NCBI GenBank assembly: GCA_964506725.1
Contig: CAZDLU010000008.1
Coordinates: 73 to 64,072, forward strand
Reading direction: 5' to 3'
Length of the DNA: 64,000 bases
DNA from: an uncultured Rhizobium sp.
GTDB lineage: Bacteria > Pseudomonadota > Alphaproteobacteria > Rickettsiales > UBA1997
Shown: positions 1 to 64,000 of the stretch, in pieces
How positions within the stretch are numbered: position 1 is the first letter of the stretch
Layout: each line of letters begins with the position of its first letter
Notes under the pieces: model-generated
Databases searched by the model: none
Told to the model about the DNA's origin: nothing
What the model saw: the letters and a program-made list of their open reading frames with translations, nothing else
Translations under genes and position numbers: made by a program

Positions 1-56
1 ATAAAAAGTTTCTGGGTGCGCGACTGGGTTTGTAACCCCGTCGCAACTTTCATTTC

Positions 57-1493
57 CTAAAACCAATTCATCAATTTAGAATAAATAGTTTCCTTACCTC
101 TAATCAAATCCACATCAATTACACCTTCATCATTTAAATCAATTTTTTTTACAATTCGGCCAAAAGGATCGACATAGGCTGTAATGCCAGTATTTGCAAC
201 TCTTGCCAAGGCAATTCCATACTCAGCGGCGCGCATTCTTGCCATATTTAAATGTTGATAAGGACCTGAACTTACGCCAAACCAAGCATCGTTAGTAACA
301 TTTACTAATAAATCAGGACGCGAATTTTTATTTACGGTTTCGCCGGAAAAAATAATTTCATAACAAATTAGCGGACTAAAAGTAAATCCTTGTGAGACCA
401 GTGTTTTAGCGCCTTCGCCTTCACTAAAACCAACGGCACCTTCAGTAATTTTATCAATAAAAGGTAAATATTTTTGTAATGGCACATATTCGCCGAAAGG
501 CACTAAGTGATGTTTGTCGTAAAAATTTTCTACACCATTTCTACTGATTGTAAAAACACTGTTAAAGGCTTTGAATTCATAATCATTTTCAATGCGTAAT
601 GCACCTGTAATCAAGCGTCCATGCGGAGGAATAGCTGATTTTAATTTTGTAATTAATTCATCGGAAATTGCATAAGGAACTGAAGTTTCTGACCAAATTA
701 CGCTGTTAATATTTTTTAAATCAGTGGAATTTGTCAGGTCAATTGTTTTAACCAGATTTAAATATTTTATTTCCGGATCCCATTTCATTTCTTGTTTGAT
801 ATTTGCTTGAACCAGGCGTAGCTTGGTCTTGTCGTCAATTACCAATTCGGTATTTTTAATATAAAAAAATCCGTAAAAGAAATTAGCAGCGAATAAAATT
901 ATTAAAAATACAGCAAAAATTCTGTCGGATTTATTTTGTTTTTGTAAAAATAAAATCGGTAGCAAAGAAATTAAAACGGCCAGAAAGCTTAAGCCAAGCA
1001 CTCCGAAGAGATTAGCGCTTTGGAAGAAATTTTCATTAAACATCCAAATATAACCAAGCAAATTCCATGGAAATCCGCTAAAAAGATGCGAGCGCAAAAA
1101 TTCAAAAATTATCCAAAGCGCGGCAAATATTAAAACTTTTTGATAATTTTCTTTGTAATTAAAATATTTATAACATAGCGCAAATAGCGCCAAATATAGC
1201 GCCAAAACGGATGGAATGATTGTAATCGTAAAGGGAATTAACCAAGCAAATCTTGCCGCATCAACTAAAAGTGAAATACAAATCCAATAATTTCCGGCAA
1301 GAAAAAATCCATAACCGAATAAAAATCCGCGCCAAAAAGTTGTTTTTTTATTTTTAGAATCTTCTAGAAGAAGAAAAAAAATTGTTAAAGAAATTATTGC
1401 AGCGGGAAAAAAATTAAATGGCGCAAAGGCAAGAGCAAGTAAGCTTCCGCTGATTAGTGAAAAAATTTTAGGATTGTTTATCAATAATTTCAT
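57..1493 (-). CDS. lnt: apolipoprotein N-acyltransferase
   Basis: 478-aa ORF. Multi-TM N-terminal half followed by a carbon-nitrogen hydrolase domain (WSETSVP, HHLVPFGEYVP, SPLICYEIIF with the catalytic Cys context, NVTNDAWFG). Confidence 0.9.
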   Translation of the reverse strand: MKLLINNPKIFSLISGSLLALAFAPFNFFPAAIISLTIFFLLLEDSKNKKTTFWRGFLFGYGFFLAGNYWICISLLVDAARFAWLIPFTITIIPSVLALYLALFALCYKYFNYKENYQKVLIFAALWIIFEFLRSHLFSGFPWNLLGYIWMFNENFFQSANLFGVLGLSFLAVLISLLPILFLQKQNKSDRIFAVFLIILFAANFFYGFFYIKNTELVIDDKTKLRLVQANIKQEMKWDPEIKYLNLVKTIDLTNSTDLKNINSVIWSETSVPYAISDELITKLKSAIPPHGRLITGALRIENDYEFKAFNSVFTISRNGVENFYDKHHLVPFGEYVPLQKYLPFIDKITEGAVGFSEGEGAKTLVSQGFTFSPLICYEIIFSGETVNKNSRPDLLVNVTNDAWFGVSSGPYQHLNMARMRAAEYGIALARVANTGITAYVDPFGRIVKKIDLNDEGVIDVDLIRGKETIYSKLMNWF

Positions 1494-1497
1494 AATT

Positions 1498-3483
1498 TTA
1501 TTTTCTTACATAAACTTCAAAATCAAATACGGTTTTTTTGGTAGCCGGTTTAACATTGTCAAAAACATCCGGTTTTTCTTTGCTGTAAAATTTTATTTTG
1601 CTAATTGGCTTAATTGTTTTTTCAATTATTACGCGATTTTCAAAATGGAAATTTTCAAAAAATAATTTTCTAAATTCATAATCTAAAAAATAATATTCTA
1701 AACTTCCAATCAAACAGCGATCGCTTTTTTCTAAGTTCGAAAAATCATTATTAACAAAAATAACTTTTATATTTTTATTTTTTAACTGCTGTTTTAAATC
1801 ATCAAATAAATAAGAAAAAGTAAAGGCGCGCATTTTATCGCCGCTAAACATCATTTTATTATTGCCATTTCCGGCTGAGGCCTGTGTTGACGCGATGTGG
1901 AAGGTTTGATAATTTTCCTTGTTTAAATATTTAATCAGCGGAAATTGGTGAACAATCCAATTTGAAATTGCAATTACGCCATCACTTTTTTTGTCGGCAA
2001 ACTTATTGATGTAATAGGCTCTGGCATCAGAAAATGGGCTGGGAGATAAAGCCAAATCATCTTTTTTCATAATATTTGCAATCGAAATAATATAAGAATA
2101 AAGCAAACTGGCGATTGCAGCCATTATCATAAAATTGGTGAAGCTAGAAAATTTTTGTGCCGGATTTTTTTTCTCAAAGAAAAATAGTAATAAAAATAAT
2201 AGAGATAAATTAAATGTTATATAGAGCCAGCCGTTGTTTTTTATGGCTAAAACAGCACAAAGCGCCGCTAAAATATAAATAAAAATTGCGATAGTTATTT
2301 TTTTTAAATTAAGATTTTTTCTAAAAATAAATGGTAGAAAAAATGCCAAAAGCCACCAACTATTGGCAAAGCCGCCAAGCCCGAATATTGCGGCAGGCAG
2401 AATTTCTAAATCAAATAGCGGAATAAAGAACAAGCAAAGCGTTATGAATTTATTTTTATCAAAAATAAATTGTGGCATGGTAAAAAAATCATAAGCTAAT
2501 TTTAAATAAGTGATGGTAATGATTGCATAAAAAATTGTGATTTGATCTATGGTGGCAGCGCTTTCAGCGATGAGAAGTAGTGATGCGCCAATATAACTGG
2601 CGATTAAAATTTTGTCATTTTCGCTGGGTTTTTTGTAAGCAAAAATAAGAAAAATAAAAATGAAAACCAGAATTCGGGCGCTGAAATGAATTAGCGTATT
2701 ACTTAAAAATAAATTTAAATTGTCATAAGCGCTGTAAAATTTTTGCCACATCGGCACCATGAAAATGAAAAAATCCGGGGTGAATCTTAGCATTAAATGC
2801 AGGTAAATCGCGCCTGTAAGATACATTGCGAGTTTGTCGGTTTGGAAAAAAAATAAGAAATTTTTCTTTTGTAGAAATTTATAAAATTCAATTGCGGCAA
2901 TTAACAAAATATATTGCGGCTTAATGCATGGAATCAGTCCCATCAATATTCCGCGTTGTATTAATTGTGATTTTGTCAGCAGGTTTTGACGCTCAAAAGA
3001 AAAAGAAAGATAGGGATAAAAAGTAATCAATAGCAAACTGGTTTTGGTGCCGAACTCGCCGATTGTAAGAGCGAAAGGACGTAAGAAGAAACCGAGGAAA
3101 TAACTAATAAGGATTAAGTTGTAATATTTTTTATCAAAAGTTGTTTCTTTTAAAATTTTCGCTGAATAGAAAATTGAAAGAAGTGCTAAAATATTTATGA
3201 TAATTTCAGAAAAAATTATTGGATTTATGTGAAGTGCTTTGGATGCGTGATATTCAAGGGCGTAAAGATAAAAAGAAAAAGGGAAATTACTTTCAAAAAA
3301 GCCGGAAAAATATTTTTTTCCTTCCGCAATTTTTTGGCCTAAATCAATGTAAACTGCAGTGTCGGCACCAATGTCAATTAATGAGCGCAAAAAAATGCTG
3401 AGCAAAAAAATTATAACGCAGGAAAAATAAAGAAATTTTTTATTTTCTAACATAAACCTCAAAGTCGCGTTCAATGATTTCAT
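1498..3483 (-). CDS. polytopic membrane protein, GT-C (ArnT/PMT-like) glycosyltransferase-like, paralog 1
   Basis: 661-aa ORF with more than 10 predicted TM helices. N-terminal loop DIGADTAVYIDLGQKIAEGKKYF resembles GT-C family loops. The C-terminal soluble domain ends FDFEVYVRK, like the upstream paralog. Confidence 0.45.
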   Translation of the reverse strand: MKSLNATLRFMLENKKFLYFSCVIIFLLSIFLRSLIDIGADTAVYIDLGQKIAEGKKYFSGFFESNFPFSFYLYALEYHASKALHINPIIFSEIIINILALLSIFYSAKILKETTFDKKYYNLILISYFLGFFLRPFALTIGEFGTKTSLLLITFYPYLSFSFERQNLLTKSQLIQRGILMGLIPCIKPQYILLIAAIEFYKFLQKKNFLFFFQTDKLAMYLTGAIYLHLMLRFTPDFFIFMVPMWQKFYSAYDNLNLFLSNTLIHFSARILVFIFIFLIFAYKKPSENDKILIASYIGASLLLIAESAATIDQITIFYAIITITYLKLAYDFFTMPQFIFDKNKFITLCLFFIPLFDLEILPAAIFGLGGFANSWWLLAFFLPFIFRKNLNLKKITIAIFIYILAALCAVLAIKNNGWLYITFNLSLLFLLLFFFEKKNPAQKFSSFTNFMIMAAIASLLYSYIISIANIMKKDDLALSPSPFSDARAYYINKFADKKSDGVIAISNWIVHQFPLIKYLNKENYQTFHIASTQASAGNGNNKMMFSGDKMRAFTFSYLFDDLKQQLKNKNIKVIFVNNDFSNLEKSDRCLIGSLEYYFLDYEFRKLFFENFHFENRVIIEKTIKPISKIKFYSKEKPDVFDNVKPATKKTVFDFEVYVRK

Positions 3484-4921
3484 GGTCTAACGATATGTTT
3501 GGAATTTCTTTGTCGGCAAAAAATTCGATATTTTTTTGGTAAGATTTTGTTGAAGTCAAGCGATTTAAGAAAGCATAATTTTCTAAAAATAATTTTTTAA
3601 ATTCTTCATCTTTAAAAGCTTCTTCAAGAACGCCGATTTTACATTCGCTATCAGAATTGTAATTCTTTTTTTCGATAAAAATTAAGTCGGGGAAATTTTT
3701 AATAGTAACGATTGATGATAATTCGATTGAACTTTTACTGTAATTTTTTAGAGAAAAATTATTGTAAGAATTAGAAGATACGACCAATGTTTTCAGGGCT
3801 TTATTGTTGTTTATGGTTTGTAATATTTCATTGCTGATTTTGTTTGGTGATTTATAGCGCGCGGAAGGAGAATTATAGCCAAAAATTGCCGACAAATAGA
3901 GACTTGCAATATAAGAAATTGCCGTGAAAAAAATTGCAGTATGAACTTTATTAAAAGAGGTTGGTCTTAGAAAGATATAGATCGCGAGCCATAAAATAAA
4001 AAAATAAAGAGCAATGCTAAAGAAATTTGCGGCATCAAATTGCGGAACTATTAAAATAAATAATATCATTAAAGCATCGCGGCGCCAGTTGATTTGAGGG
4101 GCGATTTTGTAAATTGCCAATGTGATTAAGGGAAGGGAGATGGAAAAGAAAATTGTGCGATTGTCGTAATTGTCGGGAAAAAGAAAGAGTAGGATTGTGG
4201 CATATATTAAAACGGGATATGAAAGTGGCAAAAAGGTGTCAGAGACCTTTTCCGGAGAAGTGTGTAAGTTAGTAGTTGCCACTCTTATGCCCAATAGAAT
4301 TATTAGTACCGGCAAAATATCTTCCTTAAAAATCACAAATCTGGCATTATTTTCAAAATCTATCATCGAAAATAAAATGGCCACCAAGCCAAGCAATAGT
4401 AGGCCAAAAACTATTTTATCAATTTTATTTTTCTTAACTAAAAAATAACAAATTGCCGGAAAGGCTAATGCCAAAATCAAACTTGTTTTGGTAAAAAATT
4501 CATTAAATTGCAAAGTATAAGCGCGCCAAAAAAAACCGATGGCTATGCTTGTAATTAGCAGGTTCAACAAAAAGGGGTCAGAAAAGGGGTCAGACCCCTT
4601 TTTTAGGATTTTATAACAAAAAATGATAGTAAAAATTCCAAGTAAATTTACTAAAATTTCACCGTCAATTATTGGTAGATGAAGTTGCCATAAATTTAAG
4701 GCAGAAGCGGGCCCACCATCTATTGCAGATCTTACTAGAATACTGCTTAAAATTACTAATGAGCAGGTAAAAAATGCGCTGGATTTTTTAGATAAAACTT
4801 TATGCAAAAAAGCAATTAATAATTGCAATTTTTCTAGCAAAAATTTTTCGATTTTAAGCGCTAAGATTAACCTTTTTTCTTCGATTTTTCCTTGTATAGT
4901 TACAATGTCTAGTTTATGCAT
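3440..4921 (-). CDS. polytopic membrane protein, GT-C-like, paralog 2
   Basis: The ORF runs to 4939, but that start is a TTG inside a palindrome, so I chose the first ATG (MHKLDIV...) at 4921. Multi-TM. The C-terminal domain (EFKKLFLENYAFLNR...RDFEVYVRK) parallels paralog 1 (EFRKLFFENFHFENR...FDFEVYVRK). Confidence 0.45.
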   Translation of the reverse strand: MHKLDIVTIQGKIEEKRLILALKIEKFLLEKLQLLIAFLHKVLSKKSSAFFTCSLVILSSILVRSAIDGGPASALNLWQLHLPIIDGEILVNLLGIFTIIFCYKILKKGSDPFSDPFLLNLLITSIAIGFFWRAYTLQFNEFFTKTSLILALAFPAICYFLVKKNKIDKIVFGLLLLGLVAILFSMIDFENNARFVIFKEDILPVLIILLGIRVATTNLHTSPEKVSDTFLPLSYPVLIYATILLFLFPDNYDNRTIFFSISLPLITLAIYKIAPQINWRRDALMILFILIVPQFDAANFFSIALYFFILWLAIYIFLRPTSFNKVHTAIFFTAISYIASLYLSAIFGYNSPSARYKSPNKISNEILQTINNNKALKTLVVSSNSYNNFSLKNYSKSSIELSSIVTIKNFPDLIFIEKKNYNSDSECKIGVLEEAFKDEEFKKLFLENYAFLNRLTSTKSYQKNIEFFADKEIPNISLDHEIIERDFEVYVRK

Positions 4922-4935
4922 GTTTATATTTTGCA

Positions 4936-4984
4936 GCAACCCTCACCCTAACCCTCTCTCTCAAGGGAGAGGGTGAGGGGTTGC
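4936..4984. repeat. nested GC-rich palindrome (gcaaccctcaccct...agggtgaggggttgc)
   Basis: Read directly. Outer arms of 14 and 15 nt (the right arm has one extra g) and an inner ccctctc/gagaggg stem, in the divergent spacer between the membrane-protein gene and icd. Confidence 0.7.
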
Positions 4985-5015
4985 TTGGGTAAGGCTAAAA
5001 ACTATAGGTAAACAA

Positions 5016-6500
5016 ATGACAAAAACAATCACAATCGCTTACGGCGACGGCATTGGTCCGGAAATCATGGAAAGCGTTCTTGCGATATTGCGCGAGTCCG
5101 GTGCCGATGTGCGCTTTAATATTATCGAAGTTGGCGAAAATATTTATGAGAAAGGGTTTGACTCGGGCCTTATGCCATCTGCTTGGGAGGCGCTTGCCGA
5201 GAGTCGTGTTTTGTTGAAAGCTCCGATTACAACTCCGCAAGGCGGCGGTTATAAAAGTTTGAATGTGACTTTGCGAAAAAAGCTTGGACTCTTTGCCAAT
5301 GTAAGACCGGTAGTTTCTTTTTATCCTTTTGTTGCCACGAATTTTAAGAAAATGGATGTGGTTATTGTGCGTGAAAATGAGGAAGATTTATATGCCGGAA
5401 TTGAATATCGCCAATCCATGGAAACCTATGAGTGCTTGAAATTAGTGACTCGCGAGGGATGCGAGAAAATTATTCGCTATGCTTTTGAATATGCTTTGGC
5501 GAATGGTCGCAAAAAAGTTAGCTGTTTTTCTAAAGATAATATTATGAAAATAACTGATGGTTTATTTCATAAAACTTTTAATGAAATTGCAAAAGAATAT
5601 CCGCAAATTGAAAATGATCATTACATTGTGGATATAGGAACGGCTCGTCTTGCCGCCAAACCGCAAATTTTTGATGTGATTGTGACAATGAATTTATATG
5701 GCGATATTATTTCGGATGTAGCGGCAGAAATTTCAGGTTCGGTAGGCTTGGCGGGTTCAGCAAATATCGGGCGTGATTACGCGATGTTTGAAGCAATTCA
5801 TGGCTCGGCGCCTGATATTGCCGAAAAAAATATCGCTAATCCTACGGGTTTGCTTAATGCTGCGGTGATGATGTTGGTGCATATCGGGCAATATGAGGTG
5901 GCAAATAAAGTCAGGAATGCACTTTATAAAACGCTGGAAGATGGAATCCATACGGTGGATATATATAATGAAAATAATAGCAAAAAACAGGTCGGAACCA
6001 AAGAGTTTTCCGATGCAGTAATTGCAAGGCTTGGACAAGTTCCGGAAAAATTGGCGTTGGCTAATTTTGCTAAAATTTCTGCAACAAACTCTGAAATTAA
6101 AAAACTGGAAAAGCCAACAGAAACAAAGTCTCTCATTGGTTTTGATTTATTTATAGAATGGAATGATGAATTTGAGAATTTAATTGCGCTGTTAAATAAA
6201 TTGGAAAGTGAAAAATTGGAAATAAAAATGATTAGTGCCAAGGGTCTGCTATTGTGGCCGCATCTCGATAAACACATGATGCCGAATTTTAATCGGGGCC
6301 AAGTTGTTTTGCGTTTTATCGGCAAAGGAATTACTGGTAAAAATAGTAATGATATTATAAATTCCGCTAAAACAATTTCGCGCCAAGACATTATTGAAAT
6401 GCTCAATATTTTAGATGAAGAAAATATTGATTTTATAAAATATGAAGGCTTGTATTTGTTTGACGGAAAGCCAGGTTATACATCGGGGCAGGGCGAATAA
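5016..6500 (+). CDS. icd: NADP-dependent isocitrate dehydrogenase, long Rickettsia-type
   Basis: 494 aa. Isocitrate/isopropylmalate dehydrogenase signatures (ITIAYGDGIGPEIM, LKAPITTPQGGGYKSLNVTLRK, NLYGDIISDVAAEISGSVGLAGSANIG, HGSAPDIAEKNIANP) plus a ~140-aa C-terminal extension ending ...GYTSGQGE, as I remember for Rickettsia Icd. Confidence 0.92.
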   Translation: MTKTITIAYGDGIGPEIMESVLAILRESGADVRFNIIEVGENIYEKGFDSGLMPSAWEALAESRVLLKAPITTPQGGGYKSLNVTLRKKLGLFANVRPVVSFYPFVATNFKKMDVVIVRENEEDLYAGIEYRQSMETYECLKLVTREGCEKIIRYAFEYALANGRKKVSCFSKDNIMKITDGLFHKTFNEIAKEYPQIENDHYIVDIGTARLAAKPQIFDVIVTMNLYGDIISDVAAEISGSVGLAGSANIGRDYAMFEAIHGSAPDIAEKNIANPTGLLNAAVMMLVHIGQYEVANKVRNALYKTLEDGIHTVDIYNENNSKKQVGTKEFSDAVIARLGQVPEKLALANFAKISATNSEIKKLEKPTETKSLIGFDLFIEWNDEFENLIALLNKLESEKLEIKMISAKGLLLWPHLDKHMMPNFNRGQVVLRFIGKGITGKNSNDIINSAKTISRQDIIEMLNILDEENIDFIKYEGLYLFDGKPGYTSGQGE

Positions 6501-6514
6501 TTTTAAAAAAATTT

Positions 6515-7783
6515 ATGGCAGAAAATAATGACGCAATTATCAGCATTATTTCCAATAGTTTGGCTGACAATAATTTTTGTTGGCAATTTTTAGCGATTGC
6601 ATCTTGTTTTGTTTTGGCTTTTTTCTTCTACAAAATCCTGCGCCGTTTTGTGATGCCGAAAATTATTTCACGAACTTTTAAAAATAATGCTGAATTAAAT
6701 CGCTTGATGACACGCTATTTGATTCCGCTGCTTTATCCTTTGACGCTGTTTATCCTACTTGTGCTTGGCTTGATGATCTATGGCGGATTTTTTTGCGAGA
6801 CTTTGGTTTTTGTAGTGATGATAAAATTAATCGCACTTTTTGTTTTTTTGCGTTTCTTAAAAATTTCGTCAAATAATAATTTTATCACTAATGCTGCCGG
6901 ATTGTTTTTAATTCCGGCTGTTACACTTGATGCCTTTGGTTTACTGGATCCGACTATTGAATTTCTTGATCAATATGCCATTAAAATCGGTAGTGTAAAA
7001 ATTTCGATTTATCTTGTGATGAAAGCTTTTGTTGTTTTATTAATTGTTTTTTGGTCATCAAATTTAATAAGTCGAAAAAGCAAAATTTACATCGACCGTA
7101 ATCGTAATATCAAATCAAGTACTAAAAATATTTTAAGCAAATTCGTTGATATTATAATTTATTCAATAATTACCATAATTCTGCTTAAAACCTTCGGTGT
7201 TGATATGACAACTCTTGCGGTGATTGGAGGTGCTGTCGGTGTTGGTATCGGATTTGGTTTGCAAAAAATTACTTCAAATTTTATTAGCGGAATTATTTTG
7301 CTTTTTGAAAAATCAATTGAGATCGGTGATATTGTTGAGCTTGAAAACTCCGGAACTTATGGCACGGTAAAACATTTCAGTAGTCGTTACACTTTGATTG
7401 AAGGCACTGACGGCAAGGAAATAATGGTGCCAAATGAGGAATTTATTATCAACAAAGTTACAAACTGGACTTATTCAAATAATCGCGCGCGTATTGAAAT
7501 CAGGCTTGGCGTGGTGCATGGCTCTGATTTAAAATTAGTAAAAGAAATTATGTTGCAATGTGCGAAAGAATGCGCGCGTTGTTTAAGTTATCCGGAAGTT
7601 GAGTGTTTTGTTACCGATTTCGGTGAATCAGATGTTAAATTTGTTTTATATTTTTGGGTTAGCGATATTGTTGCCGGCAGAATGGGACCAAAAAGCGAAG
7701 TGATTATGAATATTTGGAAAAAATTTGAAGAAAATAATATTAAAATTGCTTTGCCGCAAAGGGAAGTAAAAGTAGTAAATTAA
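6515..7783 (+). CDS. mechanosensitive ion channel, MscS family
   Basis: 422 aa. N-terminal TM helices, then an MscS core (LAVIGGAVGVGIGFGLQKITSNFISGIILLFEKSIEIGD...VPNEEFIINKVTNW). Confidence 0.85.
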   Translation: MAENNDAIISIISNSLADNNFCWQFLAIASCFVLAFFFYKILRRFVMPKIISRTFKNNAELNRLMTRYLIPLLYPLTLFILLVLGLMIYGGFFCETLVFVVMIKLIALFVFLRFLKISSNNNFITNAAGLFLIPAVTLDAFGLLDPTIEFLDQYAIKIGSVKISIYLVMKAFVVLLIVFWSSNLISRKSKIYIDRNRNIKSSTKNILSKFVDIIIYSIITIILLKTFGVDMTTLAVIGGAVGVGIGFGLQKITSNFISGIILLFEKSIEIGDIVELENSGTYGTVKHFSSRYTLIEGTDGKEIMVPNEEFIINKVTNWTYSNNRARIEIRLGVVHGSDLKLVKEIMLQCAKECARCLSYPEVECFVTDFGESDVKFVLYFWVSDIVAGRMGPKSEVIMNIWKKFEENNIKIALPQREVKVVN

Positions 7784-7784
7784 C

Positions 7785-8162
7785 ATGGCAAAAATAATTA
7801 TAGCAAAAAATTTTTCAGATGCGCGCGGTTCGCTCACTGTTACAGATGAAAGAGAATTAGGTTTTTCGGTTAAAAGAATTTTTAATATTTATAACTTGAA
7901 ACCAAATTCCGAGCGCGGTGGTCATGGTCATAAAAAATCGGTAATGGCGATGTCTTGTCCGACCGGATCTTGTGAAATTTACATTAATGACGGCGAAAAA
8001 ATTTCAACTTTTAAGCTAGATAATCCAACGCAATTTATTGTTTTACAACCCCATGAATGGCATAAGATGTATGATTTTGCCGAAGGCACTTCAATTCAGG
8101 TTTTAGCTTCGGAATTTTACAGTCCTGATGATTATTTTTACGAAGAACCGAAATTGAAATAA
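7785..8162 (+). CDS. WxcM/FdtA-like sugar 3,4-ketoisomerase (cupin)
   Basis: 125 aa. FSDARGSLTV...KRIFNIY...ERGGHGHKK...PHEWHKM matches the FdtA/QdtA/WxcM small cupin pattern. It lies next to the dTDP-sugar genes. Confidence 0.7.
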   Translation: MAKIIIAKNFSDARGSLTVTDERELGFSVKRIFNIYNLKPNSERGGHGHKKSVMAMSCPTGSCEIYINDGEKISTFKLDNPTQFIVLQPHEWHKMYDFAEGTSIQVLASEFYSPDDYFYEEPKLK

Positions 8163-8168
8163 AAGCCT

Positions 8169-8203
8169 CGATGTCATGCTTCGACAATCTCAGTATGACA
8201 TCG
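8169..8203. repeat. short copy of the gtcatgc...gcatgac palindromic element (family 2)
   Basis: cgatgtcatgcttcgacaatctcagtatgacatcg. Terminal 9-nt inverted arms. The core is related to the copies at 35231, 62912 and 26904. Confidence 0.6.
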
Positions 8204-8222
8204 AAAATGTTTATAATAATTT

Positions 8223-9899
8223 ATGAATTCAGCACCTCTAGTAATTTTTGCCTATAACCGCCCCTTGCACTTAAAGCAAGTTGTTGAGGCTGTTGCAAGT
8301 AATGATTTAGCGGATCAAACCAATGTCATATTTTTTTGCGATGGCGCGAGAAATGAAAAGGATGAAATCAAAGTTGCCGAAGTAAAAAATTACTTAGAAA
8401 GCATAAAGGATTCTAAAATTTTTAAATCAATTGCGATTAATTATTCTTCGATAAATAAAGGCTTGGCGCGTTCGATCATTGAGGGAGTGAGCGCAATAGT
8501 TAGTGAGTTTGGTCGGATAATTGTTCTTGAAGATGATTTAGTGCCGGCGAAATATTTTCTAACTTACATGAATGAAGCGCTTGATTTATATGAAAGCGAT
8601 GTAGAAGTTGCAAGTATTCACGCCTATATTTATCCGATAAAAAAAGCTTTGCCGAAAACATTTTTTATTCGTGGCGCCGACTGTTGGGGCTGGGCCACTT
8701 GGAAGCGCGGTTGGGATTTATTTGAAAAAGACGGCAGCAAACTTTTGTGTGAATTAGAAGAAAAAAATCTGACAAAAAAATTTGATTTTGATGGTTGTTA
8801 TCCCTACACGCAAATGCTTCGCGACCAAATTTCAGGTAAAAATAATTCTTGGGCGATTAGATGGTATGCTTCAGCATTTTTGAAAAATAAATTCACGCTT
8901 TATCCGTATAAATCATTCGTAAAAAACATTGGCAATGATGGCAGCGGCACGCATTGCGCCGATATTGACGATTTTGACAGTGCTATAAATAATGAAAAAA
9001 TAATACTTAAAAAAATTGCCGTTAAGCAAGAAGAAAAAGCTTACAATTTAATGAAAGAAGCTTTGAAACCACAAAGAAATTTATGGCAAAAAATAATACA
9101 TAAATTACAAAAAAAATTAAAAAAACGTCAGAAGAAAAAAGAAAAATATGGTTGGTTTTTTACTGATTTAAATTGGCATGAGGCTAAGAGCGCATGCAGT
9201 GGATATGATGATGCAAAAATTTTGGAAAAATGTAAGAATGCTCTCCTTCGCGTAAAAAATAATGAAGCGGTTTTTGAACGCGATTCGGTGCTTTTTGATA
9301 AAATAGAATATTCTTGGCCGGTTTTATCGGGACTGCTTTTGTCGGCATCGCTTAATTCAGGAAAGCTTGAAATCATTGACTTCGGAGGATCTTTGGGAAG
9401 TTGTTATTTTCAAAATAGAAAATTTTTAAATTTATTGCCGGAAGTGAAATGGAATATTGTTGAACAAAAAAACTTTGTTGAATGCGGTAAAAGATATTTT
9501 GAGGATGAAAAATTAAAATTTTATTACGACATTGATTCTTGTTTAAAAGAAAATTCCGTTAATGCAATTTTACTTTCCAGTGTTATTCAATATTTAGAAG
9601 AGCCCTACAAAATGCTGGATGAAATCATATCTAAAAAATTTGAATTCATTATTTTTGATCTAACGGGTTTTTACAATCAGGATAAGGATGTTTTGACAAT
9701 TCAAAAAGTTTGGCCGGAAGTTTATGAAGCCAGCTATCCTTGCTGGTTTTTTAGCAAGACAAAGTTTTTTGCAAAAATTTTAGAAAAATATGATTTGATC
9801 GAAGAATTCGAGTCGCATTTCGGTGCTGATATTTCAATAGACGGTAGAGTGGAAGCTAAATATTTGGGTGCAATTTTTAAAATAAAAAAAGATGCTTAA
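8223..9899 (+). CDS. bifunctional glycosyltransferase / SAM-methyltransferase-like fusion
   Basis: 558 aa. The N-terminal half is GT-A-like (IVLEDDLVP). A Lys-rich linker follows (KKLKKRQKKKEK). The C-terminal half resembles the TIGR04325/LIC12133-type methyltransferase (YGWFFTDLNWHEAKSACSGYD..., IIDFGGSLGSCYFQN). Confidence 0.6.
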   Translation: MNSAPLVIFAYNRPLHLKQVVEAVASNDLADQTNVIFFCDGARNEKDEIKVAEVKNYLESIKDSKIFKSIAINYSSINKGLARSIIEGVSAIVSEFGRIIVLEDDLVPAKYFLTYMNEALDLYESDVEVASIHAYIYPIKKALPKTFFIRGADCWGWATWKRGWDLFEKDGSKLLCELEEKNLTKKFDFDGCYPYTQMLRDQISGKNNSWAIRWYASAFLKNKFTLYPYKSFVKNIGNDGSGTHCADIDDFDSAINNEKIILKKIAVKQEEKAYNLMKEALKPQRNLWQKIIHKLQKKLKKRQKKKEKYGWFFTDLNWHEAKSACSGYDDAKILEKCKNALLRVKNNEAVFERDSVLFDKIEYSWPVLSGLLLSASLNSGKLEIIDFGGSLGSCYFQNRKFLNLLPEVKWNIVEQKNFVECGKRYFEDEKLKFYYDIDSCLKENSVNAILLSSVIQYLEEPYKMLDEIISKKFEFIIFDLTGFYNQDKDVLTIQKVWPEVYEASYPCWFFSKTKFFAKILEKYDLIEEFESHFGADISIDGRVEAKYLGAIFKIKKDA

Positions 9900-10842
9900 T
9901 TTTTGTACTTTATTTGATTCAAATTATTTAAATTACGGTTTGGCTTTGCTCGAATCTTTACAAAAAAATTGTGCAAATTTTCATTTATATATTTTTGCTT
10001 TTGATGAAATTGCTGAAGAAAAATTAAAAAGTTTGTCATTAAAAAATGTTACGGTTATTTCTTTAAAAGAATTTGAAGATGAAAAATTATTGGCTATAAA
10101 GCCAAGCAGAAGTAAGGGCGAATATTGTTGGACTTGTACGCCTTCAACCGTGCTTTATGTTTTAGAAAAATTTAAAGTTGCAAGCTGTACTTATGTTGAT
10201 GCCGATTTATATTTCTTTTCTGATCCAAAAATTTTAATTGATGAACTGGCAGAAAAATCAGTTTCAATAATCTCGCATCGCTATACAAAAAAATATGATC
10301 AAAGCGCAATTTCCGGAAAATATTGCGTGCAATTTATGACTTTTAAAAATGATGAATCAGGTTTGGAAGTGTTAAATTGGTGGCGCGATCGTTGTATTGA
10401 ATGGTGTTACGCCAAACCTGAAGATGGTAAATTCGGCGACCAAAAATATTTAGATGACTGGCTTGAGAGATTCAATTCAGTTTGTGAATTGCAAAATTTA
10501 GGTGGCGGAGTCGCGCCTTGGAACGTGCAACAATATGAATTGTTTTTAGAAAATGGAAAGGTTTTTGGAAAAGAAAAAATTAGTAAAAAGATCTTTCCTA
10601 TAATTTTCTTTCATTTTCACGGTTTTAAATTTTTAGAAAAAAATAAGGTGAGATTGACAGGAAATTATGAAATAGCAAAAGCCATTAAAGCCTTGATTTA
10701 CAAGCCTTACATTGAAAATTTTCTTCGGCTGCAAAATGTTAAGACAAGTGATAATATTTTAAGGAAAATAATAATTAGAATTATTAATTCCTACAAAAAT
10801 ATTTTTTGCTCGGCGAAGAAAAATAATGTGATCTGGTTATAA
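9892..10842 (+). CDS. nucleotide-diphospho-sugar glycosyltransferase-like protein
   Basis: 316 aa with a DxD-type motif (TYVDADLYFF). Its start overlaps the stop of the upstream GT-MT gene, and it sits in the sugar cluster. Confidence 0.5.
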   Translation: MLNFCTLFDSNYLNYGLALLESLQKNCANFHLYIFAFDEIAEEKLKSLSLKNVTVISLKEFEDEKLLAIKPSRSKGEYCWTCTPSTVLYVLEKFKVASCTYVDADLYFFSDPKILIDELAEKSVSIISHRYTKKYDQSAISGKYCVQFMTFKNDESGLEVLNWWRDRCIEWCYAKPEDGKFGDQKYLDDWLERFNSVCELQNLGGGVAPWNVQQYELFLENGKVFGKEKISKKIFPIIFFHFHGFKFLEKNKVRLTGNYEIAKAIKALIYKPYIENFLRLQNVKTSDNILRKIIIRIINSYKNIFCSAKKNNVIWL

Positions 10843-10843
10843 T

Positions 10844-11725
10844 CTAATGTATCAACTCTAAATATTTCCGATAATCAGAACCTTTCTTATAGCTTTTAAT
10901 TATCTCTTCCATCTTTTCTTTATTGATAAAATTTTTGCGGAAGGCCATTTCTTCTAGGCAGGCGATTTTTAAACCTTGTCTTTTTTCGATGGTATGGACG
11001 AATTGAGAGGCTTCAAGTAAAGAATCGGGAGTACCGGCATCAAGCCAGGCGAAACCGCGTTTTAATTGAATTACGCCCAGTTTTTTTTGCTTTAAATATG
11101 CGTTATTGACATCGGTAATTTCAAGTTCGCCGCGAGCTGAAGGTTTTATTTTTTTAGTGATTTTTACTATATCATTATTGTAAATATAAAGCCCGGTAAC
11201 AGCCCAATTTGACTCAGAATTTTTTGGTTTTTCATGAATGGCAAGCGCTTTTTCTTCATCTTTGTCAAAGGTTATGACACCGTATCTTTCTGGGTCTGAT
11301 ACGTGATATGCAAAAACATAAGCGCCGATTTTTTTATTATTTATTTCAGTAATTTTTCCCTTCAGATTTTCGCCGCTAATTTCGGAACCATAGAAAATAT
11401 TGTCTCCTAAAATTAAACAAACATTGGAATTTCCGATAAACTTTTCGCCGATTAAAAAAGCTTCGGCAATGCCATTTGGTTTTTCTTGAACGGCATAAGA
11501 AATTTTAAGACCGTAATTTTTGCCATCACCTAAAAATTTTTCGATATTTGGCGTATCTTGCGGGGTAGAAATTATTAAAATTTCGGTAATTCCAAGATTC
11601 ATCAAAGTGGCAAGCGGATAGCAAATCATTGGTTTGTCATAAACCGGAAGCAATTGTTTGCTGGTAACATTTGTAAGTGGCGCAAGCCTTGTGCCGGAAC
11701 CGCCGGCGAGGATTATTCCTTTCAT
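10844..11725 (-). CDS. rfbA: glucose-1-phosphate thymidylyltransferase
   Basis: 293 aa. MKGIILAGGSGTRLAPLT, YDKPMICYPL, LGDNIFYG, LEITDVN, GFAWLDAGT. Confidence 0.93.
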   Translation of the reverse strand: MKGIILAGGSGTRLAPLTNVTSKQLLPVYDKPMICYPLATLMNLGITEILIISTPQDTPNIEKFLGDGKNYGLKISYAVQEKPNGIAEAFLIGEKFIGNSNVCLILGDNIFYGSEISGENLKGKITEINNKKIGAYVFAYHVSDPERYGVITFDKDEEKALAIHEKPKNSESNWAVTGLYIYNNDIVKITKKIKPSARGELEITDVNNAYLKQKKLGVIQLKRGFAWLDAGTPDSLLEASQFVHTIEKRQGLKIACLEEMAFRKNFINKEKMEEIIKSYKKGSDYRKYLELIH

Positions 11726-11726
11726 G

Positions 11727-12029
11727 TTATTTTTGGATAATTTCGTAATTTTGATTAATTATTTTAGCAAAATCAGCGTTGATATTATTTAAATCTACTA
11801 TGTCAATTCTGATGCTAAGATTTGATTCTTCAAATTCATTGCGCAATTTTGCCATTATGTCTGATTTTATTTTTTCATCATTTTTTGCTCTTAAAGCTAA
11901 ATCAATATCAGAAAATTTTTTTAAATGTTGGCCATGAACACGTGATCCGAAGGCTCTGACCTCAATATTCGGTACAATTTGTTGTAAAATATTTTTAACT
12001 ATTGCCAAATCTTCTTTGCTAATTTGCAT
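11727..12029 (-). CDS. minimal nucleotidyltransferase (MNT), antitoxin of a HEPN-MNT pair
   Basis: 100 aa. AFGSRVHGQHLKKFSDIDLAL matches the GS-x(n)-SD-x-D MNT motif. It overlaps the upstream HEPN gene by 11 nt. Confidence 0.8.
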   Translation of the reverse strand: MQISKEDLAIVKNILQQIVPNIEVRAFGSRVHGQHLKKFSDIDLALRAKNDEKIKSDIMAKLRNEFEESNLSIRIDIVDLNNINADFAKIINQNYEIIQK

Positions 12030-12429
12030 TAATTTCTTGGAATTTTGTTAACAGATTTTCAACGTGTTTTATAAATTCAGGAATGGTTTTTAATATTTCA
12101 TGTGATTTTTCTTCGTCATAAGTATGAGAGGTAATATTTCTTTTTTCGCGATATTCGAACCATTGTTTTGGATCATCAATAAAATTTGATTCGGCTCCAA
12201 TCCTTACTAATTCCTTGAATGAAACCAGTTTTAGTTCCTCTTCTGATGATAAATTTTCTCGTAAAAATCTTTTTAATAATTTGACTGAAATTTCGTAAAC
12301 ATATTCAAATGATTTCACAGTGGCAGTTTCAAAAGCGAATTTTTTTTCGGGATTATTTTCACTTTGAGACAATTCATAATGATTCTTTAATTGCGTCAAA
12401 GCTTTTTTAAGATTTGAAATTTCAATCAT
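12019..12429 (-). CDS. HEPN-domain protein (HI0074-type nucleotidyltransferase substrate-binding protein), toxin of a HEPN-MNT pair
   Basis: 136 aa, helical, with the R-x4-H HEPN motif (KRNITSHTYD). Its start overlaps the rfbB stop by 4 nt. Confidence 0.8.
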   Translation of the reverse strand: MIEISNLKKALTQLKNHYELSQSENNPEKKFAFETATVKSFEYVYEISVKLLKRFLRENLSSEEELKLVSFKELVRIGAESNFIDDPKQWFEYREKRNITSHTYDEEKSHEILKTIPEFIKHVENLLTKFQEINAN

Positions 12430-13403
12430 TTTAAATACCAGTTGATTGTAGTTTTTAATTTATCTTCAAAACTCCCACTAATCTTAAATCCTAATTCATT
12501 TTTCGCTTTATTTGAATCGATCGCATAACGGAAATCATGGCCCATTCTGTCGGTTACAAAACTGATTTGTTTTTTGTAAGAAATGCCGTCAGACCTTGGT
12601 TTTACTTGATCCAAGATTTCACAAATTTTATTTGCGATATTTATATTTTCCATTTCAGCGTCACCGCCAAAACAATAGCTTTCGCCAATTTGGCCTTTTG
12701 CAATTGCTAAATTAATGCCGGCGCAGTGATCTTCAACATAAATCCAGTCGCGGATATTTTTACCATTGCCGTAAATCGGAATATTTTTTTGATTTAGTGC
12801 CGAAAAAATTACGGTTGGAATTAGCTTTTCTTTATGTTGGCGCGGGCCGAAATTATTAGAGCAATTGGTGATGATTGTCGGTAATTTGTAAGTCTCAAAC
12901 CAGGCGCGCACTAAATGATCAGAAGAGGCTTTGGAAGCAGAGTAGGGTGAGTTCGGGCGGTAGTTACTTTCTTCAGTAAATCTGGCATCATCAATTTTTA
13001 ATGAACCAAAAACTTCGTCAGTTGAAATATGAATAAATTTAAAATTATTTTTCTTTTTGTAAAAATTAAGTGCAACATTTAGCAAAGAAAAAGTGCCGAC
13101 TATATTAGTGTTTATAAAGCTTCGCGGATTGGCAATTGAATTATCAACATGGCTTTCGGCAGCGAAATTTACTAATAAATCAATGTCGAATTTTGTTAAA
13201 ATTTCACTGACTAAATTTTGATCGCAAATGTCACCTTTGATAAATTGATAATTTTTGTGATCCTTTATAGAAGCAAGATTATCAAGGTTTGCGGCATATG
13301 TTAGGATATCAAGATTTACAACAAAATTTCCTTTGGCAATTTGTTCTAGGACAAAGCAACTGCCGATAAATCCGTAACCGCCGGTGACAAGAATTTTTTT
13401 CAT
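12426..13403 (-). CDS. rfbB: dTDP-glucose 4,6-dehydratase
   Basis: 325 aa. VTGGYGFIGS Rossmann motif, HISTDEVFG, YSASKASSDHLV (YxxxK), NNFGPRQHKEKLIP. Confidence 0.93.
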   Translation of the reverse strand: MKKILVTGGYGFIGSCFVLEQIAKGNFVVNLDILTYAANLDNLASIKDHKNYQFIKGDICDQNLVSEILTKFDIDLLVNFAAESHVDNSIANPRSFINTNIVGTFSLLNVALNFYKKKNNFKFIHISTDEVFGSLKIDDARFTEESNYRPNSPYSASKASSDHLVRAWFETYKLPTIITNCSNNFGPRQHKEKLIPTVIFSALNQKNIPIYGNGKNIRDWIYVEDHCAGINLAIAKGQIGESYCFGGDAEMENINIANKICEILDQVKPRSDGISYKKQISFVTDRMGHDFRYAIDSNKAKNELGFKISGSFEDKLKTTINWYLK

Positions 13404-13408
13404 TGATA

Positions 13409-14374
13409 CTAGAGAATCATAGTTCCAGCGCCGCTTTCGGTAAAGATTTCCATCAGCAAAATATTATCAACTGCGCCGTTTAAAATATGAGAAAAATCAA
13501 CGCCATGTTCTAAAGCGTGAATACAAGTTTCAATTTTCGGAATCATGCCGCCGGTGATGATTCCGTCGCGAATCATCTGTTTAGCAGTCGCCATATTTAA
13601 ATGACTTACCAGTTCGCCATTTGGCAACATTACGCCGTCAACGTCAGAAAGGATAATTAATTTTGAAGCCTGAATGGCGCTAGCAATAGCGCCGGCCGCG
13701 GTATCGGCATTAATGTTGAAAGTTTCACCATTTTCACCAATGCCGATTGGTGCAATCACCGGAATAATGTCGGAATCTTCAAATATGGCAAGAACTTCCG
13801 GATCAACGTGGCAAGGCTCGCCAACAAAGCCGAGATTTAAAATTTTTTCAATATTGGAATCAGGATCTTTTTTAGTGCGTGTTAATTTTTTCGCCTTAAT
13901 CAAATTGCCGTCTTTACCGCAAATTCCAATTGCTTTGCCGCCGGCCAGGTTAATTTCTTTGGCGATCATTTTATTTATTGAGCCGGCCAAAACCATTTCA
14001 ACTACATCAACCGTATCGGAATCGGTAACGCGAAGCCCGTCAATAAAGGAAGTTTTAATATTTAATTTTTCCAACATCTGCCCGATTTGCGGGCCACCGC
14101 CGTGGACTATGATTGGATTAATGCCGACCTGTTTTAACAAAACTACGTTTTTAGCAAAGTTTTTTAAGTTTTTATCACCACCCATCGCACTGCCGCCGAA
14201 CTTTATTACGAAAGTTTCACCGGCAAATTTTTTCATGTAAGGTAAAGCCTCGCAAAGCACTTCTGCCTTACGCGCCCATTCCTGGATAGTATGCTCTTTT
14301 TGCAGAGAAATTTTTTCCAAAGGGGTGATTGCAACTTCTTTTTTGCCGTTGTTAAAATCGATGATGTTAGTCAT
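13409..14374 (-). CDS. argB: acetylglutamate kinase
   Basis: Amino-acid kinase family (FVIKFGGSAMG, IVHGGGPQIG, GLRVTD, INADTAAGAIA). I chose the start at ATG 14374 (MTNIIDF...). The longer ORF to 14557 would overlap the divergent yceI-like gene and add a non-conserved 61 aa. Confidence 0.87.
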   Translation of the reverse strand: MTNIIDFNNGKKEVAITPLEKISLQKEHTIQEWARKAEVLCEALPYMKKFAGETFVIKFGGSAMGGDKNLKNFAKNVVLLKQVGINPIIVHGGGPQIGQMLEKLNIKTSFIDGLRVTDSDTVDVVEMVLAGSINKMIAKEINLAGGKAIGICGKDGNLIKAKKLTRTKKDPDSNIEKILNLGFVGEPCHVDPEVLAIFEDSDIIPVIAPIGIGENGETFNINADTAAGAIASAIQASKLIILSDVDGVMLPNGELVSHLNMATAKQMIRDGIITGGMIPKIETCIHALEHGVDFSHILNGAVDNILLMEIFTESGAGTMIL

Positions 14375-14498
14375 TAGTTGAAGGTTAATTGTTAAAGGGA
14401 GGGAATTAAAAATAATTTTGCTTTGATAAGCAAGGAAATTCTTGATTAATTGAGGGCGAATTTGTTTACTGGGATCAACTTTAAACAAAGAAAAATCT

Positions 14499-15149
14499 AT
14501 GATAAAAAAACTAAAATTTTTGGTAATTTTAATTGCCTTTTCTTCTTGTGTCTCCAACCAGCAAAGACTGGCGTTAAAACAGGCGCATGAAGTGCCGGCT
14601 GGTGAGTATGTTCTTGATAAAACTCATGCCAGTTTGATTTTTAAAGTAAACCATTTGGGATTTTCCAATTATACGGCGCGTTTTAAAAAATTTGATGCCA
14701 AGTTGCAATTTGAGCCGTTGCATCCTACAAAATCAAGTATTGAGGTGACAGTTGACCCGAAATCTTTAGAAACTGATTATCCGAATCTTAAACCTGATTT
14801 TAACAAGCAGCTACAAGGTTTTGCCTGGCTTGATGCTAAAAAATTTCCGGAGATAAAATTTAAATCAACCAAGATTGAACTTGTAGGAATTAACGGCGCG
14901 CGCGTTATCGGCGATTTAGAAATGCATGGTGTAAAGAAACCGGTAAGTTTTGATGTTAAATTCAATGGCGGCTATGCTTCGCATCCGCTTGATCCGATGG
15001 GTGCGCGCATAGGTTTTTCAGCACTTGGCAAATTGAAACGTTCGGATTTCGGAATTGCTTTCGGCATTCCGGCGGCTGGTTCAAATATGGGCGTGGGCGA
15101 TGAGGTTGAATTTATAATCGAAGTTGAATTTGTTAAGAAAAACAAATGA
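14499..15149 (+). CDS. YceI-like periplasmic polyisoprenoid-binding protein
   Basis: 216 aa. Signal peptide, then YceI signatures (THASLIFKVNHLGFSNYTARF, GDLEMHGVKKPVSFDV). Confidence 0.8.
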   Translation: MIKKLKFLVILIAFSSCVSNQQRLALKQAHEVPAGEYVLDKTHASLIFKVNHLGFSNYTARFKKFDAKLQFEPLHPTKSSIEVTVDPKSLETDYPNLKPDFNKQLQGFAWLDAKKFPEIKFKSTKIELVGINGARVIGDLEMHGVKKPVSFDVKFNGGYASHPLDPMGARIGFSALGKLKRSDFGIAFGIPAAGSNMGVGDEVEFIIEVEFVKKNK

Positions 15150-15670
15150 TAGTTTGTAAGGCCAATTATCAAGATTTGGAAGATGTCGTAAAAATCTGCC
15201 GGGAAAATTTACTTGTTAATAAAAGGCCGGAAGAAATTTCGGCGCGTGGATTTTTGATGTCGGAGCTTACGGAAGATGTTGCGAAAAAGATGCTTGATGA
15301 AGGTGCGATTTTCCTGGTTGCAAGGCGTGATGAAAAAATTTGTGGTTATTTGACAGCGCATGATTTGGTAAATGAAGATGAGATTTTTCGTACGGAAGTT
15401 CTGAAAATAAAAGATTTAAAAAATGCTAAAATTATTTATTACAAACAAATTGCTAAAAGTTTGGATGAAGTTGGTATTGGAAAAAATTTGGTAGAAGCGA
15501 TGTGTGATGAAGCCAAGAAACGCGGCTATTCTTATGTGGTTTGCAAAATTGTGCTACAACCATTTTATAATCAGGCTTCAGTGAAATTTCATGAAAAAAA
15601 CGGTTTTGTGAAGATGAAAGAGGTGCAAGAGAAGAGTAGGGTGGTTGGGGTGTTTGCAAGAAAGTTGTAA
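15146..15670 (+). CDS. GNAT-family N-acetyltransferase
   Basis: 174 aa. An acetyl-CoA binding-like segment (QIAKSLDEVGIGKNLVEAMCDEAKKRGY) and a C-terminal FHEKNGF motif. Confidence 0.6.
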   Translation: MIVCKANYQDLEDVVKICRENLLVNKRPEEISARGFLMSELTEDVAKKMLDEGAIFLVARRDEKICGYLTAHDLVNEDEIFRTEVLKIKDLKNAKIIYYKQIAKSLDEVGIGKNLVEAMCDEAKKRGYSYVVCKIVLQPFYNQASVKFHEKNGFVKMKEVQEKSRVVGVFARKL

Positions 15671-15707
15671 AATTTTGAATTTGGCGGGCGAAAGTTGTCC
15701 AATACTC

Positions 15708-16928
15708 TTATCCAACAATCATCGCTATCGCTGCTGCAGTCATCAAGATAATTGTCAGTAAAACTACCACCTGATTTAATTTTGAACTAGGGCGGTTGTT
15801 CATGATTTTTTTGTCGCGCGCTACCAAAAAAATTCCGACGAGAAGAATCGGCGCGATCAGGCCGTTGACGATGGAAGAATAGAAAAGCGTTTTGAGCGGA
15901 TTGATGTTTAGTGAATCGAGTAAAATGGCAACTGCAATTGAAAACATGATGATGGTATAAAAGGTCGGAGCTTCGCGAAACTTACTGTCAAGGCCTTGCC
16001 TCCAATTAAAAATTTCGGCGAAAGCGTAAGCGCTTGAGGCGGCAAGTGTAGGAATTGCTAAGAATCCTACTGAAATTATTCCGATGGTAAATAAAAGCAT
16101 GGCAGAGTCGCCAGCCAAGGGACGCAAGGCTTCGGCGGCTTCTTTGGTGGAAGTGATATTGGTAATGCCGGCTTTGTTTAAAGTAAGAGCGGTGGTTAAT
16201 ATGATGAAGAACATCACTAAATTGGAAAGAAAAGTGCCTACGCCTACATCTAAAGCGCGTTCAGAAAGTTGGGCTTTGATTTTTTCCTCCTTTTCTTGCG
16301 CGGTCTGCCAGAAGAAAAGGTAAGGGCTAATGGTAGTTCCAAGAATTGCCACCAACATGCTCCATTCTTGGCCTTGCGGCATTTTGAAAGTAAGGGTTTG
16401 TTTTAGAATTAGCGACCAATCCGGTTTTATTAAAAAAGCTACACTGATATAAGTAAAGAGGCTGAGAGTCAGCCATTTAAGCACGTTGGCGATTTGTTGA
16501 TAGCGAAATTTTATGATGGCGTAGGAAATCAAACAGCCGAAAATTATGATGCAAGATGATGAATTAAATCCACTTAAAACTTCGACAGCATCGGCCATTC
16601 CGGCCAGATCAGCCGCGATGTTAACGACATTGGCAATCAATAATAAAATTGCCAATAAAATTAAAAAAGATTTGGGAAATTTTTTGGCTAATACTTGCGT
16701 TAAACCTTTTTCCGTTACAATGCCGATGCGGGCGCACATCATTTGTACGCCTGCCATTAACGGCCAGGTTAAGAATGCTGACCATAATAAATTTGTTCCG
16801 GTGGCAGAGCCTGCAATTGAATAAGTGGCAATTCCTGATGGATCATCATCGGCGGCGCCCGTTACAAGGCCGGGGCCTAAAATTTTAAAGAATTTTTTTA
16901 GTTGTTTTTTCATGTTAACTTTTTTCAA
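15708..16928 (-). CDS. NRAMP-family divalent metal cation transporter
   Basis: 406 aa. ILGPGLVTGAADDDPSGIATYS motif and about 11 TM helices. Confidence 0.8.
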   Translation of the reverse strand: MKKVNMKKQLKKFFKILGPGLVTGAADDDPSGIATYSIAGSATGTNLLWSAFLTWPLMAGVQMMCARIGIVTEKGLTQVLAKKFPKSFLILLAILLLIANVVNIAADLAGMADAVEVLSGFNSSSCIIIFGCLISYAIIKFRYQQIANVLKWLTLSLFTYISVAFLIKPDWSLILKQTLTFKMPQGQEWSMLVAILGTTISPYLFFWQTAQEKEEKIKAQLSERALDVGVGTFLSNLVMFFIILTTALTLNKAGITNITSTKEAAEALRPLAGDSAMLLFTIGIISVGFLAIPTLAASSAYAFAEIFNWRQGLDSKFREAPTFYTIIMFSIAVAILLDSLNINPLKTLFYSSIVNGLIAPILLVGIFLVARDKKIMNNRPSSKLNQVVVLLTIILMTAAAIAMIVG

Positions 16929-18099
16929 CTAAATGTTTTAGTAAGAACGCTGTGCTGGTGAGTAATAAAAATCCGACAATCATCGGGGTCAGACTGTTGT
17001 TGTAAGCCTGGCCGATAATACTTCCTATTAGTGCCGAAATTACTGATGACAAAAATCCGATTACGGCGGCGGCAATGCCGGCAACGTGTCCCATTGGTTC
17101 CATGGCTAGTGCATTTAGATTGCCGAAGAGCAGACCGAGGCAAAAAAATGTGGTAAGAGTGAATGTCATAAATTGCCAAAGCATAATTTTTTGGTGTTGT
17201 AAAATGTTGATGAACAAAAAAATTACTGTGGCCGCAATCATTATTTTCAAGGCTTGGTGGCATATTATTTTCATGCCGTAACGTCTGACAATCATGGAAT
17301 TTACAATCGAAGAAATGCCGATTGAAAGAGCGGAAGCACCGAAATAAAGCGGAAATAAATTTCCCACTTGAAAGTAATCCTGAAAAATTTGGCGTGATGA
17401 AGTTAAATAACCGATCATGGCTGCAAATATAAGACCGGCGCAGATCGCGTAAGTCATGGTAATTTTATTTTGAAAAACTTTTACGAAATCATGCCAAATG
17501 GCTTTTATGTTAAAAGGTCGTACATCGTTTGTTTTCAAGGTCTCCGGCAATCTTAGGAAAGTCCAAATGGTGGCTATTAATGAGAAGATAAGAAAAATAA
17601 AAAACATCACGCGCCAGCTTGCAACCAGTAAAATCGCTTGTCCGATGCTTGGTGCAATTACCGGAACTAAAATAAATATTGTCATAATAAATGACATTAC
17701 GCGCGCCATTTCGCGGCCTTGATATAAGTCGCGCGTGATGGCGACACTTATGATGCGCGGTGCAGCGGCACCAAAACCTTGCAGTAAGCGGCCTAAAATC
17801 ATAAGATGAAAATTGCCGGCGATCATGCCAAGAACGCTGCCGCAGGCAAAAATTATGAGACCGATATAAATTGTGAATTTGCGTCCGAAGCTGTCAGCTA
17901 TTGGGCCATAAATGATTTGCCCGAAAGCAAATCCCAAAAAAATTGCGCCTATTACAAATTGCGTTTCATTTTCATCAGGCAGCGCAAATTCTTGCTGCAT
18001 GAAAGATAATGCCGGCAAAATCATGTCAATTGACATGGCCATAAGCGACACATAAAGCGCCATTAAAGTTACAAATTCCGGAAATAATATTTTTTTCAT
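16915..18099 (-). CDS. MFS transporter, Bcr/CflA-type
   Basis: 394 aa, 12 TM. GPIADSFGRKFTIY loop motif and LLQGFGAAAPR. Confidence 0.8.
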   Translation of the reverse strand: MKKILFPEFVTLMALYVSLMAMSIDMILPALSFMQQEFALPDENETQFVIGAIFLGFAFGQIIYGPIADSFGRKFTIYIGLIIFACGSVLGMIAGNFHLMILGRLLQGFGAAAPRIISVAITRDLYQGREMARVMSFIMTIFILVPVIAPSIGQAILLVASWRVMFFIFLIFSLIATIWTFLRLPETLKTNDVRPFNIKAIWHDFVKVFQNKITMTYAICAGLIFAAMIGYLTSSRQIFQDYFQVGNLFPLYFGASALSIGISSIVNSMIVRRYGMKIICHQALKIMIAATVIFLFINILQHQKIMLWQFMTFTLTTFFCLGLLFGNLNALAMEPMGHVAGIAAAVIGFLSSVISALIGSIIGQAYNNSLTPMIVGFLLLTSTAFLLKHLVEKS

Positions 18100-18109
18100 C
18101 AGAAATTTT

Positions 18110-18397
18110 TTAAAGTCGATGATAAGTTACGGCCTTGCCGTCGCGGACCAGAACGTAACCGCGATTCATGAATCTATTGTAAGAATAAACTTCATCGCCT
18201 TCATAATAATAACAACCAAAAATCTTTTTGGCTTGATTTGGATTCATACTCATTTTTCTGGTAGTAAATTCTCCAAGCAAAGCTTTTGCCTCAGCTTTTT
18301 CTTCATAAGACGGCATGCCGCAACCCATGTGGGAGAAGAGCTCCGGAGAGCATGAGATTGCAAGAAATAACGGAATTACAAAACAAATTTTTTTCAT
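18110..18397 (-). CDS. small putative lipoprotein
   Basis: 95 aa. Signal peptide with a lipobox-like LAISC. No recognisable family. Confidence 0.45.
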   Translation of the reverse strand: MKKICFVIPLFLAISCSPELFSHMGCGMPSYEEKAEAKALLGEFTTRKMSMNPNQAKKIFGCYYYEGDEVYSYNRFMNRGYVLVRDGKAVTYHRL

Positions 18398-18398
18398 T

Positions 18399-19382
18399 TT
18401 ATTTATTTGTTAAATTTAAATGCCACTGATAAGCGGTCGCAATAATTTCATTTATATCACTGTAATTTTCCTGCCAGTTTAAAATTTTTTTAATTTTTTC
18501 ATTATCAGCAAAAAGCATAGTTGGATCGCCGTTGCGCCTGGCCCCGAGGATTACTTCAAAATCTTTTTTGGAAATTTTTTTTACGGCATCAATAATTTCT
18601 TTTACCGAAAAACCTTTGCCAATGCCGACATTAAAATAATCGCTTTGATTTTTTTCGATTAAATATTCCAGCGATTTTACATGGGCATTTGCTAAATCTT
18701 CGACGTGAATATAATCACGAATACAGGTTCCGTCCTTTGTTTCGTAATCATCGCCATAAATCGTAATATTTTTTCTTTTCCCTAAAGCGGCCTCAATAAC
18801 CAACGGAATTAAATGTGTTTCCGGTTCATGCAATTCACCGATTTCGCCATCACGCGAAGCGCCGCAAACATTGAAATATCTAAGACAAATATGTTTTATA
18901 TTATGAGCAATTTCGAAATCTTTTAAAATTTCTTCAACCATCAATTTGCTTCTGCCGTAAGGACTTAAGGGATTTTTTGGTAAATTTTCACTGATAGGTA
19001 ATTGAGTTGGATTGCCGTAAATAGCGCAAGTGGAAGAAAAAATAATTTTATCAATTTTTTCCATTGCCATTGCCTTCAGCAAATTCAAGCTTCCGTAAAC
19101 ATTATTTTCGTAATATTTGTAAGGATTTTCAACCGATTCGCCGACATAAGCAAATGCTGCAAAATGCATTATTGCAATGGGTTGGTGTTTTTTTATAACT
19201 TCAAGAAGGCGCGCAAAATCAAGCAAATCGCCTTTTTCAAATTCACCCCATTTTACATGCTGAGCGTGACCGTAAGACAAATTATCAAAAGTTATTGGAT
19301 TAAATCCGGCGGCGCGCAAAGCCTTGCAATTATGGGCTCCGATATAGCCGGCACCACCGGTGACGAGAATATTTTTTGTCAT
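18399..19382 (-). CDS. galE: UDP-glucose 4-epimerase
   Basis: 327 aa. VTGGAGYIGAH, FSSTCAIYG, YGRSKLMVE (YxxxK), RYFNVCGA, IRDYIHVEDLA. Confidence 0.9.
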   Translation of the reverse strand: MTKNILVTGGAGYIGAHNCKALRAAGFNPITFDNLSYGHAQHVKWGEFEKGDLLDFARLLEVIKKHQPIAIMHFAAFAYVGESVENPYKYYENNVYGSLNLLKAMAMEKIDKIIFSSTCAIYGNPTQLPISENLPKNPLSPYGRSKLMVEEILKDFEIAHNIKHICLRYFNVCGASRDGEIGELHEPETHLIPLVIEAALGKRKNITIYGDDYETKDGTCIRDYIHVEDLANAHVKSLEYLIEKNQSDYFNVGIGKGFSVKEIIDAVKKISKKDFEVILGARRNGDPTMLFADNEKIKKILNWQENYSDINEIIATAYQWHLNLTNK

Positions 19383-19450
19383 GTTTTAAATTGATGAATG
19401 TGAGAAATAAGGGGATATTAGGAGGAGGATTTATTTCGGCAAGGCAAAGG

Positions 19451-19681
19451 TTAATATTTGGGCGGTTTGATATCGCGTTTTTTTTCTTTTGGTTGATTGT
19501 CAAAAAAATTATTGTGAATTTCATTTTGCTCTTCCTGATCTTCGATTTTGTTTTCGCTTAAGGCATCATCTTCTTCGGAAGTGGCAAATTTTTTGCGCAA
19601 TATTTTTTCTTTGTGAGCTTCAGAATTTTCTTCATATTCTTCTTTGAAATTTCCGATATAAATCATGTCATTTTTCTTCAT
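19451..19681 (-). CDS. small acidic hypothetical protein
   Basis: 76-aa ORF, Glu/Lys-rich, no family recognised. Its coding status is uncertain. Confidence 0.25.
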   Translation of the reverse strand: MKKNDMIYIGNFKEEYEENSEAHKEKILRKKFATSEEDDALSENKIEDQEEQNEIHNNFFDNQPKEKKRDIKPPKY

Positions 19682-19692
19682 AAAACCTCTTT

Positions 19693-19798
19693 AAATTTAG
19701 GAAAGGTACCTGGAACCTTTTTTTATTCTTAAATTTAGGAAAGGTACCTGGAACCTTTTTTATTAGGAAAGGTACCTGGAACCTTTTGGAACCTTTTT
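19693..19798 (+). repeat. three tandem copies of a ~25-30 nt hairpin unit (ttaggaaaggtacctggaacctttt) plus a partial fourth
   Basis: Read directly at about 19693-19722, 19731-19761 and 19762-19786, with a stub ggaacctttttt at 19787-19798. Each unit has an aaaggt/accttt stem followed by a T-run. Confidence 0.8.
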
Positions 19799-19897
19799 TA
19801 AAAATTTAATTAGAAAGAGCAGAAGATGGTTTGATTTATATCAATTTAAAATTAGGAAAATAAATTATTAACTAACATATCAATTAAAATAAATTTT

Positions 19898-20341
19898 ATG
19901 CCAAATTCTATAAAACTTCATTTAGTTCTAACTGCGTCGCCGCAAAAAATTTATCGCGCTTTTACTGAAAGCCAGGCAATGGCCAGATGGCTTGCGCCTG
20001 ATGGGTTTACCTGCGAAGTTTTTAGCTTTGATGCGAAAGTTGGCGGGAAATTTAAAATGGCTTTTACCAATTTTACTAACAAAAAATCTCATACTTTTGG
20101 GGGGGAATTTTTGGAATTGGTGCCGGATGAAAAAATAAAATATAGTGATAAATTTGACGATCCAAATTTGCCGGGTGTTATGGTGACAACGGTAATTCTG
20201 GAAAAAGTTTCTTGTGGAACTGATGTGACTATAACTCAGGAAGGCTTACCGGAGATGATTCCAACGGAGCAATGCTATTTAGGGTGGCAACAATCTTTAC
20301 AATATTTAGCCAAATTAGTTGAGCCTAATATCGAAGGATAA
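19898..20341 (+). CDS. SRPBCC/AHSA1-domain protein
   Basis: 147 aa. IYRAFTESQAMARWLAPDGFTCEV...GGKFKM...HTFGGEFLELVPDEKIKY fits the Aha1/BPI-like SRPBCC pattern. Confidence 0.7.
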   Translation: MPNSIKLHLVLTASPQKIYRAFTESQAMARWLAPDGFTCEVFSFDAKVGGKFKMAFTNFTNKKSHTFGGEFLELVPDEKIKYSDKFDDPNLPGVMVTTVILEKVSCGTDVTITQEGLPEMIPTEQCYLGWQQSLQYLAKLVEPNIEG

Positions 20342-20343
20342 TT

Positions 20344-21021
20344 ATGAAAATATTAATAAAAATTTTGCTATTTTTATTTTTATGTGGGATTGCTGCTAAA
20401 AGTTGGAGTGACCAGAAATGCCGAGAATACGGGGTTGCTTTGCTGATGCCACAGGAATATTTGCAGGAAGCGCAAAGAATTAATAATGAAATTGTAGCAC
20501 AGATAAGAAAAGAAAATTTGCCGAACGTTTTTCACATAACCTTATTTCAGGGATGTTTTTTTCGTAGTGATATTGATGAGTTATATCAGAAAGTAAAAAG
20601 CTGGCGCTTGAAAGCGATAAAAATTGCTTTAGTAAAAGAGATAAAAGGTTTGGAAAAAAAATATATCAATTGGCCGGTTTACAATAATAATGCTTTAAAT
20701 GATTTGCATATTCTAATGCTTAATAATTTCGGCCCGCAACATCACGGAGCCCTGGCGCGCTACATTGATTCTTATAGGGAGTTAAATGCCAAACAACGGC
20801 GGCAAGTTGATTTTTATGGAGTGGCGGGAGTGCTTGATGAATATGCTCCGCATGTGACATTATTTTATTTTGCGAATAAAAATTCCGAAATTGATGATAT
20901 AATAAAAAATATTGCTCCACCAAGATTTGGTGATGAGGTAATGGCAGGAACTGTGGCGATTGGCGAGCTTGGTTATAATGGTAATATGGAGAAGGTTTTG
21001 TATAGTGTTGAGTTGGAATGA
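20344..21021 (+). CDS. secreted 2H-phosphoesterase superfamily protein
   Basis: 225 aa. N-terminal signal peptide and two H-x-T-x motifs (FHITLFQG and PHVTLFYF) at the spacing typical of LigT/CPDase-type 2H enzymes. Confidence 0.6.
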   Translation: MKILIKILLFLFLCGIAAKSWSDQKCREYGVALLMPQEYLQEAQRINNEIVAQIRKENLPNVFHITLFQGCFFRSDIDELYQKVKSWRLKAIKIALVKEIKGLEKKYINWPVYNNNALNDLHILMLNNFGPQHHGALARYIDSYRELNAKQRRQVDFYGVAGVLDEYAPHVTLFYFANKNSEIDDIIKNIAPPRFGDEVMAGTVAIGELGYNGNMEKVLYSVELE

Positions 21022-21040
21022 ATTTCTTTTCTTTTGAAAA

Positions 21041-21085
21041 GGGGCCAGGCTACTTTTCACCAAAAGTAGCCTGGCCCCTTTTTTT
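21041..21085 (+). terminator. rho-independent terminator, full copy of the GGGGCCAGGCTACTTTT palindrome family
   Basis: ggggccaggctactttt-cacc-aaaagtagcctggcccc (17-bp stem) followed by T7, 20 nt after the stop of 20344..21021. Confidence 0.8.
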
Positions 21086-21244
21086 ACTGGAGAGCTTTGG
21101 TATAGGATTAAGTTGGAATAAAAGGAGGCAAGCTACTTTTTACAAAAATACTGGAGGTCCTTCTATCACCCGTATATTTAGGTGATAGTTGGTATAGTCT
21201 GAAAAACCTGAGCTATTCTTAATAAAATTGGATGAGAGGTTTAT

Positions 21245-23680
21245 TCATTTTCTGTTATAGTTTGTTTGGTTAGGTTCATGAATATTTTTATTACAAAAAT
21301 TATCTAACATACTGTAAGTGTGATCATTGAGTTGTGTCGCGATTGCTTTCATTTCTTCAACGAAATCTTCTTTGGATTTACATACCGAAATGAAATCATT
21401 ATTTTTACCAAAATTATTTGTACCAGATGGTTTTGGACCAAAGTATTTACATACAATATGTAAAGCTCCGGGATTCTTGTTCTCAGAATCAGGACCTATA
21501 TTTAAGCCGCGGGTTAAAGTTATTGAATAATTTGGAAAGGCTACTTCTGTTATATCTCGCGAAGCGGTCAAATCAAATATTATACCTAACTTATCATCCC
21601 GGGATTTTTCAGAAGCTAAAGTGGCAGAGCTACGAGTTGGAGCTGAAGTGGGGTGGCCGCCTGCACCTGTAGCTTTATGGCTACTACTTGCGCTTGCAGC
21701 AGCTTCAGAGCTACTACTTGCACTAGTTTTATAACTAGGATCATTAAGTTGGTTTATCGCGGCATCGCAGAATTGTTCTATATCTATGAAAGTATTAGAT
21801 TGATTGCAATTCGTACGATTAATCATTTTCATCATCAAAATTGCAAATTCTAAGTCGCGACGCTCTCCAAGTGGACTGGTTTTTGCCTCCTCAAATTTTT
21901 CCACCATTTCTTGTAAACCTGTTTTAATATAAATTTCTTCTTTCAAAAGATTAATATTTATATCAGCGTCTTCAAATTTAATATTAAATGATCCTCCCGC
22001 CTTGGAAATTAATGGATATAAATTAGCTAGTTTTAAAATTAGCCGTTCTTCGCCTTTATCAAGGGTGCCCACATCAGAGGTTGCAGCCGGTGTTGGAACT
22101 GTGCTATTAGTTACAGCAGCCGATCCACTGAGAATAGACGGAAGTTGTGCACGGCCGGTATCGCATAAGACATCAAGGTCTAGGAAACCCCCATTTATTT
22201 CGGCAAGATCTGCATTTGTACTATTTATTGCTGTTAACATAGTGAGTGCGAATTCTGTTTGTGGATCTGTGCTGGCCGTATTAAAATCTTCTACAATAGC
22301 GCTGTCTGGGTAAGCTGTTTGATTAATAGAAATTTTTCCTTCAGAAAGATTAATCCTTATTAATACAGGTCCAAAAATAACATTAATTGATCCGCCTACC
22401 TCGGAAATTAATTGGTATAAACCTTTTAGTTTTTCGATTTGCTGTGATTCTGCTGTATTATCTGCGGAAGAGTTGGTGGAAAGTGTATGCGCTATATCAT
22501 GTAGTGTTTCTTTGCCTGGTTCTATAGATTTACCAATTACTATGGAAGCCGCACCTTCTTTTTTTGTACTTTCTTCAAACAATTTTTCTAATGCCTCTTT
22601 GCAATTTTCAGGATTAATTAATTTATTATCATATATTAGATATGTAAGATTTTTTGGATTAATTTCCGGACGTGTTTTAGCTTCCTCTGCCATGGCAGCA
22701 ATAAGATTTTTATAGAGTTCCCTACTTCCTAGCGCCATATCCCAATTAATATTTATTGGATATACTATTTTTCCATTAGAAGTAGAAGTTCTTAATTTTA
22801 TATTTCTTACGGAAGAGAGTGTTGAAGTGGGGTGGCCGTCTGCACCTGCAGCTTTATGGCTACTGCTTGCGCTTGCAACAGCTTCAGAGCTACTACTTGC
22901 ACTGGTTTTATAACTAGGATCAATTCGGTTTATTGCATCGCATAACTTGTCTGTATCGATGACTAGATGATATAACCCTTGATCTACGATGTTGGAATTT
23001 GCTTTAGCTATCGCTAAACGCATACCCACCACGAATCTATCTTGAGCATTATCTTTTTTAACATCATCAAATGGTATTAATATAGGAACGTTGTTGCCAG
23101 GTGTTGTAATAAGGATTGTTTCTTTAGAAAGATTGATATCTATTATTGTTCCTTTAAACTCAATTTTAACAGTATCACTATGGCGATTAATGTTATTTTG
23201 ATTAATGTAGTCATATAAATTGCCTAGTTTTAAGGTTTGTTGCAATTCGGATATTTGTCCAGGGGTTAATGAGATTGAAGCGGAAGCGCTTGCTTTTCCA
23301 GAGCCAACAGCCGAAGCTTCACCAGCAGCATCCTTTCTTGCTTGTGGTGATAACAATTTTCTGAAGTCTGGATTAATTACACTTGATAAGGTTTCCCCTC
23401 TTCCATTTTGTAAAGATAGACAGTCAATCTTAGCTTCGTTATAATGTGGAAGTAGGATATGAAGTACATCAATATTGCCAATTTCATTAGCAATGTGAAG
23501 AAGAGTTTGCTTGTCGGACAGCTCGCTTCTGTGGGTTAATAATCTATTGAAAAGATGAGGATAAGAGCGTTTAAAAGAGAGAAGCTCAGCTTTGAAATTT
23601 GTTAAATCAAATAAGTTGTTAGTTAATGAATTAAAAGAAAGTTCTAGAATTTGATTCTCATTACCTTTTTCCGGAAGCAT
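21245..23680 (-). CDS. large modular repeat protein, candidate secreted effector
   Basis: 811 aa. An ankyrin-like segment near the N-terminus (TLLHIANEIGNIDVLHILLPHYN). Three copies of a ~150-aa module (L.LGNLY..I......I.F....ININL..E.I.I...), separated by Ser/Ala-rich linkers. No family recognised. Confidence 0.6.
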   Translation of the reverse strand: MLPEKGNENQILELSFNSLTNNLFDLTNFKAELLSFKRSYPHLFNRLLTHRSELSDKQTLLHIANEIGNIDVLHILLPHYNEAKIDCLSLQNGRGETLSSVINPDFRKLLSPQARKDAAGEASAVGSGKASASASISLTPGQISELQQTLKLGNLYDYINQNNINRHSDTVKIEFKGTIIDINLSKETILITTPGNNVPILIPFDDVKKDNAQDRFVVGMRLAIAKANSNIVDQGLYHLVIDTDKLCDAINRIDPSYKTSASSSSEAVASASSSHKAAGADGHPTSTLSSVRNIKLRTSTSNGKIVYPININWDMALGSRELYKNLIAAMAEEAKTRPEINPKNLTYLIYDNKLINPENCKEALEKLFEESTKKEGAASIVIGKSIEPGKETLHDIAHTLSTNSSADNTAESQQIEKLKGLYQLISEVGGSINVIFGPVLIRINLSEGKISINQTAYPDSAIVEDFNTASTDPQTEFALTMLTAINSTNADLAEINGGFLDLDVLCDTGRAQLPSILSGSAAVTNSTVPTPAATSDVGTLDKGEERLILKLANLYPLISKAGGSFNIKFEDADININLLKEEIYIKTGLQEMVEKFEEAKTSPLGERRDLEFAILMMKMINRTNCNQSNTFIDIEQFCDAAINQLNDPSYKTSASSSSEAAASASSSHKATGAGGHPTSAPTRSSATLASEKSRDDKLGIIFDLTASRDITEVAFPNYSITLTRGLNIGPDSENKNPGALHIVCKYFGPKPSGTNNFGKNNDFISVCKSKEDFVEEMKAIATQLNDHTYSMLDNFCNKNIHEPNQTNYNRK
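21645..21743. repeat. intragenic ~100-bp repeat, copy 1 (encodes DPSYKTSASSSSEAAASASSSHKATGAGGHPTS)
   Basis: Near-identical at the DNA level to 22824..22922 (gaagtggggtggccg.ctgcacctg.agctttatggctact.cttgcgcttgca.cagcttcagagctactacttgcact.gttttataactaggatca). Confidence 0.85.
22824..22922. repeat. intragenic ~100-bp repeat, copy 2
   Basis: See copy 1. A handful of substitutions over ~100 bp inside the same ORF. Confidence 0.85.
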
Positions 23681-23949
23681 TTTGAATTAGAATTTAAGTT
23701 AAGAAAAATTTGAAGAGTTTTATGTAGATGAGTTAACACCTAATTAAATAAAATAATAAAGTCAATATATAAAATAACCCTTTTTTTGTTGACAATCTCA
23801 CAGAAATTTTTAACTTAATTTTTGTCACAATTTCACTACTTGCTTTCTTGAATTTAAAAGAAGCACAGCCACCAATTTTCATCACATCTCACCAAATTTT
23901 CTCGCCACTTTCATCACGAAATTTGTTAAAGTTTTAAGTTTTTTGGTGA

Positions 23950-26889
23950 ATGGAAAAATTGCTGCCTCACGATTTATTTATTCAATCGCCATTTTGGAAA
24001 TCGCATCTTGAAAGTTTGTCTCATCCTGTCGCCGTGAGGATGGCGCAGGATTTGGAAATTGCTTCGCCGCTTGGAATTGGTGATGCTAACAAAATTTTTT
24101 GGAAAGGTTTCAAGCATAATTTTGGCGCTGCTGATTCCAATATTGATTTTCTTTTTCGCATCAAAAAAAAGCATCCGCAAAAAATTGTTTTAATTCAAAT
24201 CGGCGAATTTTACGAAACTTGGGGCATTGATTCGGTTTTTTTAGTTGAGCATTGCGGCATAAATAGAATGGGGCGCAAAGGCCCGCGTGCCGGGATGCCG
24301 CTTGCCAATATCCAAAGTGTTTTGGATGATTTAACGGCGGCCGGATTTTCAATTGTAGTTTGCGAGCAGGCTGACGATATTCACAAAAAAGGTCGCAAAA
24401 TAAGATTCATTTCTGAAATCATAACTCCTTCCTCACCTACTTACACCTATGGCTTGGCCATGAGTCATAAAGCAAATATTGTCTTTCCGGAAGCACCGCC
24501 AGAATTTGGTTTGGCTGCAAATAGCAAAGGAATAAAGTTGGTTGAAATTAATCCTGACTTAAGAACTTCGCTCATCTTGGAAGGCTTGACGGAAGAGGCG
24601 GCGCTTATTCGTTTAAACAAATATAGCGGACGTTTAAATCGAATTTTTTTGCATGAAAAATTACCGCAAACTTTATTTGATGCCGCTAATTTCAAATTTC
24701 ACAATTTAGTAAAAATTTCCGGCTATTCTTTGCGCGCTTTTGCCAAGCGCATGGAAGAATTAATAAAAATTGATTTGGATTTAGATGCTAATATTGAATT
24801 TTTAAAAACAGAAAATTTAGGTGAAGAAAATGCGCCGAAAGCTCTCTATCAGCATACCGCCGAGCAAATCGGAATTTTGCCGAAAAGCGGAATTCCGGAT
24901 TTAGTGCAATTAATGTTGCCGAAATCAAGCCCCGCAACTTGCAAATATATTGTGCGAAATTTGTTGTTAAGTCCCGCGCCAAAAAAATATGCCGATTGTT
25001 TAAGGCAAGCAATTATTGAATTGCAGTCAAGTGATAAAAAGCTGCCAACCCTTCTAGTGTCTAATCCGGTGAGATATATAAAAACTTTAAATAAAAATGA
25101 AGCCCATCCCGAAATTTTAAAAGATTTATTTTCTTTGGCGGAAATTTTTCTAACTTGCCAAAAAAATTTTTCGCCGAATTTTATTAAAAATATTTTAGAA
25201 AATGTTTCTTATATTTCTGCGATAAGAACGGAAGAAAAAATTTTGCGTCAAACCGGTAAAAAAATAATTGAACTGCTTGCAGAAATTTTACCCAAAGAAG
25301 AAGATTTTTCGTACACACCAAAAAACGAATTAGTTCCACACACGCTATTTGAGCGGCTTGAAGAGGAGTTTCGCGGCAGGATTTCTAAAAATTCTAATGC
25401 AGAAATTTTTTCGCTTTATGAAAAAATTCATGAGTCGGCCAAAAAATATGAAGAAGCTTTAGTAAAAAATTTAATTCCGATTATTGCAGAAGAAGGCAAG
25501 TCAAAAAGAGTGGCGCTTTCTTACGATATGCATAATGAAGCGATTTGGTTGATTGGCAATGTGAATGCCAAGCACCAATTGATTCGACCCCTTGATCGTT
25601 ATGGCAAAGAAGTTAAGGATCGCTGGAGTACTAAGGAAGTTGAAGAGGCTTTGAGCGAATATAAAGCGGATGTTTTAAAAATTTTTGAAGCGATAAAAAA
25701 AGTTTTGAAACAGGCATCGAAGGATCTTGCGCCTTACTGCATGCCGATAATTCATTTGGCGACTTTTTCTAATTTGACGAAGACGCTTTATCTTCACATT
25801 AAAGAATGTCAGGTAAAAAATTGGACGGCGAATTTTATTAGTGAAGGTGAAAATAAAATCGCGCTGACAGATTTTTTTCCTTATTGGATAAAGGCGGGCG
25901 AGGCGGTAGCAAATTCATTTGCTTTTGACGGCACTTGTTTGTTGACGGGCCACAATATGGCGGGCAAATCAACTTTGATAAGATCGCTTGCAGCCGCGAC
26001 TTTGCTTGGTTCGTGTGGCTTTATGTTTCCGGCAAAAAAAATTGTTGTCGGGCAAGAAATTGATGGTTGGTATGTGAGAACCGGTGCGGGAGATGATCCC
26101 GAGGCCGGTCTTTCGGCCTTTGCCGTTGAAATGACAGATGTGAAAATTGCGCTTCGCGATGCGACTAATAAAAGTTTTTTACTAATTGACGAACTTGGCA
26201 AAGGCACGGAATCAAAGGCCGGACACGCCATTGCGGCGAGTGTTTTGGAATATTTGGCGAAGAAAAATATCAGGTCAATTTTTGCAACGCACTGGCATGA
26301 AATTTTTGTAAATAAGGCGGTTGATTTAAAAAATATTCGCTTGATAAAAATGTTGTGTGACGCAGATGTTGCAACTTACAAAGTTGTTGACGGAGTTGAT
26401 TTAAATTCTTCGGCATTTTATACGGCAACTCAAGTAGGAGTTGATGCTGAGATTGTTGCAAGAGCCGAAGAAATTGCTAAAAGTTACGAACATTTTGTTG
26501 ATGGAAATTCCCAAAATCTTTCCAAAAAAATTCCTGATCTAAAAGAAATTTTAGCCGAAATAACGACAAGCGAAATTGCAAAAATCAAAACCCTAAACGA
26601 AAACGAAACTCCGCCGTTAAACGATATCGGTCACAGCATAGTTTATATTTTGCGCACCAAAAATAATTTCCACTACGCCGGCGAAACTGATAATTTTTTG
26701 CACCGCGTGGTGGCGCATCGCGCCAACAATAATTGCGAATTTATCTACGCCCAAATCCCCCAAGGCAAAAGCCACGCGCGCCAGTTGGAGCAGAGGTTGA
26801 TTACAAGATTGAAGAATAGCGGATTCGCTATGATTTCGATTGAGGATGCGGGAAATTTGAGTTTTGGTATAGCTCTGAAGGCAAAATAA
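23950..26889 (+). CDS. MSH1-like DNA mismatch repair protein: MutS domains fused to a C-terminal GIY-YIG endonuclease domain
   Basis: 979 aa. MutS domain I (IQIGEFYETWGIDSVFLVEHCG), Walker A (LLTGHNMAGKST), Walker B (LLIDELGKGT), STHW-like ATHWHE, and a C-terminal GIY-YIG-like module (VYILRTKNNFHYAGETDNFLHRVVAHR...GKSHARQLEQRLITRLKNSGF). Collinear with plant MSH1 as I recall it. Confidence 0.85.
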   Translation: MEKLLPHDLFIQSPFWKSHLESLSHPVAVRMAQDLEIASPLGIGDANKIFWKGFKHNFGAADSNIDFLFRIKKKHPQKIVLIQIGEFYETWGIDSVFLVEHCGINRMGRKGPRAGMPLANIQSVLDDLTAAGFSIVVCEQADDIHKKGRKIRFISEIITPSSPTYTYGLAMSHKANIVFPEAPPEFGLAANSKGIKLVEINPDLRTSLILEGLTEEAALIRLNKYSGRLNRIFLHEKLPQTLFDAANFKFHNLVKISGYSLRAFAKRMEELIKIDLDLDANIEFLKTENLGEENAPKALYQHTAEQIGILPKSGIPDLVQLMLPKSSPATCKYIVRNLLLSPAPKKYADCLRQAIIELQSSDKKLPTLLVSNPVRYIKTLNKNEAHPEILKDLFSLAEIFLTCQKNFSPNFIKNILENVSYISAIRTEEKILRQTGKKIIELLAEILPKEEDFSYTPKNELVPHTLFERLEEEFRGRISKNSNAEIFSLYEKIHESAKKYEEALVKNLIPIIAEEGKSKRVALSYDMHNEAIWLIGNVNAKHQLIRPLDRYGKEVKDRWSTKEVEEALSEYKADVLKIFEAIKKVLKQASKDLAPYCMPIIHLATFSNLTKTLYLHIKECQVKNWTANFISEGENKIALTDFFPYWIKAGEAVANSFAFDGTCLLTGHNMAGKSTLIRSLAAATLLGSCGFMFPAKKIVVGQEIDGWYVRTGAGDDPEAGLSAFAVEMTDVKIALRDATNKSFLLIDELGKGTESKAGHAIAASVLEYLAKKNIRSIFATHWHEIFVNKAVDLKNIRLIKMLCDADVATYKVVDGVDLNSSAFYTATQVGVDAEIVARAEEIAKSYEHFVDGNSQNLSKKIPDLKEILAEITTSEIAKIKTLNENETPPLNDIGHSIVYILRTKNNFHYAGETDNFLHRVVAHRANNNCEFIYAQIPQGKSHARQLEQRLITRLKNSGFAMISIEDAGNLSFGIALKAK

Positions 26890-26903
26890 TTTCTTGATGC
26901 ATA

Positions 26904-26980
26904 ACTCACGGTTAACTGAGCCAGTCGAAGGATGTTTAGATTTCGAATTCAAACATATCCTTCGATAGCTCAGGGTGACT
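26904..26980. repeat. diverged family-2 palindromic element, probable bidirectional terminator
   Basis: Between convergent genes. ...ctgagccagtcgaaggatg...catatccttcgatagctcag... forms an imperfect long hairpin related to ctgagcctgtcgaagcat / atgcttcgacaggctcag. Confidence 0.55.
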
Positions 26981-27028
26981 TTTGAGTTTTATGTTTTATC
27001 TAAAACAAAAAAGACGGTCGAAATATTT

Positions 27029-30000
27029 TTAATCAAATTGTGTTCTGACGCCTTGAGCTTTACCCGCAGAAGCAGCAGCGGCATCGGTAACTGCAATTAC
27101 AGTAGGTGGATTTTGTTTTGCTTGGTCAATTATTAGTTGTGCTAAGGCTGAGGATAAGATTTCATTATCTTCGCAATTGGTTTTGATTGATATATCATCG
27201 TCATTCTCGCTCATAACATCTATTTCAAATTTATCAGGAGGTAATAATTTTTGAAGTTTTGTTAATGTTTCTTTACTGCTTTCAATAAAAAATTTTCCTT
27301 CATATAGCATAGCAGTAATATTTGGAGAAGTGCTTAACTGCGAGGACCCACCACTTTCTTTTAAGATACGTAGCTTAGAATTAATTTCTTGATTAATTAA
27401 ATCTTTATGCTGCTTATCAATAATGATGTCTGTTAATTTTGATGATAAGGTTTTTATGGTTGCTTCATCAGTATAAACTGACTTGATATCTGACTCTACT
27501 ATAACGGTAAAGTTTTTTTCCGTTTTATTTTTTAATATTTCAATTTCATAGTCCGGAATACTTAAACTTTCTTTTTCTGTTGCTTGAAGATTTTCAATCA
27601 ATGATAAAAGATGATTAGCTGTAACGGCCTTTGCTAGAGCTAAAGATAGAAATTTAATGTTTTCCGGAGTTACGTGTTCTTGTTTTATAAAATAAATTCC
27701 ATCTTTATTCTCTAGTCCAAATTCTCTATCATTGTTAAGCTTTCTCAATGTTGTAACAAGAGTATCTTCGATTTGCGGAGGGCATGTAATAATTAAATTA
27801 GAAGCATCATCTAAACATAAACAAAAAAGCCCGGATGAATGTCTAACGTCATCTCTTTTTCTATTCAAAAGATCATTAATTGCTTCTTTAATTTCAATTG
27901 CATTAATAGGTTGATATGTTGGAAAGTCTGAATTAGTAAATCCTGGTATGGTATCTACTAAAAAAGCTCCGGAGCCGCCGGCAGCAGCTATCACGGGCTG
28001 TGGCGCGGCAGTCGCCGAAGCCTTTCCGTCAGAACTTTCGCCGGTTGAATGAATCTCTTCTGCTAAGAGAAATCCAGGATTTTTTAAATTAAAATAATTC
28101 CGCATCATGCCGCATAAGTTTTTTACGACTTCTTTTTCTGCGTCATTTTTTCCTAATTCTGATTCTAAAGTTTTTAATATATTGCCAAATTCCGGTAGGA
28201 ATTTTCTATCTTCAAAAATAATATTCATCGTGCTCATTAGTGATGACACGGATCTTATATAAGCGTTGTCTTTATCTTGTGGACTTGCATTTTGAATAAG
28301 AGTCAATCGCGCTTCGAGAGAAATTCTAAGACTTCTTATTTCGCTACTTTTCATTATTGTCGGTGACACAAGAGACCTTGACGCAGAAGCGGCTGCGGCA
28401 GCATCTGTTCTGCTTTTTGCACTTTCTTCATGAAAAATAGCGGCGACTTCTTGGCTATTTTTCATTTTAGAAAGTTCATCAATATATTTTAGAGCGGCAT
28501 CGCATAAAAATGATCTTCCTTCCGTTGCCGGATTTGAATCGCGATATTTAATTATATGACTGCGAGCATCTTTATAATTGCCACCCAAACTTGAAATAAC
28601 GTGCTGTGTCAGCTCTTGTACTTTTAAAGAAAATTCTATGCAGGCCGGCGCTAAGTGTTGGTTAAAAGTTTCATATTTTTTGATTCTTTCTAGAGTAGTA
28701 CTTACTGTTGTTTCTAATTTATCAATAAAGCGTTCTAGGTCTTTTACGTTATCATTTCTTGAATCTATCGCATCATCATATTTCGATTCAGTTGCTTCAC
28801 CTCCTGATCCAGCTTTGGCAGAAGCGGCTTCTGTAGGTGCGCCAGGAAGTTTTGATTTATCTTTAAAAGTTTCAAGATATTCCAAAGCCAAACCGCACAA
28901 AGCTACTCTTCCGCCGGTTTTTTCGCTTGTTCTTAAATAATCATCAATTACATAATCGCAGAATTCTCGACCACATTCCTGACCTTTATTATAGGTTTCA
29001 AAAAGATGCCGCATCCTACTTTCTAATTCTGCAAAAATTCTTTTACATTCATCGGCATCTTCACCTATATATTCATTAGTTCTATCCGGATTTCTTCCTA
29101 GCTTTGTTAAAAAATCATATACGGTTTTTTCTGATTTATTAATGAATTGTTTAAGCTCTTCTGCGGCAGTTATATAAGGTACCGGTTTTTTGTCGTCGGT
29201 AGGCGTTTCAACTCGAGTTAGATTCCAAAAGTGAGATTGTTTAAAAGGTGATGAATCTGCGGAAGCTGCCCCTGCGCCTGTTGCGGCATAATGAAAATCA
29301 TAGGAATAAAGTGGTACGCAGAATCGTTGCGCTGTGTCAAATGGAGTATATGCTGAATAATCTTTTTCTTTTTCTAAATCCTTATAGTCATATATCATTT
29401 TTTTTACATCATAGTTATCGTCTTCTAATATTTCTAACATTTCTCCCAATGTTTCTTTAAAAACTTTTCTATAACGAGCGCCATATCCATTATTTATTGC
29501 TATGTCTTGCGGAGTTTTGCCTTCTCTATTCTTGTTATTAAAAACTTCATAAGCTTTTCCTTCTTGGTGACGCTCAATAAAAACATGATTAACATCCGGG
29601 CATGGGACTTCAGCCGCTAAATGAGCAAGAGAATTTCCGTTATGGTCTGTGGTTTTTAATAACTTATTTAATTTTTCACTATCATCTTCTCCTCTATAAA
29701 AAGGAGAACGAACAACACCATCCCAAATATTATGAATATTTTGAAAATCTTCTAAAGACATCTCTGATAGCTTATACCGATTGAGTCCATTTTTTAATTT
29801 TAGGAAGTCGTTTACTATTGTTTTATTTTCTTGATATTCTTTGCCATACCCCGATTCAATTGCAATTTCTTCTGCGTCTTTATTATCGGCATTTTTCCTT
29901 GCAAGAAATTCAGAAGCTTGCGGAACCGCTAAATAGCTATGAAGAACAACATTATTAATATCGGAAGATTCAATGCGAGCTGCAAGATGAGCAAGGGTAT

Positions 30001-31384
30001 TACCGTCTTCGTCTATAAAACCCAATAATTCCCGCAATCTTTCTTCTCCATTTATTCCACCACGTGCGGATATAGTTTCATCGGTATAATGAGGAAGGTT
30101 TATGATATGATAAAAAACTTCTTTAAATTGCTGTAAATCTTGCGGCGTTTTAGTTGATGCGGAATAAGTAGTAATCACGTCCTTTAATCTATGGAAATCA
30201 TCGGCTACAAATTCGTAATTACCGATACTTGCAATAGCACTTGCTGGATTGAAAGGTCGATCATACGCATCAATTTCGTCTTTAGTTATTTCAGCTTCAA
30301 CCTCTGTTATTGCTTGAACCAGCGTTTCAATATAATCTCTGGTGATATATAGCGATCCATTTTCAATAAGAGCAGAGTTTGTAAATGCATCATTAGTTTC
30401 TTCTAACTTCTTACATTTGGCAAAAATCTTTTCTCTAATTAGCGGATGACAGCTAATTCCAAGAAAATGACTATAATTAATTGCGGCAAGTTGTTGTTGG
30501 TGCTTGAAAGGTATTAAAACATACTCCTCTAAATCAAGATTTTTAAGTAGCTCGCATGTTTGACTAGCTTTGGGTGAGAGTGATGAAGATACAGCACCGG
30601 CTCTGGCTTTTCCATCGCTTCCGCTTGTTACGGCCGCTGTCGCTTCTGTAATTCCCAAGATGAAGTTATTTTTCTCTAAAGCTTGCGGAAAAATATGTGC
30701 AACACTTCTAAAAAAATCTGTAAAATCATTCGGGCTTGTTTTTTTAAGTTCTCCCGTAACTCTATCTCTATCTACTACGGCCGGAGATACTGAATAAGAA
30801 TCTCCGTTATTTTCTAATTTTATTCCGCAGAAATTGCTGTCATTGCTTTCAAGGGTATCTGAATTGTGTAAACTTTTTTTACCTTCCTTTTGGATTCTAA
30901 TTAAATATTTATCTTTGGTGTGATTTTCTATAAGGTTCCAATTAATTCCGGGATTTTCTCCTTTGCTTTCCATTTCTCTTAGACGAATAAAACAATGAAG
31001 CAAAATTTCTTCCTGATTACTACAATTATCGATGTCTTTATATTTTGAGAGATTTTCAGCCAATCTATCACTTGCTCTTCTATCTTCTTCAAGCTTTTTT
31101 TGTTTTTCAGCATCATCAAATAATGGTGGAAACACTCCATCATTATTCCTTCTTTGCACTAAATGCATTGTAGTAACTGTCCCTATGTCATTATAAGTCT
31201 CAGTGGTTATATCTCTGCCGCGATCTATAAGCCTTGTATTAGAAATGCCGATTCTTCTTAGATCATCAAGAAAATCGCTTATTGTAAAGCCTGGTTCAAA
31301 AATTACCGGTATCCTTAATGTTGAGCCATCAAGAGTTCTGGTTAGTGCATATTTTTTTCCAAGAAGAAGGGAATTGTTGGGCAT
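27029..31384 (-). CDS. giant ankyrin-repeat-containing modular protein, candidate effector
   Basis: 1451 aa. Two clear ankyrin-type units (DEDGNTLAHLAARIESSDIN...; DHNGNSLAHLAAEVPCPDVN...KNREGKTPQDIAINNGY). Internally duplicated helical modules. Ser/Ala/Gly-rich linkers like those in 21245..23680. The N-terminal ~80 aa look ubiquitin-like. Confidence 0.7.
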   Translation of the reverse strand: MPNNSLLLGKKYALTRTLDGSTLRIPVIFEPGFTISDFLDDLRRIGISNTRLIDRGRDITTETYNDIGTVTTMHLVQRRNNDGVFPPLFDDAEKQKKLEEDRRASDRLAENLSKYKDIDNCSNQEEILLHCFIRLREMESKGENPGINWNLIENHTKDKYLIRIQKEGKKSLHNSDTLESNDSNFCGIKLENNGDSYSVSPAVVDRDRVTGELKKTSPNDFTDFFRSVAHIFPQALEKNNFILGITEATAAVTSGSDGKARAGAVSSSLSPKASQTCELLKNLDLEEYVLIPFKHQQQLAAINYSHFLGISCHPLIREKIFAKCKKLEETNDAFTNSALIENGSLYITRDYIETLVQAITEVEAEITKDEIDAYDRPFNPASAIASIGNYEFVADDFHRLKDVITTYSASTKTPQDLQQFKEVFYHIINLPHYTDETISARGGINGEERLRELLGFIDEDGNTLAHLAARIESSDINNVVLHSYLAVPQASEFLARKNADNKDAEEIAIESGYGKEYQENKTIVNDFLKLKNGLNRYKLSEMSLEDFQNIHNIWDGVVRSPFYRGEDDSEKLNKLLKTTDHNGNSLAHLAAEVPCPDVNHVFIERHQEGKAYEVFNNKNREGKTPQDIAINNGYGARYRKVFKETLGEMLEILEDDNYDVKKMIYDYKDLEKEKDYSAYTPFDTAQRFCVPLYSYDFHYAATGAGAASADSSPFKQSHFWNLTRVETPTDDKKPVPYITAAEELKQFINKSEKTVYDFLTKLGRNPDRTNEYIGEDADECKRIFAELESRMRHLFETYNKGQECGREFCDYVIDDYLRTSEKTGGRVALCGLALEYLETFKDKSKLPGAPTEAASAKAGSGGEATESKYDDAIDSRNDNVKDLERFIDKLETTVSTTLERIKKYETFNQHLAPACIEFSLKVQELTQHVISSLGGNYKDARSHIIKYRDSNPATEGRSFLCDAALKYIDELSKMKNSQEVAAIFHEESAKSRTDAAAAASASRSLVSPTIMKSSEIRSLRISLEARLTLIQNASPQDKDNAYIRSVSSLMSTMNIIFEDRKFLPEFGNILKTLESELGKNDAEKEVVKNLCGMMRNYFNLKNPGFLLAEEIHSTGESSDGKASATAAPQPVIAAAGGSGAFLVDTIPGFTNSDFPTYQPINAIEIKEAINDLLNRKRDDVRHSSGLFCLCLDDASNLIITCPPQIEDTLVTTLRKLNNDREFGLENKDGIYFIKQEHVTPENIKFLSLALAKAVTANHLLSLIENLQATEKESLSIPDYEIEILKNKTEKNFTVIVESDIKSVYTDEATIKTLSSKLTDIIIDKQHKDLINQEINSKLRILKESGGSSQLSTSPNITAMLYEGKFFIESSKETLTKLQKLLPPDKFEIDVMSENDDDISIKTNCEDNEILSSALAQLIIDQAKQNPPTVIAVTDAAAASAGKAQGVRTQFD

Positions 31385-31414
31385 AGATTTTAATTAAAAA
31401 TGATATAGAACTTT

Positions 31415-31442
31415 GAGTGATTTTAAAATCACTCGAGTGATT
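31415..31442. promoter_or_regulatory. perfect 20-bp palindrome plus an extra half-site upstream of the giant effector gene
   Basis: gagtgatttt|aaaatcactc (31415-31434), followed at once by gagtgatt (31435-31442). It lies 31-58 nt upstream of the start codon at 31384 (minus strand). Operator-like; its function is unknown. Confidence 0.3.
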
Positions 31443-31552
31443 AAGTTAACTAACTCTATTAAGCAAGTATAAACTTTCTCATATTTCTGCCGGTGATTTT
31501 GAAGATCAGAACTGATATTTTTCCCCTGATCCTGAAAAAATAAATTTAATTT

Positions 31553-31894
31553 ATGACAGTAAAAATTTATCACAATCCAAAATGCAGCAAGTCACGCCAG
31601 GTCTTGGATCTTATAAAAAACAAAGGCATTGCGCCTGAAATGGTTTTATATTTAGAAAAGCGTTTAAGTTTTGCTGAAGTTGAAGAGATATTGCAAATGC
31701 TGAAATTGCGGCCGCGTGATATTATGAGAAAAGGGGAAGAGGAATATAAAAATTTTGCTGATCTGAATCTGAGCGATCATGATTTAATTGCGGCGATAGT
31801 AGAAAATCCGAAATTGTTGGAAAGGCCGATTGTAGTTAATGGTAACAAAGCTGCTATTGGCAGGCCGCCGGAAAATGTTTTGGGGATTTTGTAG
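31553..31894 (+). CDS. arsC: arsenate reductase, glutaredoxin-coupled ArsC family
   Basis: 113 aa. IYHNPKCSKSRQVL matches the R773 ArsC catalytic-Cys motif (YHNP.C..SR). ERPIVV... near the C-terminus. Confidence 0.75.
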   Translation: MTVKIYHNPKCSKSRQVLDLIKNKGIAPEMVLYLEKRLSFAEVEEILQMLKLRPRDIMRKGEEEYKNFADLNLSDHDLIAAIVENPKLLERPIVVNGNKAAIGRPPENVLGIL

Positions 31895-31943
31895 ATCTTG
31901 GGAAAAAAGATTTTGTTATAGTTGATGAGTCGGCTCTACTTTC

Positions 31944-33326
31944 TTATATAAGATGTTTCCGTTTTAAATGTCGTGGTGAAATCGCGCCGCAAGAATGAGC
32001 AATCATTTCAACTTCAGTAATTATACTGTTTACATAATTGGCGACATGAACCGCTTTCGTTTGTGGCTTCAAGGATTTCTGCAAATATTTATTATGCGTG
32101 GCAATTCCGGTTGGACAAGTGTCTTCGTCGCAGCGTAGTGATTGAATGCAACCTAAAGTAAACATAAATCCTCGTGCCGAATTAATATAATCAGCTCCTT
32201 GTGCCAACGCCCAAGCGACTTCGAGCGCTGTTACTAATTTTCCTGATGCAATTATTTTTATGCGCTCGCGCAAATTATGTTCAGTAATTTTATCAACAAC
32301 TAAAGGTAGCGATTGCTTAATCGAAAGACCAACTCCTTGCATCAATAAAATCGGCGCGGCGCCGCTGCCGCCTTCAGCGCCGTCAATTGTGATAAAATCC
32401 GGCGCATCTTTTAAATCGCGTTTTTTTACTTCATTACAAAATTCATCTAACCAATCTGCTTCTGAAATTACTGTTTTAAATCCGACCGGTTTGTCACTTA
32501 ATTTTTTAAGTTGGGAAATGAAATCAAGCAATTCACAAGTGTTGGAAATTTCTTCGTGACGATTCGGTGAAATGGAATTTTGGCCTTCGGGAATTAAACG
32601 CATTTCAGCAACTTCGCGCGTAACTTTTTTACCGGGCAAAATCCCGCCTTTGCCTGGTTTGGCACCTTGGCTTAATTTTAATTCGATCATTTTTACTTGC
32701 GGATGCGAGGTTAATATTTGAAATTTTTCGGGACTAAAATGACCGTCTATGGTGCGTGCGCCGTATTTGGCAGTTCCCATTTGATAAACTATGTCGCAAT
32801 TACCTTCCAAATGATGCGGCGAAATTCCGCCTTCACCGGTGTTTAAAAAACATCCGGCAAGTTTGGCACCATGCGAAAGCGCTCTGACAGCGGCTTCGGA
32901 AAGCGCGCCGTAACTCATTGCGGAAATATTAAAAAAAGAATTTGGGCGGTAAGGATTTTTGCAATAAGGGCCGATCACTAATTTTGCGGCAGGTTTTCCT
33001 TCACTTACTTTGATGGGAAATACGGCACTGGCAAAAACTATGTCAGATTTAAAATTAATTTTTTTAGTTGAACCAAAACCTTGCAAATGAAAGTCATCAC
33101 CATTTTTTGCTTTCTCGATATATTCCATAACGCCGCGCGAAAAAGGTAGACCTTCCCAATTTTTTAGTGAAAAATAATCACGGAAAAAAACGCCAAGTTT
33201 AATGAGGAGAGGGCGTAGATGGCCGATTATGGGATAGTTGTGGTAGAGGGGATTTTTATTTTGGAGTAAATCGTAGAGAAATATTATGAGGGTGACGGTG
33301 AATATAAAAGTTAGTAAAGTGAGCAT
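31944..33326 (-). CDS. FMN-binding glutamate synthase family protein (GltB domain-2-like)
   Basis: 460 aa. N-terminal TM helix, then LKLSQGAKPGKGGILPG, ITIDGAEGGSGAAP, GKLVTA...ALGAD. Confidence 0.8.
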   Translation of the reverse strand: MLTLLTFIFTVTLIIFLYDLLQNKNPLYHNYPIIGHLRPLLIKLGVFFRDYFSLKNWEGLPFSRGVMEYIEKAKNGDDFHLQGFGSTKKINFKSDIVFASAVFPIKVSEGKPAAKLVIGPYCKNPYRPNSFFNISAMSYGALSEAAVRALSHGAKLAGCFLNTGEGGISPHHLEGNCDIVYQMGTAKYGARTIDGHFSPEKFQILTSHPQVKMIELKLSQGAKPGKGGILPGKKVTREVAEMRLIPEGQNSISPNRHEEISNTCELLDFISQLKKLSDKPVGFKTVISEADWLDEFCNEVKKRDLKDAPDFITIDGAEGGSGAAPILLMQGVGLSIKQSLPLVVDKITEHNLRERIKIIASGKLVTALEVAWALAQGADYINSARGFMFTLGCIQSLRCDEDTCPTGIATHNKYLQKSLKPQTKAVHVANYVNSIITEVEMIAHSCGAISPRHLKRKHLI

Positions 33327-33354
33327 AAATTAAGCTAAATTTTTCTTGATCTTG

Positions 33355-33473
33355 TCATCCTTTCCTTGAGGGATGATCGGTTAACGAAGTGAGCCGAGGA
33401 GGGGATAATTTCCGAGTAAAACCCCTCCTCGAAGCTGTTGCACAGCTTCGATCCTCCCTCAAGGGGAGGATGA
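33355..33473. repeat. RPE-like palindromic element (family 1), intergenic copy
   Basis: 119 bp: tcatcctttccttgagggatgatcgg...gaggagggg...cccctcctcgaagctgttgcacagcttcgatcctccctcaaggggaggatga. Same architecture as the copies at 37423, 40729 and 41780. Confidence 0.85.
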
Positions 33474-33503
33474 TAAGATCGAGGAAACTAATTAAACACA
33501 AAA

Positions 33504-33546
33504 ATGGGCCATGCTACTTTCGAGCAAAAGTACATGGCCCATTTTT
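33504..33546 (-). terminator. rho-independent terminator of the poxB-like gene
   Basis: atgggccatgctacttt...aaagtacatggcccat hairpin starting 3 nt past the stop. On the minus strand it is followed by a T-rich tract (ttttgtgttt). Confidence 0.7.
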
Positions 33547-35212
33547 AAAAATTTTCTTTAATTTTGGCTTTTGCATAATTAAAAACTTCTGTCGCAGAAA
33601 TTTTTGGTGGCATGAAAAGTTCGTCCGGATCAATCATAACATTTACGATGAAAGGTAATTCGCTGCTGAAAGCCTCGTCCAACGCTGCTTGCAAATATTT
33701 TTCCTCGCGCACCAAAATTCCATCACCGCCGCAAATTTTGGCAAACTCGGCAAAATCACAATTGCGCATGTCGGTTTCATAATCAGGCACGCCGGCTTTT
33801 CCTTCTTGTTCGAGCGTGATTAAACCAAGTTTGGAATTGTTAAAAATGATTATGACAATTTTTAAATTATGTTTTACCGCCGTAATAAAATCAGTCATCA
33901 ACATCGAAAATCCGCCGTCTCCGGTGACGCATATTATTTGTTTGTCAGGATATAAAAGTTTGGCGCCGATAGACGCGCCAAGGCTGAAAGCCATGGTGGC
34001 GAGCGAGCCTGATAAAATATAACGCTGTCCTTTTTTCATTTGTAAATAGCGCGCGTTCCACGCTGTCACAAGTCCGGTGTCAGAAATTATAATCGCATTT
34101 TTATCAGCCGTTTCGCCGATGAGATAAGCCAAGCGCTGTGGTTTTATCGGGTTTGATTTGTTGTTAACGTCTCTTGCAACTTCATTTTGCCAATCACTTT
34201 TATGTTGCTTTATTAGCTGTAAAAAATCTTGATTTGGTTTTTCTTTTATCAAAGGCAGAAGTTGATTGAGAATTATTTTAGCGTCTCCGGCAAGTGCTAC
34301 GTCTAGCGGAATTCTGCGGCCTAAGTGATGCGGATTAATGTCAATTTGAATGGCTTTTTTTTGTGCCGGTAAAAAATCAAAATAAGGAAAATCAGTTCCG
34401 ATCAACATTATCAAATCACAATCTTCCAAGGCTTTGGCACTAGGTTTTACGCCAAGCGCGCCAATTCCGCCAATTGACAAAGGATGATTTTCTAAAAATA
34501 ATTCCTTGCCTTTTAAAGCGTGAACAATCGGCGCGGACAAACGCTTCGCCAGTTCAAATACTTCGTCAACTGCATCATAACAACCAATGCCGCCGACTAT
34601 TACAATTTTGTCGTGATTGTTTAGTAAATCTGTTGCGGCTTTAATGGAATTGGCATTCGCGAGAGTTCCAATTTTTGGCGTTGGTGTAAATTTCCATTTA
34701 TCGGGATTCGGCACTTTTTGACTGGCAATATCAACCGGAATATTTAAATGCGCCACACCGCGATGAGTGAGAGCGGCCTTGATTGCTTGCAGTGCTGCGT
34801 AAGGAAATTGTTCAGCGTTGGTGATGACTTGGTTATAAATGGCCACATCGCTAAATAATTTATGCAGATCAACTTCTTGATGATAATTGCTGCCGATAAA
34901 GCGAGTTTCAACTTGTCCGGTAATGGCGAGCATCGGCGCAAAATCAGCTTTCGCATCATATAAACCGTTGAGAAGATGTATAGCGCCGGGGCCCGCCGTT
35001 CCACAACAAACTCCCAAGTTTCCGCTTAACTTTGCTTGGGCAGAAGCCGCAAAAGCGCCGTTTTCTTCGTGATTCACGTGGACGAATTTTATTTTATCTT
35101 GAAGGCGAATGGCTTCGGTTAGGGCATTGATAGCATCTCCCGGCACACCGAATATTTGGCGCACGCCGGTATCGCTGAGTAATTTTATTAGAACGTCGCA
35201 TACTGTGCTCAT
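33545..35212 (-). CDS. poxB: pyruvate oxidase / pyruvate dehydrogenase (quinone)-like TPP enzyme
   Basis: Collinear with E. coli PoxB as recalled (GVRQIFGVPGD, HEENGAFAASAQAKLSG, GDGGFSMLM, IIFNNSKLG, C-terminal membrane-binding tail). I chose the start at MSTVCDV (35212). The ORF extends to 35248, but those 12 codons lie inside a palindromic element. Confidence 0.8.
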   Translation of the reverse strand: MSTVCDVLIKLLSDTGVRQIFGVPGDAINALTEAIRLQDKIKFVHVNHEENGAFAASAQAKLSGNLGVCCGTAGPGAIHLLNGLYDAKADFAPMLAITGQVETRFIGSNYHQEVDLHKLFSDVAIYNQVITNAEQFPYAALQAIKAALTHRGVAHLNIPVDIASQKVPNPDKWKFTPTPKIGTLANANSIKAATDLLNNHDKIVIVGGIGCYDAVDEVFELAKRLSAPIVHALKGKELFLENHPLSIGGIGALGVKPSAKALEDCDLIMLIGTDFPYFDFLPAQKKAIQIDINPHHLGRRIPLDVALAGDAKIILNQLLPLIKEKPNQDFLQLIKQHKSDWQNEVARDVNNKSNPIKPQRLAYLIGETADKNAIIISDTGLVTAWNARYLQMKKGQRYILSGSLATMAFSLGASIGAKLLYPDKQIICVTGDGGFSMLMTDFITAVKHNLKIVIIIFNNSKLGLITLEQEGKAGVPDYETDMRNCDFAEFAKICGGDGILVREEKYLQAALDEAFSSELPFIVNVMIDPDELFMPPKISATEVFNYAKAKIKENF

Positions 35213-35230
35213 AAATATTTTGTATTTATT

Positions 35231-35329
35231 AAAACCATTCATAGTCATGCTGAGCCTGTCGAAGCATATGTCTCAAGCTCGGAGCGCACCACATGCTTCG
35301 ACAGGCTCAGCATGACTATTAATGGTTTT
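35231..35329. repeat. family-2 palindromic element, full copy
   Basis: aaaaccattcatagtcatgctgagcctgtcgaagcat (35231-35267) and its near-perfect reverse complement atgcttcgacaggctcagcatgactattaatggtttt (35293-35329). Confidence 0.85.
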
Positions 35330-35431
35330 AAATAATTAAATTTTTTGATCTAAATCCATGAGTTCTATTCAAGTTTAAAGTTGAATAAAAAATCAGTTCT
35401 AAAAAATTTGCTAAATATAAAGGAGACATAA

Positions 35432-36262
35432 ATGTGCAGATGGATCGCCTATAAGGGAGCGCCGATTTTTATTGATACTCTTGTCACCAAACCTGATTAT
35501 TCCTTGGTCGCGCAAAGCATGAATTCGCGTTACTCTTACAAAGCAGATGGAAGTATTTTGGCGGTAAATGGTGATGGCTTCGGTCTTGGGTGGTATGCTT
35601 ATAGGAATGAGCCCGCTTTATTTAAAACGGCGGAACCGGCTTGGGCCAATGAAAACATTAATGAAATTTGCTCGCATGTTAAAGCTCATATTTTTATGTC
35701 TCATGTGCGCGCCGCATCTTCCGGTGCAATTGAGCGCAACAATGCTCATCCGTTTAAATATAAAAATTGGTTGTTTCAACATAACGGTTATTTGAATCAG
35801 TTTGCTTTGATAAAAAGAGATCTGCAATTTGCCATAGTTCCGGAATTTTTTAATTATCTTCAAGGAACGACTGATAGCGAAGTTTTATTTCTTTTGGCTC
35901 TAACTTATGGGCTTGAAAATAATCCGAAAATGGCGTTGGAAAAAGTGATAAATAAAACACAGGAAATATGTGAGAAAAATAAGGTTGCATTTGATCTGGT
36001 AATGTCCTGTGCGCTAAGTGACGGCAATTCGCTTTATACTATTCGCTTTGCGACTGGGAATTTTATACATACTCAATATTATTCTACTCACGAAGATTGT
36101 ATGAAAAGCATCGATAAAAATGGCGTTTCAATTCCTCGAGGAAGTTTCGTTGTCGTTTCCGAGCCGTTGGATAAGGATATGGAACATTGGGAAGAGATGC
36201 CGGTTGGGGCTTTCGCTACTATTAATAGCGGCAAAATCAAGATAGAAGTTTTAAATATCTGA
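35432..36262 (+). CDS. class II (Ntn-type) glutamine amidotransferase, EgtC/YafJ-like
   Basis: 276 aa, starting MCRWIAYKG (the N-terminal nucleophile Cys follows Met). NGDGFGLGWY, HVRAASSG...NAHPF, FQHNGY. Confidence 0.75.
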   Translation: MCRWIAYKGAPIFIDTLVTKPDYSLVAQSMNSRYSYKADGSILAVNGDGFGLGWYAYRNEPALFKTAEPAWANENINEICSHVKAHIFMSHVRAASSGAIERNNAHPFKYKNWLFQHNGYLNQFALIKRDLQFAIVPEFFNYLQGTTDSEVLFLLALTYGLENNPKMALEKVINKTQEICEKNKVAFDLVMSCALSDGNSLYTIRFATGNFIHTQYYSTHEDCMKSIDKNGVSIPRGSFVVVSEPLDKDMEHWEEMPVGAFATINSGKIKIEVLNI

Positions 36263-36430
36263 TCTTGAATACAGGCTCTAGAAGACCAAAAAGATCAGGA
36301 GTTCCTACCATTAAATAGGTGCCAGGTACCTTTTTATATTTTTTGCTATATTGAAATAAATTTTTAAATTATTACGTTAGAAAAATTGCATCCACTCAAA
36401 CTCATCCATTTTCAATTTAATTCTTTAAAT

Positions 36431-37288
36431 ATGATTCTAAAAATTATCAAAAATTCTGCGTTAGCATTAGCGCTAAGTGCAGGTGTGGCCTTTGCTGCAG
36501 ATGATGTAAAAATCACTGAAAGCGTAACTTTTCATTACGATAAATATCCGCCAAGCGCCTATAGCAAAGAAGTGGCGGTTGTTAATTGGAACAGTCAAGA
36601 AGGAATTGAAAGATTTAATCGCAGCGAATTTAAAGGCGATTTTTTCCGTTTGGCTCATCATTACGCGCCGCAGCCAAATCCGGTAGCCTGCGGACAAGCA
36701 GCGGCCACAATAGTTTTGGGCGCAATTTATGAATTAAATAAAACGCCGTTCCCGCTTGTTGAAGAATGGCCGGTGGCAATTGGCGATAAAAAATATCCGC
36801 TGCAATATCGCTTATTTAACGAAGGAAATTTTTTCAATGAAGCAACTGATAAAATTTTAAACAGAAAAACAATTTACATGAAAATGACCAAAGCTGACGG
36901 CACGTTCGGCGGCGGCGTTGATATTGATGAATTGCAAGCAATGCTTAAAGTTCACGGTGTAAAATCGAAATTGGTTTTTGCTGATAAATATGATGATGAA
37001 AAACTTGCAGAGTTTAGAAAGTTAGTTAAGGAAGTTGTAAATTCTGACAAAAAGTTTTTGATTTTGAATTACGATCATTCATACAAGAACCTTATGGGTG
37101 GCCATTTCTCGCCGGTTGCGGCCTATGATGAAAAATCTGATTCGGTTTTAATGTTAGATGTTGCAGCACACAGAAATCCTTGGATTTGGATTAATCTAAG
37201 CGACATTTATCACGCGATGAATACTAAAAATTATGCCGGAACTAATTATCGCGGTTATTTGATTATTGATAGTAAGTTGCGGAAGTAA
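36431..37288 (+). CDS. secreted phytochelatin-synthase-like (NsPCS-type papain-fold) protein
   Basis: Start at ATG 36431 (MILKIIKNSALALALSAGVAFA signal peptide); the track ORF starts at an upstream TTG. Catalytic Cys context ACGQAAATIVLGAI. GGHFSPVAAYDEKSDSVLMLDVA and IWINLSDIYHAMNT closely parallel Nostoc NsPCS as recalled. Confidence 0.8.
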   Translation: MILKIIKNSALALALSAGVAFAADDVKITESVTFHYDKYPPSAYSKEVAVVNWNSQEGIERFNRSEFKGDFFRLAHHYAPQPNPVACGQAAATIVLGAIYELNKTPFPLVEEWPVAIGDKKYPLQYRLFNEGNFFNEATDKILNRKTIYMKMTKADGTFGGGVDIDELQAMLKVHGVKSKLVFADKYDDEKLAEFRKLVKEVVNSDKKFLILNYDHSYKNLMGGHFSPVAAYDEKSDSVLMLDVAAHRNPWIWINLSDIYHAMNTKNYAGTNYRGYLIIDSKLRK

Positions 37289-37332
37289 TTATTAAAAAGT
37301 AGCTTGGCCCCTTTTCCAAAAACTCGATCTAT

Positions 37333-37385
37333 TCATCCTCTCCTTGAGGGAGGATCGAAGCTACGCCATTAGCTTCGAGGAGGGG
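37333..37385. repeat. RPE-like element (family 1), partial copy
   Basis: tcatcctctccttgagggaggatcgaagctacgccattagcttcgaggagggg. This is the left terminus and central stems only. Confidence 0.75.
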
Positions 37386-37422
37386 CTGCGATGTAGAATA
37401 CAAATAATTTTTCTCACAATAA

Positions 37423-37538
37423 TTATCCTCCCCTTGAGGGAGGATCGAAGAGCGAAGCGATTCGAGGAGGGGTTTATCTGTGAGACGACCCCTCCTCGAA
37501 GCTGTTGTACAGCTTTGATCCTCCCAAGGGGAGAATAA
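37423..37538. repeat. RPE-like element (family 1), full intergenic copy
   Basis: 116 bp: ttatcctccccttgagggaggatcgaagagcgaagcgattcgaggagggg...cccctcctcgaagctgttgtacagctttgatcctcccaaggggagaataa. Confidence 0.85.
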
Positions 37539-37646
37539 TTAAACCGAGCAACAAGCCCTTCATTTACGCAGTCTCTGACTCGGAAAAGGTGAACATGAAA
37601 TGACAAATTTTTCCGGACATAAAGTAGTCTGACCCTTTTTAAGAAA

Positions 37647-37753
37647 ATATACCAAAACATAAATCTATACTCCTAACCAACTTCGTCTTTTTGGTAAAAA
37701 TTTGCTCGAAAATACTTTGTTGGTTAGGAGTATAGATTTATGTTTTGGTATAT
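37647..37753. repeat. perfect 35-bp inverted repeat with a 37-bp spacer upstream of cyoA
   Basis: Arms atataccaaaacataaatctatactcctaaccaac (37647-37681) and gttggttaggagtatagatttatgttttggtatat (37719-37753). It ends 88 nt upstream of the cyoA start. Confidence 0.85.
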
Positions 37754-37840
37754 GAAAAATTTACAAATTTTTCCCAGCTAATCATAGATAATTGACAGGC
37801 AGAAATCGAAAATTTACTGATCTAATTAAATCAGTAAAAA

Positions 37841-38680
37841 ATGTTGAAAAACCTGATTATATTTTTTCTTCTTACAGGATGCGACTTAACGCTCCTTGAT
37901 TCTAAAGGCCAAATAGGAGTTGAGGAAAAATGGCTTATGTTGGTTTCGCTTGGCGCGATGCTGATTGTGGTGATACCTGTTATAGTGATGGCGGTTTTTT
38001 TTGCTTGGAAATATCGCGCTTCGAATCCTCACGCAACTTACAAACCGCACTGGAATTTTTCTTACAAAATCGAAGCTGTCATTTGGGGAATTCCTTGTTT
38101 GATTATTATGGTGCTTGCAACTATTTGCTGGCAATCAACTCACAAGCTTGATCCGGCAAATCCGATTAAATCAGATGTGGAGCCGATTGAAATTGATGTG
38201 ATAGCTCTTGATTGGAAATGGTTATTTATTTATCCCAAAGAACATATTGCAACTGTTAATCAAGTAGCATTTCCGGTGAATGTTCCGGTGCGATTTGAAA
38301 TTACTTCCGATTCGGTAATGAATTCTTTTTTTATTCCGCAACTCGGCAGCCAGATTTACGCTATGGCCGGCATGGATGCAAGGCTACATTTAATCGCCAA
38401 TCACATCGGTACTTATGACGGAATTTCTGCCAACTTTAGCGGCGAAGGATTTTCGGGAATGAATTTTAAAGCGCTGGTAGTTTCTAAAGATGATTTCGAT
38501 AAATGGTTAGCAAAAGTTCGGCTTTCTAAAAATGTGCTGGAAGATAAAAGTTATGCGGAACTAGCGAAGCCAAGTGAATATGATGCGGTGAAATATTATT
38601 CGAAAATTGATGCGGAGATTTTTCGAAAGATTATTGGGAAATATATGAAGATGGATCCGGATTTGAAAGTTAGGAATTAA
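37841..38680 (+). CDS. cyoA: cytochrome o ubiquinol oxidase subunit II
   Basis: 279 aa. Lipoprotein signal (FFLLTGC), two TM helices, cupredoxin-like domain (VRFEITSDSVMNSFFIPQLGSQIYAMAGM). Confidence 0.9.
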   Translation: MLKNLIIFFLLTGCDLTLLDSKGQIGVEEKWLMLVSLGAMLIVVIPVIVMAVFFAWKYRASNPHATYKPHWNFSYKIEAVIWGIPCLIIMVLATICWQSTHKLDPANPIKSDVEPIEIDVIALDWKWLFIYPKEHIATVNQVAFPVNVPVRFEITSDSVMNSFFIPQLGSQIYAMAGMDARLHLIANHIGTYDGISANFSGEGFSGMNFKALVVSKDDFDKWLAKVRLSKNVLEDKSYAELAKPSEYDAVKYYSKIDAEIFRKIIGKYMKMDPDLKVRN

Positions 38681-38695
38681 ATAATTTTTCTCGCA

Positions 38696-38714
38696 CTCCC
38701 CTTGAGGGAGGATG
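38696..38714. repeat. terminal fragment of the RPE-like element in the cyoA-cyoB spacer
   Basis: ctccccttgagggaggatg matches the element terminus and contains the first in-frame ATG (38712) of the cyoB ORF. Confidence 0.6.
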
Positions 38715-40694
38715 ATTATCGAGTTACTTAAATCAAATTTTATGCTAGGAAAACTTACTCTTGAAAACATTCCTTTCGACCAACCAATCATCATGGGCGC
38801 TGTTGCTTTCATGGCTTTAAGCGCTTTCTTCATCATTGCGGCATTAACTTATTTTAAGAAATGGCAATGGTTATGGACGGAATATTTAACCTCCGTTGAT
38901 CACAAGAAAATCGGCATCATGTATATTATTGTTGCTCTTATCATGTTATTGCGCGGGTTCATAGACGCAATAATGATGCGCTCGCAACAGGCTTTAGCAC
39001 TTGGCGCCAATCACGGTTATTTGCCGCCCGAACATTACGACCAAGTTTTTAGCGCGCACGGTGTTATCATGATTTTTTTTGTGGCGATGCCTTTTGTTGC
39101 AGGGTTAATGAATGTGATAGTGCCGTTGCAATTAGGCGCGCGCGATGTGGCTTTTCCTTTTTTAAATTCCGTAAGTTTGTGGTTAAATATAGTTGGTGCG
39201 GTGCTCGTCAATCTTTCGCTTTTCATCGGGGAATTCGCCAGAACAGGCTGGTCAGCCTATCCACCTTTATCGGAACTTACTTTTAGCCCCGATAGCGGAG
39301 TCGATTATTACATTTGGAGTTTACAAATTGCCGGAATAGGAACCTTGCTTACGGCAATAAATTTCTTTGTAACAATAATAAAAATGCGGGCACCCGGTAT
39401 GAAATTTATGGACATGCCGATTTTTTGTTGGAACGCTTTATGCACCAGCATTTTGATTTTGGCGGCCTTTCCGATTTTAACCGTGACGCTAGGTCTGCTC
39501 TCGCTTGATCGCTATCTTGACATGCATTTTTTTACCAATGAATTGGGTGGTTCGCCCATGCTTTACGTCAATCTTTTTTGGGCTTGGGGTCATCCGGAAG
39601 TTTATATTTTAATCTTGCCCGCTTTCGCTGTTTTTTCTGAAGTCAGCGCCACTTTTTCCAACAAAAAATTATTTGGTTACGCTTCGATGGTGTGGGCTAC
39701 GGTAGCAATTACCGTTTTATCTTTCATCGTGTGGCTGCATCACTTTTTTACGATGGGCGCGGGCGCTAATGTTAACGCCTTTTTTGGCATTGCGACGATG
39801 ATTATTGCAATTCCGACGGGCGTAAAAATATTTACGTGGCTTTTTACCATGTATCGAGGCCGCTTGCGTTTGAACACGCCGATTTTATGGACTGTTGGTT
39901 TCATTGTAACTTTTTCAATCGGCGGTATGACGGGTGTATTGCTTGCGATGCCGGGTGCTGATTTTATGTTGCATAACAGCTTATTTTTAATTGCCCATTT
40001 TCATAATGTAATTATCGGCGGCGCGCTGTTTGGCTATTTCGCGGGACTGGTTTATTGGTTTCCGAAAATGTTTGGATTTACGCTAAGTGAAAAGTTAGGG
40101 AAGGGTGCTTTCTGGTGTTGGATCGTAGGATTTTACACGGCCTTCATGCCGCTTTATATTTTGGGTTTTATGGGCATGACCCGCCGCCTTAATCATTATG
40201 ACAATCCGGCGTGGCAACCTTATTTGATTATCGCCGCGGCAGGTGTTGCAATTATTGCAATTGGTATTTTATTTCAAGTCGCGCAACTTGTTTTAGGTTT
40301 TAGAAATCGCCAAAAAAACATTGATGTAACGGGAGACCCGTGGGACGGACGCACGCTGGAATGGTCAACTTCTTCGCCGCCGCCTTTTTATAATTTTGCC
40401 GAAATTCCTTATGTTCATGGGCGCGATGAATTTACTTTTATGAAGGAAAATAAAATCGCTAAACCTATCAACTATCACGATATTCACATGCCGTGCAACA
40501 CTTCTATTGGCTTATTTATTGGCGTTTTTAGTTTTGTTTTCGGTTTCGCCATGATTTGGCATATTTGGTGGATGGCAATTTTGGGCGCGCTGGGAATTTT
40601 GGTTTCGACATTAATTAGAATGTTTGAAAAAAATATTGATTACTATGTGCCCGCCGCAGAAGTGGCGCGCATCGAGCAATTAGGAGGAAAATGA
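38712..40694 (+). CDS. cyoB: cytochrome o ubiquinol oxidase subunit I
   Basis: 660 aa. Heme-copper oxidase subunit I signatures ([48 protein letters not shown]). Alignment to E. coli CyoB (MFGKLSLDAVPF) suggests the true start may be ATG 38742 ([12 protein letters not shown]). Confidence 0.92.
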
Positions 40695-41449
40695 GCAAAA
40701 TTATTTCAATTGAATTTCCACGATTTTCTTATCCTCCCTTTGAGAGAGGATCGAAGAGCGCAGCGATTCGAGGAGGGGTTAATCTCGGAGATCAACCCCT
40801 CCTCGAAACTGCTTACACAGCTTCGATCCTCCCTCAAGGGGAGGATGAAAACCAGCAAGATTTTGAAAAAACACATAATGACGATCACGGCGATGAAAGC
40901 AGAACCGTGCTTGGTTTTTGGATTTATCTAATGACTGACTGCATATTATTCGCCACTTTATTTGCGGTATTTGCCGTGCTAAGAAATAATTTTTTCGGTG
41001 GTCCAACCGGTAAAGAAATATTTGAATTATCTTATGTGTTAATTGAAACAATTTTACTTTTAATTAGCAGCGTAACTTACGGAATGGCGATGCTGGCTTT
41101 TTTTAAACGCGCCAAAAAACAAGTTATTTTTTGGCTGTTGATTACTTTTTTATGCGGCTTGATTTTTGTTTTGATGGAAATAAATGAATTTCATCATTTG
41201 ATTGCAGAAGGCCACGGACCCAGTAAAAGCGCCTTTCTATCAAGCTTTTTTACTTTAGTTGCAACTCATGGTTTGCACGTTACTTTCGGTTTAATTTGGA
41301 TGATCGTTATGATAATTCAGATTTTGCAAAGTCATGAATTTGATACGGTTCTTCGCAAACGCTTGACTTGCCTCAGTTTGTTTTGGCACTTTCTTGATAT
41401 TATCTGGATAGGAGTTTTTACCTTCGTTTATTTAATGGGAGTAATATGA
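40691..41449 (+). CDS. cyoC: cytochrome o ubiquinol oxidase subunit III carrying an in-frame 40-codon palindromic-element insertion
   Basis: 252 aa versus ~204 in E. coli. Conserved core from [14 protein letters not shown] to [21 protein letters not shown]. The start ATG overlaps the cyoB stop (ATGA) and is preceded by aggagg. Residues ~14-53 are encoded by the 120-bp element. Confidence 0.88.
40729..40848. repeat. RPE-like element (family 1) inserted in frame in cyoC
   Basis: 120 bp: ttatcctccctttgagagaggatcgaagagcgcagcgattcgaggaggggttaatctcggagatcaacccctcctcgaaactgcttacacagcttcgatcctccctcaaggggaggatga. No stop codon in the cyoC frame. Confidence 0.88.
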
Positions 41450-41754
41450 AAGAAATTAATGCCGGCACTTTTTCATCTTACATTAGCGGTTTTATTCTTT
41501 CGCTTATTTTAACCGCTTTGCCATTTTGGATTGTGATGCACCCAGAGTTTTCGCGCTCTGTTATAATTGTTGCGATTGTTACTTTGGCGCTAATGCAAAT
41601 AATTATTCATCTTGTTTGCTTCCTACATTTAACTAGCACGCCCGAGCCTTTTTGGAATATTATTTCTTTTATTTTTACGATTCTGATCGTGGCGCTGTTG
41701 GTTGGAGGAACGGTTTGGATTATGATTAATTTGATGAATAATTTGATGCCATGA
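41446..41754 (+). CDS. cyoD: cytochrome o ubiquinol oxidase subunit IV
   Basis: 102 aa, three TM helices. Its start overlaps the cyoC stop, at the conserved operon position. Confidence 0.85.
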
Positions 41755-41779
41755 ATTTATTTAAAGAAGACTTTGTTTT

Positions 41780-41899
41780 TTATCCTCCCCTTGAGGGAGG
41801 ATCGAAGAGCACAGCGATTCGAGGAGGGGTGTGTCTCGGAGGTTAACTCCTCCTCGAAGCTGTTGGCACAGCTTCGATCCTCACTCAAGGGGAGGATAA
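41780..41899. repeat. RPE-like element (family 1) in the cyoD-cyoE spacer
   Basis: 120 bp: ttatcctccccttgagggaggatcgaagagcacagcgattcgaggagggg...ctcctcctcgaagctgttggcacagcttcgatcctcactcaaggggaggataa. Confidence 0.88.
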
Positions 41900-41928
41900 A
41901 ATATCGGGGCTTATTACGAAACTTTCCC

Positions 41929-42741
41929 ATGATTAAAAAATATCTCCAACTTACAAAACCGGGAATTGTTCTTGGTAATTTAATTTCAGCAACCGGCGGA
42001 TTTCTGCTGGCGGCGCATGGAAATTTTTTTTGGAAATTATTTTTTGTAACAATGACAGGTACGGCTTTGGTGATTGCTTCGGCCTGTATCTTCAACAATT
42101 ATATCGATCGTGATATTGACGCGAAAATGCAACGCACTTGCAAACGCATTATTCCGCCAAAAATAATTTTGCTTTACGCTTCGCTAATTTTTTTGGCCGG
42201 AATTTTCGTTCTTTATTTTTTAGTAAATCCGCTTTCGGCAATTCTCGCATTTTCAGGTTTTATAATTTATGTAGGAATTTACAGTCTTTGCTTAAAACGC
42301 CATTCAATTTTTGCAACATTGGTCGGAAGCTTGTCCGGCGCGATTCCACCGGTTATTGGTTATGTTGCAATCACCAACAATTTTGATCTCGGCGCTTTTT
42401 TGTTGATGCTAATTTTCATCCTCTGGCAAATGCCGCATTCCTACGCGCTTGGTATTCTTTATCTTAATGATTACAGCAAAGCCAAGATTCCGCTACTTCC
42501 TGTACAACTTGCCAAAGTTCATATTATTTTTTATATCGCCGCCTTAATTGTTGCCGAAGCAATGCTAACCATAAGCGGCTATACCGGCTATGCTTATTTA
42601 ATTATTGTAAGTCTAATTGGAATTTACTGGCTCTACACCGCATTATCAAAGGCTGAAAACCAACTCTGGGCCCGCAAAATTTTTATCATTTCGATTGTAA
42701 ATATCACACTTGTCAGCTTTATGATGGCGCTAAATAATTAA
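41929..42741 (+). CDS. cyoE: protoheme IX farnesyltransferase (heme O synthase)
   Basis: I chose the start at ATG 41929 (MIKKYLQLTKPGIVLGNLISATGGFLLA), which parallels E. coli CyoE [22 protein letters not shown]. The track ORF starts at TTG 41773 only because the upstream element is open in this frame. NNYIDRDIDAKM motif. Confidence 0.9.
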   Translation: MIKKYLQLTKPGIVLGNLISATGGFLLAAHGNFFWKLFFVTMTGTALVIASACIFNNYIDRDIDAKMQRTCKRIIPPKIILLYASLIFLAGIFVLYFLVNPLSAILAFSGFIIYVGIYSLCLKRHSIFATLVGSLSGAIPPVIGYVAITNNFDLGAFLLMLIFILWQMPHSYALGILYLNDYSKAKIPLLPVQLAKVHIIFYIAALIVAEAMLTISGYTGYAYLIIVSLIGIYWLYTALSKAENQLWARKIFIISIVNITLVSFMMALNN

Positions 42742-42804
42742 AAAGGTGACTGGCCTCTTTAAAGAATTAATCACCTTTGAGTTTTTTTTCACTCTTAGCT
42801 AATT

Positions 42805-43278
42805 TTACCTCTCAACAATCTCTTTTTCTAAACTTCTTTTTGCTTCTATATATTTTTCAACTTCCTCTGCAGTAGCTTTCCCCACTAATTTCGCAGCATG
42901 ATGATAAGAAAGTTTTTCTAATTCAACAATATTGTCCGATTTAAATAAAAGACGATTACAATCGCGCGAAATCCATCCTATTTGCGGCGACGAGCTTGAT
43001 TTTAGAAGAGCGCGACAGTTTTCTTGCAAAGCCATATAATCTTTTTCAAACCCGGTATAAACTGCACCCAAATCATGTTTTTGAGTTATGGTTTTAGTCT
43101 CTTCTTTAGATCCTAATTTATATAATTTCCCGTCTTCCCTAATTTCCCACATCGGCCCTTTGAGTAAAAAGTGCAAATTTTCCTGCAAATGTGATTGCCT
43201 GATTTGCTTATAAAATGGTTCAAGAGTTTGAAGATGATGGGCAAGTGGCAGTGCGAGAGGATTTATAACAGATTTCAT
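42805..43278 (-). CDS. hypothetical protein
   Basis: 157-aa ORF with ordinary composition. No family recognised. Confidence 0.4.
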   Translation of the reverse strand: MKSVINPLALPLAHHLQTLEPFYKQIRQSHLQENLHFLLKGPMWEIREDGKLYKLGSKEETKTITQKHDLGAVYTGFEKDYMALQENCRALLKSSSSPQIGWISRDCNRLLFKSDNIVELEKLSYHHAAKLVGKATAEEVEKYIEAKRSLEKEIVER

Positions 43279-43392
43279 GCGCTAATATAAGTTAATGAGG
43301 ATTTTTTTTAAGAATATTTTTTTAAAAGACAATTGGAAAAATAAAAGATAGTAGGAATAGGATTGATAAAAAGGGGCCAGGCTACTTTTACC

Positions 43393-43745
43393 TATGTTTA
43401 CCTTTTTCCTCACGATAAACGTGAAATGAAGAAACGGAGAGAAAATTGCCGAAAATTAAAGAAAATCCGGAAGAATTTGAAGACTAAGATAAACGTGAAA
43501 TGAATATTAAAAAAGCCGCGAAGTCCGCAAACGCAGGGGCTTGGAGAGGAATAAGAAAAATCACTAAAATCCACGAGAGATTTAGTGCGAAATTTTAAAT
43601 GGCGGTGTGGGTGATACCCATTTCGAACTATTCTCACAATTTTTAAAACCTTGATTTACATAGCTCCAGAGGCACTTTTCATATCAACCGGAAAGTTCGA
43701 AAGTGATTCAAGTGAACATGCGGGTGATACCTTTTGCGAACTAAC
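43393..43745 (+). repeat. island boundary repeat, copy A (tRNA-Ser-flank-like unit with pseudo tRNA 3' ends)
   Basis: Contains two ataaacgtgaaatg boxes (43415, 43489), gccgc.aa.tccgcaaacgcaggggcttggagagg, then tggcgg-tgtgggtgatacccatttcgaac (43600-43628) and a second ...gggtgataccttttgcgaac fragment. Alignable to copies B, C and D. Confidence 0.75.
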
Positions 43746-43796
43746 TTTTAGGACGCGTGAAAATTGATCACTGGATGCTCACCAAAAAAAATTAAT

Positions 43797-44405
43797 TTAT
43801 TGTTTTTTCCTTCCCATCCAAACCGTATGTCCCTGACAATTAGGATCTTCTTCTTTATACCTAACTACTTCAAATCCAAATTTTTTAAATAATTCCTGAT
43901 ATTCTTTTTTTGAAAGTGATGCGTGATAAAGATTTTCTCCATTATTATCGCTCCAAATTTCTCCTGCTTCTGGACCGCTAGTAAAAAGGAGGATTCCGCT
44001 CGGTTTGATCTGAGATTCAAAAATTTCAAACATCTTTCTTTGATCATCTTGCGTCAAATGAAAGAAACTGTCCCAGGCAATGATCGCATCAAATTTTTGG
44101 CGCAATTTTATTTTTCTCATATCGGCGAAAATAAAATTTGCATTTGGGAATTTTGCAGGAGGAAATTTCTTTAAAAAAAGATCCATCATTTTTTCGCTAC
44201 CATCAATGCCAGTTAAATCATAACCTTTTTCAATAAAAAATTTAGCAATCGGATCTCCTGCACCGCAGCCTAAATCAAGTATTGAAGAGCTTGTAGGAAT
44301 TGCCTTTACAATTAAATCTAAGTATTCTTTTTCTATCAAATTCTTCGATCGGTTTTGATCAAACCATTCCCCGATTTTATTGTAAGATTCGCAGATTTTT
44401 GTCAT
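43797..44405 (-). CDS. class I SAM-dependent methyltransferase (small-molecule type)
   Basis: 202 aa. Motif I ILDLGCGAGD, post-I LTGIDGSEKM, FDAIIAWDSFFHL. Confidence 0.8.
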   Translation of the reverse strand: MTKICESYNKIGEWFDQNRSKNLIEKEYLDLIVKAIPTSSSILDLGCGAGDPIAKFFIEKGYDLTGIDGSEKMMDLFLKKFPPAKFPNANFIFADMRKIKLRQKFDAIIAWDSFFHLTQDDQRKMFEIFESQIKPSGILLFTSGPEAGEIWSDNNGENLYHASLSKKEYQELFKKFGFEVVRYKEEDPNCQGHTVWMGRKKQ

Positions 44406-44438
44406 AAATTTTTTGTCATAAATAAGTACTGGCTAATT

Positions 44439-45491
44439 TTATTTAACTTTAGAAATCCAGTTTGGATCGCAATTAACGTTATATTTTTCAGGATCAAGAT
44501 TGGCTTTAATCCAAAGACGAAAAGCTATTATAAAGTCCTTATCTAAGCCTCGTAATTCTTTAAAGTTTGGTAAAGTCTTTAAGATAGCGCCAATCGCATT
44601 TTCACGAAGATTCATTGTCACACTATCATCAACAACATTATCCATATGTTTTAGTGCATTGATACAGAACATATCATTAATTTCTTTTCCTATTTCCGGA
44701 ATTGTTTTCTTTGGATCGTTTTCAGACTTGAGAACATAATCGGTAAAGTTTTCTTCCTCCTTATCCTTAATAAGTTGGCATAAAATTACATCAGCTGCCC
44801 CTGCAAGGGTTATTGAAGAAATGAGATCTTGACCTTTGAGAAACAAAATAATTGCTGTTTGAAGCTGGAATTCTGCTAAATCTATAATTTTATATGCTTT
44901 TGTAGAAGTATTTTTATCAATTTGATTTGGTAAAACTTCATGAGGTTTAGCTTTTTGACCATTTTTTTTCTCAAGTTGTTTTATTAACGGTTCATAATCT
45001 TTCATCATTTTTTGACCATCTTTCACTACCCATAAATAATTCAAAAAATTTCTTATGGCAGGCTCATTATCACCATATAGCTTGATGTGGTCGAGAACTG
45101 CAGCAGTAATTGCTTTCTCTGATGCATCTTCCCAATCCATCTCTAATTCATCTGGACAATTTTCCCCCTTATGTCTTAGCGAATAGATTCCAGTAATAGT
45201 TCTGAAGTGATTAATATATTTTGATTTTGAGTGAGCATCGTGCCCAAAAAGTTTTTGAAATAATGTCCGTCCATATTCAAAAAATGACTGCTGACCGCTA
45301 AATTCTAGAATTTTATGAAGAAGTTCTCCTGCTGCTCCAGCTAGAGTAACCGCTGATGGTAAATCTATTCTATTGAGAAATAACCAAATTGCTGTGTGAA
45401 GCTGCTGCTTTGCTATTTCACTTTTACTATAAGTCTTCTCAATATCTGCCCAAGAGTGATTTATTTTTTTCCAATAATCTGTTTCCATCAA
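44439..45491 (-). CDS. hypothetical protein made of two tandem homologous helical domains
   Basis: 350 aa. Half 1 QQLHTAIWLFLNRIDLPSAVTLAGAAGELLHKIL...IYSLRHKG. Half 2 FQLQTAIILFLKGQDLISSITLAGAADVILCQLI...INALKHMD. No family recognised. Confidence 0.6.
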   Translation of the reverse strand: MMETDYWKKINHSWADIEKTYSKSEIAKQQLHTAIWLFLNRIDLPSAVTLAGAAGELLHKILEFSGQQSFFEYGRTLFQKLFGHDAHSKSKYINHFRTITGIYSLRHKGENCPDELEMDWEDASEKAITAAVLDHIKLYGDNEPAIRNFLNYLWVVKDGQKMMKDYEPLIKQLEKKNGQKAKPHEVLPNQIDKNTSTKAYKIIDLAEFQLQTAIILFLKGQDLISSITLAGAADVILCQLIKDKEEENFTDYVLKSENDPKKTIPEIGKEINDMFCINALKHMDNVVDDSVTMNLRENAIGAILKTLPNFKELRGLDKDFIIAFRLWIKANLDPEKYNVNCDPNWISKVK

Positions 45492-45559
45492 TAATTGTTA
45501 ATTAAGTTGCTAGGTGAACTAACCGACAGTTTATCTAATAGAAATCTTCTTTCAATATT

Positions 45560-46100
45560 TGACTAGAAATTCTCTAAATCTCCATTTCACGTTCACCGAA
45601 TTTTGATCACTAATATCAAGGCTTTACACAGTACGATTACAAAAAAATCTCCAATTTTCTCCGCTTTCCTGAGCAAAAAAAACAAATTTTCCAGCAATTG
45701 AAAATTCTCTGAGAAGTTTGCAAAAAGGTTCACCCGCTATGCAGTTATGTTTTCGAACTTTTTTGAGTAGAAGTGACCTAAAGCCAGTATTTACCGATGC
45801 GTACCGTTTTTAAAAAGGTGAACGTGAAGCAAAAAAATAGGGGTAAAAAATGGTAAAATTGAGGGGATTTTGAGAGAAAAATTTAATTTTTCTAACTCAC
45901 GGTGAACATCGATGCAGCTTTGATTTGTAAGGGTTTGTGAGGCTAAAATAGATGAAAAAAAGTAGTGGCGGGGCAGCTGATACAATTTGCGAACCATTCT
46001 CCAATCGTGGAAACCCTTGATTTTATTAGCTTCTCATGCGTACCGAAAAGTTAGAGAAAAATCATCTGGGTGCGGTTGATATAACCTGCGAACTTTTTGC
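45560..46100 (+). repeat. island boundary repeat, copy B (extended ~540-bp unit)
   Basis: Left part atctccatttcacgttcaccgaattttgatcac...; core with ggtgaacgtgaag and tggcgg-ggcagctgatacaatttgcgaacc (45966-45995); right part ...gggtgcggttgatataacctgcgaact. Collinear with copy C. Confidence 0.75.
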
Positions 46101-46187
46101 TGCTTTTGTTAAAAGTGCTCTGAAGCCTTGCTTATACTGGTCATTTCATGTTTACCTTCTGATCGGTTAGAAATTCCAAAACTACGA

Positions 46188-49100
46188 TCAAGAATTTTTA
46201 AACTCTGCCTGATAGTTGCCAGCAATTTTGGATTTTTTATTCAAGATGTAAGAGCCATTGATTTCAAGCCTGCCAAAGTTTCTTGAGTGACCGCCAATCA
46301 TCAATTTTTCACCAATTAACGTCCAAAAAATAGAACAATTATTTTCGTTTAAGAAAGTGCTGAAACTTTTTTTATCGATTAATAATGCTGAAGGATATTT
46401 TTTCTCAAAAATATCTGTAGTGAATGCAATTAAGTTATCTTCTTTATCAAAGAATCTGCCATCAAAATTTTGATGTAGATGCATTCTGTCGATGATCCAC
46501 TTGCAAGGAAGGCTAATTGAGATACCCTTATTCAATGAGTAATCTAAGGAGTTTGAGTAAGAGTCATCAGTTACGATCATTGGAATTTTTGATTCGTTTG
46601 GCTTCACTCCAACATTGTAATCTTCCTTCCTCAAATCTTGAAACGCAGAGTAATCAGGATATTCTCCTAAAAACGTTTCATAAAAAGAGTATGATTCAGG
46701 CATCCATCTTCCATAAAAATTAGTTTTTTTCATCCAGCTAAGCAGATTTTTAGAGTCTTCGTTTTTTACGATATAACTTTTTGTCATGTACCAAAGCTGC
46801 TGAACTGGTACATTATATTTATCGATGATTTCAGGTTGAATCTCGTCTTCCCATTGCATGTAGCTCTCTAGGACTAGCCATTCTTTGCCATTATCATCCG
46901 TAATTGAAATTATATTGGCTGGATTCGGCAAATCTTTTTCATTCCTCATCCATTCGTTATTATTTTTCTTCTTCTGCCAACCTCTGTAACGACCACCTGA
47001 TGATTTCCATTTTGAAAAAGTTACCAATTCTTTGAGGTGATCATCATTTCTTACGATGAATGATGGATCAACGTCTCTTAAATGGGGATGCCAAGGACCC
47101 TTATATTGTTTCTTCGATTTATCCCAATCGTTTCCATTAAATGCGAAATGATCTGATAATAATGCAGTAAATTCGTGATAAGCTATCAGTCGATATTTTT
47201 CCCATATTCTTTCAGAAACATTTTCTGTTTCACTTCCATAATATCTGCCTACCCTTTTATCAAACTCTCCGTGTAAGTCTGGATCATATCCCAATTCTAT
47301 TACTCGGTTAAAAATCCATCTTTTTGCAGTTTCTTTATCAAAAGATTTAAGCGGATCAATTAAATGACCTCGATCATCAAGAAATGGTTCTATCTCATTT
47401 TCAAAGTGATTTTTCTTCGTTGGAGACAGAGATTGTTTAAAGGTTACAAGAAATTTTTTCTGCTTTGTAATTCTTGCTTTCTTTCTTTTATTTTCCGCGA
47501 TTTGAAGGGTTTTTAAATGTTTCTCATCTTTGACGCCTACAAAATTAATTTTAATTTTCGGCATGTCGTCTACCAAAGATAAATTCCAGAACATGGAGTT
47601 TATTGCAGTGCCAAGCAGTTCTTTTTGCTCTTGCGATAAACTCTCTTTAAATTTTTCAAAAAGTTTTTCTCTATCTGGTTCGCCACGATATAATTTTCTG
47701 CTGCTCCAAGCTGATATTTGCATGTGCTTGTCAAAGTCTCCATATCCAGTTATGGAAAACTGCAAATTCGAAAATTTTGAGTTGTCGTCCTTTAAGTTAA
47801 ATTCTTTCTCCAAAAATTGCTGAGTAGGAATTTCGGGCCATTTACTTTTATAGGGAGGGTTAACCTTTTTCTCTAAAATGTTTTTTGGGCAAGTATCGTG
47901 TTTTAGCGCTACCTCGATAATGCCGCGCGCATAATCCCGAAGTAAAATATGTACAGGCGGTCTGTTGCTTTCAAAAATATTTTTATACACCCATTCGGCC
48001 AATTTTTTTAAACCAGCTTTGTTTGATGTATTTCTTAAGGCGCAACCATACGCAACCGCATATAATCTTTCTGCCACATAAGGATCGTTTACTTCTTTAA
48101 ATTCTTCTAAGATTTCAGAAATTAATTCTATTCTGTTATCTAAAATCGAGACCAATCCTTTTGTTGCCTTTCCCCTAACAAGTTTATTTGAGGATGTTAA
48201 GAACCAAGATAATGCTATAGAAACAAGAACTACTGAATCTTCATTTATATTTGATTTATTATGAGGTGACCAAGACCAATCCAACAATCTGCTGACAGCT
48301 TCATGTTCTCCATGTCCATAGTGCAAAAATGATAGCCACCATGAATCTCGCTGAGGCATAGTAAGTTTTGATAAGTACCTATGTAAAAATCTTGCATTAA
48401 ATGGATGATCTTTAATCGGAGAAACCGATAGAAAAGCATTTAATAATTTGTGATGTTCGGACTCTGTTCTGATGTATTTATTTATAATCTTCCTAACTTT
48501 CTCGAAAGAAAAGTCTTTAGGATTTCTCCATATTATGCTTGAGATAAAAGCATCTACAGCAGTACTTCTGAGATAGTCATCTGTCACCAAATACGGAGCG
48601 GCTTCGATGAATTCTATTTGTTGCAATTGCTCTGGGCATTCAATAGATAGAGCCTCGATAATGCCGTGGTTCCATGAGGTAGATATAAATTTTCCAAGAT
48701 CAGTACTCTTTGAAAAAAATGATCTAGCCTGGTTGATAATTTCCGTCCGGTTACGACCTTTATTTGATTTGTCAAATTGAGCCCTATATTGCTTAAAAAT
48801 ATATCTGGCTATGATGTGATCGCTGAATTTCTGAAAAGGAAACCTAACATTAAATTTACCCTTATTCTCGTAGTCTGGAACTCTTGTAATTAGCATGCTC
48901 TTTTCGAGCTGAATAATAAAAGCAGGAATATCATTAATCTCAGGATGGGATTCCTGAATAATTCTTACCAAGTCATCCTCTGGTATTCTGTCTTGATTCT
49001 TCTTAGCCATTTCTTCGGCAATTTTTTCTATCACCGTATCCCAAACAAAATATTGTCCTTTTGTATTTCGTCCTGTTTTTAGCCCTAGCTTCGCAGCAAC

Positions 49101-50381
49101 TTTATCAGCTGCCTCTTTCACGAAAGATTCAAAAATATGAGTTAGCCCAACTTGGCCTCTAAATGGTTTTTTCTTTTTAATTTCATTTACGGTTTTGTTT
49201 TTGAGTTGACCTTGCAGAGGATTATTAAAATCTCTTTTTTTATCCCCAAATGCTTCACAAAATAATAACAGAAAAAGTGGGTTTGTAAATTCTGGCGTTA
49301 AAAGCGGTATCTCCGGCAATGGTATAGAAAATGCCGTAAAAAATTTATTAACCGCTTCCCATTCTTTAAAGTGCAGGCCACGATGCTCTTCTGAAATAAA
49401 CAATAATTTTTGTTCTTCGTTTAAAACTTGGTTTTCAAAACCAGAGCGGATGCTTACAGCCAATGCAACATGAGGATATTTTTTTACTGCCGAAATTATA
49501 GATGAGATATTTTTTTGCCAAAAATCATGAGTTTTTGTTTCGTTTAAAGCATCCACAATTAATAGAGACCGACTCTCACTCTTCTTGCCAAGTTCATTCA
49601 ATTTTTGTAAGAAATGATCCTTATTACTAAAAGTATTACTAAGTCCTAATTGCTCTATAATCTGTAGCCAAACATCACCCTTATCTGAAAAATTTTCGCC
49701 AAATACCAGAATTGTAGGCAAGATTTTATTTTCGTTGCTTACTCTTCGCGCAACTAAATCACAGAATAAGTGTGTTTTTCCATTTCCAGCCGAGCCAGTA
49801 AGTAGTAAGAATTGATTATTTGACAGGCTAGCTTGTGAGCTAGAGGCTAACTCTTTTAAGTTGTTAACTATGCTTTGAGCTGCGTAAGAGTGGTTAATGC
49901 AGGAATTATACTTGCTCTCCAAAGAAGGCCTGTGCCCGTTAGCTATTACCGGCTCAGCTTCCTCATCCTTTTTTATCTGTTCTTTATCCTCCGCTGCCTT
50001 TCTTAGTTCTCTGACAAGTTCCCACGAAGCTTCTAAGAATGATTCTGAAGCTTCAGAAATTTTGTTCCATGGAATGACTTTGGTATTATATTTTTTGACA
50101 CCTGAAAGAATTTCGGATAGTGATTTTAGTCTAGTTCTAACGAGATCATAGTTTTTTTGTATCTCGTCATTTTTATATTTGCTGGCAATGTAATTGACTT
50201 CTTTCAGAAGTTTGCCGTGCTGCTTTCTGATCCTAAAATAAAATTCTTCTGTTCTGCTGATTCCATCAAAAATTTCAGAAATTGGCAAATCAACATTTAG
50301 CTCCGAAGTGTACCTTGGGCCGGCTTTTTGTTTGATTTCTTTTAGATGAGTTCTGTGCCAAATTTTATTATCCATGATCAT
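46188..50381 (-). CDS. giant STAND-like P-loop NTPase with HEAT-like repeats and a large uncharacterised C-terminal region (candidate single-gene defence protein)
   Basis: 1397 aa. Walker A LLLTGSAGNGKTHLF (~aa 194-208), Walker B SLLIVDALNE. A winged-helix-like segment. HEAT-like stretch (NKLVRGKATKGLVSIL...VNDPYVAERLYAVAYG). About 550 C-terminal aa with no recognisable motifs. Confidence 0.7.
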   Translation of the reverse strand: MIMDNKIWHRTHLKEIKQKAGPRYTSELNVDLPISEIFDGISRTEEFYFRIRKQHGKLLKEVNYIASKYKNDEIQKNYDLVRTRLKSLSEILSGVKKYNTKVIPWNKISEASESFLEASWELVRELRKAAEDKEQIKKDEEAEPVIANGHRPSLESKYNSCINHSYAAQSIVNNLKELASSSQASLSNNQFLLLTGSAGNGKTHLFCDLVARRVSNENKILPTILVFGENFSDKGDVWLQIIEQLGLSNTFSNKDHFLQKLNELGKKSESRSLLIVDALNETKTHDFWQKNISSIISAVKKYPHVALAVSIRSGFENQVLNEEQKLLFISEEHRGLHFKEWEAVNKFFTAFSIPLPEIPLLTPEFTNPLFLLLFCEAFGDKKRDFNNPLQGQLKNKTVNEIKKKKPFRGQVGLTHIFESFVKEAADKVAAKLGLKTGRNTKGQYFVWDTVIEKIAEEMAKKNQDRIPEDDLVRIIQESHPEINDIPAFIIQLEKSMLITRVPDYENKGKFNVRFPFQKFSDHIIARYIFKQYRAQFDKSNKGRNRTEIINQARSFFSKSTDLGKFISTSWNHGIIEALSIECPEQLQQIEFIEAAPYLVTDDYLRSTAVDAFISSIIWRNPKDFSFEKVRKIINKYIRTESEHHKLLNAFLSVSPIKDHPFNARFLHRYLSKLTMPQRDSWWLSFLHYGHGEHEAVSRLLDWSWSPHNKSNINEDSVVLVSIALSWFLTSSNKLVRGKATKGLVSILDNRIELISEILEEFKEVNDPYVAERLYAVAYGCALRNTSNKAGLKKLAEWVYKNIFESNRPPVHILLRDYARGIIEVALKHDTCPKNILEKKVNPPYKSKWPEIPTQQFLEKEFNLKDDNSKFSNLQFSITGYGDFDKHMQISAWSSRKLYRGEPDREKLFEKFKESLSQEQKELLGTAINSMFWNLSLVDDMPKIKINFVGVKDEKHLKTLQIAENKRKKARITKQKKFLVTFKQSLSPTKKNHFENEIEPFLDDRGHLIDPLKSFDKETAKRWIFNRVIELGYDPDLHGEFDKRVGRYYGSETENVSERIWEKYRLIAYHEFTALLSDHFAFNGNDWDKSKKQYKGPWHPHLRDVDPSFIVRNDDHLKELVTFSKWKSSGGRYRGWQKKKNNNEWMRNEKDLPNPANIISITDDNGKEWLVLESYMQWEDEIQPEIIDKYNVPVQQLWYMTKSYIVKNEDSKNLLSWMKKTNFYGRWMPESYSFYETFLGEYPDYSAFQDLRKEDYNVGVKPNESKIPMIVTDDSYSNSLDYSLNKGISISLPCKWIIDRMHLHQNFDGRFFDKEDNLIAFTTDIFEKKYPSALLIDKKSFSTFLNENNCSIFWTLIGEKLMIGGHSRNFGRLEINGSYILNKKSKIAGNYQAEFKNS

Positions 50382-50454
50382 ATTTTAAATTACATTCAGT
50401 CTGCAGAATAATATTTTTGTCTAGATTTGGATGCAGGGCAATAAAAAATTCAGC

Positions 50455-51040
50455 AAAATCTAAATAATCTCCAAATCTCCGTTTCATGTACACCGAATTT
50501 TGATCAGCAAAATCAAGGCCTCACATAATATTATTCGTAAAAAATTCTCTGATTTTCTTTATTTCAAAAACATTTCAGCTACACAGTCAGCCCCTCAAAC
50601 AAAAGTTCGCAGGTTATATCAACTGCCACCACTTTGAGAAGTTCGATGAAAAAGCTACGAGACCAGTATTTATCGATGTGTACCTTTTTCACGCGGTAAA
50701 CGTGAAACGGAGAAATGGAGACAAAAATTGCTGAAAAATTGCAAAATTTTGGAAATTTTTCGGGGAGTTTTTGAGCGGAAGGTAAACGTGAAATGTAAGT
50801 CGTAAAATCTGCGGAGCGTTGCCAATAAAGGCGGGATCAGGCGCGTTGAGAATTTTTAAAAATTTACTCGGAGATTTTGGTTCGCAAAAAAAGTAGTGGC
50901 GGTGGATGGGGGTTAGTTTGCTAAATTGGTCGCACTTTTTTGGAATCAGTAAAATCAAGGTTTCAAAGCCATTTTCATCCATACCGAAAAGTTCGATAAA
51001 AATCAGATGCTTTCACCTCAACCACTTTGCGAAACTTCGT
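50455..51040 (+). repeat. island boundary repeat, copy C (extended ~585-bp unit)
   Basis: Left part atctccgtttcatgtacaccgaattttgatcagc...; core gaagttcgatgaaaaa...ccagtatttatcgatgtgtacc...ggtaaacgtgaaac...ggtaaacgtgaaatg...ggttcgcaaaaaaagtag-tggcgg-tggatggggg (50897-); right part ...accgaaaagttcgataaaaatcag.... Confidence 0.75.
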
Positions 51041-51051
51041 AAGGGTTTTTG

Positions 51052-51067
51052 CCGTGAGTTCGAATCT
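51052..51067 (+). repeat. inverted 16-nt copy of the tRNA-Ser T-arm
   Basis: ccgtgagttcgaatct on the plus strand is identical to the T-stem/loop segment of the minus-strand tRNA-Ser at about 62196-62211. The downstream acceptor part is degenerate. Confidence 0.6.
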
Positions 51068-51187
51068 TCCTGCGCTACACAAATTGGACATAATTGGACA
51101 TTTTTGTGGATATTTGCTGATTTGTTAAACCGATTGCCTTATAGTAGCAATATTGCATAAATCGCAATGTTTCTACTATGACATGCA

Positions 51188-51226
51188 TTGACTTTTGCAT
51201 TTTTAATGATATTATAGTCGTATAAT
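51188..51226 (+). promoter_or_regulatory. putative sigma-70 promoter of the abiE operon
   Basis: TTGACT (51188-51193), a 16-17 nt spacer, TATTAT/ATTATA (51210-51216), and a second perfect TATAAT at 51221-51226. It lies 25-60 nt upstream of the abiEi ATG and is flanked by atagtag...ctactat repeats. Confidence 0.4.
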
Positions 51227-51250
51227 TACTATTTTAGCAATTTTTCTACT

Positions 51251-52057
51251 ATGGCAAAGTTTTCAGAATATTTAAAAGACTTAAGAAAATCAGGGCGGCT
51301 TTCTTTCACAGTGGATGAGGCTGCGAGCGATTTAAAGATCTCGAAATATAATGCTTTATCTTCGATATGCCGCATAAAAAAACGCGGAGAAATTATCAGT
51401 CCTGCAAAAGGATTTTATGTGATAATCCCACCTGAACATCAATTGCAGGGTTGTTTGCCTGCAGCAGAATTAGTGCCAATTTTAATGCAGCATTTGGGAG
51501 TAAATTATTATGCAGGCTTGCTTAGCGCTGCAATGTATCACGGAGCAACTCATCAAAAGCCAAATTCATTTCAAGTAATTTCTGATAAGCAAATCCGCAA
51601 AAGTTTAAAATTTGGGCAAATAAGCATTGATGTAATTTACAAAAAATCTCTAGCCAATCTTCCTCTAAAAGAAATTGCTGTTGATAGCGGATATTTAAAA
51701 ATTTCCTCACCGGAACTAACCGCTATGGATTTACTACTTTACCCTGAAAGAAGTGGCGGGCTAAATCATATCGCAACTGTTCTATCAGAGTTGGTGCAAT
51801 CAATTGATCTTAAAAAATTGATCGAGCTGGCAAAAATTTCCAACCAAAAATTCTGGCTGCAAAAATTGGGCTATATCTTGGAAAAAATTGATGTCGAAAA
51901 TCTTGATCAGAAGCAGGAAATCATTAACGGTCTGCAAGATTATCTATCTTCGGATAAAAAACTCGTTGCCCTCGCTCCAGAAATTCCAATTAAAGGTTAT
52001 CCAAGATGTAAGAAATGGATGATTATCGAAAACACTTCAATTGAGAGCGACTTATGA
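51251..52057 (+). CDS. abiEi: type IV toxin-antitoxin system antitoxin, AbiEi family
   Basis: 268 aa. N-terminal wHTH (FTVDEAASDLKISKYNALSSICRIKKRGEIISPAKGFY) and C-terminal AbiEi_4-like region (YYAGLLSAAMYHGATHQ). Confidence 0.85.
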   Translation: MAKFSEYLKDLRKSGRLSFTVDEAASDLKISKYNALSSICRIKKRGEIISPAKGFYVIIPPEHQLQGCLPAAELVPILMQHLGVNYYAGLLSAAMYHGATHQKPNSFQVISDKQIRKSLKFGQISIDVIYKKSLANLPLKEIAVDSGYLKISSPELTAMDLLLYPERSGGLNHIATVLSELVQSIDLKKLIELAKISNQKFWLQKLGYILEKIDVENLDQKQEIINGLQDYLSSDKKLVALAPEIPIKGYPRCKKWMIIENTSIESDL

Positions 52058-52869
52058 TTCCAAAGATTTTTATAGAAAAATGGCAACAAAATGCTCCTTG
52101 GCAAAGCCTTGATATGGTTGAGCAAGACTTAATTATTAACAGGGCTTTGGTAAGTCTTTACCAAAATCAGAAAATTAAAGAAAGCCTGATTTTTCGTGGC
52201 GGAACTGCGCTCAATAAAATTTACCTCAAACCCTCAGCGCGTTATAGTGAAGATTTAGATTTTGTCCAAACCAAAGCACAGCCAATTGGTGAAACAATAG
52301 ACGCTATCAGAATCGCACTTAATTGGCTTGGAGAACCAAACCGCCTTTTGACTGAGCGATCAGCAAAGTTAGTTTACAAATATACTTCTGTTAACGGCCT
52401 ACCGATGAAGCTAAAAATTGAAATTAATACCACTGAGCATTTTCAGGTAATGGATATTAACAATGTAGCTTTTGGTTTTGAGTCGAAGTGGTTTAGCGGC
52501 GAAAGCATAGTTGCGGTTAATCAGCTAGAAGAGCTGATGGCAACTAAGATAAGAGCCTTATACCAAAGACGCAAAGGCAGGGATTTATTCGATCTGTGGA
52601 TGGTCTTCAGTAAAGATTTAGCAAACATTGACGAAACGCTGAAAATTTTCAAAAAATATTGCGAGTATGGTGGGTTAAAAATTTCCAAAGATTTGTTTTT
52701 AAAAAACCTCGAATTGAAGCGCTTAAATAAAGACTTCCAGCTTGATATGAATATTTTGCTGCCCCAAGGGTTTCCGCAAACTTTTCCTATTACTTTTCGT
52801 GAGTCAACCAACTGGAATTTTGATGAGGCTTTTGAGTATGTAACAAGTGAAATTATTAACCGAATTTAA
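52054..52869 (+). CDS. abiEii: nucleotidyltransferase toxin, AbiEii/AbiGii family
   Basis: 271 aa. LIFRGGTALNKIYL...RYSEDLDF motif, KIRALYQRRKGRDLFDL. Its start overlaps the abiEi stop by 4 nt. Confidence 0.87.
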   Translation: MIPKIFIEKWQQNAPWQSLDMVEQDLIINRALVSLYQNQKIKESLIFRGGTALNKIYLKPSARYSEDLDFVQTKAQPIGETIDAIRIALNWLGEPNRLLTERSAKLVYKYTSVNGLPMKLKIEINTTEHFQVMDINNVAFGFESKWFSGESIVAVNQLEELMATKIRALYQRRKGRDLFDLWMVFSKDLANIDETLKIFKKYCEYGGLKISKDLFLKNLELKRLNKDFQLDMNILLPQGFPQTFPITFRESTNWNFDEAFEYVTSEIINRI

Positions 52870-52875
52870 TCGTGT

Positions 52876-53736
52876 ATGAAAAAATCGCTAAAATATCTTC
52901 CGGAATCTAAACAAAACGAATTGCAAAAAATCATTTCTGCAATTCAAAAAACTTGTAAAGATGTTGAGAAGATTATTCTGTTTGGTTCTTACGCGCGCGG
53001 GGATTACAAGGAAGCCAAAGACTTAAAAGATGATAGAAGAACTGGTCACATTTCTGACTATGATATTCTGGTGGTGACAGAAAAAAAGAAATCCACAGAC
53101 AAGTTTTCTTCTTGGAATAAAACAGAAAAACTAAAACTAACCGCACCAGTTAGAGCAATCGCTCATGATATTGAAAGCCTGAATATTAACCTTGCCGAAG
53201 GGCAATATTTCTTTACCGACATTAAGAAAGAAGGTATCTCGCTCTTCGATTCTAAAAAATATAAGCTGGCCAATAAAAGAAAATTAAAACCAAAAGAAAA
53301 ACAAAGGATTGCGCAAGATCACTTTGAGGAATGGTTTAGAAGTGCTGTTAATTTTTTTGATGCGTTTGAATTAATGATGTCAAAGGAGCAATATAAAAAT
53401 GCAGCATTTCAATTGCATCAGGTTGCAGAATCATGCTACAAAACAATTCTTTTGGTTTTCACCAATTACAATCCCAACGAGCATTTTCTATGGATGCTGG
53501 GACAAAGATCTGCCAAATATCACCCTGATCTAAAAACTCTTTTTCCTAAAAAAAATCAGAAAGATAAGGATCGATTTAAGCTACTAGATGATGCTTATAT
53601 TGGTGGCAGGTATGATCCGGACTTTCGAATTTCAAAACGTGATTTGGAAATTTTGGCAAAAGATGTGAAGAAATTATTGGAGCTTACTGAAGAAATCTGT
53701 GAGCAAAAAATACAAAGTTTAATCGAGAAAAAATAA
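52876..53736 (+). CDS. fused nucleotidyltransferase (MNT) - HEPN domain protein
   Basis: 286 aa. N-terminal MNT motif (LFGSYARGDYKE...SDYDILVV). C-terminal HEPN-like helical domain (AQDHFEEWFRSAV...AFQLHQVAESCYK...AYIGGRYDPDF). Confidence 0.75.
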   Translation: MKKSLKYLPESKQNELQKIISAIQKTCKDVEKIILFGSYARGDYKEAKDLKDDRRTGHISDYDILVVTEKKKSTDKFSSWNKTEKLKLTAPVRAIAHDIESLNINLAEGQYFFTDIKKEGISLFDSKKYKLANKRKLKPKEKQRIAQDHFEEWFRSAVNFFDAFELMMSKEQYKNAAFQLHQVAESCYKTILLVFTNYNPNEHFLWMLGQRSAKYHPDLKTLFPKKNQKDKDRFKLLDDAYIGGRYDPDFRISKRDLEILAKDVKKLLELTEEICEQKIQSLIEKK

Positions 53737-55163
53737 TGCCAATTTTACACTGGTTAGATAGGGACAAGACTATAAAGCAAACAAGCCGAGCCCCCTATCG
53801 TTTGCTTGAAGTTGATCCTCAACTTTCCTATGGGGATCAAAATTCGCAAAATCTCTTAATTCAAGGTGATAATTTAGAAGCTCTAAAAGCTCTTCTTCCT
53901 TACTACGCTGGCAAAGTAAAATGCATTTTTATCGATCCACCATACAACACAAAAAGCGCATTCGAGCATTACGATGATAATTTAGAGCATACAAAGTGGC
54001 TGGAGATGATGTATCCAAGATTGGAATTGTTGCGTGAGTTGTTGAGTGAGGATGGAAGTATCTGGGCAACTATTGATGATAACGAGGTTCACTATCTAAA
54101 AGTAGTGATGGATGAAGTTTTTGGGCGTAAAAATTTTATTTCAAATGTGGTCTGGCAGCACAGCATACAAGGACAAGGGTATCAAGGAAAATTCACACTG
54201 AACCATAATCATATTCTGTGCTATAAAAAATCTGATAACTTTTTATTAGGAGTGCTTCCGAGAGAAGAGCATCACAACAAAGCTTATTCCAATCCAGACA
54301 AAGATCCTAAAGGATTATGGAGAACTGGAGATGTTAGAAATGGATTATACCGACCAAACCTAAAATATAACATCACAACACCGAGTGGAAAGGTAATAGA
54401 GCCACCAGCTAATGGTTGGAGATGGTCACAAGACACTCTTGCTGAAAAAATCAAATCTGGAGAGATTGTTTTTTCTCCAGATGAAACAAGGATAATCAGA
54501 AAAATATATCTCTGCAATCAGGAAGGACGAGTTCCGGATTCTTGGTGGAATGGTGACGAAATGGGAACAACTCGTCAGGCAAAATCAGAGCTAAAAAGTA
54601 TTTTTGAAGAAGATCTGTTTGATACCCCAAAGCCGGAAAAACTGATTCAGAAAATTTTACAGCTTTCAACAAAGGAAAATGATTTAGTTCTCGACTCATT
54701 TCTTGGCTCCGGCACTACTGCTGCAGTTGCTCACAAAATGAATCGTCAATGGATTGGAATTGAAATGGGTGAGCATGCAAAGACTCACTGCGCTGCTCGT
54801 TTACAAAAAGTGATTAACGGTGAACAAGGTGGAATTTCAAAAGATGTTAATTGGCAAGGTGGTGGTGGATTCCATTTTTACAGTCTTGGTGAAGCGATTT
54901 TTGATGAAGATGGTCAGATTAATAAAAGCATCAGGTTCGAGCACCTAGCAGCACATATTTGGTTTTCAGAAACCAAAACTACTTTTAACAAAAAAGAAAA
55001 ATCCACACTTTTGGGCGCTCATAATGGCGTTGCTTATTATCTGTTATTCAACGGTATTTTGGGTGATAAAAGCATTTCTGGTGGAAATGTTTTAACCTCA
55101 AAAACTTTGGCAAAAATTCTTTCAGCTCTACCAAATGGCTTTGGAGCCAATAACTTCCGCTGA
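53736..55163 (+). CDS. mod: beta-class N6-adenine/N4-cytosine DNA methyltransferase (type III Mod-like), apparently 3'-truncated and without a Res partner
   Basis: 475 aa. Motif [11 protein letters not shown] precedes motif [14 protein letters not shown] (beta order). [18 protein letters not shown] box. The conserved tail breaks off after ...[14 protein letters not shown], and the last ~9 codons overlap copA. Confidence 0.7.
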
Positions 55164-57144
55164 AAATAATGGCTTTGATGAAGAATTTTCTTGTTTGAAG
55201 AAACGATTTTTAATCGCGCTGATTCTGACTTTGCCGATTTTATTTTTGGAAATGGGCGGGCATTTTTTTCAGTTTATTGATGTCAGAGTTTCGCAGGTGA
55301 TTCAGATGATTTTATCATTCGCTGTCGTGTTTTGGAGTGGTTGGATATTTTTTGTCAAAGCTTTCGAATCGGTAAGAAATCGTATGCCGAACATGTTTAC
55401 ACTTATTGCTCTTGGAACCGGTGTAGCATGGATTTACAGCTTCGTTGCAATTTTATTTCCGCAAATTTTCCCTACTGAATTTTTAGATGATCAAGGTCAC
55501 ATCGCTGTTTATTTTGAATCGGCTGCTGTCATTACTTTACTAATTTTGCTTGGCCAAATTCTTGAAGTTAAAGCGCGCAAAAATACCTCCAGTGCCATCT
55601 CTGCTTTATTAAAACTTACTCCAACAAAAGCCTATCGTTTTACTAAAAATGGCGAAGAAGAAATTAGCATCGAGCAAATTCAAGTTGGAGATTTATTGCG
55701 CGTTCGTCCTGGCGATAAAATTCCAACTGATGGTGAAATTACTGAAGGCACAAGCAACATTGACGAATCCATGATTACCGGTGAATCAATGCCGGTTAAA
55801 AAGCAAATTGGTGATAAGGTGATTGGAGCTACAATCAATCAAGATGGCAGCTTTGTGATGAAAGTTTTGCAAGTTGGTGAAAGCACTGTTCTCCAACAAA
55901 TAATCAAAATGGTAACAGAGGCCAAGCAAGGACAAACCAAAATTCAGAAATTGGTTGATCAGGTTGCGGCATGGTTTGTGCCACTCGTTATTGTAATTGC
56001 TATCGCAACATTTTTTAGTTGGATGATTTTTGCTGATAATTCGGCGCATGGTTTGATTGCAGCAGTGTCGGTTCTGATTATTGCCTGTCCTTGCGCTCTT
56101 GGCCTTGCAACTCCAATGTCAATAATTGTCGCGCTTGGAAAAGGAGCGGCAAATGGCGTGTTGGTTAAAAATGCTGAGAGCTTAGAAAAAATGGCGAAAG
56201 TAAAAGTGATCGTTGTTGATAAAACCGGAACGCTAACGGAAGGAAAACCACAACTAACAAAAATTATTACAGTAAAAGATTTTACCGAAGAAAAAATTAT
56301 TCAACTTGCTGCAAGCCTTGAAAATCAGAGTGAACATCCACTTGCTAAAGCAATCACTAACTATGCCAAAGAAAAGAAAGTCTCTTTTTTGAAAGTAGGA
56401 AATTTTACAACTCCAATTGGAAAAGGAGTTAGCGGTGAAGTTGAAAATCAAAAAGTTTTAATCGGCAATGCCAATTTCATGGCAGAAAATTCCGTTGATT
56501 ATGAAGAATTAAAGGCAGCGGCGGAAGAATTGAAAACAGGCGGCGCAACGGTGATTTTCATCGCAATTAATCAAAAGCTCGCCGGTTTGTTTGCCATTGA
56601 AGATGCGCTAAAATCAACAAGTCTCGCAGCTGTAAAAGAGCTACAAAATCTTGGTCTCCGAATTGTCATGCTTACCGGAGATAGTAAAAAAACTGCTGAC
56701 AAAGTTGCTAAAGAATTAGGAATCACAGAAGTATTTGCTGAAATTCTTCCGCAAGAAAAAAGTAAAATTATTGCCCAATTAAAAGCTGAAGGAAATGCTG
56801 TAGCAATGGTCGGAGATGGCATTAATGATGCTCCAGCCTTAGCAATTGCCGATGTTGGAATTGCAGTGGCAAATGGAACTGATGTCGCAATTGAAAGTGC
56901 CGGAATTGTTCTGCTACATGGTGATTTGGCAAAGCTGGTTAAAGCTTTTCATCTTTCGCAAAAAACTATCCGCAATATTAAGGAAAATTTGTTTTTTGCT
57001 TTTGGTTACAATGTGTTCGCGATTCCTTTGGCTGCTGGTTTATTTGGTTTTCAATTGAGTCCGATTATTGCTGCGGCAGCGATGGCTTTAAGCGATGTAT
57101 CAGTGGTGGCAAATGCTCTTCGTCTAAAAACAATTAAAATTTAA
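55135..57144 (+). CDS. copA: copper-translocating P1B-type ATPase lacking the N-terminal HMA domain
   Basis: 669 aa. CPC motif ([13 protein letters not shown]), [19 protein letters not shown]. The sequence starts in the linker just before TM1 ([19 protein letters not shown]). No GMTCxxC domain. Confidence 0.88.
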
Positions 57145-57145
57145 A

Positions 57146-58762
57146 ATGCGAAAATACTTCCTGATTTTTTTACTTCTTTTGGGGTCTGCTCCAGCCTTGG
57201 CTAAAACCTATGATCTTGAAATCAAAAAGCAGAATGTTTTTATCACCGGAAAAGCAATTGAAGCAATAACCATCAATGGTGGAGTTCCTGGTCCGACCTT
57301 GCGCTTAAAAGAAGGAGAAGATGTTACGATCAATGTCAAAAACTCGATGGATGAAACTACCTCAATTCATTGGCACGGAATTTTACTTGATGGAAAATTT
57401 GATGGTGTGCCTGGTTTAAATGGTTTTCACGGTATTGCGCCACATACAACTTTCACCTATAAATTCAAAGTCAGGCAAAAAGGAACTTACTGGTATCACT
57501 CCCATTCAAACTTGCAGGAGCAGCAAGGTGTTTATGGCTCAATTGTAATTGAGCCAAGCGAAGCCAAAGCTGACCGTGAGCATGTTATTGTTCTCTCTGA
57601 TTTTACTGAGGAAAATCCCAACACAGTTTTAAACAATCTCAAAATTGATTCCGGCTATTATAATTTTAACAAGCGCACAATTTTTACTTTTTTCTCTGAC
57701 ATAAAAAAGAACGGATTTTCTGCAACGCTGCGCAATTACATGGATTGGGGTTCAATGCGCATGGATCCTACAGACTTATCAGATGTCACCAGATATTATT
57801 TCTTAACAAACGGCAAAACCGCAGAGCAAAATTGGACGGGAATTTTTAAGAAAGGTGAACGCGTAAAACTTCGCTTCATCAATGCTTCAGCGATGACAAT
57901 TTACGACATTTCAATCCCTGGTCTAAAAATGAAGTTGGTTGAAGCGGATGGTCAACCGGTAAAACCAACCTCAATTGACGAATTCCGTTTTGGCGTTGCC
58001 GAAACTTACGATGTGATTGTTGAGCCAAAAGAAGATAAGGCTTACACAATTTTTGCCGAATCAATTGACCGCACCGGATACGCCAGAGGAACTCTTGCAC
58101 CAAAAGAAGGAATGGAAGGCAAAATTCCACCAATGCGTCCAAGGGCGGTTTTAACTATGGCAGATATGGCAATGGGAGGTATGGATCATAGCAGCATGCA
58201 AGGAATGAGTGATATGAAAAATATGGATCACTCAAAAATGGGTCATGACATGAGTGGCATGGATATGGGCGGAATGAATATGGCCGAGGGGATGAATAAT
58301 GTAAAAAGTGGCTGGGCGCAGCGTGGTACTCCAAAAGGTAATAAAGCTTTAGAATATTCCGATCTAATTTCTCTTTACCCTCAAAAAGATTTACGTCAAC
58401 CAACTCGTGAGATTGAATTCAAATTTGGCGGCACGATGAATCGCTATATCTGGACGATCAACGGCGAAAAATTTCCAAAACCAATGCGCTTAAAATATGG
58501 AGAACGAGTGCGTCTACAGTTTGTTAATGAAACCATGATGGCACATCCAATTCATTTACATGGTATGTTCATGCAGCTTGAAAATGGTCAGCCAATGAAA
58601 TGGATGCCAAATAAACACACAGTTCTTTTGCCTCCCGCACAAACTGTTACATTGCTTTTAACCGCCGATGAAGCGGGCGAATGGGCACTCCATTGTCACC
58701 TTCTTCTGCATATGGCAAGCGGCATGATGACTTCTGTTACCGTTGATAAGGAGGGCAAATAA
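57146..58762 (+). CDS. pcoA: periplasmic multicopper oxidase, CopA/PcoA family
   Basis: 538 aa. Signal peptide. Cu-binding HWHG, WYHSH, HPIHLHG, HCHLLLHMASGM. Met/His-rich loop (MADMAMGGMDHSSMQGMSDMKNMDHSKMGHDMSGMDMGGMNM). Confidence 0.9.
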   Translation: MRKYFLIFLLLLGSAPALAKTYDLEIKKQNVFITGKAIEAITINGGVPGPTLRLKEGEDVTINVKNSMDETTSIHWHGILLDGKFDGVPGLNGFHGIAPHTTFTYKFKVRQKGTYWYHSHSNLQEQQGVYGSIVIEPSEAKADREHVIVLSDFTEENPNTVLNNLKIDSGYYNFNKRTIFTFFSDIKKNGFSATLRNYMDWGSMRMDPTDLSDVTRYYFLTNGKTAEQNWTGIFKKGERVKLRFINASAMTIYDISIPGLKMKLVEADGQPVKPTSIDEFRFGVAETYDVIVEPKEDKAYTIFAESIDRTGYARGTLAPKEGMEGKIPPMRPRAVLTMADMAMGGMDHSSMQGMSDMKNMDHSKMGHDMSGMDMGGMNMAEGMNNVKSGWAQRGTPKGNKALEYSDLISLYPQKDLRQPTREIEFKFGGTMNRYIWTINGEKFPKPMRLKYGERVRLQFVNETMMAHPIHLHGMFMQLENGQPMKWMPNKHTVLLPPAQTVTLLLTADEAGEWALHCHLLLHMASGMMTSVTVDKEGK

Positions 58763-59502
58763 TGAGAGTAAAATTTTTCTTAAAATCAGGTCTGATATTT
58801 TTCTTTTTTGGCGGAATTGCTTTTGCCCAAAATGTAGAACCAAAAATGGATCATGGTGATGATCATGCGCAAATTTATCACGCTTTTACTGTCGAAGCAG
58901 ATGTTGGTGAAGCTCAAGATGGCCGCTCAAAAGGCTTCGATCTTTCCGGTTGGGTTGGTGGCGATTACAACCGACTATGGATTAATAGTGAGAAAAAAAA
59001 TTACGGAAATTATGAGGAAATATTTGAAGCCCAAGCGCTTTATAGTCGTAACGTTGCTCAATTTTGGGATGCGCAAATCGGTGTCGCTCATGATTTTAGC
59101 ACCGATTTTACTCCAACAAATGTAAATTATTTTGTAATTGGTGTTGAAGGTCTGGCGCCACAAATGTTTGAAACCAAGGCGCAATTTTTTCTAAGTGATG
59201 AGGGAAACTACAGTGCCAGATTCAAGCAGGAAGTTGATATTTTTCTGACACAACGATTGATTACCCAACCTTATTTTGAGACCGAAATTTTTGCTCAGGA
59301 TGTTGAAAAGTTAGAAGTGAAATCAGGAATTTCTGATTTTGAAGTTGGTATTGCAACACGCTACGAAATCAGCCGCAAGTTCGCTCCATACTTCGCTCTA
59401 CGTTATCACACTAAAACTTTTGGCACGGCAGATTTAGCAAGGCAGCTTGGAGAAAGAGTCGATAATTTTATCGTTGCCGCAGGGATAAGATTGAGATTTT
59501 AG
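58762..59502 (+). CDS. pcoB: copper resistance protein B (outer-membrane), CopB/PcoB family
   Basis: 246 aa. Signal peptide and beta-barrel-like C-terminal part ending ...AAGIRLRF. Its start overlaps the stop of the MCO gene. Confidence 0.8.
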   Translation: MRVKFFLKSGLIFFFFGGIAFAQNVEPKMDHGDDHAQIYHAFTVEADVGEAQDGRSKGFDLSGWVGGDYNRLWINSEKKNYGNYEEIFEAQALYSRNVAQFWDAQIGVAHDFSTDFTPTNVNYFVIGVEGLAPQMFETKAQFFLSDEGNYSARFKQEVDIFLTQRLITQPYFETEIFAQDVEKLEVKSGISDFEVGIATRYEISRKFAPYFALRYHTKTFGTADLARQLGERVDNFIVAAGIRLRF

Positions 59503-59588
59503 TGAAATTTTTAGCGACTTTTTGCTAAAAATCCGTCTAAAATATTTCCGCTAAGGAAATAATTTTTATTAACAAAACTTTTAAAATT

Positions 59589-59906
59589 ATGAAAAAAATA
59601 TATCTGCTTATTGCCACCATTTTTTTATCTTCTTCAGTTGCGGCTAATGCGGAGCAATCTCATTCTACCCATCAGGATGAAATGAAGAATATTGATCACA
59701 GCAATGCCGCTCATAAGTCTGAAATGGAAGCTGTAGATCATGAAAAAGCTGCTCATAAATCTCAAATGAAAGCGGTAGATCACACAGACAAAATTCATAA
59801 AAATAAAATGAAAGCTGTAGATCGCGCTAACAAACATCATAAATCTAAAATGAGTGAATCGCAGGAAAAAGAATCCGATGATCACGGCAGTCATCATGTT
59901 AACTAG
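59589..59906 (+). CDS. secreted His/Lys/Met-rich tandem-repeat protein, putative periplasmic metal-binding protein
   Basis: 105 aa. Signal peptide, then about 4.5 copies of a 14-aa unit (HKS.MKAVDH....) and a DDHGSHHVN tail. It sits between the copper and arsenic genes. Confidence 0.6.
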   Translation: MKKIYLLIATIFLSSSVAANAEQSHSTHQDEMKNIDHSNAAHKSEMEAVDHEKAAHKSQMKAVDHTDKIHKNKMKAVDRANKHHKSKMSESQEKESDDHGSHHVN

Positions 59907-59999
59907 AAAAAATCATGTGATCATGGCGACAGAATAAAATTATTCTTCTGTCGTCACATTTGAATGAATTATCAATTATAGCAATATCAATTTTTCTCA

Positions 60000-61007
60000 T
60001 CATTTGCTGAATTTCTTTGCGGTTTTATTGGCAATATTAACCAGCAAAAGCATTGCCGGAACTTCGACCAAAACACCAACTACTGTTGCAAAGGCCGCGC
60101 CGGAATTTAAACCAAACAGGCTGATTGCCACCGCAACTGCTAATTCAAAGAAATTGGAAGAACTGATCATGGATGCGGGAGCCGCGATGTTGTGTGGAAT
60201 TTTGGCTTTATACATCCAGAAGTAAGTCAAACCAAACATCAGAAAACTTTGTAGAATTATTGGCACTGCCACCATCAGAATTGGTGCGGGATTTTTTAAC
60301 AAAATATTAGCCTGAAATCCAAACAGCAAAACTACCGTTATTAATAATCCACTTACTGAATAAGGCTTGAGATGATTCAAAAAAAAATCGAGTTTTTTTG
60401 CCGAAAGTTTCTGGCGCGTAAAATATCCACCAAACATCGGAATTAAAACATAAAGCAAAACTGATAAAATTAGCGTGTTCCACGGCACTTCAATTTTTGC
60501 CACACCAAGCAGAAAAGCTACAATTGGCGCATAAGCAAAAATCATGATCAGGTCATTTAGTGAAACCTGAACCAAAGTGTAGTTGGCATTTCCTTTTACC
60601 AATTTGCTCCAGACGAAAACCATTGCCGTGCAAGGCGCACCACCAAGCAAAATCAGACCAGCCAGATATTCTTTAGAATCAAGTTCGGGAATAAAATCTT
60701 TGAAGACATGTTGTAAAAAAAGCGCTCCAAGAGCAGCCATACTGAAAGGCATAATCAACCAGGTGACAACAAAACTAATTCCAAATGCTTTTGGTTTCTT
60801 TGTTACTTCTTTGATCGTTGAGAAATCAATTCCCACCATCATCGGATAAATCATCACCCAAATCAAAATGGCGATGACGAAATTAACATTGGCATATTGA
60901 AGTTGACTTAAAATTTCAAAGATTTGCGGAAACAATTTTCCAAGCACGACTCCAGCAACAATTGATAAGGCAACCCAGAGGCTTAAATATCTTTCAAAAA
61001 TTCCCAT
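60000..61007 (-). CDS. acr3: arsenite efflux transporter, ACR3 family
   Basis: 335 aa. MGIFERYLSLWVALSIVAGVVLG start, IWVMIYPMMVGIDF, GGAPCTAMVFVWS. Confidence 0.9.
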   Translation of the reverse strand: MGIFERYLSLWVALSIVAGVVLGKLFPQIFEILSQLQYANVNFVIAILIWVMIYPMMVGIDFSTIKEVTKKPKAFGISFVVTWLIMPFSMAALGALFLQHVFKDFIPELDSKEYLAGLILLGGAPCTAMVFVWSKLVKGNANYTLVQVSLNDLIMIFAYAPIVAFLLGVAKIEVPWNTLILSVLLYVLIPMFGGYFTRQKLSAKKLDFFLNHLKPYSVSGLLITVVLLFGFQANILLKNPAPILMVAVPIILQSFLMFGLTYFWMYKAKIPHNIAAPASMISSSNFFELAVAVAISLFGLNSGAAFATVVGVLVEVPAMLLLVNIANKTAKKFSK

Positions 61008-61010
61008 AAA

Positions 61011-61487
61011 TTATTTTAGTTTTGCGATTTTATTAAATTTAGAAATTAACTCTTCTTTGGAGAGGCTCAAATCTACACCTGACAAAGCCTTAATTCGCTT
61101 TTCTATAATTGAAAAAATCCTCTCAAATTCAGCTTCGACTTCCTCACTGCTACCGGTAAATTTTGCTGGGTCTTCTAATCCTAAATGCACTTTGATAAAG
61201 TTGCCTAGAAATAACGGACAAGATTCATTGGCAGCATTATCACAAACTGTGATCACAATATCGAAGCGCTCATTTTTGAATTCACCCCAGCTTTTGCTTC
61301 TTAGGTTTGTAGTAGAAATGCCGTGTTTTTGCAGAGTTTTAATTGCCAGCGGATGAACATATCCAGCAGGAAAACTTCCGGCACTAAATGCCTCAAATTT
61401 ATCGCCAGCATAGTGATTAATCGCAGCTTCAAACATTATACTGCGGCATGAATTGCCAGTGCAGAGAACGAGGATTTTGGTTTTCAT
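61011..61487 (-). CDS. arsC: arsenate reductase, thioredoxin-coupled LMW-PTP type
   Basis: 158 aa. CTGNSCRS P-loop and the downstream Cys pair (VCDNAANESCP). Confidence 0.85.
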   Translation of the reverse strand: MKTKILVLCTGNSCRSIMFEAAINHYAGDKFEAFSAGSFPAGYVHPLAIKTLQKHGISTTNLRSKSWGEFKNERFDIVITVCDNAANESCPLFLGNFIKVHLGLEDPAKFTGSSEEVEAEFERIFSIIEKRIKALSGVDLSLSKEELISKFNKIAKLK

Positions 61488-61822
61488 TTTTTCTTACAGT
61501 CATTAAATAAATTTGAATCAATACAGGATTTTTCTCCTGAATCAGCGCAACAATTTTCAAACAGAAATTTTATCAGATTTTCCATAGCTTTAAAGTTGGC
61601 CGTGTAAGTAATACATCTGCCGCTTTTACTTTTCTTGATCAGCTTATTTTTCTCCAGATGCGCCAGATGAAAAGACATAGTATTTTGTGGCACATCCATC
61701 TTCTTACTGATTTCGCCTGCAAGTAAACCATCAAAGCCCGCCTTAACCAACAGCTTAAAAGCCCTCAAACGAGTTTCTTGAGATAAAGAACTAAGTGCTG
61801 ATGCCGCTTCTTTTAAATTCAT
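61484..61822 (-). CDS. arsR: ArsR/SmtB-family metalloregulator
   Basis: 112 aa. wHTH (AGEISKKMDVPQNTMSFHLAHLEKNKLIK) and C-terminal Cys cluster (ENCCADSGEKSC). Confidence 0.85.
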   Translation of the reverse strand: MNLKEAASALSSLSQETRLRAFKLLVKAGFDGLLAGEISKKMDVPQNTMSFHLAHLEKNKLIKKSKSGRCITYTANFKAMENLIKFLFENCCADSGEKSCIDSNLFNDCKKK

Positions 61823-61934
61823 AACTGCAATATAATTAATCTAAATATCCAGAATTATGGATATTCCTAAACAAAAGTCAATATGCGACAAGTTTGCAAA
61901 AAAGTCGGAAACATCACTTGAGGTAGCATAGCAT

Positions 61935-62180
61935 GAAGTTCGATGAAAAACCCACGAAGCCAGCATTTATCAATGCTTACCGTTTTCAAAAAGGTAAACG
62001 TGAAGCGGAGAAACAGAGAGAAAAATACCCCAAAAATGCAGAAAATTTTGCTGACAAGAGAGAGGAAGGTAAGCGTGAAATGGAAATTCAAATGTGGAGA
62101 GAAGCCGCAAACACAGGGGCTGGAGACGGGTAGAGAATTTTGCTAAAACCTATGGGAGATTCGGTTCGCAAAGGTATGTA
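61935..62180 (+). repeat. island boundary repeat, copy D (reference copy abutting the tRNA-Ser 3' end)
   Basis: gaagttcgatgaaaaa...ccagcatttatcaatgcttaccg...ggtaaacgtgaag (61993)...ggtaagcgtgaaatg (62068)...gccgcaaacacaggggctggagacgg...ggttcgcaaaggtatgta, followed directly by tggcgg of the tRNA. Confidence 0.75.
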
Positions 62181-62270
62181 TGGCGGACAGGGTGAGATTC
62201 GAACTCACGGAACGCTTGCACGTTCGGCAGTTTTCAAGACTGCTGCCTTAAACCGCTCGGCCACCTGTCC
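62181..62270 (-). tRNA. tRNA-Ser (anticodon UGA)
   Basis: Minus-strand read: GGACAGGTGGCCGAGCGGTTTAAGGCAGCAGTCTTGAAAACTGCCGAACGTGCAAGCGTTCCGTGAGTTCGAATCTCACCCTGTCCGCCA. 7-bp acceptor stem, anticodon stem GCAGT/ACTGC with loop CTTGAAA, long variable arm, T-arm GTGAG-TTCGAAT-CTCAC, encoded CCA. Confidence 0.93.
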
Positions 62271-62484
62271 GTATTAGATAGCTGTCTCTTCACCAGAGGA
62301 CACTTATCCTATTTTCTTAGAAGAAGCTTCGCTTCGCCTTAGAACGATTTGTCCGCCGCAGTTCGGGAACCGAACTTAAGGAAGACTGTACTATTTAAAC
62401 GCGGAAATTTAAAAAGAGCAGGGCATTGTAATTATTCGGTTTTTAATTGCAATGCGCTTGTGGTTTTTTTGATATGAATTTTAA

Positions 62485-62505
62485 GACGGGGTTAAGAACC
62501 CCGTC
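62485..62505 (-). terminator. possible terminator downstream of gcvH
   Basis: gacgggg-ttaagaa-ccccgtc hairpin 27 nt after the gcvH stop. The following T-tract on the minus strand is weak. Confidence 0.35.
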
Positions 62506-62531
62506 CTGTGCTTATTCTTGGTTTTTTTATT

Positions 62532-62897
62532 TTACTGATTTTTCAAAAATTCTTTGTACTCAGCTTCGCTCATCGCGTCAGCCAACTCGCTGTCATCTTT
62601 AATTTTAACTTTTGCGATCCAGCCGTCTTGGTAAGAAGAATTATTTACCAATTCTGGTTGTGAAGTAAGGCTGTCATTGGCTGCGATTACTTCGCCGCTT
62701 ACCGGGATATAAACATCGCTCGCGGATTTTGAAGATTCAACAACTGCGAAAGCGTCGCCTTTGTTGTAAGCGTTGCCAACTTTTGGCAGTTCGACGTAAA
62801 CTAATTCGCCCAAGGCTTCAGCGGCGTATTCTGTAATGCCGATAGTGGCTGTGTTGCCTTCGATTTTTACCCATTCGTGATCTTTTGTGTATTTCAT
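62532..62897 (-). CDS. gcvH: glycine cleavage system H protein
   Basis: 121 aa. YTKDHEWV, lipoyl-lysine motif VESSKSASDVY. Confidence 0.93.
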   Translation of the reverse strand: MKYTKDHEWVKIEGNTATIGITEYAAEALGELVYVELPKVGNAYNKGDAFAVVESSKSASDVYIPVSGEVIAANDSLTSQPELVNNSSYQDGWIAKVKIKDDSELADAMSEAEYKEFLKNQ

Positions 62898-62911
62898 AAG
62901 TTAAAAATTCT

Positions 62912-62981
62912 GTCATGCTGAGCCTGTCGAAGCATGACTTTGCTTTCGAGTAATGTCATGCTTCGACAGGCTCAGCATGAC
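62912..62981. repeat. family-2 palindromic element in the gcvT-gcvH spacer
   Basis: gtcatgctgagcctgtcgaagcatgac (62912-62938) and its reverse complement gtcatgcttcgacaggctcagcatgac (62955-62981). Confidence 0.85.
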
Positions 62982-62988
62982 TACTAAA

Positions 62989-64000
62989 TTATTTTTTCGC
63001 AGTTTTAGTTCTTGCAGCCACAAACGTAGGTGACTGTAGGATCGCTGGGATGGCGCGGTCTCTTACAATTGCCTGAACTTCGTCGCCGACCTTAGCCATA
63101 CTAGTGTCGAAATAGCCTTGGCCGATGGAAGTTTTTAAGTTGGGTGAAAAGCCACCGGAACTTAAGAACCCGATTTTTTTACCATCTTTAGTTTGAATTT
63201 CCGTTCCTTCGCGCGCGATGCCGCGGTCTAATAATTTTACGCCGATTCTTTTTCTTTTTACGCCTTCAACTTTTTCTTTTAAAATTCGGTCAGCACCGAT
63301 GAAAGTTGTGTTAGTTTTGCTAATTACCCAACCTAGAGCCGCCTCGATTGGCGAAGTTGTGTCGTCTAAATCATGGCCGTAAAGCGGATAGCCGACTTCA
63401 AGACGTAAAGAGTCGCGAGCGCCCAAACCGATTGGCTTTACTTCCGTTTGTGCAGACAAATCAAGCCAAAATTTTGGTGCAGAATCATTTTTAATTGAAA
63501 CTTCAAAACCGTCTTCGCCTGTGTAGCCTGTACGGCTGACAAAAACTTCTTCACCAGTTTTTAATTTATAAAAACCGATATTCATGTATGGTAAATCGGC
63601 TAAATTTTTATCAACGAATCTATTTAAAACTTCTTCCGCTTTAGCGCCTTGCACCGCGATTAAAGAGCGGTCGTCAAGTGCCGTAAATTTAATATTTGAA
63701 GGTAAATTCTTTCTAATCCAAGCTGAATCTTTTTCTTTGCAACCGGCGTTTAACACGATGAAGAACTTAGTATCTGTAAGTTTAGTAATGATTAAATCAT
63801 CAATAATTCCGCCGTTTTCATTTGTTAAAACTGTGTATTTTGCAAGGTTTGGCGTGCTTAAAGTAAAATCAGTCGGCGTAATTTTTGACAGGAATTGCGC
63901 CACATTTTCGCCTTCAATAAAAAATTGTCCCATGTGCGAAACGTCGAAGATGCCGACATTGTCAGCGCGCACCCACTCATGCTCTTTCAACATTCCTTCT
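62989..64000 (-). CDS. gcvT: glycine cleavage system aminomethyltransferase T (5' end outside the window)
   Basis: GIFDVSHMGQF, RTGYTGEDGFE, GLGARDSLRLE. The reading frame stays open to the window edge, and the conserved N-terminal ~40 aa are missing. Confidence 0.9.
   Translation of the reverse strand, partial: EGMLKEHEWVRADNVGIFDVSHMGQFFIEGENVAQFLSKITPTDFTLSTPNLAKYTVLTNENGGIIDDLIITKLTDTKFFIVLNAGCKEKDSAWIRKNLPSNIKFTALDDRSLIAVQGAKAEEVLNRFVDKNLADLPYMNIGFYKLKTGEEVFVSRTGYTGEDGFEVSIKNDSAPKFWLDLSAQTEVKPIGLGARDSLRLEVGYPLYGHDLDDTTSPIEAALGWVISKTNTTFIGADRILKEKVEGVKRKRIGVKLLDRGIAREGTEIQTKDGKKIGFLSSGGFSPNLKTSIGQGYFDTSMAKVGDEVQAIVRDRAIPAILQSPTFVAARTKTAKK

Follow-up and report, generated by a model that had tools for sequence, protein, structure and literature searches.

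EcAvs2 (PDB structure: 9O4E; Evans et al. 2026, PMC13601566) consists of an N-terminal effector of about 165-180 residues, a helical extension that is specific to Avs2 and forms part of the terminase-binding surface, a STAND ATPase with Walker A and B motifs, a TPR domain, and a C-terminal sensor. The sensor binds the ATPase domain of the terminase in EcAvs2 as well as in SeAvs3, and EcAvs2 assembles with terminase into a C4 tetramer with 1:1 binding, in which 2833 Å^2 are buried and the nuclease domain is partly unfolded (PMC13601566). Alanine mutants of the EcAvs2 bridging-ATP residues (D981, T1128, R1130, R1132 and E1364), made one at a time, retain defence (PMC13601566). KpAvs2, an Mrr-nuclease Avs2 (Bechon et al. 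2024, PMC11564622), kills via non-specific DNA degradation by its N-terminal nuclease, loses defence upon the K71A substitution, and acts from an operon that also encodes Avap1 and Avap2. In the VcAvs2-trypsin-MBL system (bioRxiv 10.64898/2026.08.25.746987), the Avs2 core is fused to a trypsin-like domain, and an MBL nuclease is encoded by a separate gene; VcAvs2 senses terminase with two ATP molecules, and its helix-rich insertion, unique to Avs2, is essential. SeAvs3 (PDB structure: 8DGC) differs in the architecture of its TPRs, and its effector is a Cap4 nuclease. Mutation or deletion of the effector abolishes defence or toxicity in the Avs proteins tested (PMC11564622, PMC13581612).

The 1397-aa protein described here is, by homology, the full-length core of Avs2 (AVAST type 2), from which the N-terminal effector is missing. 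It shares with EcAvs2 the ATPase with both Walker motifs, the TPR region, the C-terminal sensor and the contact residues D981, E1444 and E1462, with KpAvs2 the sensor-ATPase core family, and with VcAvs2 the core together with the helix-rich insertion. However, it has neither the effector of EcAvs2, nor the nuclease and accessory genes of KpAvs2, nor the trypsin-like domain and MBL gene of VcAvs2. By structural comparison, the C-terminal terminase sensor fold is also common to SeAvs3, although there is no family match at the sequence level. We consider it quite probable that the locus as a whole is explained by an effector-less Avs2 terminase sensor, carried as one cassette in a stack at a tRNA-Ser gene (Table 1).

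Table 1. Features of the avs2 locus and of the flanking repeat units (positions in the 64-kb window, i.e., the whole stretch of DNA analysed).
Feature	Position	Strand	Remarks
Unit A	43321..43769	+	Homology to unit D extends 25 nt into tRNA-Ser 3' end (TGGCGGTGTGGGTGATACCCATTTCGAACT, 43600-43629)
Unit B	45563..46120	+	Non-coding; two degenerate tRNA-3'-end-like motifs
Inverted-repeat left arm	46067..46097	+	Second tRNA-end-like motif of unit B
avs2 coding sequence	46188..50381	-	Effector-less Avs2 STAND NTPase, 1397 aa (NF041813, PADLOC, 9O4E)
Beta-rich C-terminal sensor, aa ~1151-1397	46191..46931	-	Alignment to EcAvs2 residue 1482/1484; AF2 model
TPR-like helical sensor region, aa ~621-1150	46932..48521	-	Contiguous alignment with EcAvs2 TPR; approximate boundaries
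ERIWEKYRLIA, aa 1057-1067	47181..47213	-	Divergent form of ERIGKKYQWIA, adjoining the bridging-ATP loop
STAND ATPase (NBD, helical, winged-helix subdomains), aa ~191-620	48522..49811	-	Approximate boundaries
Walker B LLIVDALNE, aa 273-281	49539..49565	-	D277, A278, N280, E281 kept in both Avs2 clades
Walker A GSAGNGKT, aa 196-203	49773..49796	-	G196, G199, G201, K202 kept in both Avs2 clades
Avs2-specific helical extension, aa 1-190	49812..50381	-	EcAvs2 alignment from residue 180
Unit C	50460..51075	+	Non-coding, upstream of avs2; arm with two GTAAACGTGAAA motifs (50696-50707, 50782-50793)
Inverted-repeat right arm	50601..50631	-	Inverted copy of the left-arm motif within unit C
tRNA-Ser 3' fragment	51033..51075	+	Opposite orientation to the live gene; 16/16 nt exact to T-arm (AGATTCGAACTCACGG, other strand)
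Unit D	61886..62205	+	Flank directly 3' of tRNA-Ser plus 25 nt of tRNA 3' end
tRNA-Ser (anticodon TGA)	62181..62270	-	ARAGORN; Rfam tRNA model, 58.3 bits

Family assignment and domain structure

The avs2 gene is an intact ORF of ~4.2 kb with an ATG start, preceded by an in-frame TAA two codons upstream. The protein scores 1126 bits with the NCBIfam equivalog NF041813 (Avs2), for which the cut-off is 1000 bits, and 1181 bits with the PADLOC Avs2 model PDLC02164 (protein residues 8-1396), the best of six PADLOC Avs2 models matched. The alignment with EcAvs2 in 9O4E is colinear (E=6.7e-180, query 19-1394, chain 180-1482), and homologues on plasmids carry the avs2 name in RefSeq. These matches bear out the first-pass annotation of the product as an Avs-type antiviral STAND NTPase, and the PADLOC search suggested there did identify Avs2. 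They also mean that the system can no longer be called uncharacterised, as it had been, since a curated Avs2 equivalog threshold is passed and the alignment with the EcAvs2 structure runs from end to end. Pfam sees the protein only through weak P-loop/STAND matches, all below threshold, which span residues 164-350, with none past residue 350. The "NACHT-like" label given earlier to the NTPase is not upheld by the NACHT profile (PF05729, 17.7 bits against a Pfam cut-off of 26.7), and nSTAND6 also falls short (18.8 bits, cut-off 27.7). Of 110 positions conserved in both Avs2 clades (see below), 102 are kept, including the Walker A and B motifs, which had been recognized at the outset and are located as listed in Table 1, and the counterparts of EcAvs2 D981 (D882 here), E1444 (E1358) and E1462 (E1373).

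The N-terminal ~190 residues, already noted as helical, are all-helical in the AF2 model, with high pLDDT; their identity is that of the helical extension described for EcAvs2 (PMC13601566) and VcAvs2 (bioRxiv 10.64898/2026.08.25.746987), and the effector is normally found N-terminal to this region. A Rossmann-like beta/alpha pattern starts at residue 191 of the model, with Foldseek matches to AAA+/STAND folds (ORC, TnsC, Avs4 and Apaf-1). The segment first described as HEAT-like repeats is indeed helical, but its alignment with the TPR domain of EcAvs2 makes it TPR-like. The last ~550 residues (817-1394) align with EcAvs2 residues 919-1482 (E=1.7e-74). In the AF2 model of this part, which is helical to about model residue 310 and beta-rich thereafter, the only Foldseek matches at E<=0.001 are the Avs3-terminase chains of 8DGC (E=3.8e-5). 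Instead of the unknown C-terminal effector that the first-pass annotation had expected, and of the cryptic nuclease or pore for which it had proposed a structure prediction, this part of the protein consists of the end of the TPR region and the C-terminal terminase sensor.

Substitutions occur at or near the site that binds the bridging ATP in EcAvs2. The universally conserved Avs2 motif ERIGKKYQWIA is changed at four positions, and R1132 of EcAvs2, an arginine in 54 of 58 relatives, is E1051. The ATP ligands T1128, R1130 and R1132 are replaced by Y, S and E, respectively; the positions of T1128, R1130 and E1364 vary across the whole Avs2 family. Among the contact residues, W1266 is Y, as in most Avs2. 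Given these charge-changing substitutions at or near the site, the ligand pocket may be altered. The protein is an outlier in its clade also by a wider count, as 21 of the 197 columns that are invariant among 25 relatives are changed, compared with 1-10 in other members of its clade.

A clade of Avs2 without the N-terminal effector

In most Avs2, the N-terminal effector comprises about 165 residues. Here, family matches begin at profile position 175 and at residue 180 of the 9O4E chain, and hence the effector part is absent. Neither a remnant of any of 39 effector domains nor a second Avs2 was found anywhere in the 64-kb window.

We compared 60 full-length relatives, and found that all 19 proteins without an N-terminal extension, including the one studied here, fall in a single clade. 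The others have 140-263 extra N-terminal residues, except for two with about 41. Relatives with about 165 extra residues have a PD...ECxW...WQAKFF-type domain at the place of the KpAvs2 nuclease; Pfam misses this domain, so that the Mrr-like label rests on the literature. The effector-less clade covers many CPR, DPANN and other archaeal genomes as well as Proteobacteria, and among the representatives of the 150 nearest clusters at 50% identity, about 58 begin at the same point as our protein. Identity between the two Avs2 clades is ~27-33%. Inside the effector-less clade, the first ~20 residues are conserved (e.g., H12 and L13), and just 11 residues are clade-specific, all of them conservative changes within the ATPase, which gives no sign of a new catalytic signature. 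Judging from these sequences, the absence of the effector is a trait of this one large clade, and an ancient, clade-wide state.

The gene is solitary, without a conserved partner. The first-pass annotation had called it solitary and had suggested an analysis of homologue neighbourhoods; at 23 effector-less loci, no gene family recurs as a neighbour, the commonest being serine recombinases (7 loci), and no common small ORFs were found. The gene is also under strong purifying selection. Alleles from other lakes differ from it by 38 synonymous and 14 non-synonymous substitutions (p=2e-16, with an expected synonymous share of 0.20), and all indels within the ORF are multiples of 3.

Repeat units and the tRNA-Ser island

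As had been described at the outset, avs2 is a single large gene between two collinear direct repeats of ~550 bp, units B and C (45563-46095 and 50460-51037). Their alignment has 362 identical of 616 columns (73% of ungapped positions), and its local score of 94.5 is far above that of shuffled sequences (14.5 +/- 2.1). Two more homologous units, A and D, lie outside the pair. Unit D begins at the 3' end of the tRNA-Ser(TGA) gene, and the island directly abuts the tRNA. Units A-C match unit D at 65-70% identity (scores 47-97, shuffles about 13 +/- 2); the C-D alignment reaches 6 nt into the tRNA, and the A-D alignment 25 nt. Tested against shuffles, the tRNA-like core gives p about 0.02 for unit A and about 0.04 for unit B, and the exact 16/16-nt fragment in unit C is inverted; the cores of B and C are degenerate, and Rfam detects no tRNA in the units. 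Over a length of 401 bp, unit B also shares 88.5% identity with the DNA directly 3' of an intact tRNA-Ser in a related contig (L086). These alignments point to unit D as the sequence from which A, B and C were copied.

A 24-bp inverted repeat reported earlier is real, with 23 of 24 positions matching and no match of any kind in shuffles, though the coordinates needed correction: GGTTGATATAACCTGCGAACTTTT lies at 46074-46097 and its inverted copy at 50601-50624 (not 46073-46096 and 50594-50617). It extends to 31 nt with 28/31 (90%) complementarity (46067-46097 and 50601-50631), and its motif belongs to a set of five copies shared among units A, B and C.

The neighbours of avs2 agree with the initial description of a defence-rich island: AbiEi/AbiEii, a fused MNT-HEPN protein, and methyltransferases. 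The cargo modules (defence, copper resistance and arsenic resistance) are mutually unrelated. At the same tRNA-Ser, L086 has a B-like unit followed by other defence cassettes that are separated by the same units, namely an AriA-like ATPase with a PD-T4-7-like protein, Fic-MerR, and DUF4238 with the same SAM methyltransferase (93%). The island ORFs scanned contain no integrase domain, and tblastn searches of the 64-kb window, for which two tyrosine integrases and one serine recombinase served as queries, gave no match.

Islands that grow by tandem accretion at tRNA genes are known, and include integrase-less, cis-mobilisable elements with flanking att sites (ICESt1/ICESt3). Such islands likewise abut the tRNA 3' end, and have direct repeats with cores resembling the tRNA 3' end and variable, unrelated cargo. 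The present repeats differ from them in being unusually long (300-580 bp, including a ~250-bp arm), in their degenerate and sometimes inverted cores, and in having no integrase within 64 kb. Most plausibly, avs2 is one of several stacked cassettes that were inserted serially at tRNA-Ser, the insertion hotspot, by an integrase since gone from the window, and the repeats are what is left of the junction next to tRNA-Ser(TGA), with no part in the mechanism of the protein.

Could the repeats instead be transposon ends, with the 31-nt inverted repeat as the terminal one, or integron attC-type sites? The segment 46067-50631 is bounded by the 28/31 inverted repeat, the alternation of repeat units with unrelated genes resembles an integron array, and in another lake population the sequences around avs2 are unlike the present ones, starting a few bases at most beyond the ORF. 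Against this stand the absence of transposase, IntI and any other integrase from the scans, the lack of a target-site duplication flanking the inverted-repeat arms, the presence of the motif in further copies within the units, and the alignment of the units with tRNA-Ser, both its 3' end and the adjoining flank. The integron version is not supported, in view of the missing IntI and of units that are ~500 bp long (300-580 bp) and apparently derived from the tRNA flank, rather than 60-120-bp hairpins; taken together, these alternatives are very unlikely.

Possible modes of action

By analogy with the characterized proteins, the avs2 product would be a sensor of the large terminase of tailed phages. 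Its helical extension, TPR region and beta-rich sensor would together make up a pocket that receives the ATPase domain of terminase, as in EcAvs2 and VcAvs2, and terminase binding would lead to ATP-dependent tetramerisation via the intact Walker A/B module. The output step, like these two, is inferred. Unlike every characterized Avs2, the protein has no N-terminal effector, and the output should then be intrinsic to the sensor-ATPase core, in a clade that moves between bacteria and archaea as a lone gene. The leading candidate for the output, suggested tentatively, is that terminase is captured directly and inactivated within a 4:4 complex, so that packaging is blocked and the cell is not killed. 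In the tested Avs, however, terminase binding alone does not protect at the expression levels used, which counts against simple sequestration. That the clustered N-termini recruit a host factor, unlinked and widely conserved, is an unlikely output, an oligomer toxic in itself is a still weaker candidate, and it is very improbable that the protein has no present-day defence function.

Three other explanations of the protein deserve discussion. A sensor-only Avs2 could signal to an effector whose gene lies at some other genomic site, as sensor/helper pairs do; tetramerisation does gather the N-termini in EcAvs2 (PMC13601566), the start of the protein is conserved in the clade, and, as characterized Avs lose function on effector deletion, some output module seems necessary. 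Yet no neighbour is conserved at the 23 loci, the window holds no second Avs2 or effector remnant, and a single-gene clade that spans CPR bacteria, DPANN and other archaea, and Proteobacteria would require any partner to be nearly universal, so that we regard such signalling as unlikely. The protein might also be a decaying relic, i.e., an Avs2 drifting after effector loss. It does have the most substitutions at clade-invariant positions, in addition to the four changes in the all-Avs2 motif and the R1132 to E replacement; but 1397 codons are uninterrupted, the Walker motifs and nearly all universal positions are retained, the allele differences are mostly synonymous with in-frame indels, and the effector-less state is ancient and spans the clade, all of which makes decay very improbable. 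A novel STAND protein with a nuclease or pore hidden in its last ~550 residues has in its favour the silence of Pfam beyond residue 350. It is scarcely credible, and we reject it, because the alignment with EcAvs2 is full-length, the Avs2 models are passed, the C-terminal model matches Avs3-terminase chains only, and the clade shows no new catalytic signature.

Significance

As an annotation, this is an ordinary case of yet another Avs2 gene within a defence island. Its host was taken in the first-pass annotation to be an intracellular bacterium, for which we find no support: the source contig is from a freshwater metagenome, the closest match of CyoB (79%) is in a named Alphaproteobacteria MAG, and none of the genes diagnostic of an intracellular lifestyle was seen among those scanned. 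The locus offers a view of defence-gene exchange in an uncultured freshwater lineage, with cassettes apparently stacked at one tRNA-Ser and long, junction-derived repeats between them; a relative holds different cassettes at the same site.

For the Avs2 family, the gene cleanly exemplifies a large branch that has neither effector nor linked partner, yet is under strong purifying selection. The mechanistic studies of Avs cited here treat the N-terminal effector as indispensable, and the output of this branch is therefore a directly testable question. It is conceivable, if somewhat unlikely, that the effector-less clade represents a distinct NLR-like immunity, in which a pattern-recognition STAND protein acts as an ATP-locked 4:4 terminase trap that imposes a non-suicidal, stoichiometric block of packaging and needs no death effector. 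If true, such a trap could explain the spread of these proteins as lone genes and their frequency in small-genome CPR bacteria, DPANN archaea and Rickettsiales-like bacteria.

Assignment of the large island gene to the Avs2 family

The long reading frame between repeat units B and C of the island was found exactly as the first-pass annotation had drawn it, with an ATG start and 1397 aa; the database copy of the protein begins two codons later. Pfam gives only sub-threshold P-loop and STAND matches. The label "unknown", which comes from Pfam alone, was dropped, because the defence-specific and curated models are unambiguous. The PADLOC Avs2 model (PDLC02164) matches residues 8-1396 with 1181 bits, and with the NCBIfam equivalog for "AVAST type 2 anti-phage system protein Avs2" (NF041813) it reaches 1126 bits, above the cut-off of 1000. 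The sole sequence match in PDB is E. coli Avs2 (EcAvs2, 9O4E; E=6.7e-180), where query residues 19-1394 are colinear with positions 180-1482 of a chain of 1484. Plasmid homologues are named avs2 in RefSeq. Avs2 is a known family, with a known trigger and structure, and annotation pipelines would call this gene avs2, the name used below; judged by its sequence, it is a new member of the family and shares no more than 52-54% identity with any other sequence.

The domain map follows from the same comparisons. The segments noted earlier as a ~190-aa N-terminal helical region and as HEAT-like repeats are the Avs2 helical extension and the TPR region, respectively, and the "550 further residues" comprise the end of the TPRs and the C-terminal sensor, with no effector. 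In an AF2 model of residues 1-420 (pLDDT 81), everything up to about residue 187 is helical and the NBD comes after; the fold matches of this model are AAA+/STAND proteins only. The last 581 residues, searched separately against EcAvs2, align at E=1.7e-74. At E<=0.001 the C-terminal AF2 model matches only Avs3-terminase chains; as this model is moderately confident (pLDDT 64), the fold evidence is supportive, short of decisive. Only eleven residues are conserved specifically in the clade of the avs2 protein; all are conservative changes inside the ATPase, so nothing hints at a new active site. A hidden C-terminal effector was rejected on the EcAvs2 alignment, the lack of a new active-site signature and the Avs3-terminase fold match.

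Absence of an effector and of a partner gene

All matches of the avs2 protein skip roughly the first 165-180 positions of models and structures that include an effector. The ORF cannot be extended upstream, because a TAA lies two codons 5' of the ATG, and a search of the window with 39 effector domains from relatives found no trace of them. The absence of the effector is not a local truncation. Among 60 full-length relatives from named genomes, 19, the window protein included, have no N-terminal extension and make up one neighbour-joining clade; the remainder carry 140-263 extra N-terminal residues, save two with about 41. Of 1.84 billion cluster representatives, searched exhaustively and without a profile, 548 match residues 1-420 at E<=1e-30, and about 58 of the best 150 of these begin at the same point as the avs2 protein. 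The ~165-aa effector domains of the relatives are unrecognised by Pfam, and the name "Mrr-like" for them is taken from the literature only.

When the 5-kb flanks of 23 effector-less loci were compared gene by gene, no family recurred; the most frequent neighbours were serine recombinases (7), DNA methyltransferases (4) and Fic proteins (3), and no small same-strand ORF is common to these loci. In the window, avs2 is monocistronic, with 696 and 869 bp of repeat unit between it and the adjacent genes; a promoter and terminator scan gave no signal above shuffles. The flank, small-ORF and effector-remnant searches led to the rejection of an effector gene that is split off or lies upstream, and of a conserved partner.

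Sequence conservation of avs2

On the evidence available, avs2 is alive. Its ORF is uninterrupted, the protein keeps 102 of the 110 positions conserved in both Avs2 clades, and alleles ~95-96% identical to it are present in other lake and aquatic metagenomes. Selection on the gene is purifying: 38 of the 52 listed allele differences are synonymous and 14 non-synonymous (random synonymous share 0.20, p=2e-16), and all allele indels within the ORF are multiples of three. The protein is, at the same time, an outlier in its clade, with changes in 21 of 197 columns invariant in 25 relatives (1-10 in the others). The universal motif ERIGKKYQWIA reads ERIWEKYRLIA, and E stands in place of EcAvs2 R1132, a ligand of the bridging ATP that 54 of 58 relatives keep as R. 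The ligand pocket may thus be altered. Single alanine mutants at the bridging-ATP sites do not abolish defence by EcAvs2 (PMC13601566).

Cassettes, repeat units and the tRNA-Ser gene

The island spans ~42.8-62.2 kb; its cargo and repeat units are listed in the table.

Features of the island, in order along the window, and of its repeat units
Feature	Coordinates	Strand	Remarks
157-aa orphan
SAM methyltransferase	43797-44405
350-aa orphan	44439-45491	-
avs2	46188-50381	-
Walker A, GSAGNGKT	49773-49796
Walker B, LLIVDALNE	49539-49565
AbiEi/AbiEii
MNT-HEPN	52876-53736	+
Type-III-like DNA methyltransferase	53736-55163	+
Copper resistance genes			P-type ATPase, multicopper oxidase, CopB
Arsenic resistance genes			ACR3, ArsC
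Repeat unit A	43321-43769
Repeat unit B	45563-46120
Repeat unit C	50460-51075
Repeat unit D	61886-62205		3' flank of tRNA-Ser(TGA) and first 25 nt of tRNA 3' end
Inverted repeat, first arm	46074-46097	+
Inverted repeat, second arm	50601-50624	-
tRNA-Ser(TGA)	62181-62270

The units B and C are collinear, as had been proposed: 45563-46095 aligns with 50460-51037 with 362 identities in 616 columns (73% of ungapped positions), at a score of 94.5 against 14.5 +/- 2.1 for shuffles. The 24-bp inverted repeat reported earlier is also real, with 23 of 24 positions paired and no match in shuffles, although its coordinates had been slightly off and are corrected in the table; it extends to 31 nt with 90% complementarity and represents one more copy, in inverted orientation, of the tRNA-3'-end-like core motif of the units. 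Small ORFs in the units (68-97 aa) were treated as non-coding, because they are low-complexity and not conserved as proteins, and the units encode nothing credible. At E<=10, Rfam models matched the units at chance level only. Two unit motifs are strongly over-represented, GTRAACGTGAAR (12 matches, 0.8 expected) and GATAYN4TGCGAAC (5 matches, 0.5 expected). GTRAACGTGAAR occurs also at 61994 and 62069, adjoining tRNA-Ser(TGA). In viral contigs the unit motif is absent.

Unit D is 65-70% identical to A, B and C over 160-310 bp (scores 47-97 against ~13 +/- 2), and these alignments reach 6-25 nt into the tRNA 3' end; unit A has TGGCGGTGTGGGTGATACCCATTTCGAACT where tRNA-Ser has TGGCGGACAGGGTGAGATTCGAACT. 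Within unit C, just upstream of abiEi, positions 51033-51075 hold a tRNA-Ser 3' fragment with an exact 16/16-nt T-arm match; its orientation is opposite to that of the live tRNA, which points to an inversion, or to the arrival of an element that brought its own junction. A metagenome scan with a unit motif found three related contigs. In one of them (L086), an intact tRNA-Ser has a B-type unit directly behind it (88.5%, 401 bp), and next come different cassettes with the same units between them. These carry an AriA-like ATPase with a PD-T4-7-like protein, Fic-MerR, and a DUF4238 protein with a SAM methyltransferase. In another (L085), a D-type unit abuts the 3' fragment of another tRNA-like sequence. 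The simplest reading is that elements inserted one after another at the 3' end of tRNA-Ser and each left a copy of the junction, with rearrangements afterwards. A transposon or integron origin of the repeats is less likely, since neither transposase nor IntI is present, a target duplication is lacking, and a tRNA flank is the origin of the units. No integrase gene or remnant was found in the window, and the cassettes would therefore now be fixed, or mobilised in trans. Defence and metal-resistance cargo share one insertion hotspot, as both lie in the same island.

Several observations concern the cassettes themselves. In a metagenome run from another lake population, the flanks of a ~96% identical avs2 allele become unlike the window within 2-5 nt of the ORF ends (46186, 50376), and other contigs hold AbiE and a copy of the right-hand part of unit B; cassette junctions may differ between lake populations, these contigs being too short to resolve the context. 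The island SAM methyltransferase, a weak PADLOC mad2 match, is 93% nucleotide-identical between L086 (11665-13158) and the window (43548-44416). Its partner in L086, the DUF4238 protein, and its cassette partner here, the 350-aa orphan, are not homologous, which suggests a methyltransferase module with swappable partners. The orphan has no Pfam, NCBIfam or PADLOC match, is a singleton in a 15-billion-protein collection, and carries an internal duplication (LHTAIWLFLNRIDLPSAVTLAGAAGELL... / LQTAIILFLKGQDLISSITLAGAADVIL...). The first 4930 nt of L086, a stretch of ~4.9 kb on the upstream side of its tRNA-Ser, hold no ORF of at least 100 aa and may represent an RNA operon, or else sequence in advanced decay.

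MNT-HEPN is usually a two-gene pair; here, directly after AbiEi/AbiEii, a nucleotidyltransferase (MNT/Pol-beta) is fused to HEPN in one 286-aa protein. The N6/N4 DNA methyltransferase (PADLOC MTase_III, 583 bits) has no adjacent Res subunit and may be an orphan methylase or a type III restriction remnant; the 3' end of its ORF overlaps by 29 nt the start of the CopA-type P-type ATPase ORF (55135-57144, +). Copper and arsenic resistance genes occupy 55135-61830, the tRNA-proximal part of the island, and an HTH regulator ORF adjoins unit D.

Source and other features of the window

The window sequence is complete in one freshwater metagenome run, and its proteins are singletons in the 15-billion-protein collection. 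CyoB is 79% identical to a protein of a named Alphaproteobacteria MAG and 83% to another protein. Among the genes scanned, nothing demonstrates an intracellular lifestyle, so the surprise voiced in the first-pass annotation, at a defence gene in a host with little phage exposure, has no tested basis. Nested-palindromic elements of ~126 nt are dispersed at 33446-33471, 37335-37450, 40725-40850 and 41776-41901; their core CTTCGATCCTCCCTCAAGGGGAGGAT has 7 matches against 0 expected. Two full copies, 87% alike, sit inside the 5' ends predicted for the cyoC-like and cyoE/UbiA ORFs; in these ORFs the Pfam matches start no earlier than about aa 70-73. The copies resemble REP elements, or insertions like the Rickettsia palindromic element, that lie either in frame or immediately 5' of the real starts. 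Large ORFs of 811, 1451, 661 and 499 aa at 21245-23680 (-), 27029-31384 (-) and 1498-4939 (-) have no Pfam match, and a MutS-like protein of 979 aa (23950-26889) matches MutS domains I and V only.

Possible mode of action and spread of effector-less Avs2

Characterised Avs2 has a pocket, to which the helical extension, the TPR domain and the beta-rich C-terminal sensor contribute, and there it binds the large terminase of the phage by the ATPase domain; the terminase-bound protein forms an ATP-bound C4 tetramer, in which the N-terminal effector becomes active (PMC13601566; PMC11564622; bioRxiv 10.64898/2026.08.25.746987). The comparisons establish for avs2 family membership, a homologous sensor and ATPase, the lack of both an effector and a linked partner, and purifying selection. 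By analogy with EcAvs2 and VcAvs2, the terminase ATPase domain would be caught in the avs2 pocket, and ATP-bound protomers would tetramerise.

As to the output, we tentatively put forward direct neutralisation of the terminase as the foremost of several possibilities. The 1:1 EcAvs2-terminase complex buries 2833 A^2, and the nuclease domain in it is partly unfolded (PMC13601566); the main point against such sequestration is that characterised Avs proteins with a dead effector give no protection (PMC11564622; PMC13581612). Recruitment of a host factor, which would have to be unlinked and near-universal, seems unlikely, toxicity of the oligomer itself slightly more so, and loss of the defence function is quite improbable.

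The effector-less sub-branch is large, and its NCBI records already bear the Avs2 label (P0109, P0116). Literature text searches, whose coverage leaves out the 2022 Science paper defining Avs1-4, returned no relevant account of effector-less Avs. Close relatives of avs2, 44-53% identical, are found in Paceibacterota, Roizmanbacteria, Gracilibacteria, Saccharibacteria and Pacearchaeota, as well as in Methanosarcinales, Thermoplasmatota, Omnitrophota and one Rickettsiales MAG, a host range that shows wide movement of avs2 between domains of life.
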